Shown in pieces: positions 1 through 64,000 of a stretch of DNA of 64,000 nt (the stretch's first letter is position 1; each line of letters starts with the position of its first letter). The translations under genes and the position numbers were made by a program. The notes beneath the pieces are model-generated. The model made no database searches, was not told the origin of the DNA, and worked only from the letters and a program-made list of their open reading frames with translations. Source of the DNA: Catajapyx aquilonaris (Eukaryota); NCBI GenBank assembly GCA_000934665.2, contig JYFJ02001842.1, forward strand, positions 1 to 64,000, read 5' to 3'.

Positions 1-452
1 AAGCCCTATCCCAGTTTGAATTTATCCTCGCCGTGACGTCACGCCAAAAGCCACGGTCACGTGACAAGAGCAAATCTGTCGGGACGGCTCCCCCCTGGCC
101 CCAACCAGCCCCAAACTGCTCAGGACAGGAAACGAGGCGAATCCCATAACCAAATGTACACGAGTTAGGCTCATTGGAAGTGGGAGGCGCCATTTTTGGT
201 CCGGAAGACACGACATGTTGAGTCCACCGCCCTGGTTGGTTGTTGTCGTGCCCGTAGTGTGGAGCCACCTGCTTCGTTGCTAATGTAACTGTAGTTTGTG
301 GTTCGTGTCACCGCCACGGTGTGGCGGTGGCTGTCACAAATTCGGGTCGTGTTGAAAATTGCCGTAATTTCTACCGTATTTATTGCAGGTTCAATGTATA
401 GAACAGTCGTGTGCTACTATCGTAGTTATACGTACGGAAAGTCTATGAACAT

Positions 453-2375
453 CTAGCCACATTCATCGCGTACAAAAATTTCAGCACAGAGTACAATAAA
501 CGAAATGATGCATCCTACAAATAATCCGTAAAAATACACTTGAAGATGGTCCATAGTCAGGGGTGCCTCTGGATGCTGCACGCATTTTTCACTGGCGCAC
601 ATTTTCCTGGCGTGCAGAAGTCCTTCCCACCAGTTGTTCCAGACGTCATCTTTCCTCCACTTCTCCAACAGTCCTGACCACATCGTCCTCTTCAGAACCA
701 TGTTCATCGAGTCCTCGTACATTGCGTTTGGAGGCAAACCTATTCCTGCAGTCATGGAATAATTCAGGTCAACCACAAATTTCAACCTGCTGCTACCATC
801 AGGATGCATTAGATTTGCCTTGCTGTTGATGTTCCAAAACATATCTGTCGCTATGCAGGCAAAGTGGCCGTCTCTGAAAATATACCCAAATTACTATAAC
901 CACATGTTTGCTAATCGTAGTTCATTACATTGCCTTCTCGAAGCATTCGTTGTAAGTTTCGATTTCTTGCATGCCGTCACTGATCACGTCTGACCCGTCG
1001 AAACTTCCCTTGATCAATTCTGCCAAGAAGTCTCGGAACAAATACAGGGTGCCCCATTGGTATCTGGAGGATTGTTGCGCCAGTTCTTCGAATGATTCCG
1101 GAATTTGTGTAGGATACGGCTTCATCATCAGGGACACAAACACCCCTCGATATCCGCAACTCACCTGCAAAATGCCAGCAACAGAGAAATGCTACGTGAA
1201 ATGTAAAACCTATGCCTTACCACAATTGCAAATATCCACCACGCCGTTAGCACCAACCGTACTTCGTTCCTGAGGGAGTAGGGACCATCGTGTTGTTCCA
1301 AAAGACATCTACAAGTCGCAAGTACTCCCTTGCAGATCGAGTATGACCGCACAGTGTCCGGAAAAGGTGACTTCCTGATGAGACAAACCAGGACAGCTCC
1401 GGAGCCTATGGTGAAACTAAAAATAAGAGCCCAGAGCCTCCAGGAAAATGGCATGACAACGACAATCCAACGGAACTCGGTGGATGGGGCTGCCACTGCG
1501 AATCCAACGTGGAGGTAGGCGTGGGGGAAAGAAATTGTGACCTTTTCAACTCTTTCCTTGTCGACACCGAAGCTGGGGACAAAGTCCACGGAGGCTTCTT
1601 CCAGAGCCACCAACTGTGCTTCGGAAGAAGGAGGATGGTACACATGTCCTGTAAAGTTGAGGACTAATGAGAGTGTCACAGCCAGACGAAGAATTGATTG
1701 CAGGTACTCTCCTTTGATATCTCGTACACGGAGGTCATCCAGTGACGCATTGTCGTATCCATAGGCGGACAAGGGGCGACCGTGAAAATTTAACGTGAAA
1801 TCTGGAAAATGGCCCACCTTCCTCTCTTGCTGGAAGTCGCTCAGATGAACTAAGCCTGGTCCTCCGTTGTGGCAGTAAAAACACTCGGAATGAACACTGA
1901 TTTTGGTAGAGGACTTACTCGGTGACAGGGTTGCTTTGAACTTGAGTCCTTTAGTTGAAGCTGCATCCAGGTAAGGTACAGACGACTTCCTGGAGGTGTC
2001 GGTGAATACGAAATAGTCAAAATGTGGCCTGGAACCAGTCCAGTTGGTAATTGCAAGAAATGAATCCACCAGTTGGTCAATCCTGCCAGAAGATCCTATC
2101 AGAACATTTAACACAGGATGAAACACTAATGGAAACGGTGCGGGAGTGTGTACCGCTGTATTGTTCAGGTGAAATAACCACACTGGCAATGGATATGGTA
2201 CACGAATCACTCTTGGGGTCTGCTCAAAAGCCAACAAGAGAGAGAAGTTGTTTTGTTCCTGGAAGTTCCTCAAGTACCTGTGCACATTTTTCTCCCACAG
2301 GCTGTCTTTTTGCTGAAAAAGCAACTCTGGTAGTGTATAGATTGGGATAAAAAGCACTACGAACCGCAACAGCAT
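453..2375 (-). CDS. Divergent ionotropic receptor (IR, variant iGluR family chemoreceptor), 3 exons, ~603 aa
   Basis: Exons 2375-1221, 1164-929 and 873-453 join in frame across GT-AG introns of 56 and 55 nt. Hydrophobic N-terminus. IR-type segments: M1 'VVMPFSWRLWALI', pore 'CRCLLEQ', M3 'RLVLTAWWIFAIVVSCGYRGVFVSLMMKP..P.SFEELA', and C-terminal 'GLLEKW...PLTMDHLQVYFYGLFVGCIISFIVLCAEIF'. Confidence 0.85.
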
Positions 2376-3572
2376 TTTCACTCTCTCTACAAAAATGTGG
2401 TCGGAAGCACCTGCTTTTATGGAGTCTGTTCCTATATATTGATGATCCTCGGGTAACCTTTAACTGGCACATATATATGACTTGCCGGGTGCACGTCATT
2501 TTGTCATAACTCAAAGCCACAAATATGTCGCAGTTATTCAGGCCTCGTGGGTGCAAATCGTGCAATTCCTGACATGTACAAGGTATCGAAGTGGAAGCAC
2601 AACTCCTTATTCGAGCTGCTGTAAAAAAGTTCATGACTACTTTATGACCGTTATTAGTCAGTCTCATGAATTTTTTGACAGGGTGTTTTCATTACTTTTT
2701 GATAGTGAAAGATGACTCGGTATCATAAATCACGTTGCGTAATCTTCATACACGGAAACAGTTTCTGACTTGCTGGTGGTGTAATCATAATAAATGCAAT
2801 ATTTTCAATCAGCATGCATATGTGAAAAACAATGCCATTTAAAGAAATCTGTATCCATTTTAATATGCTATCTTATTGAGTTTTCTAGCCTACACGCTGG
2901 CGATATTGGTGTCATTATTTGAAACTGCCAGGTGCCCAGTGTTTGGATCACGGTCTTAGATGTTCGTCAAGTGGCGCATTATGGCGATATCTGACAACAC
3001 TACTGCGGCACGGGATCCCTTTGTGCTGATCTCGGGTCATGTGGATGTGGTTGCAGGAGGAAAAAGGTTTATCAGGCACAAGCTGTCGAGCAGATAACTT
3101 CCTTTGTGAAAAGGTAAGATACAAAAATACATTTCCACAAAATAATTCTTGCAAAGATGCAACGATGAATATACGGTACGTCAAACACTGACTCTCAATG
3201 TACTTGTAGTCATTTCACAATTATTGCAATTTGAATATTACAACTAGGCTCCTTTTGAGCTATCTCGTTGTTTTGAGGAAGCAAATTGTTTTCGTTTGCA
3301 GAGTTGCACAACTTTGTTTTGCATCTTGAAGCTCTCGTCTTGAAGCTTGTCACTTGTGTGATGGAATTGCTTACGCTTCATGCTTAATGACCCTGACCAG
3401 CCCTCATGCTGAGTATTATAACACCTCCAGCCGGGTGTTGCTAATTCGTGCCTTTGATACAGGATAAATCCATGGTAAGTAAGGCAGAAGAATGTGAAAC
3501 TGGTGCGACATCGGAACAAAGTGCAACGAGCGATATTTAATGGCCATGAGCCATACCTTATATTATGACTAA

Positions 3573-3698
3573 GGGCCGGTTTCACCGAGCTTGGTATATG
3601 ATAAAACCAGGTTTCTTTAGGAAAATCCATACAAATAGATAGGGATTTTGCGAAAGAACCCTGGTTTTATCATATACTGAGCTCGGTGAAACCGGCCC
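3573..3698. mobile_element. Short hairpin MITE, PIF/Harbinger-like termini
   Basis: Arms of about 45 bp: GGGCCGGTTTCACCGAGCT..TATATGATAAAACCAGG / CCTGGTTTTATCATATA..AGCTCGGTGAAACCGGCCC. Flanked by TAA and TTA; could also be read as a TA TSD. Confidence 0.7.
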
Positions 3699-5123
3699 TT
3701 AGTTAAATGCGCAGTTTTCCCTAATGTTGACATTCCACTCATTTCGAAGTGAATGCGTTAATATCAGGTTAATATAGATATCAGCAGCCGTTTATCAATA
3801 TGATGCCGTTGAAAGATCCAAATTTTTGAAGACACATTCTTCTGACGCTGTGGAGCAGATGACCTACATTCCGTGTCTCTATATTATAACATTTTATGTA
3901 TACTACTGTTATTGACTATATTTCACATCCTGGCGGTTTGAGGCTGTTTACCTGCTTCATAACCTTGGGCAAAGAAGGGCGCATGCTCCTACATTCCCGG
4001 AGGGGGATTTCCCGCTCATGCTTTTTGTGAGGGGCAGGGGCTCCACCAAATGTTTGCGTCTTCGTGCTTGCAGTTTCTGTGCCTGTTCGTACAAGTTCAG
4101 AGTGTAGCAGGTTGTTACTGCACTTGTAGTCTACGTTTAGTGTGGTTTTGGGCATGGTTTAGTGGTTCCTGCACAGATTAGAGGAGTCCTTCAGACGACG
4201 ATAGCGTACAAATTCTACAGCACCATCAACTGGTCACATAGATGGTGTAGGAGTCGGAAAGGGCAGTAATTTCTGATAGCTTTGCGAGTGTAAGTAGGCT
4301 AATAAACATGTGTGCATGCCAATAATTATTTTGTACGATAGACTACTCATAATAGTCATTAGTCATTCGCGATTGTTCGAGTAGCCTGGCCGAGCCTGCC
4401 TCATCATGTTTTAACCTGAATCAGCCTTTGTAGTGATTGTGACTGCGCAACTACAGGTGGAAAATACTGTCGTTATTCCACATTTACTGTCTTTTGGTAT
4501 CCTGGCAGAAGTTCCGAAACTTTCCTCTCGTCTAGAACGTATCAGATTTATTGCCTGACTGTCTTTTAGTTCATAATTTTGCTCGGGAATTTTGGGATAT
4601 TGGTATTCGCATAATAACGTGTGCATGATCGATGTGAGCCTAATATCTGCCTGCCCATATTTAAAGATTTGCATAAGACCTAATAAATGTTACAATGAAA
4701 ATATGACCAGACACAAAAAGGGGTTCCGGTCTATATGTTTAGGTTTATGTTTAGGTCAGAGTAACAATTTTATTATGTGTGTACTGATAATAATAGCACG
4801 TGTTTTCGCTTCGGTTGTTGACATTGGAACTGAACATCATCAGATCTCCTGCATTAAATTTATATCTCAACATTTGGCTGAATGGAGTACAGTAGCTTCA
4901 TTCTCAGACTGCTACGTGCCAGTGATGTGGCTCATGGGCATATGGGTTATTTTCTACATTCTGTACAAGGAAGATCTGTCAAATGCATAGCATCTCAGCG
5001 CATTGCGTTCAGAAGTTGAAAGTGTGCAATAATGTTCACAGCATACACAATGACTGTATCCCAGTTATAAAGGAGTAGCTCAAATGGAAGTTGTTCCATT
5101 TCAGATCTGATGGAATAGTCATC

Positions 5124-6051
5124 ATGTCAGTCATCAGATTAATGGACCAGCTGGCACCAGCTTCATGGAATGTTTATCCTCATCCTGAAGTTGACTCTTT
5201 GCCCTTGCCTGACACTTCGCCAAAGGTGAATGAAGTGAAGAGGTTGTTACAACTCGACTTTTCAACTCTGAACATTGCTTCTGTACGAGAGCTCAAGAAT
5301 CCATTCCTTTGGAGCAACTACGCCCTGAACAAGCAACAGCTTTCAGTTGGAAATCCGGATAAAACGGTCGTGGAAGAAACTTTTTTCATCGCCATTCCTA
5401 GGTCCAAGGTATTTCAAATCCGTCTGTAATTCTTATATTATTGTATTCTTAAAAAATTAAATAGGGGCAAGTAAAGGAAAAATTGCAAGGATTTAGTTTG
5501 GGGAAAAATGGTATCAATCAATATATTATTACTCCCCTGAAGCACGCTCAAATTTTAAGAAAATGTTCCCTACGCAATATGTAGGATTATGTTAGAAAAT
5601 TGTCACACCAAATTGAAATATTATCACTAATGTCACACCAAATAAAATAAATTGTGAACGGCATCAGAGTAATGAATATGTTTCACTACATGCCTCTTTA
5701 TCCCTCCACACTCCACAGGTGACTCGCGTCACTAAATGCAATCTGGACAGCCGTTACCTTGATCAACACCTGAGGTACCTTTGGGATACAGATTTTCCAC
5801 AAGCTGGCAAGGGAGAGATAGTGTTATATCGAAAGGTGCAAGATGTCCTTCGTAACTTCGTGTGCCGTGAGGAAATGCTCGTGATAGTCGATGCCCTGGT
5901 AATCAAAGAGGATCCCATGGATACACTTGCTTCTCTTTTCAATAAAGTGTTCAGTATGCTAGATCACACGTATGAAGCAACTAAAGACAACCCTCGTGCA
6001 GTGTTCAGCAGTGCTTTTGTGTACCCAAAATATTTTGTGTCTCTGTATTGA
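5124..6051 (+). CDS. Stand-alone PARP/ADP-ribosyltransferase catalytic-domain-like protein, 2 exons, ~205 aa, probably catalytically degenerate
   Basis: Exons 5124-5408 (AAG|GTATTT) and 5719-6051 (CCACAG|), phase 0. Motif order matches mono-ART PARPs: 'VRELKNPFLWSNYALNKQQL' (I.RIQN..LW..Y...K), 'EETFF' (E..LFH), 'CNLDSR' (NFDWR), 'MLVIVDALV' (M.VARVLV), 'YEATKDN' (YDS.VDN), 'VYPKYFV' (YPEY.I). Confidence 0.65.
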
Positions 6052-6905
6052 AAGGAAAATGGCCTGGAAAGACTGACAATGTTGGATGACTGACATTTTT
6101 ATGTACGTAACTGGAAATAGTACAACTTTTATACGTCAGATGCAAGTTATTTGGAAGTTAAAAACTACACTGTATTACAAGATGGGATTCTGAAAGTGAG
6201 CATCCACAATATTTTTTGTGCCATATTGTAAGGATTGTAGAAGCCGTAGAAGCTTTTGTATTTTTATTTACTTTTATAATTATGTAGCAGTTAATGCAAA
6301 ATCACCAGAAGAGTGGGCTATCACAGAAGAACCCCACGGTGATGCAGGGTATGTGAGTGAGGAGAGGATTTCCAATAATTGTGTACGTTGTTTTCAATGA
6401 CCAGCAATAAATTCTGAAAATAAACACAACCTTTTGATACTCTATATCCACATTTTCAGTCCAACCTGATATTCTTAATGGGCAACGAGCCTTTTCAAGT
6501 GTAGGAATAAAATCTTCAGGTGCACCTGCTGATATATAAACTCTATTATTCTCTGCCACAATATTTAGTAGCATGTGAGGAACTGCGTGGGAAATGTACG
6601 GTACTGTACCCCCGGGGTTACATTACACAGTCAAAAAAGTTGAATAGTTTCAGTCATCCACAATTGTTGATTTATTGAAGTTATTGCATATAATTTTACT
6701 TCTCCTCCAACATCGCCAATATTTCTTTTCATTCTCTGTTGTGTAAGCGTCGTAGCAGGGTCTTTTTTATACAGGACACATGTTAGATGAGAATTGTCGG
6801 AGCTCTAGAAAAGGAAAGATCCGGTGTGAGTAAAACCTATACATCAGATCACTTTGTATTTCCCTTACCTGAGGCTTATTTTTTATTGGACTAATGTTGC
6901 AGTCC

Positions 6906-7329
6906 CTATTGATTGCCCTTCAAAGGACGTAGCATCTCATCGTAAATTTCTAATCTGTCGCCCAAAATGCTGTATATCTTGTCATACCGCCTTTTTCGTA
7001 TGAACATTAAGTCTTTCTCCTGCAGTTCCAGATCACACAAGCTGGAAGGACAAAGAAAGTAGATACATAAACACAGAAAGATGTGTCCAATATTGCCGTC
7101 ATCCCTACTTTTCATCAGGTTGTCGTGTGTGTTCTATGATTTCACGGATGAGTGGCGACCTGGCATGTTGCTTGCCTCCCCACTCTTTGCTCGTCGAGGT
7201 ATTCGGCACGTTGGGATCTATCAAAACTGCAGCTTTCCAAATCCTACGATGATTTGGGTTACTCCTGTGCACTAGGCGATGGTAATACTGATTGTAGTAG
7301 TTGCTACGGAATAGCCGGTTCAGTTCCAT
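6906..7329 (-). CDS. Small orphan protein, 2 exons, ~118 aa (MELNRLFRS...PLKGNQ)
   Basis: Exons 7329-7109 and 7041-6906 join in frame (phase 2) across a 67-nt intron with a strong pyrimidine tract. AATAAA on minus at 6882-6887. No recognised domain. Confidence 0.4.
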
Positions 7330-7648
7330 TTCGATCAACTCCTCATTTTGACGTTTCAAAGTAATCCAAACACATTTAATAACATACCTGTCATTGTGAA
7401 AGAGACAAAGTGTCTTGTACATGAAGTACTTTTTACAGAAAGTAGGACTTTACAATGCACAACAGAAAGTCGCATGAATAATATTATATACCGGTAATCC
7501 TCACTTCACTGCCCAACAGAAAAGGCTGGCTTGACTTGAGCCAACTATAACTATACGTATACTCAACATGATGATCGAAGAACATCAAAAATCATCCCAG
7601 ATAATGCAATATTATTTTATTCACCCGAAACCTCCCAACAAGGCAAGA

Positions 7649-7931
7649 TTAAATAAACAGTCTGAACCTCTCCTGTTGGGTCTTGGAGTAGATGCTATAG
7701 CCAAAATATGCAAGTATGCTGTGAAGGTACTTATATATCTTACATGTAAAGCAGTTCATAGCGGGTGCAGTCGCTCTTATATTTTTGTTTCATTATGTCG
7801 TACATAGACATTTCTTCTTTCCTCTCATCTGTTTTGAGAATGAGTTTGCTGTAGTCCACACACATTTGCCTCCTAGCTTTATTTAACAGACTTCGGTGAT
7901 AATCGAGTTCTCTTTGATTAAAGATGCTCAT
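7649..7931 (-). CDS. Small orphan protein, 2 exons, ~77 aa (MSIFNQRELD...RFRLFI)
   Basis: Exons 7931-7744 and 7694-7649 join in frame across a 49-nt GT-AG intron (AT|GTAAGA). AATAAA on minus at 7616-7621. Confidence 0.3.
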
Positions 7932-8316
7932 AGTTTCTTCTGAATTTATTTTGATTCCCAAGATGTCTGTGATGGCGAAGTAAATTTGGAAGTACCTGAA
8001 AAACAATTTGAACATAAGTACGAGTAGTATATCTGAAGGAGCTGCAGAGTGATCAGTCACAATTATTGAATGTTCCAGAAATGATAGTTTTGAGTACCGT
8101 ACGTATTATAATTATCCCTTGTGGGGTCCATGTGTATTCAAACATTCTAATATTGAATGTAACCTATTATCAACTACTGACTCGACCATCAGGAAGCAAT
8201 CGTCGAAAATTAGGGAAGGTACGTTACGTAATTCAATGACTGACTCAATAATTTAGACCCCAGTGTGACTGATCGTACTGAAAATCCAAAGTGGAAGAAG
8301 TAAAGTTAGTTCATTG

Positions 8317-9369
8317 TCAAGTGCAATTTTGCTCATACAGTATGGCATGAACCAGCAAGTCCGTGGTTGTCGGGTAATCCATGACGTTATAGAAATAGTC
8401 CGGAACAAAGCCATCTAAAATCAGGTACTTGAGTGCCACAATTTCTACATGACGCAGAGTGACGATAATGCGGCCATGACGTTTCTTTGTTTCCTTATTT
8501 AGAGTTTCCAACATCCGACCTAGAATGAAATAAACATAATATTACTGACTGGACTTACAGTGAGTTAAAACTGTTAAACTTCCCAGGGTTATGGAAATGA
8601 ATATAAAATTACTCGTACCTGACAGATCTACGAAGAAGACCTTAAATGCAGATCAATCAGAGTCACGTTTTGGTCAAAATTGACTTAGTCATAGTTTAAT
8701 ACGTATGTAGGTTTACAAGTATAATGCTCAAGGGGTGATGTCTGATGGTCAAATCATTGCAGGCCCAAAGCAAAAAATTTTGAAAGTCATCCGGCGAGGG
8801 ATAGATCTACTGCAATCATCAAACGGCAGCCCTTCATTTCGAAATCTGAATCTGAAGTGTTGACAGATTTGTATTTCAGGTCTTCACGTGAATTTGTGTG
8901 GCTGTGAATATTAATATGATAAAATGTACCCTACCTGTTCTTTTCTGCCCCTGCAATATTCGTCTTCGTCGCTCTTCGTCCTTGTTTCGTTTAATGTGAC
9001 CCGTAGCAGCTTGCTGTCTTTTACCACGTAACTCAGTTAGGCTATAGGGAGAGAGATAATTAATACGAGTTAGGTCACCTTGTCCGGAACTTTCTGGTAA
9101 TGAACGACTCATTAATCTGGCCCTCAGCAGCAGCTTCGTTGGCGTTTTAAAGGGCGATCGCACACAGAGTCTATAAACTGTATAGACTACTCTACAAGGA
9201 TGGTAAATTACGTGGCGCTGACGACAGTGTTGGTGATATCATCCCATCTCCATCTTAAGCCCTCTTTGAAGGTGGCATGAGCCTTCAACTCGGCGGCGGA
9301 CTTGCCTTCGTTGGGTTTGGTCAACCTTCGTACCAAGTCGGGCTCAACAGCAGAAGAGCGATGGGCCAT
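8317..9369 (-). CDS. Putative multi-exon orphan gene (MAHRSSAVEP...LYEQNCT)
   Basis: ORFs 9369-9212, about 9170-8936 and about 8519-8317 can be joined in frame at GT-AG sites (CAG|GTAGGG; TTCATTCTAG|). The first intron would be only 41 nt, so the model is uncertain. Confidence 0.3.
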
Positions 9370-9676
9370 TGCTGCAACACGCTTACACACACATCTTGTT
9401 AACAAAGTCTACTCTGTTGCTGTGGTAATCATAGTGGCAATATGCACACATAATATTATTATGCATCCTCTTTGTTGTTTTCCAGCTGTACATTACAACT
9501 ACTGTACTATCGTACACATGATTTCCACGAGAGGAGTCCTGAAAAAATGCTGAGAACTTTACGTTTAAAAAATCAGAATTTGCATGCAGCATTGCAAAAT
9601 ACCGGTAACTGACCGGTAACTTTATTTGACTGGCCAACAGACAGAATTTGAGGCATCAGAGTTTGCATAGAACTAA

Positions 9677-12600
9677 TCACTCGCTTGTAGAGAGGTAGTG
9701 AGCCACGATGACGCTGAGTATGATGACCCCTATCAAAGTCTGCACTTCTTTGTCACACACGAGATATGGGTCCTGGGCGTGACAGTCACAAAACAGATTT
9801 GGCATGGAAGGTGTCAGTCTTGCGAGCCCGCTACTAATCATCCCCGATGATTTTCTCTCACGTCCGTGGCTTCCTTCTTCGATTTCAGGCGCTTGAGTCC
9901 ACATTGTCTGGCTCTGTGGGAGGAACATTTCCCCATTTGTACTGTGTGGAGTGCTTAGTAATTACTTCTGAGTGCTTACCCGGGTAGTGCGCATTTTGGT
10001 TGAAGATCTATCAGTAGGTGAGAACATTGATGCGTCGGGTCGTGACGTTGCCGCTAGTAGTCCGTAAGAAGGGGAAGCCGCTGTCATAGGTGCCGGTGAT
10101 ACCGTTGATGATGGAGGAGCACTAAAAGGGTCTTCGGAGTGCTAGTAAAACAATAAAAAGTAAACTTTACAACTTTTTGGTTCATCCTAACTGCTGAGTG
10201 CAACCCGCTATACTTCTGGGCTAACTCACGGAAGGAAGCATAACTTCCAGGATTAAAGCTTTTCATACATATTCAAAATCCCTACGAATGCACTCTTGAT
10301 TTGCTAAAATGCAAACTACCCCAGATTGCACACCACATTTTAAACATAATGTCGCAGTATAAATACTGCATGTATACTGCAGTAGCACCTACCGATACAT
10401 TACAAGCAGTGTAAATATTATAGGATTGCACAAATATTGCAGTACCTTCCGAGAGCTCTCGCCACCGTTTTCTGTGTGTCCTGACAACTCAGCACCCTTC
10501 AGTTCTTTGGCATATGCTAACAAGCTTTTTCTCATTGAATCCCTCTGCCGAAGGAATACGTGCATTAATTATGCAACCCTGTTGCGCTATTTCTATTACT
10601 TAATGTTACGATACATTACCCTAGTGCGTTTTTCCATTGATGGAGTCTGATCGAGGTCGACAATTGATGTCATGACAACTACTGATGATGGCCGACGGCG
10701 TGGCTAGATATTGCAAAAAACAATTAATTATCACAAAAGTTCAAATTATGTTTAGACATCCAGACTTGCCTGATGACCAGACGGAACAGGTGATGAGATG
10801 GACATGTTGTTTCTTGACGGCTGTAACGGGACATTTGGATTTTAATAGTTCAATGAAACGTATAAAGTAATGATGTGTTCAAGTACGTACAACTGGCTTC
10901 AATTCCATTATTGAAGGGGATTTGGCTCGAGACAGTTTCTTACTAGGTGTACCTGACACTGACACTGAAGTGGAACGCTGTCCACAGGACGAACTCACCG
11001 ATTTCTGCAGTAAATAAAATGAGGCTTATGCAGCAATGCAGGTGTGCTACAGGTACTCGAAAAGGCAGACAAGATAAGGAAACTTACTGTTAATCCGGAA
11101 TCACTTAATTTCTTTTCTGCATACGATGGTTCCACAGTTGACTGAGACTTATCCTGCAAATAAATGTGCATATGCGTATTAACACCTAATATAACACCTG
11201 TATAAATTGAACCTGATACAGAAACAGCATCTGCAGATTACAGGCAAAAACTCGAGAATAAAACATAGCCACCGACGCTGGATTCCCCAAACTATTTTCG
11301 TCAGGTATTTGACAGCAATTTACTATCAGTGCTGAAATATCCTGCACTAATGAAATGTCAAAGTCATATCGAAGGTTGGGTATTTTTAAACTTGTAAAAT
11401 AGATAATGGCAATCTGTCAGGGCAAAATTACCGGAAGTGTCCCCACAGATGAGCAGGAGCAAGATGATTCGCTACCGATTCGCGAACCGATTGAACGATG
11501 ACCAGATAAATCATTTTCCAAGGGAACTTCGGCTGCCTGAGGCACTTCATCCATCCCATCCCTGGACCTCGATTTACTGGCTCTAGTCAAGTTGCCTTCC
11601 GAAAATAGGGGCCCCGCAGGCATCTCTCCTGATGGTGCAGTGACATCATTAGTGTCTTCGTTCTGCCACTGGACTGATGTAGTTTCTTCTGTAGTGTCTT
11701 CTGGGACCCGTTGGTTTGCAGAAAATGGCATGCTTCCTGATGATGGCAGGTTTGAAGCCATTGGCGTGTTTTCTGGCATTTTTTCTTCAGATACACCTTC
11801 TTTTGCAACCTTTTCTTCTGGCATGCTTCCTGATGATGGCAGGTTTGAAGCCATTGGCGTGTTTTTTGGCATTTTTTCTTCAGATACACCTTCTTTTGCT
11901 ACCTTTTCTTCTGGCATGCTTCCTGATGATGGCAGGTTTGAAGCCACTGATGGCGTGTCCTCTGGCATCTTTTCTTCAGGTACAGCTTCTTTTGCTACCT
12001 TTTCTTCTGGCACCACTTCTCCTGGTGGCAATTTCGCTTCCGAAGGTGGTTCTTTTTCCTGTGACACATTTTCGACCGGTCCTTCAGAAGATAGCTTCTC
12101 TTCGAGTAAGGATGACTCTTTTGGTTTAGACTGCAGCCCTCCTGTAACTGACGCAAATATAGATGAAGCCTGTGACAACTTTTCTACCACCTGCTGCATC
12201 CAAGACTTTTGTGGAGGCACTTCTTCTGCAGGAGGCAGCACTTCTTCCGAGGGTTTCTGCTCTTTTTCGATGGATTCTTCAAATGCAGCCTCATCTCCTT
12301 CTGTTTCTACGAGACCCTCCTTCTGCTCCCATCTGAGATACTCGCTGTAATCCCTGTTTAGCTTTCTGGAACAGGTACAAGTTGTCTTGGGCTGAGATTC
12401 TTTGTCTGTAAAACTTTGCCGCTTGTTTTGGGTGGGGCTTCTAGCCGGAATTGCTAGGGGAGTAGAAATTACATTTTCGTAAACACTTTTTTTGGCCAAT
12501 ATCTCTTCCATTGGCATCAGTTTTGCAGTCCTTGATCCGAAATGTTGCATGCTATGATATGTGCTCGCCACGAATTCTGCTGATCTTTCATTTGATATGG

Positions 12601-12960
12601 TGTCCGAGACCAGCTGAGATTTCACTGCAGGCTTTAATGCTGAAAAGCACGCCGATGGTGTTGAGACGTAGTTGACCACGTTGTCCATAGTGTCAATTTG
12701 ACTTGAGGGTAGTTCGTTGTATTGCTGTTTCTTTTTACTTGGGTCCGTGTTACTGTCAGTGTCAGACCGTATCGCCATCTAAAGACAATCAAAATGAAAG
12801 TTACTAATAGATCTGTGTTTTCAACAATACAGTATTAGGCAATGCAAGAAAACTAAAAATATAAAAGTCTTACCTCTACAACTTTTGCAGATTTTGTGCG
12901 TGACTTTTGCAGGTTGCCTGATGATTTATGTAGAATAGTTTTAGATGTTGGCTCAGTCAT
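9677..12960 (-). CDS. Orphan low-complexity (S/E/K/P-rich) protein with 31-aa repeats and a C-terminal hydrophobic segment, 8 exons, ~731 aa
   Basis: Exons 12960-12874, 12778-11432, 11153-11088, 11004-10891, 10703-10620, 10544-10446, 10141-9980 and 9913-9677 are each a multiple of 3 and bounded by GT-AG, giving one open frame. Ends 'VQTLIGVIILSVIVAHYLSTSE*'. AATAAA on minus at 9621-9626. Confidence 0.7.
11725..12012. repeat. Coding tandem repeat, 93-bp unit, about 3 copies
   Basis: GGCATGCTTCCTGATGATGGCAGGTTTGAAGCCA recurs at 11727, 11820 and 11913. Encodes ASNLPSSGSMPEEKVAKEGVSEEKMP(K/E)NTPM on the minus strand. Confidence 0.95.
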
Positions 12961-15900
12961 AGCTGAAGATTAACACAAAAATTTGGTAGGTCTGAAAGAA
13001 TAGTGTTTGTACTGAATTTTGTTGCTATGGAACTAACACGTCAACAAAATAGTCAACAACAGCGTTATTGTGTGAATTTGGAAGAAAATTATGGGGAAAT
13101 TTTACTTGCAAACTGCTTGTAAAACTACAAAAATGTAGCTAAGTTCACGCCCGCTGAAAGAAATTAATGGGGTAATACAGTATATTGTGCAAGGCATATG
13201 GCACATTAATATTTAAAACAATTGCCCACATACAATATGACTGTATGCCTGAAGGTGACCAGCACAATCTTTTATAATAATTTGGTGCATGATGCTGTTT
13301 AATAAAAATTTATAAAAAGTATTTGTAACATCAGATTACAGGATGCCACGATGTATAGCCTAGAGTTATTGTGAGAGTGATTTTACCTTTGGTGATTAAC
13401 TAAAATAATCAGAGTAAGAAAATATAAATGATTCGTGTTGTTTAGTCTATGCGTACTTATTTTAAATCATTCATACTTAAACGTATTTGCTTTACTTTTA
13501 CACCACGGTAAGATTGCATTATCTGTAAAGTTTTGATGGCATGTTGTATAATATTTTGTTGGTTTGCATTATTTCATTGTTTCCAATATTGTTTGGTAAA
13601 TAAACAACAACTGTAAAATTCAAGACATCATTGCAACAATCGGAGCTTTGAATGTGGCCTTTGAATAGTCGTCTACATTTTATTGATTCCTTGATTGCCA
13701 AGCGGTATTGCAGAGTCGACAACAGCTTGTTGAGTAATTCTTTCTGACATTGAAGGGAGTATGGGATAAATTAGGAGAGGAGGAGGCAGGGAAAATAATA
13801 CTAATGAACATTTGAGTAACAACAGAAACGATAATTTTTGGGCGGATTCACATGCCTGCTTCAAATGTAAGTGGAAACATTGAAAGTATATATTATGCTT
13901 TTCGGTACTCCATGGTTGGAAATGATCGGACGGTTGCGATGTTTCTTTCAATTTTGTGCAGTATGCAATATTACTTTCGAGTGCAAATGACCCATTCACA
14001 CTGCAGCCAGAGTGGCGACTCAACGATTGGGAAACGCTGCCTTACCTTTATGATGCGTTATTTACTTACTTGCAAACGCAATCAGAAGAATGGGCAGTAT
14101 AGTCGTGCAGAAAGACACACGACACATTGTCATTCTGGGAATTAAAGTGTCATTATTTCCACGCAACATTTGAAGGTAGCATTTAGCTCACCTAAAGTTA
14201 ATTAAATGCTTCAGCAGATTGTTGACGCAAATGGACTAGGAGATACCATCTATTCTCATGTTGCATCATGGAAAGGTTCGTGTAATCAGTGTAATGCTTT
14301 TGGAAGTACCCGCAATATTTACTTGCTACAGAACCGTATACCTGTATAGTCTAGCAAAATCATTATTTTCCGATAAAAATGACAAAAATTATATTGCTTC
14401 ATGTCTGCGAAACAATAATTACCGGTGCTAGACTTTTTTTTGCCACCTTGGAAATGTTCCTTCCTTAAAAAGATAGGCAAGACTTTGCTTATATACAGTG
14501 AGTACAGTTGCCAACAGATGGCGAGAAGCTTCGTGTGCAAAAATCTTTCGCGAATTTCTCCGCGAAAAACCTTGTCTGCAAAAATCCTGTATCATGCAGG
14601 TAATCTGGTGCTATTGACCTTTACGTCATGTGAACTGGAAGCGTACCCAAGTACAGTTTTTTCTTCTTCTTACCAACTGTGACGCAGGTTCTGTTCCCAG
14701 CACTCAACGTTTTCCTTCAAAGCATTGAAAATAATATTACAGGCAGCACTATAATATGCAATGTGGATAAACATTTTAAAGGCAACTCAACGCCTATACT
14801 TTTATATGTCGAATAGCGTTGAATATAATGCATGGGTGCTGGGTATATGATAATTTTTTTTGCCGCATTGAATCAAGCTTTACCGTATATGCATACAGCT
14901 GAAAAATTCGCATGAGGCTCATATTATGCACACTTGCAGGCAATTGTAATAACTTGCCACGAGAGATATACCCTGAATAATTATAATATTGTCCCATAAG
15001 TTTGCGTGACGGCAGTCGTTTCCTCCCGTAGGTAGCACAATATTTGCATGCTTTATAAGCAGCGGATAAAGATCATGTCCATTCATAATGCGTCATGTGA
15101 AAGAAGTCAGGGACATTTTTTGTGCCCTTTTGCAAGATTTTGCATGCGTCGACGTAACCGCCTTTGTCGTCAAACCTGCACATGTTGGCCTGATTTTAGC
15201 ACTCAGGGGACCCTACCTGAAGTATATGAACACCTGAAATCATAGAAGAACAGAACTATTATACACACTATATAGTGATTTGATGATATCGATGGGGGTA
15301 TTAAGTTTAATGATTTGATTGCCTACTTCTATAGTTTCCATTTTTCCAAGCATTTCTCAAGGGTGCTGCATATAATTGATTTATGACAAACTGACGCGAC
15401 GTGACCCTCAGAATAACTACACATATACCGTACACGACAAACAGGAAATTACGCAACGTCTAACTCGGTCTAACTCATTATAACGACCAAAACAAGACTC
15501 GAACTGTTTTGCATTTCTGGTCTCTTTAAATGAAATAATTCCCAACCATGTGTGATCAGTAAAACATGATGCTTTAGTAAGACTGTGATGTCGTATATGT
15601 CCGGATCTAAAGTCAACTTTAGACTTATGCAGTCGCAGCGCTAGTACTGTACACCGCTCAATACGTACACGCATAGAACTTAGACCTTGGAGCAACTCAT
15701 AGATAATAGAAACTAATGTACTGTACACGCGATATATGCCAACAACCGCCATGTAAAAAAGAATCACAGCAACGGCTCTAGAGCACTGTGCGCAGTTCTC
15801 CCACAGTGAAATCACGGTATTTTTTGCACGTCGGTGACACAATTGAAATCGTGTCATAACTATAATTTGTTCCTAATAACCAGCGACCTGTTTACGGACC

Positions 15901-17419
15901 TTTGGCGTGACCGTAGAAAACAGGAAGAAGCTGCGCTAACTCACAGTGTCAGTTTTCTACAAGCCTAAACCTATTTTTTGCCCAATGCAAAGCAATTCTA
16001 TAGTGTCATAATGTGCTAGAAACTCGACGACAAATTTTATCCCATTTTCTAATAGGCTGTTGCATTATGAAAAGACGAATAGTCGACTGGAAAATCGAAA
16101 ACGCGACACTATACTAATATCAGAATAAGATTAATGCTTGGAAATAACCTGTTGATACTCAACATCTGTAAGCCCATCAGTTATATAGCGTGCTACTTTT
16201 TCCATGATTATAGTCTCTTATTGTGGCATTATCATTTCTTACTCCAATGAATGTGGGAGAATGTCTCTTCGTGACTCCACCAATGAGGCACTTTCCACTA
16301 TTCAAGAGAGTGGCCTCGAGTTTCTCAACCCAGCCTTCAACACAATCAGCAATGCCCCTTTGTTTTTAATCAACTTCCATCAGGTTGTAAAATGGTGTAA
16401 AATGTGAAAATCCTAATTTTTGTGAAAACCCTAATATCACTGACCTGCCCCAAGAGGGTCAGTTTTGCGCAAATTAACCGGAATTGACCGGTTGGCTATC
16501 AAATGCAGGTAAGAAAATCGACAAAAAAAGGGTTACATGGTATGTCGAAAGAAGCAGACCTTGAGTACGGATCTGCGAATCAGTTTTTTTTTAAATATAT
16601 ATATTTCTCAGCAACCTGATGACGTCGGTCTAAGATGAAATAGAGATTGGCAGCAGAGCATCCGGAGGATTCGGTTTTTCTATGGTGGCTTCCCTTTTTA
16701 GCCACTATGTACGACTTCTTCTTTTCTCCCTTTTAGCGTGTTCCGCATCCAGTTTTGAAATAGAAAATCGATAGCAATGTCCTTCGTTCCAAAACTTGCT
16801 TCCATATATCCAGCATGAAAAGCGGTGCACAGGACGAAAGATAAGGGAAAAGGCGAGGAAGTCTCATCAATTCTCTTCTATATCAAGATGTACTGCCGGG
16901 AGTGGTCAATAATGCTCGTTACTTAGAGCCTGGCCAACCTGTTTTGGCCTGTTGCAATGATAGTACAGTGCAGAAAAAATTGCATCATTTATAACAGCCC
17001 CTATTATATCTTGCCATTTCCAATTTTGCAATGAGCGACCAATAGTTGAGAAATAATTTACAGTGCAAGTGAGAGGGTTTCACACGACCTCTCTGCCTGA
17101 TAATAAAAGTGCATCAAGGCTGATTCTCACATTTAGAGTTTCTCCTCTGAACAAGGTACAGCAAGTTACGTTTTGATAACTTGAAGTGTAATCTGTGCAG
17201 TATTTCATAGCCGTGCCTGTTGTTGCAAAACAGTGGCATAAACTTGACCTTCACCCCATATTTTCACCAACATCTTTGTGCGGAGAGGCTTTTTAATCAT
17301 CCCTTATCTGTCAGGGCCCATGGGTGTAAACCTATTAAGCTCCCTCGAACACGTGGCGTGACATAGTTCTCCTTGCCAACACTCACATGCGTGTTGACTT
17401 TTTCTTCTTTTCAGGTGGA

Positions 17420-17561
17420 ATGAAGCGAGTAATAATACACTTGACGGAGCCAGGAAATGAGCCAAGTTGTCTTATTGTGGTTCTCTCAAGTAGCTGCAAG
17501 TATGTGGTGGCAATTGAGGAAAGCGGCTTGTTACTACGACCCACGAGCTCCAGCTATTTAG
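17420..17561 (+). CDS. CERK: Candidate alternative first coding exon of ceramide kinase
   Basis: Strong acceptor TTTTCTTCTTTTCAG|17415, ATG at 17420, open 47 codons + 1 nt to TAG|GTCATG. Phase 1 matches the 20333 acceptor. A possible upstream UTR donor CAG|GTAAGA lies at 16508. Confidence 0.45.
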
Positions 17562-18239
17562 GTCATGGATAGCTGGTTAGACAACCCTTAGTGGCTTATT
17601 CTTTTTCTTTTCCAGTGATCTCGTAGAAAGGAGGCGAAGAGAAAGGCAGCTAAACCGTGTTGAAAGCATATTATGTTGTATGTACAGTTAGTATACTAGC
17701 GCTAGGCTTTGCGTGTGACAAAAAGGACGGGTCATGATTTCCTACCAGGATGTGGTGCTCGGATTGGTATGTGTATCGCATGAGTGCACGTCAAACGATT
17801 CCTGGAAAATTCGCTGGGCACCGTGAATTACAGCAACGCACAGAAACTACCAAAGCTCGACTAGCACCAACTTTCATTTTAATTGCTCAATAATGGTACA
17901 CATTAACTGTTGCGATATCCTTCCATGATACCAAACGGTACACTGCTGTTTATAACGGAAATGGAAGGCAAACTACCATTCGGAGATGCTTTTGTATTAC
18001 CGATTTATCAGTGAAGCAATTGTTAGCAATATCTGTTTATACGTGCAGTACCGTCATACAAAATACAGAATGTAGAAAAATACATATAGGCGCAGTATAG
18101 TGTACGTAGTCCCAATCAGTTTTACCCAACTTCTTCGATAGAACTGGGGACAATGCACCAACCTGCATTGCTACACTAGATTTAACATTACTTATTTAGT
18201 GTATACAGTGCGCAGCATATGGCCCGTCGTCAAACTGTC

Positions 18240-18610
18240 TCCGGAGGCAATGACGTCAATGCATTATACACGTCCGTCAGCAGCCCTGTTATTTAATGAC
18301 ATTTGGCCAATTCACCTACGCAAAATGGTAACGCACGTATTGGGGTACGCCCTCGGGCTATGTGCTCATTTATTTTTAAACACCTCGCAATTAATTATAG
18401 CCCCGGATTATCGGCATGGGATTAGGTGTGCCGGATGCTGGGTACGTCATCAGCCCACATTTGACGCGCCCGGAGTTTTATATATATATAAAGAGTATTG
18501 CCTCTCTGATCAGGGTCCGAGCCTAAATCCATATATGATCGATCTTTAATCCGTCTGTTGGGGGTGGGAAATCAGGAGATCCGGCAACAGCCGTGCGGTG
18601 ACGTCACGCC
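18240..18610 (+). promoter_or_regulatory. Putative CERK proximal promoter: TATA box, two full CRE sites, CCAAT
   Basis: TATATATATATAAAG at 18479-18493; TGACGTCA at 18251 and 18599; CCAAT at 18307. A GC-rich leader follows, up to the ATG at 18818. Confidence 0.5.
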
Positions 18611-18817
18611 CAATGGGGAGGCCTTGAGAGGGGACAGGTGTTGGCCTCGGCGGGAGGGCAGGCAGGGGGCAGCACGACGGCGGGGCTCGCTCCAGTGTCG
18701 GGGGCGGCTGATCAGTCGCACGGGGGAGGCCGAATGGTGGACAACGCGGTGTGCGGCTGCCCACAGGCGGACCCGGGTCCGGCCTGCCCCGGATAGTCCA
18801 TCCCTCCCAGAGGCAGC

Positions 18818-21800
18818 ATGGAGGAAGGTCAGGGTCGAGGGTCGCTGCCGCATGATGTGGTCAGCACCTTCGAGGCCCAGGGGCGGAGGTCCAGGCTCAT
18901 CCTCTCCAAGAAGCTGCTCACATGGGAGCAGGAAGGAACACCCTACAGTCAGTATATCATTTCCAGAAAACACTGATTTGTGTGTGTAAAAGGTTGTCCG
19001 CAAGTGCCTTTTGAATACGTGGGACTTGACACCAAATTTTCGTCTGCCGTGGCATGCTGTTCACACCCTTTTCTCACCCCACTCTTGGTTCAGCGAATTT
19101 GTGAAACACCGTTTAATTCGTTTTTCATTCATACATTACATCACAGCATTAATCGCATAATGAGGTAGCCAGCGATGACTAATACACCTAGTCACCTTGA
19201 TTAACCGCGGTCACCATTTAATGCTGCAAGGTTTTACGGAGGGAATGAAAAATGCTGGCCATTTTCATGTTAGACAGGTTTGGCTGTCATACAGAAATTT
19301 AGAAGAAATTCAATGCTGCTGATCCAACTGGATGTGTTTCCTGCGATAGACAACTGCCGTAGACAGGCCCGACTGTATTAATAAGATGGTGACCTAATCA
19401 CATTATTACGACATGTGGCATTGACCGATATTGCGCTTCTTGGGAGAATATCAGGCATAAAAACTTTGGTGCATATTGTTATCTTGCTGACCTTTGGCTG
19501 TGGCGTGAGTATTTATTTATTTATACTAGAGACTATTGATTCAAGTCATGTCCATGTGTCTAGTTGTGGGGTTATGCAATTGCTGGCTTCATTGACCATT
19601 CATGAAGTCTTCTTTCCTGCTTGTGACGATCAATTTCTGCAGGAAAGTAGTTCAAGAAATGAGAACACGAATGGGCCCAAGTTTCCTGTGGAGGTGGGAT
19701 GCTTTTTAAGGTCATCCTTGCAAGATTGGATCATGAACTGATGGCAGGCTAACCTCAATGCCACAGCTGTTGACCTTCATCAGCACATGTCTGTTAGCAT
19801 AAAACCATTTTAACATAACAGCCGCCAGACCAAAAGCTGATTGGGATTTCATATGCAGTTGTACGAATCCAGATGCAATGCTTAATGACTGCCTTTGAGT
19901 GTCTCACTGTTATGTGTAGAGGAGAAACCGGCCTGATATCCTGGCATTCGTGTTACTCATTTATAGACATTCACTACAGGTACTATCAGTCCACCAAGAA
20001 TTGTCATAGCGGCAGGGCACGAACTACAGTTACGAGCACTTCTGGGGGAAGAAGTCAATGGAGAAGTGCTCGTAGACTGTAGTTCGTGCGCTGCCGCTGC
20101 GACAATTCTTGGTGGACTGATAGTACATTATTTGTGCAGAACCTGTGACACGAGTACCATAATCTGCAACAGTAAAATGAGCATATAATTTTGGGAGTTG
20201 GGAAATGTTTGCGCACAGAGTTATGATTGCAAGTGACCAAACATTTAGAATGATAATAATCAATTCGTTTTATTTTAGCAAGATGTGACGTGTTTCGGAC
20301 TATTGAATAATGGGATCCCAATTGATTTTTAGTGTGCCACCACCTGCCCCTGGAGGAGATAGTGACAGTGGAGTGCCAGCATGATGAGGGAAGGGCCTGC
20401 TGCAAAAGTGATGAGTGGGTCAACGGTGAACTCCAGACCCGTCCCAGGCACACCAGTTTCGCAATACACTATGTGCAACACCTGACTAAACACAGGTGGA
20501 AGAGCCAGAGTGTCGTCTTTTACCACCCTGACTTCCGGCTTGTCGCCGTGTGGGTTGCCACGTTGCAGAATCTCCTCAAAGGTAAGACTGGTTCTCACAC
20601 TGCAATTTATTTTTGGCTTTGAGTCCACATGCATAATTAATAGGGATGAGGTGAGAGGTCTGCATGAAGTGCCACACCATCACACACTTACATGGGGCCA
20701 TAAATAGCTTTTAGAGGTTGTGAAACTGGACTGTGTTGTACCGTCAGACGGGGATACTTTACACAGCCAGGCCAACTTTACACAAATCGGGGGAAAAGTT
20801 TGGCTGCAGGGTGGGTGACGGCCGATGGTACCTGATTCAGTTTTATTATGCATATGCATGTTGAGTTTGGAAGTATTAATACATTGAGAGCTAAATTTGA
20901 ACCCTTGCCATGCTTTTATGACGCTGAAGGGCATGAGTACTGTACTGTAAAAAGTGTTGTGAGAATGTCTCGTGTGAGGATTACCTCTTGTGGTTGTAAA
21001 TGAAAAGTTCAGTTGGAAATTAGCTGGCTCTCTCGAAGGTAGGGAATGTTTTGAAATGTTATCAACTCTCTGTTCATTATTCCATTTGACATTATTCATG
21101 TATTTTTCATGTGTGCTGGTGTCATTAAGGAAATTGCGTTATTCAGTATAGGCACATCTTAACCACCAGGACAAACAGTTCAATTCTTAAAAACATGTTA
21201 GGACAAAAACAATTCTCAGGGTGTATGTTGCATCATAGCGAGGGAATTCTCACCGGTGAGTATCATCCCATCAGATTATTCTGCTCAAGGTCATGCTGCA
21301 ATGGTGAGAATTGTCACCTCTGGACAGAGCCTCCTGTCGACCCTGGATGTCCTATAGGGACATTCTGTGCTAAAGTTGCCCTGCTTGGTTTTCATTGATG
21401 TAGAGGGCATGTGATGCCAGAGTTTGCTTCATGTGTCAACCAAAATGAAACAGCCTATAGATGGGTCGCCGAACAAACGCAAGCAGATGGCCAATTTTAT
21501 GACAGGTCGGAATACAGTTTGTAATGTAATTCCTGTAATAAAATTGGGCACCCGCTTGCGTTCGTTCACCGACCCATCTATAGCTCCAGAGTAGAACTGT
21601 CCATATTGATAGCATAGAGAAGACCCAGTCCAGTGGTGGACATTTTCACCACTGTGTTACAGTCTTGAGCATACATACCAGGAGGCATTGAATTTGCCTC
21701 TGTTCAGCCCTAGTATGCTTATGTAAGGTGGAAGTGGGGTTTCAACATTCCTTGTGGAAGTTTTTGTATGTGTGCGTCATATGCATTGCTTCAGGAAGTA

Positions 21801-24800
21801 CCCTAGTCAGTGCCATGAATTGCAGAGAAATTGCAGGCTCAGAAATATAATATTGGTGTGGGAATGGTAATGAAAAAAATGCTAGGAAATAGGTAGACAG
21901 TGTGTTCAAAGTATTCTGGTCCTTTAGTTATCACAAATTTTGCCTGGAGTTGGTATTTTTGCATACCTCTTTGTGTCCTGATCGATGAGCCTATTATTTA
22001 GCAGCTGCTACATTCAACTACACCTGAGAATACTGGAGCATACTATGTAGAAGTACAGTAGAACCCAGATTATTATCCATCACTGTTGGGACTGGCATTA
22101 TGGTCGGAACACAAAAATGTCAGATAATAAGAGGAGCAAAACAAACAAAAAAACTTCACATGAATCACAGCAGAAAGCATGTAAAACAGTGAAATACTGC
22201 ATTATGGTGTTCTAAGAAACAGTGAAGTGTTTATTTTTTTACATTCATAGTCTACTGTCATGTATTTATCTGTAATGTACTTACAATTTTATTAAGACAG
22301 CGCAGAACAAAATACATATGTAGTACATTACAATATTTTATGAGAAAACATTTATTGCTTTTGAAAAAAGAATAATATGAGCACTGTTCTCTCGAATATC
22401 GAAATGACCAAAGAGAAAAATATCTGGTCGGAGATGGGCAGGGTTGGAGGGAGGGAGGAGGGGGTGGGATGGGTAGTTTAGAGTTTTAATTTTATAAGTT
22501 TTCATTTAGTTCACATGTGGGGTTAACTTGCATCTCTCCCTTCATTGTTGACTACCCCCTATAGGGAAATGTCGTGATGGTGGTAGTGGAAAAAAGTATG
22601 CTTTATTTTTTCTGTTTTAAAGACATCCTAGCCTTGGCTGCTAAGTCTCTCCACTTCTTTAGCCACAAAATGTCAATAGGTGTTGGAGTAGGCTGCTGCT
22701 CTATAAACTGGAGATGGGGTGTGGGATGGTTAGATGTGCCGAGGAGACAGATATTCAGAGGTTGGATAATCAGGTTCTACTGTACTTGAATAAGTAATTT
22801 GGACCATGTTGAAATAAGATGTAGAATTAATTATTCTACTTTCATAAAACTGTTGTGTGATACATGAATTTTAGGTCTCATATGAACTAACTTGAAAATC
22901 ACGAGCTTTCAGTAAAATTAATGGCTGTGCTATGGACATTTAATGGTTTCAGTTAGAAATTTGCAGAAACCTTTGATTCTTTTCAGCAGATAATAATGTC
23001 TGCAGCCTTCTTGGTGAAGTAACTGAAAGGCAGTGGGCTGATCAGTTTATCACTGAAATGCACTAACCAGATTAGATATAATAATTTAGTTTGTTGTCTT
23101 GATGCATAGCTATCCACAGGATGGTGTTATATGTTGAAGTGACATAAGTGATATTGACTTTGATTGCCACAGAGGGATAAGATGAGAAAAATGTTTCATT
23201 AATGATGCTGTACAAGGTTGTTGACACTTTTTAATCTTCACAAAAGGCATTCCATGTGATTAGAATGGATGTTTGTGTTGATGAACATATGCATCATTAA
23301 ATATTGACTGTGTTCACCTATAAATTTATTTATTTTTGCAGTGAGCTTCTCACACCGCCCCAAGAAGTTGCTGGTGTTTATCAATCCCCATGGTGGAAAG
23401 AAGAAGGGGGAGCTGCTGTATGACCGCGTGGCCCGTCCTCTCTTCCAACTGGCTGGAGTTGATACCAAAGTTGTCGTGACTGAGCGTGCCAACCATGCAT
23501 GGGACATGCTTCAGACCTGCCACCTGGACCATCTGGATGGGATTGTAGCCATGGGTGGAGATGGGATGTTCTCAGAGGTCTTTAATGGGCTGTTATTCCG
23601 GGCTATAAAGGAGAATAAGGTTGACCCTATGTCACCTGACTTTGCCCTTCCCAAGGTGTCAATTCCAGTTGGGATAATTCCATGTGGGAGTACAGACACT
23701 GTGGCATATTCCACCAATGGGACCAATGATGTAGAGACTTCGGTGTTGCACATACTGATGGGTGACACCCTTGGAATGGATGTGTGCAGTGTTCACAGTG
23801 ATACTGACCTCTTGAGGCTTGCTGTTTCCATGATATCCTATGGATATTTTGGTGATACCTTAGTGGCAAGTGAGAATCTTCGCTGGATGGGACCCAAGAG
23901 ATATGACTTTGCAGGTTGGTCTAGGAATAAATCCTGAATGAATGTATTCACATTGAGCATGTGGGCATTTCAAAATATGTTTTAAGTTGACTGGTAACAA
24001 CTGAGTGTTCGCTCTTTGAATTGTTTTTTACTGTTAGTGAAAGCCATGATTGACGGAATTTTTAAATGCTTGTTTTCAAATTCTGGGTGGTTTTGGTGCA
24101 ACAGACTTGGAGTGTAACCAGTCCACTGATGCTTGATTATTACCCTATTTAGAAGGCACAATAATACAGGTGACACTTCAAAATAATATTTTAAAGCTTA
24201 TCACTGTAGTCTACTTCATTAGTTGAGAGTTACTGGCACTATATTTCATAAGGCTGTTAAAATTCCCCAGCAAACATAATTTGTGGATAGATACTTTCAC
24301 ACTTGTCTATTAAAAATGCTATGTTTCTTCAGTAGAGATAAGATAGTAATTTGATATCTCTGATATGGTCAATATCCATTACCACTTAAGCCATATAAAA
24401 TGCATGTTAAAGTTTGACAGTTTGCATATGCACAAAGGCCTGTTTGTGACATTTTCTTATTTTTCTTATTTGTGACCTTTTCGTATAATAACCAGTTCTA
24501 GTACGAGGGTTGATTCATAAGTCATGGCGCATATTTTTTTATTTAAAAATGGTAATGCATACAGAGATGACCTTTGCTGAGTTTTGAAGATCCGGAGATT
24601 GCAATTTTATCGGGCATATAGATTCTGCCCATATCGCAAGGGGGCCAGAAAACAAAAAGGGATAGTGACCCCCTCACCACACCATCGCCCTATGACAGCC
24701 CGAATTACGCGCTTGGAGCTGTTGGACGCTCCATCCGGGACACTCGGAGATGGACAGCACAGGAGCTTGCTTTCGAGTGTCCATCGCCACAGACAGTTTT

Positions 24801-27131
24801 AAAAAAACATCGCCCTCAATGCCATAGAGTTCCAAGCGAGGGCAAAATGGCAGCACTTTTGCACCTCAAAGAGTTGGCAAGGAACCCATGAGGATGCTAA
24901 CTTACTGAGACCTGTCTTTCAGAGTCCTAGGCATAGTGCTCTGACTTGTCTCACACTTGAAATTAAGATCCATTGTTGTCCATCTCAGAGTGTCTAGCCT
25001 CCAACAGCTCCAAGCGTGTTAGGCTCGGCCGTCTTAGGGCTATGGTGCAGTGGGGAGGGCGTCACATTCCCCGTTTGTTTGTCCACCCCTCTCGTGATAT
25101 GGGCAACATCTATATGCCAGATAAAATTGTAATCGCCGGATCTTCAAAACTCAGCAGAGGTCATCTGGGTCGTCTATGTATGTGTTACCATTTTTGAATA
25201 AAAAAATTTGCGCCATGACTTATGAATCAACTCTCGTATTTGCAGTTTCTAAGCTTCTGTATATTGGTATTCATTTCACGTATTTTATGTTGTACCTTTG
25301 TTAACCCTTGTTAATTGATGACCTTGATTATTAGGAGATGACATAGTTTCTGTGTTATGATACACCATAATATTTTTTATGAGTATTGTGCATTGTGATG
25401 ACACATTTATTGCTCTGTACTCTGCTGATTTCTGTTAGATCAGGCAGATAAGGGTGTTCTTCATTATCATGCAAAGGATATCATTCCAAACAGCTTAATA
25501 ATGAATTATTTATAAGCTAAGCAATTAGATACACTTACATCTTAGACTAATTAACTTATGCCACCTACTCAGCTTTATGAATGCTAACATTAACACTTGC
25601 CTCACAGACAATTTTTGTGTGGGCTCAGTGTACTACTCGTATACATGATTTGTCTCGAGACACGTGGAAAAAAAGTAGGTGACAATTTCTTATGATTTGA
25701 AAGTGTTGGAATCAAAGATCTCTGAATTGACCATAGTATTTCATGATACTGGTGTGTTTATTATGTGTCTCATGTGTATAGGAATTACAATACCTGAACT
25801 GTGCAGGTTTCAAGAAAGTGCTGAAGAACAACAGCTACATGGGCGAGCTTGAGCTGCTGATTGATGCAGAGAACAGCACAGGCCCCAAGGTCAAATGCTG
25901 CAGCAGATGCTCCCACTGTCAGAAGGCCATTGACCAACAGAGTAGTAATCATCAGCCCAAGACAGGTACACACTGGTCAGCCAGAACTGATGAAAATTCA
26001 TGGTAAAAACTTATTTTTCTATTTCCTGCAGTGTGGAAGAAGATGTCAGGTGATTTTATGGCAGTGAACAGCTTCACCATGGCATGTGCCTGCAAGCTGG
26101 CTCCCAAAGGTGTATCACCTTACGCCCATTTGGGAGATGGCTGCAGTGACATCGTGCTGGTTAGAAAGACATCTAGGCTGAACTATCTGCGCTACCTGCT
26201 CAGAATTGCTGGGGATAGTGAAAGCGTGGTTAGTAATCCCAAGTTTGGTCTCAGAAGTACATTAAGATTGCCCAAAATGCTGTGTGTATTACCAAATTTT
26301 AACCTCTTCTAATGGTGACTTACAGCACTGTCAAATCCCACTCTTAAAATTAGGGAAGGGAAATTTTCTGAGCCTCTAGTGAATATGGTCCGTGGAGGAG
26401 CCCTGTCATTCTTACACATCTTGTAAGGATCAATGTGGAGGGTGATTATGCAATGAGAAGTGACATATCCTCATCACAGGACCTGAACGTGTCTAATAGT
26501 CCATTGCACACCCCATATGTTACATGCACCCATATTGAGGGTTTAAGAAGTTCTTGCTTGCTTTTGATAAGACCATGGTGTCACCTGTGTGTGTTTTTTT
26601 CTCTCCATAACTTGCATTTTGTGCAATCATGATGATGTTCCAAACTGTAGCTTGACAAAGGAAAATGATATTTTATGTTGTGGTTCTTTATAGTTTGAGC
26701 TACCCTACGTGGAATCATTCAGGGTCCGTGAGTTCAGGTTTCGTCCCCTTCAGAATCTCAGAGAGGACTTTGAGTCTGGAAAGAATGAGCCTTTATTGAA
26801 GAAGAGCTCTTGGAACTGTGATGGCGAAATTATCAGTGATCCATCCATACGAGTTAAGTGAGTATCTGCAGATGCATTTTATTGTGGTTTTTTGTTGACT
26901 ATGTGCTTGATTATATTTGTTGGGGGTAATGACCTTTACCTGAAGCTTAATTAAATCAGAATTGCCAGAATACCTAATGACACATGAGATTAATTAGTTT
27001 CCTTGCATTCTAGGGTTCACTGCCAGCCTCTGCAAGTATTTTCAAGAGGGACAATGCCTGAAGAAGACAGAACGAAGTACTGTGTGCTGTGCCCATGCAG
27101 GGGTGACAAAAATGTAGCAGAGGAGAGGTGA
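18818..27131 (+). CDS. CERK: Ceramide kinase, 7 coding exons, ~529 aa
   Basis: Exons 18818-18947, 20333-20581, 23342-23914, 25807-25965, 26032-26228, 26694-26857 and 27014-27131 are phase-consistent (1590 nt). PH domain, then DAGK-type motifs 'RPKKLLVFINPHGGKK', 'AMGGDGMFSEVFNGL', 'GIIPCGSTD', 'LRWMGPKRYD'. Also the CERK CxxxCxxC motif (CCSRCSHC), 'HLGDG', 'SSWNCDGE' and 'VHCQ..QVFSRG'. Confidence 0.95.
19983..20123. mobile_element. Hairpin MITE with TA flanks
   Basis: Inverted arms of about 60 bp, CTATCAGTCCACCAAGAATTGTC... / ...GACAATTCTTGGTGGACTGATAG, with a short loop and TA on both sides. Confidence 0.7.
21455..21583. mobile_element. Small imperfect hairpin/MITE
   Basis: CTATAGATGGGTCG..GAAC.AACGCAAGC / GCTTGCGTT.GTTC..CGACCCATCTATAG; arms of about 50 bp. 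Confidence 0.6.
22056..22782. mobile_element. Tc1/pogo-type non-autonomous element (CAGTAGAACC termini), copy 1
   Basis: TA|CAGTAGAACC..GATTA ... GGATAATCAGGTTCTACTG|TA. The 5' part is homologous to the element at 61370. Confidence 0.7.
24504..25236. mobile_element. Mariner-like MITE with long (~255 bp) inverted arms
   Basis: TA|CGAGGGTTGATTCATAAGTCATGGCGC ... GCGCCATGACTTATGAATCAACTCTCG|TA. Arms about 24504-24758 and 24974-25236. No transposase ORF. Confidence 0.85.
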
Positions 27132-27793
27132 GAATATAAAATCCGGTACTTCCATGACTTTGTTGGAAAGTCATTTGTATTTTGTTTTGAAAAGGTAACA
27201 TGCTATTTTTACACAATATTGGAATTGTTGAATGCCTACAAATATGTTGAGAACAAACCATTATGTGCTCCCCTGAATTACTTGCCCAGCCATTAACTCT
27301 ACACAGGGCAATAGTAATATGATAACAATATTAATATTGGGCTGACTAAATTTTGTACATGCAACCAGCCAGCATTTGTTAGCCATACAGCCACCATGTA
27401 TAATCTTGGTGCTTGTTAGCTGGGGGCCTAGGTGTTGTTACCTAATTCTGCATTGATTTGGTTGCTTTCCTTTCTCATTATGCTGCAAAGAAAATTTAAT
27501 CAGTGATTTCAATTGTCATCTTCTGTTGCACACTAAATGCACACTAATTGCACTAAGGCAGCAATTTTTAAAATAACAATATCCAGCCCACTGGTTGGTA
27601 GTTTCCCAGGTGAGGCGTGAGTGCAAGTCTGTCAGGTTAGAAAGGTAAAGCAATGAATAATCCCAGGGCAGGTGGTCATTTGCCCTGCTTTAGTAATTAG
27701 TAGGCCGTAGTTAAAAAAAGAGTGTAGATACTGATCTAAGGTAAAACTTGGGAAATTACAACAATATTGGAGAGCACTTTCCAATAGCAGATA

Positions 27794-27966
27794 CAGTGAA
27801 ACTTGCCTGAATGAAACCTGGATTCAGTGTAACCTTGTCCCTTACGGATTTTTTCTTTGGTCCCAACAAAGGATTATCTGTGGGTTTTGTCTTATAATGA
27901 AATAAACCTGTTCAATGCATAAAATTTTCTCGGAAAACAGAGACATTGCTACAGCAGGTTTGACTG
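27794..27966. mobile_element. Degenerate Tc1-type MITE remnant downstream of the CERK stop codon
   Basis: TA|CAGTGAAACTTGC ... GCAGGTTTGACTG|TG imperfect termini. Confidence 0.3.
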
Positions 27967-29939
27967 TGTTTTGCTAACAGCAAGCCCTCCTAATAGCCAT
28001 GCTCTAGTAGGCTGCTTTATCTTCTAAGTACGGTAATATGAGGTAATATGCTGGATTTTAAGCATTCAAAAAAATGTCACCGTCAACCAGGAAAGATATG
28101 GAAATTGCCAAATTCAGAGCCAAATATTGTCTATAATAGCATCAGAATAAACATTAGATCTAGACTTATGGGTAAGACCAAGAGCTCTTGGTAAGACCTG
28201 CGCCTAGGATGTTTAATATTGTACCCAGTACAATTGTGATAACTCTGCCAAAGCCTTCGAAAAGGCATGCAATGCAGATTTTTGTAATCACGACTGAAAG
28301 GTGTGTCTGCAAATATTTTTATCTTCACAGAAGCACTTGTTGAGGAAATTGGTGAGTCTAAGAAAGTAAACATTGAGAGTAATGTGGGGGTTCTTTTATC
28401 ATTGTTAATTGGCACAGTATGTAACATTACATCACATCATTATGTCACGGTGTTAATCCCATAATGGGCTAGCTAGCGATGACTAATGTGTACTATACCC
28501 CTAGCCATCTCAGTTGACCAATACAATGAATCCTCTGGTACAGAATGTAACAAAATAAAGTTTAGTTGCCACCAAGTGACTCGTGATGATGACACCAGTG
28601 ATAGAGGGAATGGGGAATTCTGTGGTCTTGCAAACATAGTTTGCAGGGTGGTGTCTCAACAACATGTTTATGAAATGCATGCCAAAAAAACTTCCTGGGC
28701 CACACTCGCCAATTTCAAAAACTTTGAGACAATGAGCAGGCTGTGTCTGGAGAATTCCAACTTGCCTGCCCCTGCATAAACACTCGCGTCAGACTCAATC
28801 TGAATGTGTCCTTTTGTGAAGATAATATTTTTTTGTTGACATTCTTGTCAGTTGTTGCTGGCAACTAGGTGTCAGTGCCTTTCTGCTACAATGTGGCTAA
28901 TGATATTCTCAGTGACTGAGCCAACATGAAGTTTTACTAACAAAATGGTAACTAATATGTTGTAAATTGTCAAGGGTTGTGTTTTCCAATACCCTGATGT
29001 CAAAGAGTCATAAACGGGATCCAGACATGCAGATGCGGTTTTGGCAGCAGGAATGTATTACTGAAGGTAGTACCATGTTTCAGATCTGGAAAAAGGAATG
29101 GAGTGTAGCTCTGCATTACATAGGTTGTGGCAGATGAGACAGTATTATTTTAAGGATAGGCAGTATTAAGGAGTTATGTTTGTGTTTGTCGTTATTATTA
29201 TGAATTTATTTTATTTATAACATTGATGAATGACAACTAAGTTTAAAATCTACATTCCCATATTTTCAGTAATCTAACTGTGGTCGTGATTCTAAAGTAT
29301 TGCCACGATTTGTTATTTAATTGCTTTGACATTGGTATTTGGTTTATCGCACATTGTCAAAACTCCAATAACAATGTAATAAAGCAGGGACCATTCATTT
29401 TATGTGTTTGGAAGAATTTCAGCAGTATTGCAACGACATTACCATATCGTGTGGGGTGAAAACTATGGCAGCATGAGTGAATTGGTTATGTGATGTGAGA
29501 TTTACCAAGCAAGTGAAAGAGAGAAAAACTGCTCAGTAATAATAATATTGTAGCATAGTTGCAATAAGGAGCGAAGTTGTGGCAGTTTGTTAATATTGTT
29601 CCTAATGTCTTGAGAATTTTGTTTTTTGGTAATTGCAGGTCCACTCAAAGTGGTTTATTTTTATCACAATATTATGGTGCTTTTTTGTGACTTTGCAGTG
29701 GTGCAGGGTAGTGTGGAGTTATGTGTCAAACACATAAAATTAGCATTATTTACATTTATCTACGCCCATGATTTTAAAAAATGCTTTCGTGGATAGCAGA
29801 TAAAAATTATGGGTAGTACCTGTGGTGTTGGTTGCAACATGAAGAAGAAAAAATTACAACACAGATGTACTTGTTCGTGTAATAAAAAAAATTCAGTGAA
29901 GTTTTACTCAGTGTTTTTGTGCCGTGTTGCCAGACCTGA

Positions 29940-30355
29940 CCTTTTCCACACTTTGGGTGCTTTCATTTGAATTTCCCGGCGATTGGGTCACACTTGGCAG
30001 ATGGTTGAGACATCCCCGTGGTGTTTATTTTTAGGGAAGGGAGTCGCGTGGAATGATTGTGTCTGGTGGGGAGGGTTTGGTGGCCTGTGTGGTCCATGCG
30101 CACTGGAAGGATGGGTCGGGGCTGAGTTGCGTGTGAGCAGCAGCAGCAGCAGTTGCACAGCAGACGACGCGGAGAAGAGGGGCGCGCTGCGTCTGGCAAC
30201 CCCGAAAATCCATTATGGCGTAGATTGACGTCGGTGCGGAAGAAAAAAAGGAGCCAAGAGGGAAGGAGATTCTGTGACATTATTGGGAAGGGTCGACACC
30301 ATGGGCGCATCCCAGGGCGCAGGAGGAGGGAGCAACGGGCGCCGTCCTCGCAAAC
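29940..30355 (+). promoter_or_regulatory. GC/CpG-rich promoter and putative non-coding first exon of the RASSF gene
   Basis: Abrupt GC/CpG rise just after AATAAA at 29881. Donor AAC|GTAAGC at 30355. The next strong acceptor is (T)n CCAG|32623, upstream of the ATG at 32660. Confidence 0.5.
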
Positions 30356-31071
30356 GTAAGCACAGCGAGCGTCGGGTGTAGTAGTAGGCGCCGCCATGCA
30401 GGATCCGGCGCGCGTGGAGGGACGAGGATGAGATAGACTTGAGGGAGGTTCAGGGAATTATTATTGATAGGAGTGCATGGACCCCCCCACAAATGCTTCG
30501 TATTGCCCAGGCGGAACCTTGCACGTGCTCAGTGCACCTATTGAACTGCCTGCACAGTGCAGGGTAGGAAGGAGCAGTTGGTGACGGATGTACTGCCCTG
30601 ATGATATAATAATCCAATAATCAATAAACCCATAATGGAATTCTGTTGAGACAAACGACTGATCAAGGGCAGGTCATGCATGGTATGAGATTCGAACTGA
30701 AGAGGAGCGTGGCAGGTGATTATCTCCAAGTTGCTAATTTTATATGTGGTGGGTCACACATTTTCATAGGCATGAACTAAAACTGCCCTGTCAAAACAGT
30801 CACAGCTGGCATTGTTTGTATTGTGTCTGTTGACTGCATGTCAAGCTACACTCAATTCCTTAGATTGCATCCTCTTGCATTTTGGTAAATCCACTGGTTT
30901 TATACTAGTTTGCCAGGGATCATCTCCAAAGTATATCACACTGATTCTTGGCTTTGTTAGACACCTTCCCTCCTTCCTTCCAACCCCATATCGCAATCAC
31001 ACACTGGTCCAGACCCTGTCTCCAAAAAGCATGGTCTGTGGCAGCAACTTCTCAGTGACAGTGTGACATAC

Positions 31072-31406
31072 AACAACAACAACAACAACAACAACAATAA
31101 TAATAATAATAATTTGTACCCCGTGCTAGAGCCATGGGCCCTCTTAGGGGGGTGGGATACCACCATATTTTTTAAATATCTGGAACTCTCACTTTCGTTT
31201 TTACTTCTCTTATATGGGGATGGGTTAGGGACGGAAGGAAGCGGCTGTGGCCTATAATTATGGACACGACCCCGGAATTATCCTGGTGAGACCATGGGAA
31301 ACCACAGAAAACCACGGTCAGGGTCGGCGGCCCCCGGGATTCGAACCCAGGACCTCCCGATTAGCAGTCGGATACCATATCCCCTCCGCTACCACTGCTT
31401 CGGTAG
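31072..31406 (-). mobile_element. tRNA-derived SINE, family A, copy 1, with (ATT)n(GTT)n tail
   Basis: Minus-strand head contains B box GGTTCGAATCC. Microsatellite tail at 31072-31113. Perfect 13-bp TSD CAGTGTGACATAC at 31059-31071 and 31407-31419. Homologous to 38329-38607. Confidence 0.9.
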
Positions 31407-31739
31407 CAGTGTGACATACGTTATGGATGATATGAGTTTGTGGCACTGTGCACCAGTTGCTCAAGAGTTGCACCTCCTGTACTGTACATCTTTGGTGAAT
31501 TTATTGTACCTGCAAACTTTACAATTGCCAGAAGTGGTAGCATGAATTGTCCACATATGGAGCTTGCACTATAGCAGCAGTTTTCAATTACTTGTATTTA
31601 TTGTAGACAGAGCCTTTTAATTCTTGCAAAACTTGGTGGAACTCCTACAATAAAACCTTGTTTCATTTATTATAACTGTAGCGCGTCAGCAAGGTACTTT
31701 TCTGTACCTGACTCATAAATCCATCACTACCAGAAAATC

Positions 31740-31979
31740 GGGGTCGACACAGTGGTGTAGTGGTTAGCACCACAGCCTTCCTCCTCTGAAGTACCGAGAT
31801 CGATCCCTGGTCGGGCAAAAGATGCATATGTGGAAAGGGTTTGGTTGGGTTCTCTCAGTGTTCGCGTGAGTTTTCTCGGGGCTCTCCCGTTTCCTTCCAC
31901 TATGAAAAACCCATCGTAGTACAAGACAGATAGCCTTAGTTGCTTTGGCTCAAATTAACCTACCTACCTACCTACCTAC
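31740..31979 (+). mobile_element. tRNA-derived SINE, family B, with (CCTA)n tail
   Basis: A box TGGTGTAGTGG, degenerate B box GATCGATCCC, (ACCT)n tail. Perfect 13-bp TSD CTACCAGAAAATC at 31727-31739 and 31980-31992. Confidence 0.9.
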
Positions 31980-32659
31980 CTACCAGAAAATCTGCATGGA
32001 CCCCTTTGAACAGGCCTGCAGAACCCAGGGATTCCATGGAACTTTGGTTGAAGACGGATGCAGTGGAAAGAATCATATATAACCTATGCAAATTATATGC
32101 TTTCCATCATACTGTTGCTTCACACAATCCTAAATTTATTTTTTGTGCCTTATATGAAGGCCACTCTCTGCGGACATTTCAATGCAAGAACTGAGGACTA
32201 TTATGAGACTGCAAGATTCAGAACAGTCATGCCATGCACATGCATATAATCATTTCTGAGGTACTTTGTGTCAAATAACATGACAATCCCACTCATGCTG
32301 AGCATCTTATCATCCTTGGTTTTTGAATTGGGTTGTTTGTAGGATGTACAGTACCAGTCACGTAAAGTGGTGGAATGTTGGAGCTGCCTTTTAACGATAA
32401 AAGAACAATGCACCGATTTGATTGATTCTTAAGTACTTGGCTTATAATAAAAGTTTCATTGAACCTTGAATAAACATTCAATTAGATTGTTCTGACCCAT
32501 TCTGCTCCCAGCCGATAATATATTCTTTCTTGCAGAGTCTGTCATGTGACTTCTGAGTTGATGTAGTTATTACACTGTGATGTTTTTTTTTTTTTTTTCC
32601 AGATGTGTTTGCACCTGTGTGCTCAATTATTTCTGTCCAGTGAGTAGTAGACTGTTGGA

Positions 32660-35600
32660 ATGGCCTCTACCTGCAAGGGTGAAGTGGGTGACCCTGCCAA
32701 CGACAAGGCCACCGATACTCAGGTGAATTTGGGATGTTTGGAATATCTTTAACCAGTGTCAGGCATGGCTTCCCCGAGAAGTCAGTTGCTTTTCAGGAGA
32801 ATTAATAATTTTGCAACTTCCTTTTTTGTGACAAAGTGCAACCTTTCCTTCACTCTCTCAGCAAGAATTAATTATAATTAATAAGCATGAGTTCGCATTA
32901 TTTTATACTTCTTATTACCTGCAATTTGTTTTTCCCCTCCAAGAAGCATTTAGAGACATGCAACAGCAATAAAAATAAAAATAGGTTGTCTAATAATTTA
33001 TATGGAAAGGAGGAATAACTTAAATTTATTCCACTTCACATTGGTTGGGTGTCACCCAGGGTATACTGTCCTGCTGATCACCCTTGATTTATACTGGCAG
33101 GCTGCTCTATGTGAAATCTCAATGGCTCTACGTGAAAATGTTTATTATATTTACTAAAATTATTTATTAAAATAATAAATATTTTAAAGATTACCTTGTT
33201 TGTAGTGTTGCTGTTGAGAATTTTCATGTTAACATCTTGGCTTACCACTTAAAAGCATAATGAGATATTGGTATGTAAGGCAGCACTGCGGGTAGTGGTT
33301 AGTGCCAAATGCCAAGATGTATTTGTCAATTGCAGGCCAATTGCTTAGTCATTGTTATATTAGTTTCTGGGTATTTCATCTTTTATAAATCTGGCGGTAG
33401 TGCATGCCAGCAATGCAGCACTCCAGATCCACATGTCACTTATCACTTTGTCATGGCATGTCCTAATTATACAGGAACACAATGGCAGCTTCCCAGAAGT
33501 GGAATGGAAGTTCCCCTTCAATCTGGGCTTTGGCCTGGGTGATATCTTCCACCACTGGATGTTTGGTGGGACACGCAAGCACAAGTCCCACAAGACATCT
33601 TCCTCCACTCCCACTACTCCTAAGAAGGCTGTTGTGGAGAGCAAGAGATCTTCAATGATTGATATTCCCACAGGAGAGCAGATTGAGCTGGCCATGTTTA
33701 CAAAAGCACAGGTTAGTGTGATCACTGATATGGGTGTGCATTGTTCACACTAACACCTGGGGAAGTTCATGTGTTTCAGGAATCTAGTGTAAGAATGTGA
33801 GCAATTGTGTACATTTCAGGGTCAAAATGAAGGTGGGGGGAGGATGTTGCAAAGGTCTTCTTTACTTGTCGTTTGTGTTACTTCCCAGTGGTTTGATAAG
33901 CTGATTACCTTTGACCAAGAACTGCCTGAACTAGCCATATCCTGAGAATAATGACAACTCTTCATCTTATTTGATATTTGTCACTGTGAAATCTGCCATT
34001 CCACCACAACTAGCCAATACCATTGCATGTTCTGGTGCCTAGCAGGAAGAGGGAATGTTGGATTTTTTGGCTTATGTCAAGTATACGGGACATTTGCCGA
34101 ATCAATTAGGAAACAGTACCTGCGGCTTGCCGACCCTTTGATTTGTTGTTTTGCTTCTGGGTTTGAAGTCCGGGAAGTGATCAGGGACCCCGGAATTAAT
34201 TCCTCAAGTTGGACCAGAATACAGATGGGATTATTGTATCTCTCAGTTCGGGTTCGAATCGTAAGTTGCTAGGTTACGAACAAACATTCCAGCTCAAGAA
34301 AGCGTTAGGCAACAATGAAAATCTGGAAAGTTTATCGTTTATCTGCATCTAGAGACGCGGCGGGGTTGGGAGTGCTGGGCAGGAGGTGGCAAATTTAAAT
34401 GCTACGATGGTTGCTGCAGAACGACATGTGGTCACACCAGCCGTGTTTTCTGAGCATGTGCAGTAGTATGTCTGCAGAGTGAGTCGTGGACATGATTGGA
34501 GGGGAGAGTCTGGTGGATGCGGGCGGATTGTGACGTCGCATGTCATCAGTTGGTTTAACAGACTCTGTGGAGGTAAATTTCGCGCTTGACAAAGGCACAA
34601 TAACGTTCGTTGGCCTGCGGCGCACAATGAGGACCGCATTGTGGGCGTATACAAACCCACAATAAGCGCCCAGCTCCGCTATCACTCCGCAAAAACTAAA
34701 AATATCACGCACAGGCGACGTACCATGCCTGGCAGGGCAATGGACAGTACTGTTGCGGTTACAGAAAGCCATACAGCATCACCAAGACAAAGGGCTATTC
34801 CATGGTGATTATACCTCAAAATCTGTACCGATCTGTACCGAATCCAAACAGCGAAAACCCTAAGTGCCTATATTGGTTTGTATCACCCTATTCACCCACC
34901 TGCTATGCCCTTGGGCTGCCTTCACTAGGCATCGCCATCTGTACTTGTCCAGCTTGCTGTTGTCTGAGTGGAGGGTCATTGTATGACCTCACGGGCACTT
35001 CTTCTCACCCCCCTTCACAACCAACCCCCAATCCATCAGTGCCTTGATGAGTGGTCGGCCATTCTCTTCCATAGATAGTTGGAAAAAATACTTCAGATTT
35101 ATTCGTTTTGGCGTGACATTGTCGGATGCCATGCTGTATAGAAATTTGGGTTAGGTTTTCCTGGGTATGAAGAGGAAGGAAAGGAAACATACCTGGTGAC
35201 AATATGCAATTATCGTGAATGAGCTCCAAATCCGTGCGTACTGGTGCGTTCGAAATTTGTTGTAAACAACCGAATTTAGAAGAGGCTATTCGTAACCTAG
35301 CAACTTACGATTCGAACTGAGAGATAACAATTAGGATGACAATGATCCCATCTGCATTCTGATCCAACTTGAGGAATTAAGGTAAGGGTAAGGTCTGCAA
35401 AAACTTTGCAGTTTTCTATATATTTCCTGAATCTACTCGATGAGCTGAGTCGAATGACACTATTCCTAATGTGCGGAAATGTTTGGTTCAAGAGTAATTG
35501 AATTTTGAAATTGCATGTAATAACAATGAATAATTGAAAATAAACAAGTGTTCCTTTGTTGAAACAGTTTACTCCCATTGTTAAGTGAAATATGAAAGCC

Positions 35601-38600
35601 ATGATGGTTGCTGCAGTCCGTTAACCCAAAGAACGATATGATGTCACACCAGCCGTGTTTTCTGAGCGTGTGCAGTAGTATGCCTGCAGAGTGAGTTGTG
35701 GGCATGATTGGAGGGGAGAGCCGGGTGGTGGTGGGCGGAACTTGGCGTCATGTAGTTCGTTGGTTTAACGGACTGTGTGAAGGTGTACTTCGCGCTTGGC
35801 AAAGCCACAATAACGTTCGTTGGCCTGCGGCGCCACAAGACGGACAGTAAATGTTGCGGATACAGAAACCCACAATAAGCGCCCAGCTTCGCTGCCGTTC
35901 CGCAAAAACTGAAAATATCACGCACAGGCGACGTACCGTGCCTGGCAGGGCCACAACAATGTACAGTACTGTTGCGGTAACAAAAAGCCATACAGCAACA
36001 CCAAGACAAAGGGCCATTCCATCCACTTAATCACCTCAAAATCCCGAATTGAATCCCCGAAAGCCCGACAAGAAGAATAAAGCACAGTTCCATGTAACCA
36101 TGCAGCAGTATCAATAGGCACCAGATTGTTTGCAACACAACGTTGCCAACCGTCGGGAGGCCCCCCACCCGATACACAATAGTTTATCCACATTTTCAAC
36201 AATGGAACCCTTGTTTATTTTCATTTATTCATTGTTATTACATGCAATTTCAAAATTCAGTTACTCTTGAACCAACCATTTCCGCACACTAGGAATAGTG
36301 TCATTCGACTCTGCTCATCGAGTAGATTCAGGAAATATATAGAAAACTGCAAAGTTTTTGCGGACCTAAACTGCACCGAAACCGGAATTAATTCCGGGGT
36401 CCCTGGTCACTTCCCGGACTTCAAACCCAGAAGCAAAACAACGAATCAAAGGGTCGGCAAGCCGCAGGTACTGTTTCCTAATTGATTCGGCGAATGTCCC
36501 ATATACTGGACTTCAGCCCGGGTCTTTTTCCACTTTTCACCCACCATGTTTGGGCAGACCTACACTCCCTCCTCTGTCCAGGGTCAGAAGGAAAGGTCTG
36601 GTTATAAGGATGGTCTGAAATGACTCAAAACTAGGTATAACACTCTCCCCTGGGAACCTCCCCCTTCCCGTGGACCTGAGCGAGTGAGCGTTGTAATGAA
36701 ACATACTGATGTAATGACGCTAAGTAAGTAAAAGTCTGCATAATACTTCAAAGGAGGTCGACACTACCCCATATTATAATTTTGTACAGATAATTCACAA
36801 GCAATTTTGTGATGCAATGTCAGTTTGCACCTAAGGTAGTGTCACTAAATTTTTTCCGGTGTCACTTATAAAGGGGTCTATATCTAGGTGTAGGTGCAAG
36901 TGAAGTATTTATAAATTGAACGAGGGTTTTCATTGTCATATTGATTTCTTACGAAAATAAGTAAAAAAATGTTATTCAGCTTCAGGCTTGAACATCAGCA
37001 ATAGCAGCCTCTTCTCCCTCTTTGTTCAAGATGCCAAACAGCTAAAATAAAATCTAAGATCATCACCAACTTATGCTTGATTTACCTGCCATGTCTCCCA
37101 GTTCACCTCCTGCCTACTCTACCCATCCCATGCCCTATGTTAAAGGGATACCCAATTATTAGATTTGGTCATGTTAGTCATGGCAGATCAAGACCCAGAA
37201 TGTTCAAGCAATTGTTCATTTTGACCCTCGAAATATACAATGTGTATCATGTGCATGCTAACAGAGTGAATGTGTGAGTGGACCTAACCTGTCTGTGTAC
37301 CTGTGCGTGTGTGCTTAGGATGACAGCGCCTTGTGGAGACTCATGCAACATAAGCTAGGCCCAAGCAGTGGCCACCTCTTCCTAACTCATCTCCCCATAA
37401 GACTGCCTGACAGTCGGGTCAGGGAGAGTGGGGGTTATTATGAGGGTGAGCGTCATCATCGATGGATTGGGGACTGCTCTGGTGACAGTGATGAGGATGG
37501 GCGCCTGGTGTGCACCAGGGGTTGTGGAGGACGGAAGGAGTTTGCTTTTGAATGTGGAATTCGAGCCACTAGGCCCATGATTGTGTGGGAAGAGGTAAAT
37601 TTTTGTCCCCCCATTCATTTATATTTCAAGTTTTGCAGTGTGTATGGTGTATGGTCTGCTTGAGAATGCATGTGTGGGGAGCTTTCGGGTTGGATTTTCA
37701 GTTCTTTCTTCGAAGACTGTCCTGGCAACAAACTGGAGTGTTGTACTTATTTCAGGCTTGTTTTCCAGCTGTGGCACACCTATTTCAATGTTATGGAGAA
37801 TTTGCTACAGGAACCATGAGAGCTTTGTAAGACCAAGACATGTTAGAGTGGGCAGTGGCGCAAGAATGGTTATGATGTTGACCTTGACTAATATGCTAGT
37901 TCTACAAAAACTTATTATGGCACTCTGTCACAAAATCACACATTTAAACACTTCCAAGTGGGAGAAGGTGATGGCAAAAACTACTTAGAAAACTTACTGT
38001 CAACCTGGTGTGAGTCCATATGTTATGTATCCATATAGTATTATATATCCATAATATAGTCCATATGTATGGGTTATGGACTCACACCAGGTTGGTGTCA
38101 GTTGAACCATGGTTTCTTCAAGCTAGATAATTACAACTGAGAGGCCAACTGGAGACTTCCACAGGGGGTAGCCCCACAGTCTCTTATATTAGTTACACAC
38201 AAGCAGGATGTGACCGTACTGATAATAAATTAGTCAACATACAAATACAGTCCTGTATGAAGTTGTCAGTAACCCTGCACAGACTTTTACACTCAGAATT
38301 TTTGAAAATATATATTCTGGAGATTATTCATAATTCATACCCAGTTATCAGCCTATCGGCTCTTTAAGGGGGAAGTTTTGTTTTGCCTGGAACTCTTTGC
38401 TTTCATTTTACTGCGCTTTTTGGGATAGGATAGGGACGGAAGGAAGTGGCTGTGGCCTATTAATTACGGAAACAACTCCGGAATTTTCCTGGAAGGACCG
38501 TGGGAAACCACAGAAAACCACGGTCAGAGTTGCCGGCCCCGGGATTTGATCCCAGGACATCCCGATTAGCAGTCGGACACCATATCCCCTACTCCAAACT

Positions 38601-41600
38601 GCTTCGGTATATTCTGGAGATTATTAATAACAATAGATGTAAAATATGCAACTTTTAAGTTGCTGAGTTTTTGCTCAACAGGGACCACCCATGCAGGGCA
38701 TTGTCCTTTTTTGGGTTTCCAGTTTCCAGTCCCATTTCTTACCTGACCCAAACTGTCATGCAATGTTGCATAAACTTTGTGACCCTCATTTAGAAAAGGC
38801 ATATAAGAACCATCCTTATGTAGAGCAGGGCAGATTGAGAATTTTTTTGTGGAATTATTTTTGTGTGTCAAATTGTTCTTGTAGAAGCTCTGTAATCTGT
38901 CAGTGTTATAATCATCAGATAAGCACTGAGGTTATTAAAGCACATTTATGTTGGTCTGCAAGTGTTTCAACATGCCCCACTGATAGGGTAAGTTAAATTG
39001 CCTTGTCAGAAAATGAAGCCACGTGCTGGGCAGAAATGAGGGGGTTAAAATCAAAAACCGACAGCTCCGTCATAAACGTAACAGAGAAAAACGAGAAAAA
39101 CCTACAGTTTCGCCGTATATGTCAACTTAGATACCTGAATGTAGCGGCTATTCCCATGTACATATGTAGGGTTTTTGATACCATATTCAGGTATTATGTA
39201 GTCCATGGCATGAGGAATGCATTTCCAACGCTAACTCATTTTTTAAAATTTTCTGGAGCTGTTGGTTTTTGATTTTAACCCCCTCAAATATAGGGTCAAA
39301 AGAATAACTTTTGCATCAGAGAAACGTCTTATTTTTTCTCTCTGGCACTGAGAATCACACTGCCACAGAATCAGACTTGACTGGGAAAGCTACACTGGGG
39401 GTCCATTCAAGGGCAGTATGAAATCCCGAAGCCAGGTAGTTCTTAAATAATTGTTTCAAACTACCCTGTTGTCCCCAACTATGTAGATTTTTAAAAGCAC
39501 TGTAGTGGTACTGTACTGTACTGTACTGTAAAATTAACTACTCTTATGGAGTTACCAATACTCATATTTTCCATTCAAAATACGTATTTATAGATACTGT
39601 AACTTAAATGACATCTTTTTGTTTCACATCCGGTGTAAGAAAGTGACGCAAGTAATCTTCTGATTATTAAGCATTACCAGTATATTTTGGATCATACACC
39701 TTCTTCCCCTGACTCCCACCTTCAACCTTGTGTCAATGACTACATGGAGAGTCCCTCATGGGTTAAAGGGAAACACATAATTTTATGCATTTTTTCAGTT
39801 CCCTGATTCTCATTTTCTGACATGGGAGGACACATATGACTAATGTGACAATTTTAAAGTACAATTTTGGTTGATGTACAGTTTTATCAGTCATGTCCTC
39901 ATTTATGAAATGCACATGTATGCCTAAGTCTTTTCTTTTATTCATAAATAATGAAACTCAACATACTGACATCTGTCGTGTTACGGATCATTCACACGTT
40001 CTCAGAAACAGAACCAACAGGTCTCTTTCACAAGATATATTGGAAAGATTTTCTTCTCAGGGAATAAATAAGAAATCAGCCACACCCACCTCTTATGTTC
40101 ATGTGTTGAGGATGCATGTAATTAACTCATCAATATTCATTAAGCACTTATTTTTCTTGCTAAGCTGTCCATGTTTTTATGGTAGGGAAATGAGAAGCAT
40201 ATACTTGTAGCAAGTACCCTCCCTGCGTGAGAGAGGCAGGGAGGTAAATAAATGAATTGAATTGAATTGAATACTTGTAGCAAGTATAATTTTATAAAAC
40301 AGCGGTAATGCATGGCTTATGTCATTCAAGATTTGTGACATTCTTACATTAAAGGGACATCCACTCAAAACAAGTTTGGCTCTAAAAATCGGGCAAAACA
40401 TCCTGAATCCGAAGGTGCAATCAGTTTTTCGCTACGCAGAACGGTAATCCCAGGGCGAGGGATCAAAGTGGGGATATTCAAATAGTGCGCTAGAAGCTGG
40501 CCGCCCGCCAGCGACGCCCTCAGGACCTTGGGAACTGGAGGGCTGCTTCCGCCTGCCCGCGTGCTTAGGCCCATCTCAGAGCGGTGCAGCCCTCCAGTTC
40601 CCCTGTTCCCCGCGTGGCAGCGCCGCTCATTAGCAGACGACACACTTTGACACCTCGCCCTGGGATTACCGTTCTGCGTAGTGAAAAACGAATTGCACCG
40701 TCGGATTCAGGATTTTTTGCTCCATTTTTTGAGCCAAACTTGTTTTTTGAGTGGAGTGTCCCTTTAAGGGGGATTTCGACCACATCTTAAGTCCCCTAAA
40801 ATAAAGCAATACTGTTACGGTTTATTATTATTATCTGAGGGGCATATCAGTGATTTTGAAAATGCCACATCTGCCCAGCTTGTAAGGAATACTAACAACT
40901 ATAGTCATTTGCTTATAATGCCATCATGCATAGGATTTTATTTATTTTTTGTCCACTCCCCCTCCTTCGCTCCAACTTGATACTTGGAATAATCCCCTGA
41001 TCTATTAAAAGTCATATCTAGTGTATTTACTTTTAAGATAAGCCATCCTAAACCTAAGAGATTGCATTTTAGGGCTTATTGTTTACATTTCACGCATGAA
41101 AGTTATGCTTGTATACAGTCTCTGTGTCATGTCATAATGACCTGAAAACTGTAGCAGAAAGGATATTTTATATCCATTTATGATAATGTCTTAAATTTTT
41201 AATGCCATTTTTCCTCAAATGTTATTTAATATCAGTTCATTATATTTGTTCCTTTTTAAAACTTTTATTACTTTTTAGGTTAGCATGAATGTTTGCAGGC
41301 ATTTGAAGATATTATAGGTAACTTTCAATATTTAGTTGTATGATTTCTCCAATCTAAATGCCAATTATGAATCCTTGTGAGGAGATTGCACATGCCAATG
41401 AAGCTTAATAGTTGTTCCCTTGCTCACCATAGATGTCATCATTTGGAAATATTAATAATCCTAATCATAATATAACAGATAACTTGTGTTTCACTGATGA
41501 TTATAAATGAAAATATCTTAAATTTAGTGGCATACATAAATATGGACTGTCCCCACTCTCTTTTTCACTGTTTAGTTGCAGATGGCTGCTTCTTATCTCA

Positions 41601-44600
41601 AATTTTGCTAGAAGGGGCATATGGCAGCACTTCATATTATTCTGTTATGCAACACACTGATCAGATCCACATTGAGAATGCAATAATATGCTACAGTGGT
41701 GATTACCTCTTTCCATATGAGTAATTCATTATTCAGCCTGCTGCACTCAAGATGCACAAGCATGTTCACCAGTTTACTAAATCATAGCATGCATGGTTCT
41801 TGTGCCAGGTGCCAGAAGGCCACACAGGAGCTGGACACAATTTCCAGCCTCGAGAAATGGACCATCCCACTTGGTGTGACCGCTGCGGGGACTTAGTCTG
41901 GGGTCTGGCCACCACTCACTACCTTCGCTGCAGAAGTAAGTATTCACATTTCCATCTGGTATTATTGAGTGATGAAGCTTACATATTGGTCACATTGGAA
42001 CATTGGTGTATCTGCTTATGGAAAGCCACAATTGCAATAGTGTGCATTCTTTTTCTCATGAAGCTAGAGTTTACATGGGTTTTCTCTCTTTCACTTGGGA
42101 TTTCTTGGGGTTTTATTTCCTCATACAATCAAATTCCAATCACAGGGCACTCAAAGAATATGTTTCAACATCAGGTCATTTAAAAAAGGATCCCCCTGCC
42201 GCCAATGGGCCTGTATCAGCCAGTTATTTTATTAGCCTACTTATTGCTCCAAGATAACATTTCCTGGTGCAGCAATTATTACTTTCGAATTTTTGGGGGA
42301 AGAATCTTTTCTGTTACGAAGCATACCCTTTGGCAATGAGCCAGTCCTGCATCTATGCCACACCCCTTGCTTGAGAACAAAGATCCTTCCTGACTCAAAG
42401 CATTTTTAGTCCCTGGGCTGCCCCTGATCCTGACCTGCAGTACGTGCATTTTAACTTGTGAATTTGCTTCTTTATGATTTCCTTGCTGTTCATAGTGATT
42501 GATACTGCCATGCGCCATCAAATGTAATTGATATTGACTTGTGTCGTCAAATGTAATGTAATATTAATGGAACAATCCAATGTATTTTACATAAGAATTC
42601 AAGGTGTCATTGGATGCATTAACTGGACAGTGTGCAGCACTCCATTACCATGTGGGTGTGGTGTAATGAATAATAATCCACAGTAAACATTACTGTCTTT
42701 TATGGTAATTCCTCTGTCATTTTAAATGTAGTTGCCCACTGAGGTACACACACACACCACACCTAGAATGAAACTGCAGTTAGTTGGAATTGAAGTCCAA
42801 TATTATTTACTCGTCAAGTAATGAATGTATTGCACCTCGTAGGAAATGTTCATATAGGCCTAAACAGTGATGCCATGTCCCCTGAGTAGTAGACCATTCA
42901 GTACCTTTCCATTCGACCACCTGCAAACTGTACAAATTTAATTCAAGCAGGCTGCAGCTGGGAAGCGATGATATTCATAACCTGCAGAGACCCAGTAAGA
43001 TTATCCCTTTAGTGTTGCCATGCCTTGGGGATATATGCAGCCAGTGCCAACATCTCTTGCAGCAAGAGCTCATTATTAATGAATGTAATGTGCAAGACCC
43101 CTAGTGCATTTTACACCACCTCTCATGCATCTGTGATGACATGCAGTTTATACCATAATGCAATTTGTGCAGCGTTGCCATGTTTGATGATGATCCAAGC
43201 AGCTTGCCTCCTCGGCACGCTGTGGAATGTCAGGTGGAAAGAAAGGGCCTTTTTTTCCTTCCAATTTTTTTTCCTTCTAAAACTTTCACCTTCCCCAAGA
43301 ATGCAAGCGATTGGTAGGGCCCCGCTGCTGACCAACAGCAGAGGGCACCCCCCTGCCATTGTACAGGCAAGGACTCCCCCGCAACCCGACTGAGGGTTCT
43401 CTCAGTTTGAATCTCGTGCAGCTGCAGGCAGGTGTGTTTCGCCATTCAGCCGGTGATATATTCCACGCGTGTGCCCCGGGTCATCCAACTTATGGGGCGT
43501 TCTTGGTTTCGGTTACATCGGGGGTGTTGATTTGATTGGTGGGACCCACTCTGGAGTTAGGTTGTATTGTCCATTGTGTAAATATGTGTCATCACAAAGA
43601 CATCTCGATAACAATCCGTGATGGCGCGTCTTAACGTCAGATAGGGGCTTAAATGTCATTGCCACCGTCGATGCCTTCATTCTGCAAGGGTGGCGCAATT
43701 TAGTTTGCCCGCAGCCAAGGGCGAAATCAAGGCAGTATATTTGATCCTCCATCATTCATTGAAGCGAAGCAGCAAGAAGCCAATTAGCCTCAGATCATCC
43801 TTATCCGTCCTTCGGCTCCTCCAGAGGGGATGTTGCTAGACGTGCTTGCTTACTTGCTGGCGGGGAGAGAAGGGGTTGTCAGGGCCGTAGCCTTCGTTGG
43901 ACTCGGGCTATTTTTAGGTCGGATTCTAGAGTTGAGGGAAGTTGCTTTCGAAATGGGCGAAAACATATTTTGTCGGGTCTCTTTAAAGATTTGGCGAAAG
44001 GTGGGGATGTGTCCAATTTTGCTATTTTTTGCGGAATTTTGTGTGTGGGAAGCAATTTTGCGTTGAAACCAAATGCGAAATTGGATCTATATTTTTGAGC
44101 GATATAATGTAGGACACTCGTGACGTAGAAGATTGTGCCGAAGGGCTGTACAATTAGCATGTATGTGATTAAGATAGTAATGAAGTGACGCGAGGGAGGA
44201 GGAACTGGAGCAAAATAATCTTGCAAAATTATGTCGACTGTTCTTCCTGCTGGTGTAGTTTATACTTGCGTTTGCTGGGTACTAATCGTGTGCTGCGTTG
44301 ATATTTCGACTTCGCTTTTTCTCATGGATTGCTGCCCTGATATGCCTATGAGGAAGTATGATTCTGGAACTATTCACCCTTGACATTACGTGTACATTTT
44401 TTAACAATACTTTCCCGCCCTGTCATGTGTACAGAGAATTAGTGCGTGACGGAATCGGCCGTCTTCCTTATAAGGGCACTAGGTTTTGTCTTCTGCGACA
44501 AGTGAAAATGCAGAGACTGTTTGTTTTTCTTGCAGTTTCCCATTCTAAAAACGGGTCAAGTTGCATCAGATGTTGCTGAAGATTGACATTAGAGAAGCAC

Positions 44601-47600
44601 TAAAAGGGGGTACTAAACGGAACTCAACAATTGTCTCTTGCAATATATGGCGGACGGAAAGTGACGCTTGAGAGTAAATGAAAACCACACAGTCATATTA
44701 ACTGCTGGAAATGACGTCGTAACTTTCTTACCGTACATTGTTACATAGGACATCACAAGAGCCTGTTATCACGCAAGTATTGGAAACAGGTTCTGCTGCT
44801 TTCTGAATCTTACTTGCCTCTTGCAGGAGCGATATTAGTTTCACAACCCTACATACGCATTTCCCAGGAGATACGATTGTTGTTTACATCTCATGGTTAC
44901 TCAATGCATTCCTCAAGTGTCAAGTCCGAAGTGAAATCTTAGTGTATTGATAAAGGAGTCACGCACAAAGGTTTATGGCTTAAAAATATGCACGTGGTGA
45001 TGATTAATTATTGTAAATACCGGTATCCCAGCTTAATGTACAGAATGAAGTAGCTGTCATGTGCTTATAGCATGGGTTCAGATGAGTTCAGATTCAAACA
45101 TTGCACCTTAAGTGTTGCTGCAATATTGGCCAATAGACAGCGATATAGAAGGACATTCACCTGTGGAATTCATTTATGTTTGCATCTTTATGGCGTGACA
45201 TTTTTATTACTTTAATCGCGAAGGAATCAGCTCCCACATTATTTACGATAATATACATATCATCTACATATTATTCGAGCTGCTCCGTTGAGTGAACGTC
45301 CTCCCAAATTGGCAGCTGCCTGCACAGCAAGCCGTAATTAGGTCACGCGGAATTTCCAAACGGGGCAGCTCAATTTCCGATTGAATTGTAAAAGCGTCGT
45401 CCACTGTCGCGGCCAATGATCCAACAAGACAAATTGATCCCGGTCGCGTCCACGTCACGGCCGCGACTCACATTTGTTGTCTCAAGTCGTTCATCAGTTA
45501 GGATTAGGTCTTGGCGATAACCCGTGTTAGTGCGGATCCATCGATTTGTGGCTGACCCGGTTCATTACGTATAGGGTCGGATGATAACACACGAGTCACA
45601 GTCGTTGCGTCACAATGCATCGGCCTGCAGGGTAAAAGTAGGTCGATTTTAGGTAGCCCATTTTTTGAGTGACATTTGGGCCTGATTTTTTCAGCCGCCT
45701 TGTGCCCACGTTAATGCCGTTTATATGGCCGGACCCGGATAAATGACACTCCGCATGGTAATGCACAGTAGGTGATGCCCTAGTGCGGCACGCCATTCTT
45801 GCCCGTAATTTAGTGGCGTAACAGCCGTCTGGTGGCGGCTGGTCTCGAATTTTTCCGATAGCATCTCTAGTCCGCGCCTGGTATTAGATTACGGGCTTTC
45901 GAAATTGCATTACGTGGCTGCTGCCGTGGCCGTAACTTAAAAGAAAATTGCCGAATTTTCTGCGATTTAATCGTCAGATTATCTGTTGTCACTCTTGCTG
46001 TCATTCTTGGCTATTTCTAGCGTGTGGTATTGTCGTCACGTATTCACTCGAGTGCGTGGGTCTGCAGAGGATTAGTTTTCATTTAGGGGGGCAGGCGCTC
46101 ACTTTTTAGCGTGATATTACCGCTTGTTTATGCCCTGTTTAAAGCGACATTACCCGTCTGGAAGCATTTTAATGTACTGCATGCCACTGCGCATTTAATA
46201 ACACGGGTTTAACATCCGATGCATAAAAAAAGGGGATCGCGGGTCGAAGAATGACGTCAGGGGTGCGGTGCCTGAACCCACGTGATCGGAATCAGAAATA
46301 AGGTTGTTTGTGATTGCGATCGGTTGATCTGCATTACGGGGCATCGATCAGCATCAGTGTAGCCCAGTCCAGAAAAGGAGACGGAAATTGGGCTTTAAAC
46401 AGGTCAAATGTCATACATTTTGTCGCGTTTAATGGTCGGGATTAGAGGAGCAAGAGGTACATCGAATGGAAGGACGGCTGCTGTTAATCAACGCTAATTC
46501 TGGGATACGTGTGGGTTTGGGGGCGCACGTAGGTGTGGCACACATGCTCATATTATTAGGTGCAGGATCGTCTCTTCCGGGTGTGAGGGAGCACCCTGTA
46601 TCGTCTTGTCTGTTTTCACGGACGGGTGGGAGCCATTCAGAGTGACCGTTCCTTCAGCAGGCGCCGACTAAAAGCATTTCTCGTTCACCTGGAATTCTCC
46701 GGAGGTTTCCCCCTCAAGCATCTCACGCTTTTACCACCCATTCCTAAGGCCGTGCAGGTGGTAACAATGTTGATAAAAAAAAGGTGGACCCGGGCCCTTT
46801 GGCATTCTGAAATGCAGCAGTGCGAAATGAGCCGCCCATTGATTGTTGCAATGGGGGAGGCCATGCCCAAGAAATGTATGGTGTCTGAACTGGGTTGAAG
46901 GATGAGGCAGTGGAGATGGGATAGGATCTGGCAAGGTTTTCCGAGGCCGAGCCAGAGAGCGCGTGCGGGCGGTGTGCAGCCAGCATTCCGGACGGACGGA
47001 CCCTGCAAGCTGCTGGCGATCAGTCTGCCTCCGTAACCCTTTGCCAGAAGGTGTGCTCTGTTCATGCGGGATCATACCGGTGTTATTTTAGGTTCGGACC
47101 TAGTGAGTGTATATGTCGGGGTTGAAAGTGCGGGCCCATGCCGTGTGCTTCGACAGTGTATATTGTGACGCCAATGGTTATCGAACCAATGCATTATTTT
47201 GGGAGGCCTTGGTGGACAGGAATGCACGCCCTGATGTTCACCTGTGCCGCAGGAAGGGACGTGCAAATCATGTCTATCGGGCCATCCTGCTGCGTGCCGG
47301 CATTTGTTCTTTGTCCGGAGTTTATGGGAGTTGGCCTAGCTGCTTCGAAGCACCGGAGGAGCGTTGAACTGGCGCTTCCCAGCTGGATGTTTTTACCTGG
47401 TGGTTCTCGGTGCCACATCTGCCTTTTAGGGTCGAGGGAGAACCGTCAGAGGACAGGGGAGAAAATAGGAAATTCCGAAATTCCTTGAAAATTGTTGACC
47501 GTTCGGGGAACTGGTAGGCGGGGAAAAAATAGTCGTAACTTTTCTCGCTAAATTATGCTGGGTAACAATAGGGTTGTGGCAAAATGGTTTTCGTGCCAAT

Positions 47601-50600
47601 TTTGAGCTTCCTGATGTTGGTGCTAGAGGTTAATGGCCATGCAAAAGTACGCGATTGTGCAATCAGGTCAGTGCAAGAGGTGCCCCTGCTTAAGTGCACG
47701 TTATACAGAGGTGTTGACTACTTTTAGATTGGTTGTATAGGTCGATTTTATGCACTCAGGCTGAAAGGTCGTGTCCTCTAGAGGTGAGATCTTTCTCAAT
47801 GCAATAGGTGCTCGTAAATGTATACAACCACGACAGGGTGTCCATTTAGAGTTTCTTCACAGCTACTGTTGATAGGGCGTTACGAAACAGTTGAGGAAAG
47901 GCATGCCAGAAATTAATAGCAAATTGATTGCCTCCTTTTATAGGAACACATTTAGGTTAATACTCGTTGAATCCAAGTCGTGAGATTGTGTGGCACCATT
48001 CATGCTACAAGTATAAACTCTTGTGTTAGTCACCGACAACACGTCAAAAGGCCATTATGTGGGGAAAGTGTGACGCGTGGCAAGGTGCGAGCATATAAAA
48101 CCAACTACGCTCAATGAGCCATTCCTGTACTATGATTGGCTTCTCTCGGTACACTGGAAGGTCAAAAAAGAGGGCATCGTCACATTAGTTGCGGCAACAC
48201 TCAGTCAGGTCTGTCAAAATAAATGAACATGGGAGGTTGCCAAGATCTGTTTCTTGTAAGTTGTAACTATTGTCCATGAGGGATTGAGAACACGAACTTG
48301 AAAAATTGCACCAGTGGAATTGCTGGACTTCCCGTTGCATTATCAGATATTCAAAAATCTGCATAATCAAGCGATGGAATTATTCGTACCATATTGGCTC
48401 CCTCCTATACATGATTCATTACTGACCCCCTCCGCGCAGTATATTTGGAACCTATCGCCTAATTTCGTGGTTGTCCATTAACCTAATCGTGTTTCCGATC
48501 GTACTGATGTGCACTTGCTCATGTAAGTGCCCTCGTTATGATCTGTCCGTAAACGTGAGCGGCGATTTCCGAGTCTTAATGCGGGTTAAATTCTTCGCCG
48601 TAGCTTGTTGCCAGGGAAAAGGCCTCTCCTAAATTTAGGTTGAGTGATGGCTATTGGGTGATGATAAGCTGCGGGAAACTCAGAAGCGTTTCGTCTTGTT
48701 GGTTTTACGACGGACCATGAGTCATGTGCGAAATGGGTGGGGCATGCAGCAGTTCCAGTAGCAAAATCCAGGTCACTTGTGCATGGTGGAGTTGAACAGA
48801 TTACACCCGGATTAGACCCATAATCATGACCAAGATTAGAGATAACGTCCCCAAATCATAAGGGATTCTGCACAGTTACTCTTTTGACAATTCGCAAGCG
48901 TTTGCCATCAATATTGTCAGGTGTCTAAATCATACATTTGCTCAAGCCGGCTGGAGCTCTCAGTCGTAAAATATTCAAGGTTTGTAGCTGGCTTTACCCG
49001 GAAGCAAGCCGTGAATCCGGAAGAGAATCAGTGTAAGAGGCCAGTTCAAGTACCCATTAGTGTATTGAATCCCCATGTCTGAATGTAACTTGGTGTGTTG
49101 AGAATACGCCTGATTGGAATGCCGCGTTGCAAGCCATTTAAGACCAACAGGATGAGATATATAGACTATACGGTATGGAAATGAGGGCCTCTCGACTCCA
49201 GATGCGTCGATAATCAGCTCGATCTATTCTTTAATTAGGATTGTTGCTCCGATATTAATGCAGGTGGTTGAGAAAGCTCGGCTGCAGCCTTAAGTTGGCA
49301 TATGCTGCAGTGGGACTGCATACTGCAGAGGCGAGAGAATGTGGATAGTAACCCAATCGATCTTACAAGAAAGTTTTAAAAAGGTTTAGGTGGACCTGCT
49401 GAGGTACGTTTGAGTCACGTGAAGAGGTGACATATCCGGATACCAAGGAACAAAACACAGCCGTATTTTGGAACCGAAGTTGGGTTCACAAAGCTATGGA
49501 TTAAAACTAGTTTTTTTTGTGCGACCTGCCTCAACTATTTTGCGGAGTTTCTGTCCGTGTCGCGACAGTTTTTTTATTGTCAAAAGTTAACGTGGTGACT
49601 TTAAGCCCTCCGGTGGCATTTTTAAAGTTGGCCTTTTCACCTGGAGGCTGAGATAAAGTGGTGCAGAACGTGAGGGATTTCAGGTTCTGTCATGTCCCAT
49701 GGGACACGTTTTGGTGTCTGCCAACTTTAGAGCCGGAGTATTTGCGGGGACCTAGTCTTTCGGACACTCCTTGATCCTCATTTAGTGCAGATATAGCCGG
49801 AAAAGGTCGTGGATGTTTGCATTTAGTCGCGGAGGTACAGGTCACTAGAGAAAATTTGCAGAGCTGGTTGCGTTGTGAGCGATTATAGTGCAAAGAAGAG
49901 GGGGGGGGGGGAACTTGTGACGTAATTGTAGTCGGTGTATATGTATTGCCCGGAAACTCAAACAGTCGCAGATTTTTTTTTCCAGGCTTCTCATTGTGAT
50001 AAAGCAGCGATAACATCGTTTGGCGTGCTAATTCCTGAGGCATTAGAGATTTAATCTGTACAGGAACTTGGGCTAACAGGAAACGAAGCTATTCGTAATG
50101 AAGAATCCGAAGTACTTCGTGACGAAAAGCTGTAAACCGAACTGTTAATTTGGCACGAAAGGCTTTGCGTATCCATTTATACAGCAGTTTTGGAACGAGA
50201 TTGACGAATCGGATCTATTTTAACGCTGTCGTGTAAGCCAAGGGTATTTCTGGATGCAAATAGTACACCTTGTTTATCAGAAAGTGTATAAGGAAAATAT
50301 TGCTTGGTATGAGAAATCATAATCGGATAGTAGCATTTTTTGTGATATTTTATTCCTTGGCTCTCAGCAAAGTCCTCATTATTGCAGGAGTAAAACAATA
50401 CTTGCACAAATGAACCCGAAAAAGATGGAATTGCCTTACGACATGGATTCCAACACTAACGAACTTCATTAGTAAAGCTTGTCTGGGATTGTTGGACTAG
50501 GAGCGAGAGTGGGCAATGCTTCTTTGGCTAATGCGATGGGGGCGAAGAATACTTCAGGCGGAGTTTTAACCATGAAAAATGGAACCGAATTAGGGAATGG

Positions 50601-53600
50601 TGGTAGTTGACCCCAAACGCCAGGTTCATTTCTAATTCTGGGATCGATTCCGAGTTCTATATTTGGTACAGCCACTTGTTCCAAAGAGGCGGATCTTTGG
50701 ACGTCAGGCCACAGCACATCATTCAAGTGTTGCAAAGAATCAGTTTGATATCAGATTCCATGCGGTATCTGTACAGTATTAGCTCCACTGCACAGTTGTT
50801 GAGGTTTGCCTGCAGCAGTTGTGTCGTCACCAGTTTAGTTATCGGCGATTTTGTATGTCGAACACGTACTATCCGACATCCGGTGGACATGCCTTTTGCT
50901 TAATCTGATTGCAAGAAATTCCAAGTAATTTACGACACACGATTTCCACTTTTTATTTGGCGCAGGTGTAGTCGCTTTCCCAGCCGCATCAAAGACTCCC
51001 ATTAAAAATTAAGCTTTACTTCTTTTTAGTCACCAATCTGACATGACACCGATGACCAATAAGAAATTTAAAGGGCCAAAAGGGGGAATGTGAAGATTTA
51101 TACTTCTTCCGTCAAATATGCTGTTCACTCACCCGTGACTGCGAATTACTCAGACACGTACACACACCGTACAGATTAGATGAAGTTGAGTGGGTTTGTT
51201 AGATTCCGTATCATTCGCGATGTAAGTTCGGAAGGATGCGGACCTGTGTAGGCGTGCTGTACCGTTCAGAGTATATCCGCTAACCGACCGGAATTCCGAC
51301 CTGGTTCTTCGCTCACGGCCATGGGATAGCATGGAACATCTCTGGGGTTGATCATTCTCCCAGAGCGATCTCGGGGGGAGATTGGAAATGTTTTGGTATA
51401 CCCGGACCGTGTAGTTTATAACGTGTCTTCTGATTCAATCCCGGCGGCATCGATTCGGCGTTGCAGCGCGGTGTAATTGGTCTCTGGCGGCATGGGCAAT
51501 GCATTTCCAATTCTAAGCATCGCCATTAGCACCTGTGCAGGGGTTTAATAGCCTCCGCTGCATTTCCTTAGTGTTGATACAAGTGCCTACCGAGTGATGC
51601 GGGTGTAGCCGACAACATGGGGTTGACGGAGAGCACAGTGGACAAATCCCCGTCGCATGGGGTCAACAGCCCCGCGCCCAAGTCCAAGTCCAACCTGGCT
51701 GTGCACTACCTGCTGGGGGCCCTTCCGCCTATGCCCCAGCCCAAGGGCGGGCGAGGGCCGGCCCCGGGGCAGCACCAGCACGCGCCGCCCAAGAGGAGGG
51801 ACACGGTGCCCATCTTCCAGAAGCCGGACAATAAGCCCAACAGGCTAGTGAAAGGACTGACCGACTCGGACATCCGTAACTCGAACACCTTGCTGCCAAA
51901 TTTCCATCCGACGGACAGTGTGGACAATAAGCGTCCTCAGAAGCAGCAGCACCAGTCCAGATGGGCCAAGAAGGAGCCGAAGCCGAACAAGAGCAGCATC
52001 GCCACTCAGACCACGTTGAACGGTTACCATCGAAGACCTGCCTCGACAGGACCGATCATGGAGGACGCGACAGTGTCGCTGGTCGACGGGAATGACGATC
52101 ACATGCTTGGAGGCGAGTTCACGGGGAAAGTGCTGATGCTGTCCAACTCCATATTTTCGTTCCAAAAAGTGCGGAGGAACCCAAAGGACAAGCGGAAAAG
52201 GAACTATTCCGTTCCTGTGGACCCATTCACCTCCGATGCTGCCAAGATTGCCGGTGCCTCGCTCCACTCAGCAGGTAGGACTCAAGGACTTGCTTTGGGG
52301 ACCACTCTGCATGTCCTCACAAAGGTGGAGGGTTCACCGACTTATCCTATACACACACCCCCAAAGGACACTGCCCAATTCTCTTTATAAATATTGATCA
52401 GGTAGACTGTAGAGTAGTATCTCCATCGCTTTTTATGACGAAGAAACAGTGCATGGCAGACACAATTTTTGGGGGAGAAGGGACGTAGTGTATATTTGTC
52501 AGTTGCAGTGCCGCAGAACAACTAGTTTATTCGTGGAAAAAAGGGAAGTAATTTGGTCCCTCTTGGCATGGAGACTTGCTGCTATGGGAGCAACCATTTC
52601 ATAATTCATGGTTGTGTGTTCACAAGGGTACGATCCTGGCTTGCGTCGGAGGGGAAGAGAAACGCAATGAATATCCATCGCGTTGCGTGCATTATGAATG
52701 GAATATACGCTTCACTTTTCCACCCGATTTTCCCATACGGGCCAGGTGATTGCACTAATATTGTGCACCCTTCCCCCATGATTCAGGCTCACCAACTTGA
52801 TTACTAACAAGCGCATTTGTGTGTAATAGTGCAACTTAAATAATGAAATGTTAGAACGAAGATGTTGGGGAAGACGTTCAATCACAGATGATGGCTATTC
52901 CGAGCCCGGATTTTTTTGTAAGTTTTCTGATGACAATTGATCAATAGACCATCCTCCTCGTTCTTCCAATCCATATTAGGACCCAGCCAAGTTTGAAGTA
53001 TAGATGATTAAAAATATGAAGACTCTCTCTAAGAGGACTAGTCTCTGGAGGAGGGATAAAAAGGGTTTGGGGGAGGGGGGGGGGGAAGCTCAGGGTATCA
53101 TGTCAGATGATTCATTATTTTGTGATAGGAATGGCAGTAGTATGAGTTTTATCGCAATACTTCATTTGAGGCTGAAGAGAGGATGAGTGACACGTCTCGG
53201 AGAGACCAATTATTGGTCGGGAGAAAAGTCTGTCTATTCCAGTTATGAATTATAGCTGTACCTGAATCTGCACTCAGCGCCGCAATGAGAATTCCGCAGT
53301 GAGAACTGTCGAGTATAGTGCCAGAAACTTCACACGGGAAACCTGATAGTCCCATTATTATTGCAAAATTATCAGAGTCAGGAAGGGAATGGTTATTCCG
53401 TCGATTCGAAGAAGCCTGTTGGAGTGTAGGCGGCGCTGCGCTGTAGGTGCGAAAATAGAGTAGTGTTGCAAGTTCTGTGATAATGACCCAGCCACGCACA
53501 AGAATTTAATCAGCCTGTTTATACTTGCTACACGTGGCAATCTTATAGCCTTCGCATGGTTGAATTGAGTGTTACGACGTGTTGACAATTTCGCAACCCA

Positions 53601-56600
53601 CGTGTAGGCGTCTGGGCCTATTCACAAAGCCGTAAAACGAAGTTGACAGACTGCGTATAATAAATTTTGCGGATGCAAATTCGGAATGGGAAACTGCTGT
53701 CGACAGCACAGAATAGTTGAGAGAACCATTCTTGCACGTAAACAATGGCATATCCTTGAAACGACGGTGCCATGCATACATCCAGCACGTTGCGTCCTTC
53801 GATGGTCAGGTCGCTCGTTGCTGATGGTGGTGGCAGAAGAGGCTGAGGGGGGAGAGACGTTCTCGAATGCTAATGGTGTCCCACATCTCCATGAAGAATT
53901 GAAGAGAGCTGAGGGAGCGTGAAATTTTTATTGTGTACACCCGCATTCTAGTTGTTCTCCTGCAGGTGAAGCAGGAAAAGGCAAGCGTGTCGAAGTGGGA
54001 AGCAAGGAGAAAATTTCCCAATGAAAATGGCGTGGGAAGGAATAAATTGGTTTCCGCGCTGCCAGCCATAGCAAAAATAGGCCTTGGTGCAGCTGAAGTA
54101 AAGGCCTTTTGACTGGATTGTTTTGAGCCTGTCAGAAAGCTGCGAAAAAGCAAAAAAAAAGGGGCGAATTGTTTACAGCTATTTCGATGCTACGATACGG
54201 GCCGTAATTACACGCTTTTAGCACGCTATTCAGCGCAAAAAGGATATATTTTGGTTTTATGCAAGTTATTTGGCGAAATGGTGTCCGGAGGCATCCGGAT
54301 TTCCGTCGAATTGGCCACTTGAAAAAGGTGCCACAGTTCACGAACCGAATAAGTGTTCTTGAAAGGCGTGGCTTTCGACCTAGTTTGTCTGAAATATTTG
54401 CAATTACGGCGACCCCTAACACTGCTGGATGCTGGGAGGTCCCTTAATGTGTCCAATATCGGCAAAAGTGAGGCGTCGGAGAGCGTTAATTCATTCAGGG
54501 AAAGTCGCGCTCCTGCCAAGAATTTTCATCGGATGAAAAGTGTAATTATGAATATCGGATTCCGTAGCCAAGTTGCAGGATTCGAGCGAGAATTGTTCCT
54601 TTATTCACTTGCACATGTTTGTCAGGTTTTGGCAAGTGGACCGGTATGTTCCCGTGTCTATTTCTGCCCTCCAGTTCTTTTGAGACAGGGTGCGCGATAT
54701 GCAGAAGAGTTGCCGCCAAGACAGATCCGTGCAGTCTTGGAGAGGCTTCAAGGGTGCCGGATATTTGGTTGAACGTGCTCCGGAGAAGAAAAAGGCCCGG
54801 AGGCACCGGAATCGGGCGCAATTAGCGAGTTGCTGGCCAGTTCCACTAATTGCTTTTGGTGATGCCCCAGGTTGAATGGGGAGGCTCCAGCAGGAGTGAA
54901 GTGTAGCGCACAATAGAAATCGTGCTGGATTGGCCCTGAGAGATGGAGGAAGAGCCATCATCCAGCAGCGGAAATAAGGGGACAGGAATCCATCGGTCGT
55001 CCGTACTTTTGAAGCTGAGCAAGCCGACCACTTCCATATACCTTTCGTATTCCCCGAAGGAGAAGTGTTTCCGTGTGGCCTTCATCGTGTTAGGTGTGTG
55101 TTTGCATCCTGCAGAGTCGCATGCCTTACCCTGGCCTTTTAGCAGTTTGACACCAGTTTGCATAGTCTGCATAGCATAGAAATGGCTCTCCTAATGCGGG
55201 GGACTCTTGCTCAGTGCGCTGGAAAGTGATGTACTACAGTAGGTCAGGTTCGTGCGCAGTGTCACAGAGAGCTACAGAGTAATCAAACTGATTTAAGACC
55301 TGTTTGCAAAGGGGCTGCTGCTGCTTGGAGGGACGTCACTGAATGATTGCTGCTGGGAACTTGGAAGGTTACGTCGGTTGAGTAAGTGCGTGACCGTAAT
55401 GGTATTGGGGAGGGTAATGCGGTAATATGGCCCTAATGAACCCGGGAGGGCGTAAGCTTATTAGAGAAGGTGAGTCCCTGGTTCCCGTTAAACTGATTTA
55501 ATCCGGTATGAGATATAAGCACGTTGCGAGGTTCTTCACGTTTCGTCGCAGAGTACGGAGCTTTCAGGCAGGATATTGGTGCATGATTCTGGAGGTAGAA
55601 CTAATACTGTATCGAGTGTGTTTTTGGATTGTCTGTGTAGCGAACGGCTCTGCATTATTTATTATGAAAAGGGATCATAAAATAATTAAAGCAGCAGTAT
55701 ATAGAAAGACCACTGAAAATCACACCGGGTGTTGAATTATACAGGGTAGTGTCAAGCACATTCTCCTTCATTTCATATACAGTATATTGCACTAATTGCA
55801 GCTTACTAATCGTATGAGTAAACTATGAAACACTTTAGCCATAAAATTAAATGGCCTGTAGTAAGTTTAATAACTGGTTATATTGCCGTGATTTATTAGT
55901 TATTAGGTATTAGGGTCGTCAAAATTTATTATTCGTCTTTCACATTGAAGGTTTACAACCCGACAATAATTTGACGTCTACAAACTCTACATCGATGAGC
56001 TGTTTTTGTCACATCAAGAACTTTGTTCGTCAACGACATTTTTTGTTTCCATGTGTACCACAAAAATTGAAGATCTGTTCAAGTGAAAGTCCAAGTACTT
56101 TTTGGTTAGAGACAACGTAAACTGAGCCCCCATTTTGGGCGGCGGTATTTTGTAGCTGCATCGTTTTCCGGAGAAAAGGGAGGAAAAGGTGCCTAACACT
56201 TGAAAGATATACTCGTACTTTCCCAGGCTGTCGAATTTATGGCGACATTTCAGTGACCCGTTTCCCCATCCAATACAATAAATGCGTGCATCTCTGTAAT
56301 TGCTCTCGAGTAAATATAGCCTAGATCTGAAAGAGCTCGGAACAGGGCCTTCACTCTCGCTCGATTTTACGAGCAAGTAAACTCGGAATGGAGGTCTGGA
56401 TTTTCTCGAATTTAATTGCAGCAGAGCTTGTTGACGGTGCGAATGCAGCTTTTCTGCGGATAGATCGTGATTGTGGTGTCTCTTGTCAATTATGACGAGG
56501 GGCGAGGGGAATCTATTGGCATATATAGCCTGCATAATGCCCGTATATTCACGGGGAGGATGGGATCATTGCTTCGTCCCAGGTAATCGACCGTAACGTA

Positions 56601-59600
56601 ATACCTGCCTATTTTTGGTTCCGGATGTTTCCCAGAGGGATTACGTATAGAGCAGGTAGCATGGGTCTGATTTGCAAACGGTGTGAAGCTTTTTGCTCGC
56701 AGCAGACGTATATTTTCTTAGTGAAAAAACGACAGCGGGGAGAGAGAAAAGTTGACAGAAATAGCCGACGAGGAGCAGTGACCCATCTTACCGGTATAAG
56801 AAAAATGTCCAACAAATGTCTGACAAAACTTTGCTGGCGAGCCGGATCCTCCTTTTCAATTCGGGTGTAACGACGCTCGTTTCATTTGGACAAATCTCCC
56901 TCAAATGGCGGATACAGCAGGGCGCGTCTCTGTCTCCAAAAAAAAATAGAGAGGCTATCAAAGTTGTAATGATGTTGACCGCTGCACTCGACACTTGTAG
57001 TGCCTTTTATAGATCCGGCAATTGACGAAATTGTGTCTATTACATCACTCGTGCTGCAGGATGATCAGTGCATGGCGCCATTAACGGGCAGGTTGCATTT
57101 AAAATATCTGGAGCTGGAAACTAGATCATATGAAACCAATCAGCTAAGCCTGATTGCTTTTCGTACTATAGCTTGCCACATGGCGGAGTTCATGCTTTAA
57201 GTTGATTACCTGCATACCAGCAGAGGAATGGTTCAACATGGTAGGAGTATGTTGATGTAACGTACACGGTTTGCTATACTTGGAAAGGGGGGGAAATCCG
57301 CTGTGTTTTTCTGTATATTTCTGATTCAATGTCATGTATTTGGTAACAGTTGGCATACGAAGGTCGACCTTGTAATGCGGGTTGGGAAATAGCTTAACTC
57401 ATCCATGATACTGATTTAAAATCAGTTCCTGATATTTGAAGCGGGAGTTTTCCTTTAAAGAGCGACGGGTACTGTACAGTATCGTGCAGTGGATAAGCTG
57501 CTGGTTTAGTAATATTTGCAAACTTAATAGCTGCCTTCCTCGTTCGGTTGCAGTGGAACTGTAGAGCAGTTTAGGCTGAAGGGTGGTGCAGAATTCAGAA
57601 GGCGGACTTGCCTTCATGCAATGCAATGAGTGTCTTTTCTATACGTTATGCACAACACTGTCGTCACTGCGACATTTCCACCGCTGCAGAAAGTTGGGAC
57701 GCACAAGCGGTGCCAGATAATTTGGAGGTTCCTAGGTTCCTCATTCACTGGAGTTAGGGAGACTCCGGGGAACAAATAACACGGCCTTGGTCGACTTGAA
57801 AATAATTATACATTGTGCAGTACCTACGCAGTCCCAGCCACTATCCAGCTGCTGGGTTCCGTCTGGTTATGTTCAGTCAATTGTCGTTATTGAATGTTTT
57901 ATTCAGAAACATATGTGGCCACGATTCTCGTCCTGGCGTGCTGATCAGCACCAAGGCCACACCTTCGGTTTCACATATATAGGCTGCATTTCTGAATGCC
58001 GTTAATGGAATGCAGCATAATGTTGGCCAAACTGCTGCGTAGAGTGGCAAATATTATTATTTGTCAGCTGTACACTCTTGAAATGGGCGCAACTCTGGAT
58101 TATAACACATACCGTACTGATGAACAACAAAACGCGAAATCGATTCATATCTATAATTGGCCAAATCCGGTGCGTGATAGGTAAATAAACTATGAATAAA
58201 TGATTGTGCGTTTTCAAACCGATCGCGATCCCAGCGGCAGCAGTTTCATTTTAAACACTCGGGTAAAATTGCAAAAGTCCCAAAAGTGTGGCTGATTTAA
58301 TCTGGACTGATTCGCAAGGGGGGTTTCGAGCTGAAAAAGGTCTTGGGGAGCCCGAAACCAATCAGCATTCTGGAAACTTTTTCAATGGCCCGTGGCCACC
58401 GGATGACACGGAAGAACATCTGTGGACAGGCCATCTTCCGGAAGAAAGCTCTCCGGATTTTCACTCGCTTAGGTAATTGCGAGTGGTCTCCGGAAACTCT
58501 GTGCAGTACTGCCTGCAGGAGACATTTTCCTTCTGCCAGACCTCATTTCCAGCGAACGTTTCCTTTTTCCCCATTATTTCCACCCACCCAAAGCTTGGCT
58601 TCGACTATATACTGAGCACTGGAAATGTGACCCACTCCAGGGAATTATGGTTGTGAGTTGACCTGATGGATGTATTTTTGTGTCTCTTTTCAGACTGCAA
58701 CTTCACGTGCCACCAGGGATGTCGACAGGCCGTGACCCTCGATTGCGAAAGTTTAGAGCAGAGGTCACCTAGCGATGCCTGTTGCTCCCATCCTGACCTG
58801 GCCTCGCTTCTTCCACCGGAGGGACATCAGGTGCAGGTCGAGGAGGTCACCGAGGCCCACCTAGAGGCGGAGATACAAGAGGTTCCTCCTTCGGTGGGTC
58901 ACTTTGTCTATATGCACCTGTCAAGTCGATCAAGTTGAAGGTTCAAATTAAAAATTAAATAGCAATTTAAAAACTGCTGTCGCGAGCAAGCTTTGCATTT
59001 CCTTGCCAAAATTGCGCCAATTTGCATTCACGGAAGCGTGATGCACGTCTATTCTAATGGCTTTCGTTGACTGCCCTTCATTGTGGATGGGAGAGCAATG
59101 TAATGCCCGGAAATGAGTCTATAACCGAATCCAGATCCAGTTTCCGGTTACCTGGTCCGACAGGTGCCATGTCACGTCACGTTTGCTGCTGTATCGGTCC
59201 GAGTTCGACGATCCGATCGGGTCATGCACCTTTGCAAAGCGCGCGCTCTCTATAGCCAAAGTATTAGTCATCGAGGCCTTCCCTATGATATGCGGAAAGG
59301 CTATTGGATAGTCTGCCTATCGACGGTTGGCTAGACCCCCCCGCTCCCATCAGAAACACGTCACACAAACTTATTGACCACACTGCAAACTAGATCGGAC
59401 CTTGCTCTTGCCACACATTCGATGGTTTCCTGCCGTCCAACATGGTGTTTCGAACTCTGCTATCGGTGTTCCAGCCTTGTATCTCCAGTCGATTCCCAGC
59501 CTTTCAGTGCTATCGGGACGAAAACGGGAATTTTGTAAGCGCGGGCAGGAGGGTATACTATAGAAGTGACACACTTTCGTCCCGAATGACATATTGTCCT

Positions 59601-62600
59601 TGCCATTTTCAGCCTGAAGAGGAGGAGAGTAAATCGGAGGATGTTGAGCCGGAAGGTCGTAACTTGGCCGTCCGAATCCAGTATTACAACAGCCATGCAG
59701 CTCATGGATTGGAGATGACTCTGGTAGGTGGTCTCCATTAGCCTGCATTGTCGTTCCAGTTGTAAATGCCCCCGATTTTTGTATGCATGAGACTCATTTC
59801 GGGGCCATTATTTTTTGACCGATCCGAAGGTTTCGTAATGCACCGTGTCGCAACGGAAGCATTAAATGAAGTTGTGGAGATTCCACCTAAATCGATGTGA
59901 TCGATCTTTTGTGTATTATTGGACAACCTTGGCCTGTTAAACCACGCTAGAAAAATAATGTCAACCGCATTGTACCTGGTGACGTGCAATAAATGTGGTT
60001 GAAAAAAACCGCGATGACGGAAGTGTAACTTCCTGTCTGGCTGTTATCACCGGAACTGGAGTGGATATACCGCAAAGAAGGATCGCGGGGACCAACATCC
60101 CGTAGTAAGTTGTTAGACGTCGAGAACTTTGACACGGCTTCGCACCGGGGTTGATTGGAATATTAATCAGTTGGGTAGGATACGGGCATCGATTCGGGGG
60201 AACAAAAAGGTTTTGTAGGGACCATGGCGACGGGTGTGGACGACGGGGTTTTGCAACGTCGGCTGCCGACCTTGCCCAAGGACTCCAAAGACAAAGTATG
60301 CTGGAAAATTGATTTAAGGGCGGACGTCATCTGCTGGTTATGCCACCCACTGTAGTTTTAGGTGTTCCTCTGGGGGCGTCTGGGCAGGACCGTGTGATTC
60401 TAGGGAGGTCCTTGCGAATCATTAAATTGTGGGTATCGGGTGGGTGCTGTAGCACCTTGAGCGGCAGCCAGAAGCCTGGTAGAATGTATTTGGTGTGCGG
60501 GGGGAATGAGGGCAATTGGATTTTAGCTCGTGGCCGAGGCGATGTAATTGCATCTAGTATTTTGCGCGTGTATGTGCAGTCGGCTCGAGTGAAATTCTTG
60601 CTTGCTCACCAGAGTAACACATATCCACACAAAAATTTCAGTGTAACCTAGATCATTTTTTTGGGCAGGCTCCCAATTCAGAGTAATTGGCCTCCTTTTT
60701 TAAATGTTGGGTTCCGTATTTTTGTTGGCCTGATGGAAAGGTGGGCCTATGTGGTATTTTTTTTAATGTATGTGTTTGATGGAGCGGCGAGTTCGCGTGT
60801 GGGGAAGTTGACTCGGCCCGGACATATACCTAGAGGGAATTGCCGACTATTTCTGGTGCTTGTGTGGAAAGGAGGTCGATGTGTATCACTGCACACCAAC
60901 CACTCTCATCTAACGCCAATAAAACCAGCCCTTTACCATGCTGGACTATATAATAGCAGTTTAAATTTTATTAATGTGCACTTAAATCAAAGGAGAACCG
61001 GAATGTATGGGCATGAAATTCAGGGAAATAATATTATACCTGTTAGCGGTTATTTGTTACCCTTAAATTATGGTGATTAAAATTTTCCATCAACTTACAG
61101 GAAGCAGATGGAACTACATTCCGTGGCTTCATTCGGGTGCACCTGAACTTGACCAGACCAATCAACGTGGTTGCAGGGACCCGCCCCCCTTCAATTTATG
61201 ACATCTTGAAGGAAGATGACACTCTGGAGAAGAAGACTCTCACCACCTTCTACCTGCCAAGGGACACAGTCAGAGCACTACATGTCACCAGGTATGCCAG
61301 AAGTGGATGCAAGCAGATAGGTGAAACCAATAGGTTGTTCACTAACCTGATTGGTGTTTGTAAGAAATACAGTAGAACCCCGATTATCCGTCACCTACGG
61401 GACTGGGGCATTGTTGGAGAACAGAAACGGTCGGATAATCCGAAGAGCAAAGGAAAACACAACAAAAAGCATATAAAATCATGAAATAATGCACAATATT
61501 ACGCTTATGAGCTTTTCTAAGAAATAGTGAAGGATTTATCTTTTACGTTCACACTCTGGTGTTTAAAATTTAACTAAGGCAATACAAAACAAATGATTAG
61601 TAGGCCTGCATTACAGTATTTAATGAGCAAAGATGCATTTATTGCTGGAGTGGGACTGTCAGATAAATGGGGTTCTATCTACTGTCGGTGATATGAAAGG
61701 TTTGTGGGAAGATGATATGATCATTATTCTTTAGCCCTCAGCCAATTGACTGTCACTACTAATATCACCTCAACCCATTTTTCACATAACATGTATGAGC
61801 TTAAGAATTAGGAGTCAATTAAAACCTGAAGTGCATTATGAATTATTACTATAGACTGCACCGTGTCACAAGATGCACTCCAGATGTGCACTGCATAAGC
61901 TTACCTTATACAGTTATACTGCATAATTCACTGCATTCTAACGTACTGCAATGTCTGTAAAGAAATTTTTGGGCCAGGGAGTTATTTTCGGTTGCCAGAA
62001 AATGTTTGGCAATAAGCCTGTCGTTAGTGGGATTAACTAATATTTTGGGTGATATGGATGCCTCCTGAAGCCATCTTAGCAGTGGCGGATTTACGCATGT
62101 GCGGAGTGTGCGGCCGCACAAGGCCCAACGGAAAATGGGGGCCCAACGACGCGGACGTAAAAAGTAAATAAATAATAAAATAAATAAAAATGCCGGCCAA
62201 GGTGGATTGCCCGTGCAAAGGAGATATTATTTTGTTAAGGTGAATTTGGTGGATAGCAAAAATCGTAATATTTGAATATGTCCAATCGAATGCTACTGAC
62301 ACAACAAATGAAGATCTGCACGCCACATAAATGCCGCATTACCCATCCCAAAACACCCCAGCTCGCCTATAAGCTTGTGTGACCTTGAACCCCAAAAAAC
62401 TATGTTCTGGGATTTTTTTTGACAGTTAGGGACTTTTTCCCTGTACATTTAGGGATAACCTCATCGTTGGGTCTGGCAACACTGGATCACATGACAGGGG
62501 GCCTCACCGATTTTTGCACAGGGCCCCAGGAAGGGAAAATCCGCCCCTGCATCTTAGATTGCAGTAATCAATGCACAGATACTAGAAACGAGACCATGGC

Positions 62601-64000
62601 GGAGGGTTTGTTTGAACATAGTGCACCAAAAAGAAAATGCCAATGTACACACTGGAAAGGCTTAGATGAGACTGTAGACAAGACCGTCAACAGCCAGTGT
62701 GAATGGTCCTTCCTGAAGAGTCAGGCGTATACTTGTTGTCCAAGTGAAACCTAGCATGATTTAATTATGTGACTTTGATTGGCAGTGAAACCACGGCTCA
62801 AGAAGTGATTCGATCTCTGCTCAAGAAGTTCAAGGTGGTTGACAACCCAAGGAAGTTTGCTCTCTATGAGAGATACTATGATCATGGGGAGACCACAAAA
62901 GGTAATGGTTATACACCATGCAACAGTATTGAGGAGTTACATTTGGAGTTTGACATTTTGCTGAGAGCCATGACTATTCCAGTGAAGATGCGTCTAATTG
63001 CGGACAATGAGAGGCCCTTGATTCTTGCTCTGCTGTGGGGATGTGAACAGAACTGCAACAAGCGGTTCGTCCTGCAGGAAAACGAAACTGGGGACATATT
63101 GGTGAGTCTTGTCAGAGTGTTTAGTGACCTTAAGCTTAATGTGTTCCTCATTCTTTTTACACACTTTATTGATGAAAAAATAACACACACTGTTCTTCAG
63201 TATCTCTGCAAAGATGTTCAGGTTTACATTGGGTTTTGCCATTTCTTAGTTTCTGCTTTAGCCATTTTCCAACCTATAAAAAAGAAAATTATTGAAAGTT
63301 CCTAAAGTTTTCAGATGCCACTAAAAATTTAAAACAAAAAATTGCAGATTGTAACTTTCAAATCTGGATTTTCGCAAGTCAGAATGCTGCAAATACGAAA
63401 AGGCTGTGCTGAGAGCATAATTATAACATCATTAAGAACAACCTCTCCTAAAAATTACTGCTTCAGGTTCTTTATCAAAACCTGTCTTGGTTACATCGTT
63501 TCTAAGAAATGGTGCTCAATAACATATAAAAAGTTAGGTTGAAAAATCTCAAGTAGCTTCACAAAGTTGAAGACTGTTTTTTGCACTAATGGAAAATCAG
63601 CTTCATGGATTTTTGAGAATTTTAATTGCACTTACATACTCTGAACTTCTTTGATGGCCCTTTGACGATCTTAGTTATCGCAGTTCTGCAATAAAACTCC
63701 TTGAAAAAAAGTTGTTCTTAAGTCCCGGAATGTTCTCTTGGCAAGTTCTTTGCAATTCATAACGAGCTGTGCACGTGACATTTTAACCAACATCTGGTGC
63801 TTCTTGCAGTGGGAAGCGTTCACCCTTCCAGAACTGAACAACTTCCTAAAAATTCTGGACCGTGAGGAGGAGGAATACAAGCGACAGGTGCGTCAAAAGT
63901 ACAAGCTGATGGAACTGAAGATCAGGGAGGCAATGGAAAGGCTGTGTCCAGCACAGGGAGACGAAGCAGCATCGCAAGATCTTGTGACCCTTCGCCCCAA
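32660..64000 (+). CDS. RASSF1: Ras association domain family protein of the RASSF1/RASSF5 type (C1 + RA + SARAH); 3' end runs off the window
   Basis: Exons 32660-32722, 33475-33711, 41809-41935, 58694-58893, 59613-59723, 61101-61291, 62786-62901, 62983-63101 and 63810->64000 are phase-consistent. C1: 'GHNFQP...PTWCDRCGDLVWGL...LRCR|NCNFTCHQGCRQAVTLDC'. RA region: 'GFIRVHLNLTRPINV', 'TFYLPRDTVRALHVTSETTAQEVIRSLLKKFKVVDNPRKFALYE'. SARAH: 'FVLQENETGDILWEAFTLPELNNFLKILDREEEEY'. Confidence 0.92.
34069..36518. mobile_element. Composite foldback / nested non-autonomous DNA element
   Basis: Three inverted-repeat pairs (34069-34203/36384-36518; 34196-34280/35289-35380; 35391-35564/36195-36367) and one direct repeat of about 420 bp (34406-34823/35602-36042). 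Confidence 0.85.
37319..37594 (+). CDS. Candidate symmetric (phase 0/0) cassette exon of the RASSF gene, 92 codons
   Basis: GTGCTTAG|GAT...GAAGAG|GTAAAT, 276 nt and stop-free. Lies in the phase-0 intron between exons ending at 33711 and starting at 41809. Confidence 0.4.
38001..38094. repeat. Short inverted repeat / mini-MITE
   Basis: Perfect 20-bp arms CAACCTGGTGTGAGTCCATA / TATGGACTCACACCAGGTTG around an AT-rich core of TCCATA repeats. Confidence 0.7.
38329..38607 (-). mobile_element. tRNA-derived SINE, family A, copy 2
   Basis: Aligns with 31215-31405 (TAGGGACGGAAGGAAG..GGGAAACCACAGAAAACCACGGTCAG..CCCGATTAGCAGTCGGA..CTGCTTCGG). Perfect 18-bp TSD TATATTCTGGAGATTATT at 38311-38328 and 38608-38625. 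Confidence 0.9.
39037..39286. mobile_element. MITE with ~30-bp TIRs (possibly PIF/Harbinger-like)
   Basis: TGAGGGGGTTAAAATCAAAAACCGACAGCTCC / GGAGCTGTTGGTTTTTGATTTTAACCCCCTCA. Confidence 0.7.
40353..40763. mobile_element. TTAA-specific MITE, Kolobok-like
   Basis: TTAA|AGGGAC..CCACTCAAAA...TCCCAGGGCGAGG and its inverse ...GTCCCT|TTAA, with TIRs of about 110 bp. TTAA TSD plus purine-purine termini fits Kolobok rather than piggyBac (CCC termini). Confidence 0.8.
51617..52274 (+). CDS. Alternative first coding exon of the RASSF gene (219 codons + 1 nt)
   Basis: CAAC-ATG-G start context and GC3-rich, coding-like ORF. Donor CAG|GTAGGA in phase 1 matches the 58694 acceptor. Begins MGLTES. Confidence 0.7.
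58385..58472 (+). CDS. Candidate alternative first exon of the RASSF gene (MARGHRMTRKNICGQAIFRKKALRIFTRL)
   Basis: ATG at 58385, donor TAG|GTAATT in phase 1, 221 nt upstream of the 58694 acceptor. Confidence 0.4.
59508..59534 (+). CDS. Candidate 27-nt microexon of the RASSF gene (CYRDENGNF)
   Basis: CCTTTCAG|TGC...TTT|GTAAGC, phase 0/0, 78 nt upstream of exon 59613. Confidence 0.55.
60224..60295 (+). CDS. Candidate alternative start exon for a short RA+SARAH isoform (MATGVDDGVLQRRLPTLPKDSKDK)
   Basis: ACCATGG start context, 24 codons, donor AAA|GTATGC in phase 0 matching the 61101 acceptor. Confidence 0.45.
61370..61684. mobile_element. Tc1/pogo-type non-autonomous element (CAGTAGAACC termini), copy 2, internally deleted
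   Basis: TA|CAGTAGAACCCCGATTATCC ... GATAAATGGGGTTCTA(TCTA)CTG. The first ~190 bp are similar to 22056-22250. Confidence 0.65.
62080..62549. mobile_element. hAT-type MITE
   Basis: TIRs CAGTGGCGGATTT / AAATCCGCCCCTG with a perfect 8-bp TSD CATCTTAG at 62072-62079 and 62550-62557. Confidence 0.85.

What the first reader, a model, noticed from the sequence alone, without database searches (positions are those of the whole stretch)
41936..58693. Array of candidate variable first exons inside the intron that splits the RASSF C1 domain
Seen: the C1 zinc finger is split by a 16.8-kb phase-1 intron. Inside it are several ATG-to-donor units, all ending in phase 1, that would splice in frame onto exon 58694: 51617-52274 (CAG|GTAGGA), 53686-53737 (CAC|GTAAAC), 54943-55093 (TAG|GTGTGT), 55427-55469 (AAG|GTGAGT) and 58385-58472 (TAG|GTAATT). 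The intron also looks CpG-rich compared with the CERK introns. Known: vertebrate RASSF1A/1C and RASSF5A/5C use alternative promoters to include or drop C1. Inference: this may be an expanded variable-N-terminus plus constant RA-SARAH system that destroys C1 and swaps in different targeting peptides on a Hippo/MST-binding adaptor. Caveat: one third of random ATG-GT pairs are phase 1, so only 51617 is strong on its own.
Basis: partly seen in the sequence, partly recalled or inferred. Interest (0 to 1): 0.75.

Follow-up and report, generated by a model that had tools for sequence, protein, structure and literature searches.

The report
Alternative start exons inside RASSF zinc-finger intron
An arthropod RASSF gene (an adaptor for the Hippo growth-control kinase) carries, inside the long intron that splits its zinc finger, two old and conserved alternative start exons, one opening with a fatty-acid-anchor type signal, while the three other proposed exons look like chance.

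Summary
The sequence observation holds. A RASSF1/5-type gene (C1, RA and SARAH domains) lies downstream of CERK. Its C1 finger is split between the two cysteines of the C-x-x-C pair by a 16,758-base phase-1 intron (41936-58693). All five ATG-to-GT units have the stated phase and donor.

Two of the five are real, conserved alternative 5' coding exons.

- **51617-52274** starts with MGLTES. Seven of the 87 RASSF homologues found also start with MGLTES, lack the first C1 half, and in six of them join the second C1 half through Asp (cockroach, termite, decapods, a mantis shrimp).
- **54943-55093** matches the N-terminal exon of a termite isoform. It shares 20 of 32 residues (pairwise E 1e-13), and the match ends at the donor.

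A termite-like genomic contig holds both exons in the same order and strand, with phase-1 GT donors.

The other three units (53686, 55427, 58385) have no support.

No RNA data could be obtained, so use of these exons in this animal is inferred.

The isoforms lose four of the eight zinc ligands. The MGLTES form probably gains an N-myristoyl membrane anchor, which is inferred and not shown.

This is a variant of the known RASSF1A/1B/1C alternative-promoter design. It is already present in automatic annotations of other arthropods, and I found no paper describing it.

The parts
33517..33717 (+). Upstream 5' coding exon of the C1-complete (A-type) isoform. Bounds are approximate and taken from the tblastn match.
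   Evidence: tblastn of cockroach isoform X1/X2 residues 39-105 gives E 3.7e-05 and 2.7e-04.
41809..41935 (+). Exon for the first half of C1 (H, C, C, C ligands: HNFQPREMDHPTWCDRCGDLVWGLATTHYLRCR). The donor is GAA|GTAAGT. The acceptor was not settled (41809 or 41816).
   Evidence: Pfam C1_1 E 1.6e-07, profile positions 1-31 of 53. tblastn to P0003 gives E 4e-13. Sequence read.
41936..58693 (+). Phase-1 intron of 16,758 bases that splits the C-x-x-C pair of C1 and hosts the alternative 5' coding exons.
   Evidence: No intra-window or tandem repeats in it. No Rfam family.
43501..61000 (.). Block with near-normal CpG content (o/e 0.59-1.20 in 500-base windows), flanked by CpG-depleted sequence.
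51617..52274 (+). Alternative 5' coding exon 'MGLTES' (219 codons + 1 base, donor CAG|GTAGGA, junction codon G|AC = Asp). A possible acceptor (ttccttag|T) lies 45 bases upstream of the ATG, so a non-coding leader exon may precede it.
   Evidence: - MGLTES is identical to the start of 7 of 87 homologues, none of which has the first C1 half.
- A second collinear island, TGKVLMLSNSIFSFQKVRR, matches cockroach TAKVTMLPGGSCAFFKVRR at 10 of 19 residues.
- MG[LS]TES occurs once in six frames of the window and 0 times in 300 shuffles of the intron.
- No Pfam family.
54943..55093 (+). Alternative 5' coding exon 'MFRSS-type' (50 codons + 1 base, donor TAG|GTGTGT, junction codon G|AC = Asp). The conserved core is 54994-55089.
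   Evidence: - 20 of 32 residues identical and 29 of 32 similar to P0001, pairwise E 1e-13.
- tblastn against the window gives E 1e-11 to 3e-11.
- The match ends at the donor.
- tblastx to termite-like contig L002 gives E 6e-09.
53686..53737 (+). Unsupported.
   Evidence: Donor scores -0.5 bits. No homologue found.
55427..55469 (+). It has the strongest donor among the ATG-linked units of the intron but no homology support.
   Evidence: Donor scores 8.0 bits and is the only ATG-linked donor of 5 bits or more on either strand of the intron. No homologue found.
58385..58472 (+). Unsupported.
   Evidence: Donor scores 3.8 bits, the same as chance-level units. The only overlapping match is a 25%-identity tblastn alignment that runs on into the C1 exon (E 0.005). 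L002 does not reach this region.
58694..58893 (+). Constant exon that begins with the second half of C1 (C, H, C, C ligands: CNFTCHQGCRQAVTLDC) followed by an acidic linker. It is the acceptor for the C1 exon and for both alternative exons.
   Evidence: Sequence read. tblastn matches.
59613..59723 (+). Constant exon (PEEEESKSEDVEPEGRNLAVRIQYYNSHAAHGLEMTL), the helix region ahead of RA.
   Evidence: Sequence read. The tblastn match to homologues is weak.
61101..61289 (+). Constant exon at the start of the RA domain. Bounds are approximate.
   Evidence: 84% identity over 63 residues to termite, cockroach and damselfly RASSF1-like proteins.
62778..63101 (+). Two RA-domain exons with a short intron between them. 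Bounds are approximate.
   Evidence: Pfam RA E 5.4e-12. tblastn matches.
63810..63956 (+). SARAH-domain exon.
   Evidence: Pfam Nore1-SARAH E 5.5e-15. tblastn gives E 3e-19.

Best explanation
This is an arthropod RASSF1/5-type gene with at least three alternative 5' coding ends that share one constant RA-SARAH body.

- **Upstream promoter.** It gives the full protein with an intact C1 zinc finger (exons at about 33.5 kb and 41.8 kb).
- **MGLTES exon (51617-52274).** It lies inside the 16.8-kb phase-1 intron that splits C1 and has its own ATG.
- **MFRSS-type exon (54943-55093).** It lies in the same intron, also with its own ATG.

Each alternative exon ends in phase 1 with a G and splices onto exon 58694, giving Asp before CNFTCH. 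These isoforms keep only the last four of the eight zinc ligands, so the C1 fold is lost.

The MGLTES isoform has an N-terminus that fits the N-myristoylation consensus, followed by a long disordered region that ends in a basic V-R-R motif.

**Proposed mechanism (inferred, not shown).** The isoform is lipid-anchored and holds the SARAH-bound Hippo/MST kinase and the RA domain at membranes. This replaces C1-dependent regulation.

The role of the MFRSS-type peptide is unknown. The three other candidate units are most likely chance ATG-GT pairs.
For: **Gene identity**
- Pfam C1_1, RA and Nore1-SARAH all hit.
- 87 RASSF homologues were found, the best at 84% identity and from arthropods.

**MGLTES exon**
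- 7 of 87 homologues start with MGLTES (Periplaneta X3, Cryptotermes X3, Panulirus, Procambarus, Oratosquilla, two Macrobrachium).
- None of the 7 has the first C1 half. 6 of the 7 show ...D-C-x-[YF]-T-C-H at the junction.
- A cluster mate from Palaemon has the same design.
- The V-R-R-[KN] island near the exon end is shared by the window, cockroach, Cryptotermes and two shrimps. The termite-like contig L002 has V-H-H-K at that place.
- MG[LS]TES is unique in the window and absent from 300 shuffles.

**MFRSS-type exon**
- Pairwise E is 1e-13 to P0001. The same N-terminus occurs in Cryptotermes PNF42582.1 (P0092).

**Genomic confirmation**
- 6 of the 7 loci returned by the metagenome scan (L001-L006) hold the MFRSS exon followed by G|GTATGT.
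- L002 and L003 also hold an MGSTES exon (3109-3433, G|GTAGTG) 4.7 kb upstream on the same strand. This is the same order as in the window.

**Selection**
- Between three termite-like groups the exon differs at 2-3 of 106 sites with no indels.
- The flanks differ at 20-46 of 358-399 sites, plus indels.
- 3 of the 4 distinct exon substitutions are at third codon positions.

**C1 loss**
- In AF2 models built from the same 44 sequences, the second C1 half scores pLDDT 35-46 in the MFRSS isoform.
- It scores about 83-88 within the full C1 of the same species.
Against: - No RNA evidence exists for this animal. No RNA run was listed, so splicing onto 58694 and promoter use here are inferred from other species.
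- The 219-residue MGLTES exon has no significant full-length homologue. It got 0 hits among 1.84 billion representatives and none in the word-based search of longer proteins. Pairwise BLASTP to the cockroach or termite isoform is not significant on its own (E 0.15-0.6).
- Homology for that exon therefore rests on two short collinear islands plus position, phase and the junction residue.
- Most comparison isoforms are automatic gene models. I could not see their RNA support.
- Myristoylation is judged only from a recalled consensus (G2, no charged, aromatic or Pro residue at 3, S/T/A/G/C/N at 6, no Pro at 7).
- Low AF2 confidence does not prove disorder.
- Core-promoter motif matches near the exons are at chance level.
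Confidence: 0.8

Rival explanations
1. The intron is an expanded array of five or more variable first exons, each with its own promoter. All of them are used to put different targeting peptides on the RA-SARAH body.
For: - Two units are confirmed.
- The Cryptotermes annotation holds a further alternative N-terminus joined to the same exon (P0091, MKTSEG...SFM|D) and an internal-donor variant (P0095).
- Two shrimps have short N-termini joined to the same exon (P0050, P0053).
- There is a mild excess of phase-1 units: 7 against 2.8 +/- 1.7 expected, P = 0.035.
- The 55469 donor is the strongest ATG-linked donor in the intron.
- The whole block has normal CpG content.
Against: - Units 53686, 55427 and 58385 match none of the 119 proteins held, nor contig L002.
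- Unit 53686 has a poor donor.
- The third termite exon has only a weak match in the window, and it lies outside all five units (46665-46691, E 0.67, no in-frame ATG). It has no match in L002 either.
- No duplication or paralogy exists among the units.
Confidence: 0.12
2. The alternative exons are non-functional. They would be transcriptional noise or gene-model artefacts copied between annotations, and only the C1-complete protein matters.
For: - No RNA data for this animal.
- Most comparison proteins are predicted models.
- The MGLTES exon body evolves very fast.
Against: - The MFRSS-type exon is 63% identical in protein between this animal and termites, with the donor at the same codon position.
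- It is more conserved than its flanks among termite-like contigs, and the changes are mostly at third positions.
- The start is MGLTES in the window and in every protein form, and MGSTES in the termite-like contig, from decapods to insects, although the rest of the exon diverges.
- P0001 is an independent Logan assembly with the spliced form.
Confidence: 0.05
3. The 51617-52390 open frame is a separate nested gene or a transposon remnant that merely sits in the intron.
For: It is the longest open frame in the intron (270 codons stop to stop) and has no Pfam family.
Against: - Orthologous N-termini are fused to RASSF bodies in 7 of 87 homologues.
- The frame meets a phase-compatible donor at 52274.
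- No repeat copies occur in the window.
- The exon was not scanned against transposon or phage libraries.
Confidence: 0.03

Closest known systems
Human RASSF1 isoforms A, B and C (alternative promoters). Source: review PMC2586335, passages read.
   Same: - One gene gives a C1-containing form and C1-less forms that share the RA and SARAH exons.
- RASSF1B uses a different 5' exon (1-beta) spliced onto exon 2-alpha-beta, the exon it shares with RASSF1A. By my recollection that exon carries the second C1 half, which would make it the same splice-in point as here.
   Different: - The review states that RASSF1B encodes only RA and SARAH, so its 5' exon adds no peptide.
- RASSF1C's own exon (2-gamma) joins exon 3, downstream of the whole C1.
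- Here both alternative exons are coding and keep the half finger in the protein.
- The vertebrate C-type N-terminal motif (recalled, not tested) is not evident in either exon.
RefSeq and GenBank isoforms of arthropod 'ras association domain-containing protein 1(-like)': Periplaneta americana X3 (XP_069693750.1), Cryptotermes secundus X3 (XP_023712440.1) and PNF42582.1, and the 1,400-1,700-residue 'uncharacterized proteins' of decapods and a mantis shrimp.
   Same: - Same MGLTES start.
- Same MFRSS-type exon (termite).
- Same junction, Asp followed by C-x-[YF]-T-C-H.
- Same exon order in a termite-like contig.
   Different: - The MGLTES exon is 219 codons here, about 121 in cockroach and termite, and more than 1,100 in decapods.
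- The MFRSS-type exon here starts 16 codons further upstream and lacks three of the four termite cysteines.
- I found no paper on these isoforms.
Drosophila dRASSF (CG4656)
   Same: It is a C-terminal RA + SARAH adaptor that binds Hippo. Its N-terminal zinc finger is said to resemble C1 (review PMC2586335, passage).
   Different: No fly sequence was compared here. I did not test whether flies have the alternative exons.
Clustered variable first exons (protocadherin or UGT1A type; recalled)
   Same: Several 5' exons lie in one region and each is spliced to common downstream exons.
   Different: Those arrays are tandem paralogues. Here the two confirmed exons are unrelated in sequence, and no repeats are present.

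Membership tests
C-terminal RASSF (RASSF1/5 type) | C1 zinc finger N-terminal to RA | tested here: met
   Pfam C1_1 E 1.6e-07 on 41788-41934. The second half is read at 58694 onwards.
C-terminal RASSF (RASSF1/5 type) | RA domain followed by a C-terminal SARAH domain | tested here: met
   Pfam RA E 5.4e-12 and Nore1-SARAH E 5.5e-15, in this order on the + strand.
RASSF A/C-type alternative-promoter isoforms | A 5' exon with its own ATG that replaces the C1-coding start and joins the common exons in frame | tested here: met
   Met by homology to spliced isoforms of other species and by phase. Not shown by RNA in this animal.
RASSF A/C-type alternative-promoter isoforms | Own promoter or TSS upstream of the alternative exon | not testable with these tools
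   No RNA run was listed. Inr+DPE matches are at chance level: 3 in 64 kb, one of them at 51211.
RASSF A/C-type alternative-promoter isoforms | The alternative exon joins downstream of the whole C1, as in RASSF1C | tested here: not met
   Both exons join the exon that carries the second C1 half. This resembles RASSF1B instead.
N-myristoylated proteins | Met-Gly start with a small or uncharged residue at 3 and Ser/Thr-type residue at 6, no Pro at 7 (consensus recalled) | tested here: met
   MGLTES(T/S/N) in the window and in the 8 distinct protein forms examined. MGSTESS in L002.
N-myristoylated proteins | Myristate actually attached, with membrane association dependent on Gly2 | not testable with these tools
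   Needs labelling or a G2A mutant.
Tandem variable-first-exon arrays | Variable exons are paralogues from tandem duplication | tested here: not met
   Self-blastn found no repeat in the intron (0 of 26 intra-window pairs fall there). No tandem repeats.
Tandem variable-first-exon arrays | Many (more than two) used first exons | tested here: inconclusive
   2 of 5 units are supported and 3 are without evidence.

The most novel reading that the evidence does not exclude
Pancrustacean RASSF would have an ancient, selectively maintained isoform in which the regulated C1 finger is replaced by a constitutive N-myristoyl anchor plus a fast-evolving disordered arm. That arm is 120 to more than 1,100 residues long. 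The isoform would place the Hippo/MST-binding SARAH module permanently at membranes.

A second conserved 32-residue module (the MFRSS type) would give a third localisation or turnover state. The CpG-normal intron would then be a multi-promoter hub to which lineage-specific start exons, such as 55427-55469, keep being added.
Probability: 0.3. Interest if true: 0.6.

Novelty: new variant of a known kind. Interest (0 to 1): 0.45.

Why it matters
RASSF proteins link Ras-type GTPases to the Hippo kinase. How they are brought to membranes, and what C1 contributes, is still debated.

A form with a conserved lipid-anchor type start and a deliberately broken C1, kept from decapods to hexapods, would act as a natural 'C1-off, membrane-on' switch. 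It can be tested in cockroach, termite, shrimp or springtail systems.

It also shows that the intron inside C1 hosts alternative 5' exons in arthropods, as exon 1-beta of RASSF1B does in humans. Genome annotators should expect these small exons there.

Tried and rejected
- **RNA evidence.** The look-up of sequencing runs on 51400-61399, kind rna: no RNA holder was listed. Read laying therefore could not be used.
- **Own genome.** None is held.
- **MGLTES exon as a query.** It gave 0 hits among 1.84 billion representatives and none among longer proteins in the word-based search. Pairwise BLASTP was not significant.
- **P0001 residues 1-40 as a query.** It found only itself. The termite copy sat inside another 90% cluster and came from the listing of cluster members.
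Whether chelicerates or Odonata have these exons stays open.
- **Third termite exon (P0091).** It has only a weak window match at 46665-46691 (7 of 9 residues, E 0.67). A GT sits at the same offset, but there is no in-frame ATG and the donor is poor. It has no match in L002. I treat it as chance.
- **Core-promoter motifs.** They occur at chance level.
- **Rfam.** Nothing in the window.
- **A zinc-less 'pseudo-C1' formed by the MFRSS-type exon.** AF2 gives pLDDT below 50 for residues 1-101, and the termite cysteines are not conserved here. The idea has no support.
- **Literature.** Five searches found no paper on arthropod RASSF isoforms. One search was badly framed and is uninformative.

Full report
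**Context**

The window is eukaryotic. On the + strand it carries a ceramide kinase gene: PH_CERK at 20326-20619, DAGK_cat at 23308-23934 and CERK_C at 26007-26309.

Downstream lies a RASSF1/5-type gene. The first C1 half is at 41788-41934 (Pfam C1_1, E 1.6e-07). The RA domain is at 62760-63302 (E 5.4e-12). Nore1-SARAH is at 63705-63998 (E 5.5e-15).

A search with the RA exon 61101-61289 found 87 proteins. All named ones are RASSF1/5-like, and nearly all are from arthropods. The best reach 84% identity, from termites, a cockroach and damselflies. The animal is therefore an arthropod.

Other AI notes on the same genome name a springtail as the closest annotated relative. I did not test that.

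**The observation**

The first C1 exon ends ...HYLRCR + A at 41935, with donor GAA|GTAAGT. The next coding sequence starts at 58694 with AC TGC AAC TTC ACG TGC CAC..., behind the acceptor ttttcag.

The intron is thus 41936-58693, 16,758 bases, phase 1. It falls between the two cysteines of the C-x-x-C pair.

- The upstream exon holds the ligands H, C, C, C.
- The downstream exon holds C, H, C, C.

All five listed units have the stated ATG, phase 1 and donor strings.

CpG o/e is 0.59-1.20 in every 500-base window from 43.5 to 61 kb. It is 0.09-0.45 at 41-43.5 kb, 0.19-0.46 over most of the CERK region at 20-33 kb (30-32 kb: 0.61), and 0.36-0.55 in most windows of the 3' RASSF exons (one reaches 0.80).

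**Chance level**

I scored donors with a crude position matrix whose frequencies I recalled rather than fitted. At 3.8 bits or more, I counted distinct donors preceded by an in-frame ATG and an open frame of at least 30 bases.

| Sequence | Phase 0 | Phase 1 | Phase 2 |
|---|---|---|---|
| Intron, + strand | 5 | 7 | 2 |
| Intron, minus strand | 0 | 1 | 2 |
| 200 Markov shuffles | 2.7 (SD 1.7) | 2.8 (SD 1.7) | 2.9 (SD 1.7) |

P(7 or more in phase 1) is 0.035. This is a mild excess.

Unit 53686-53737 has a poor donor (-0.5 bits). Unit 55427-55469 has the only ATG-linked donor of 5 bits or more in the intron on either strand (8.0 bits).

**The MGLTES exon (51617-52274)**

By itself it has no detectable family:
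- no Pfam hit;
- 0 hits among 1.84 billion representatives;
- nothing in the word-based search of longer proteins.

However, 7 of the 87 RASSF homologues begin with MGLTES. They are Periplaneta americana isoform X3, Cryptotermes secundus isoform X3, Panulirus ornatus, Procambarus clarkii, Oratosquilla oratoria and two Macrobrachium species.

None of the seven has the first C1 half. In six of them the N-terminal region runs straight into Asp followed by C-x-[YF]-T-C-H, the second C1 half. A Palaemon cluster member has the same design.

In the window, the exon's last base G plus AC of exon 58694 also gives Asp.

A second island near the exon end is collinear. The window has TGKVLMLSNSIFSFQKVRR and the cockroach has TAKVTMLPGGSCAFFKVRR, 10 of 19 identical. 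The V-R-R-[KN] part recurs in Cryptotermes and in two shrimps, while the termite-like contig L002 has V-H-H-K there.

MG[LS]TES occurs once in all six frames of the window and never in 300 shuffles of the intron, which has 313 ATGs on the + strand.

Pairwise BLASTP of the whole exon against the insect isoforms is not significant (E 0.15 and 0.58 for the N-terminal island). The case therefore rests on the islands, their order, the position at the very start, the phase and the junction residue.

Exon length varies greatly: 219 codons here, about 121 in cockroach and termite, and more than 1,100 in decapods and the mantis shrimp.

**The MFRSS-type exon (54943-55093)**

tblastn of all homologues against the window gave one unexpected strong hit. 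P0001, a Logan-assembled protein, matches 54988-55089 with its residues 1-34 (E 8e-09).

Pairwise, 20 of 32 residues are identical and 29 of 32 similar (E 1e-13). The match ends at the donor: window AFIVL|D-CNFTCH against ACIVE|D-CHYTCH.

Cluster members added a named copy, Cryptotermes secundus PNF42582.1 (P0092). They also added a variant that uses an internal donor (P0095), another N-terminus on the same acceptor (P0091), and one joined further downstream to the RA exon (P0094).

**Genomic confirmation in another lineage**

A scan of metagenome contigs with the exon alignment returned seven loci. Six of them (L001-L006) are termite-like and hold the exon followed by G|GTATGT. The seventh was a weak partial match.

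L002 and L003 also carry an MGSTES... exon at 3109-3433, ending GAA G|GTAGTG. It lies 4.7 kb upstream of the MFRSS exon (8143-8248) on the same strand. Order, strand, phase and the terminal G match the window, where the two exons are 2.7 kb apart.

Among the three sequence groups of these loci:
- the exon differs at 2-3 of 106 sites with no indel;
- the 400-base flanks differ at 20-46 of 358-399 aligned sites and carry many indels;
- 3 of the 4 distinct exon substitutions are at third codon positions.

This is the pattern of a coding exon under purifying selection.

tblastx of the whole window intron against L002 found only this exon (E 6e-09). Nothing resembling 53686 or 55427 was conserved. 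L002 does not reach the region of 58385.

**What the isoforms lose and gain**

Both alternative exons remove H, C, C, C of the C1 finger.

In AF2 models built from the same 44 sequences, the second C1 half scores pLDDT 35-46 in the termite MFRSS isoform, and residues 1-101 are all below 50. In the C1-complete isoform of the same species, the C1 region scores 67-88 in 10-residue blocks. This fits loss of the fold, although low confidence is not proof.

The MFRSS-type peptide is not a hidden zinc-binding half. Three of the four termite cysteines are absent here.

The MGLTES start fits the N-myristoylation consensus, which I recalled. The window and the eight distinct protein forms examined read MGLTES, and L002 reads MGSTES. 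The rest of the exon diverges beyond recognition. Such a pattern is typical of a modification signal.

My mechanistic proposal is therefore a lipid-anchored, C1-less adaptor that keeps the SARAH-bound Hippo kinase at membranes. This step is inferred.

**Are they first exons?**

Both coding exons have a pyrimidine-rich AG shortly upstream of the ATG: ttccttag|T 45 bases before 51617, and gccccag|G about 75 bases before 54943.

The cockroach and termite X3 proteins each carry two RefSeq accessions. That is consistent with transcripts that differ outside the coding part.

They may thus be second exons behind non-coding leaders, so 'alternative 5' coding exons' is the safer term. Core-promoter motif matches are at chance level.

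**Comparison with what is known**

The review PMC2586335 (passages read) makes three relevant statements:
- human RASSF1A and 1C come from two CpG-island promoters;
- RASSF1C's exon 2-gamma replaces the C1 exons;

An alternative 5' exon spliced onto the exon shared with the C1 form therefore has a human precedent, but a non-coding one. That exon 2-alpha-beta carries the second C1 half is my recollection, not the review's wording.

A brachiopod (Lingula) also has non-C1 N-termini joined to D/N-C-N-Y-T-C-H. This hints that the intron is an old site for alternative starts.

I found no paper on the arthropod isoforms (for each I saw listings and abstract openings, and passages of two papers). They exist only as automatic annotations.

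**Verdict**

Two of the five units are genuine and conserved, and three are unsupported.

The system is a variant of RASSF alternative-promoter usage and not a new kind of variable-exon array. The conserved myristoylation-type start is the most interesting part and is readily testable.

Noticed in passing
window 20326-26309 (+): A ceramide kinase gene (PH_CERK, DAGK_cat and CERK_C exons) lies directly upstream of RASSF on the same strand. Its region is strongly CpG-depleted (o/e 0.19-0.46 in most windows).
   Followed up: partly
window 7108-7449 (-): An open frame matches the Pfam protein phosphatase 1 inhibitor family (PF14895, E 2.9e-08). This is probably an exon of a gene on the minus strand.
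   Followed up: no
window 1164-2459 (-) and 11420-12778 (-): Two long open frames (432 and 453 codons, stop to stop) have no Pfam family at E 0.001. They could be genes or mobile-element remnants.
   Followed up: no
window 31229-31542 and 38334-38655 (+): Two stretches translate to similar peptides (...PGFEPRTSRLAVGYHIP... and ...PGFDPRTSRLAVGHHIP...), which suggests a dispersed repeat. All 26 intra-window repeat pairs lie outside the C1 intron.
   Followed up: partly
window about 31040-31080 (+): A run of 13 Asn codons in one frame, i.e. a trinucleotide microsatellite.
   Followed up: no
window 46665-46691 (+): RLKAFLVHL resembles RLKASLIHL of a third Cryptotermes alternative N-terminus (P0091). 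A phase-1 GT sits at the same offset, but there is no in-frame ATG, the donor is weak and E is 0.67. Probably chance.
   Followed up: partly
window 51211 (+): One of only three Inr+DPE-type motif pairs on the + strand of the window lies 406 bases upstream of the MGLTES ATG. About 1.5 such pairs are expected per strand by chance.
   Followed up: partly
proteins P0052, P0056, P0058, P0062, P0063, P0115: In decapods and a mantis shrimp the region between MGLTES and the half C1 has grown to 1,100-1,270 residues of low-complexity sequence, annotated only as 'uncharacterized protein'.
   Followed up: partly
protein P0094 (Cryptotermes PNF42578.1): The termite annotation also has a start exon joined directly to the first RA exon, which skips the half C1 altogether. 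No counterpart was found in the window (best E 4).
   Followed up: partly
proteins P0079 and P0081 (Lingula anatina): A brachiopod RASSF has non-C1 N-termini joined to the second C1 half. Alternative starts inside this intron may therefore predate arthropods.
   Followed up: no
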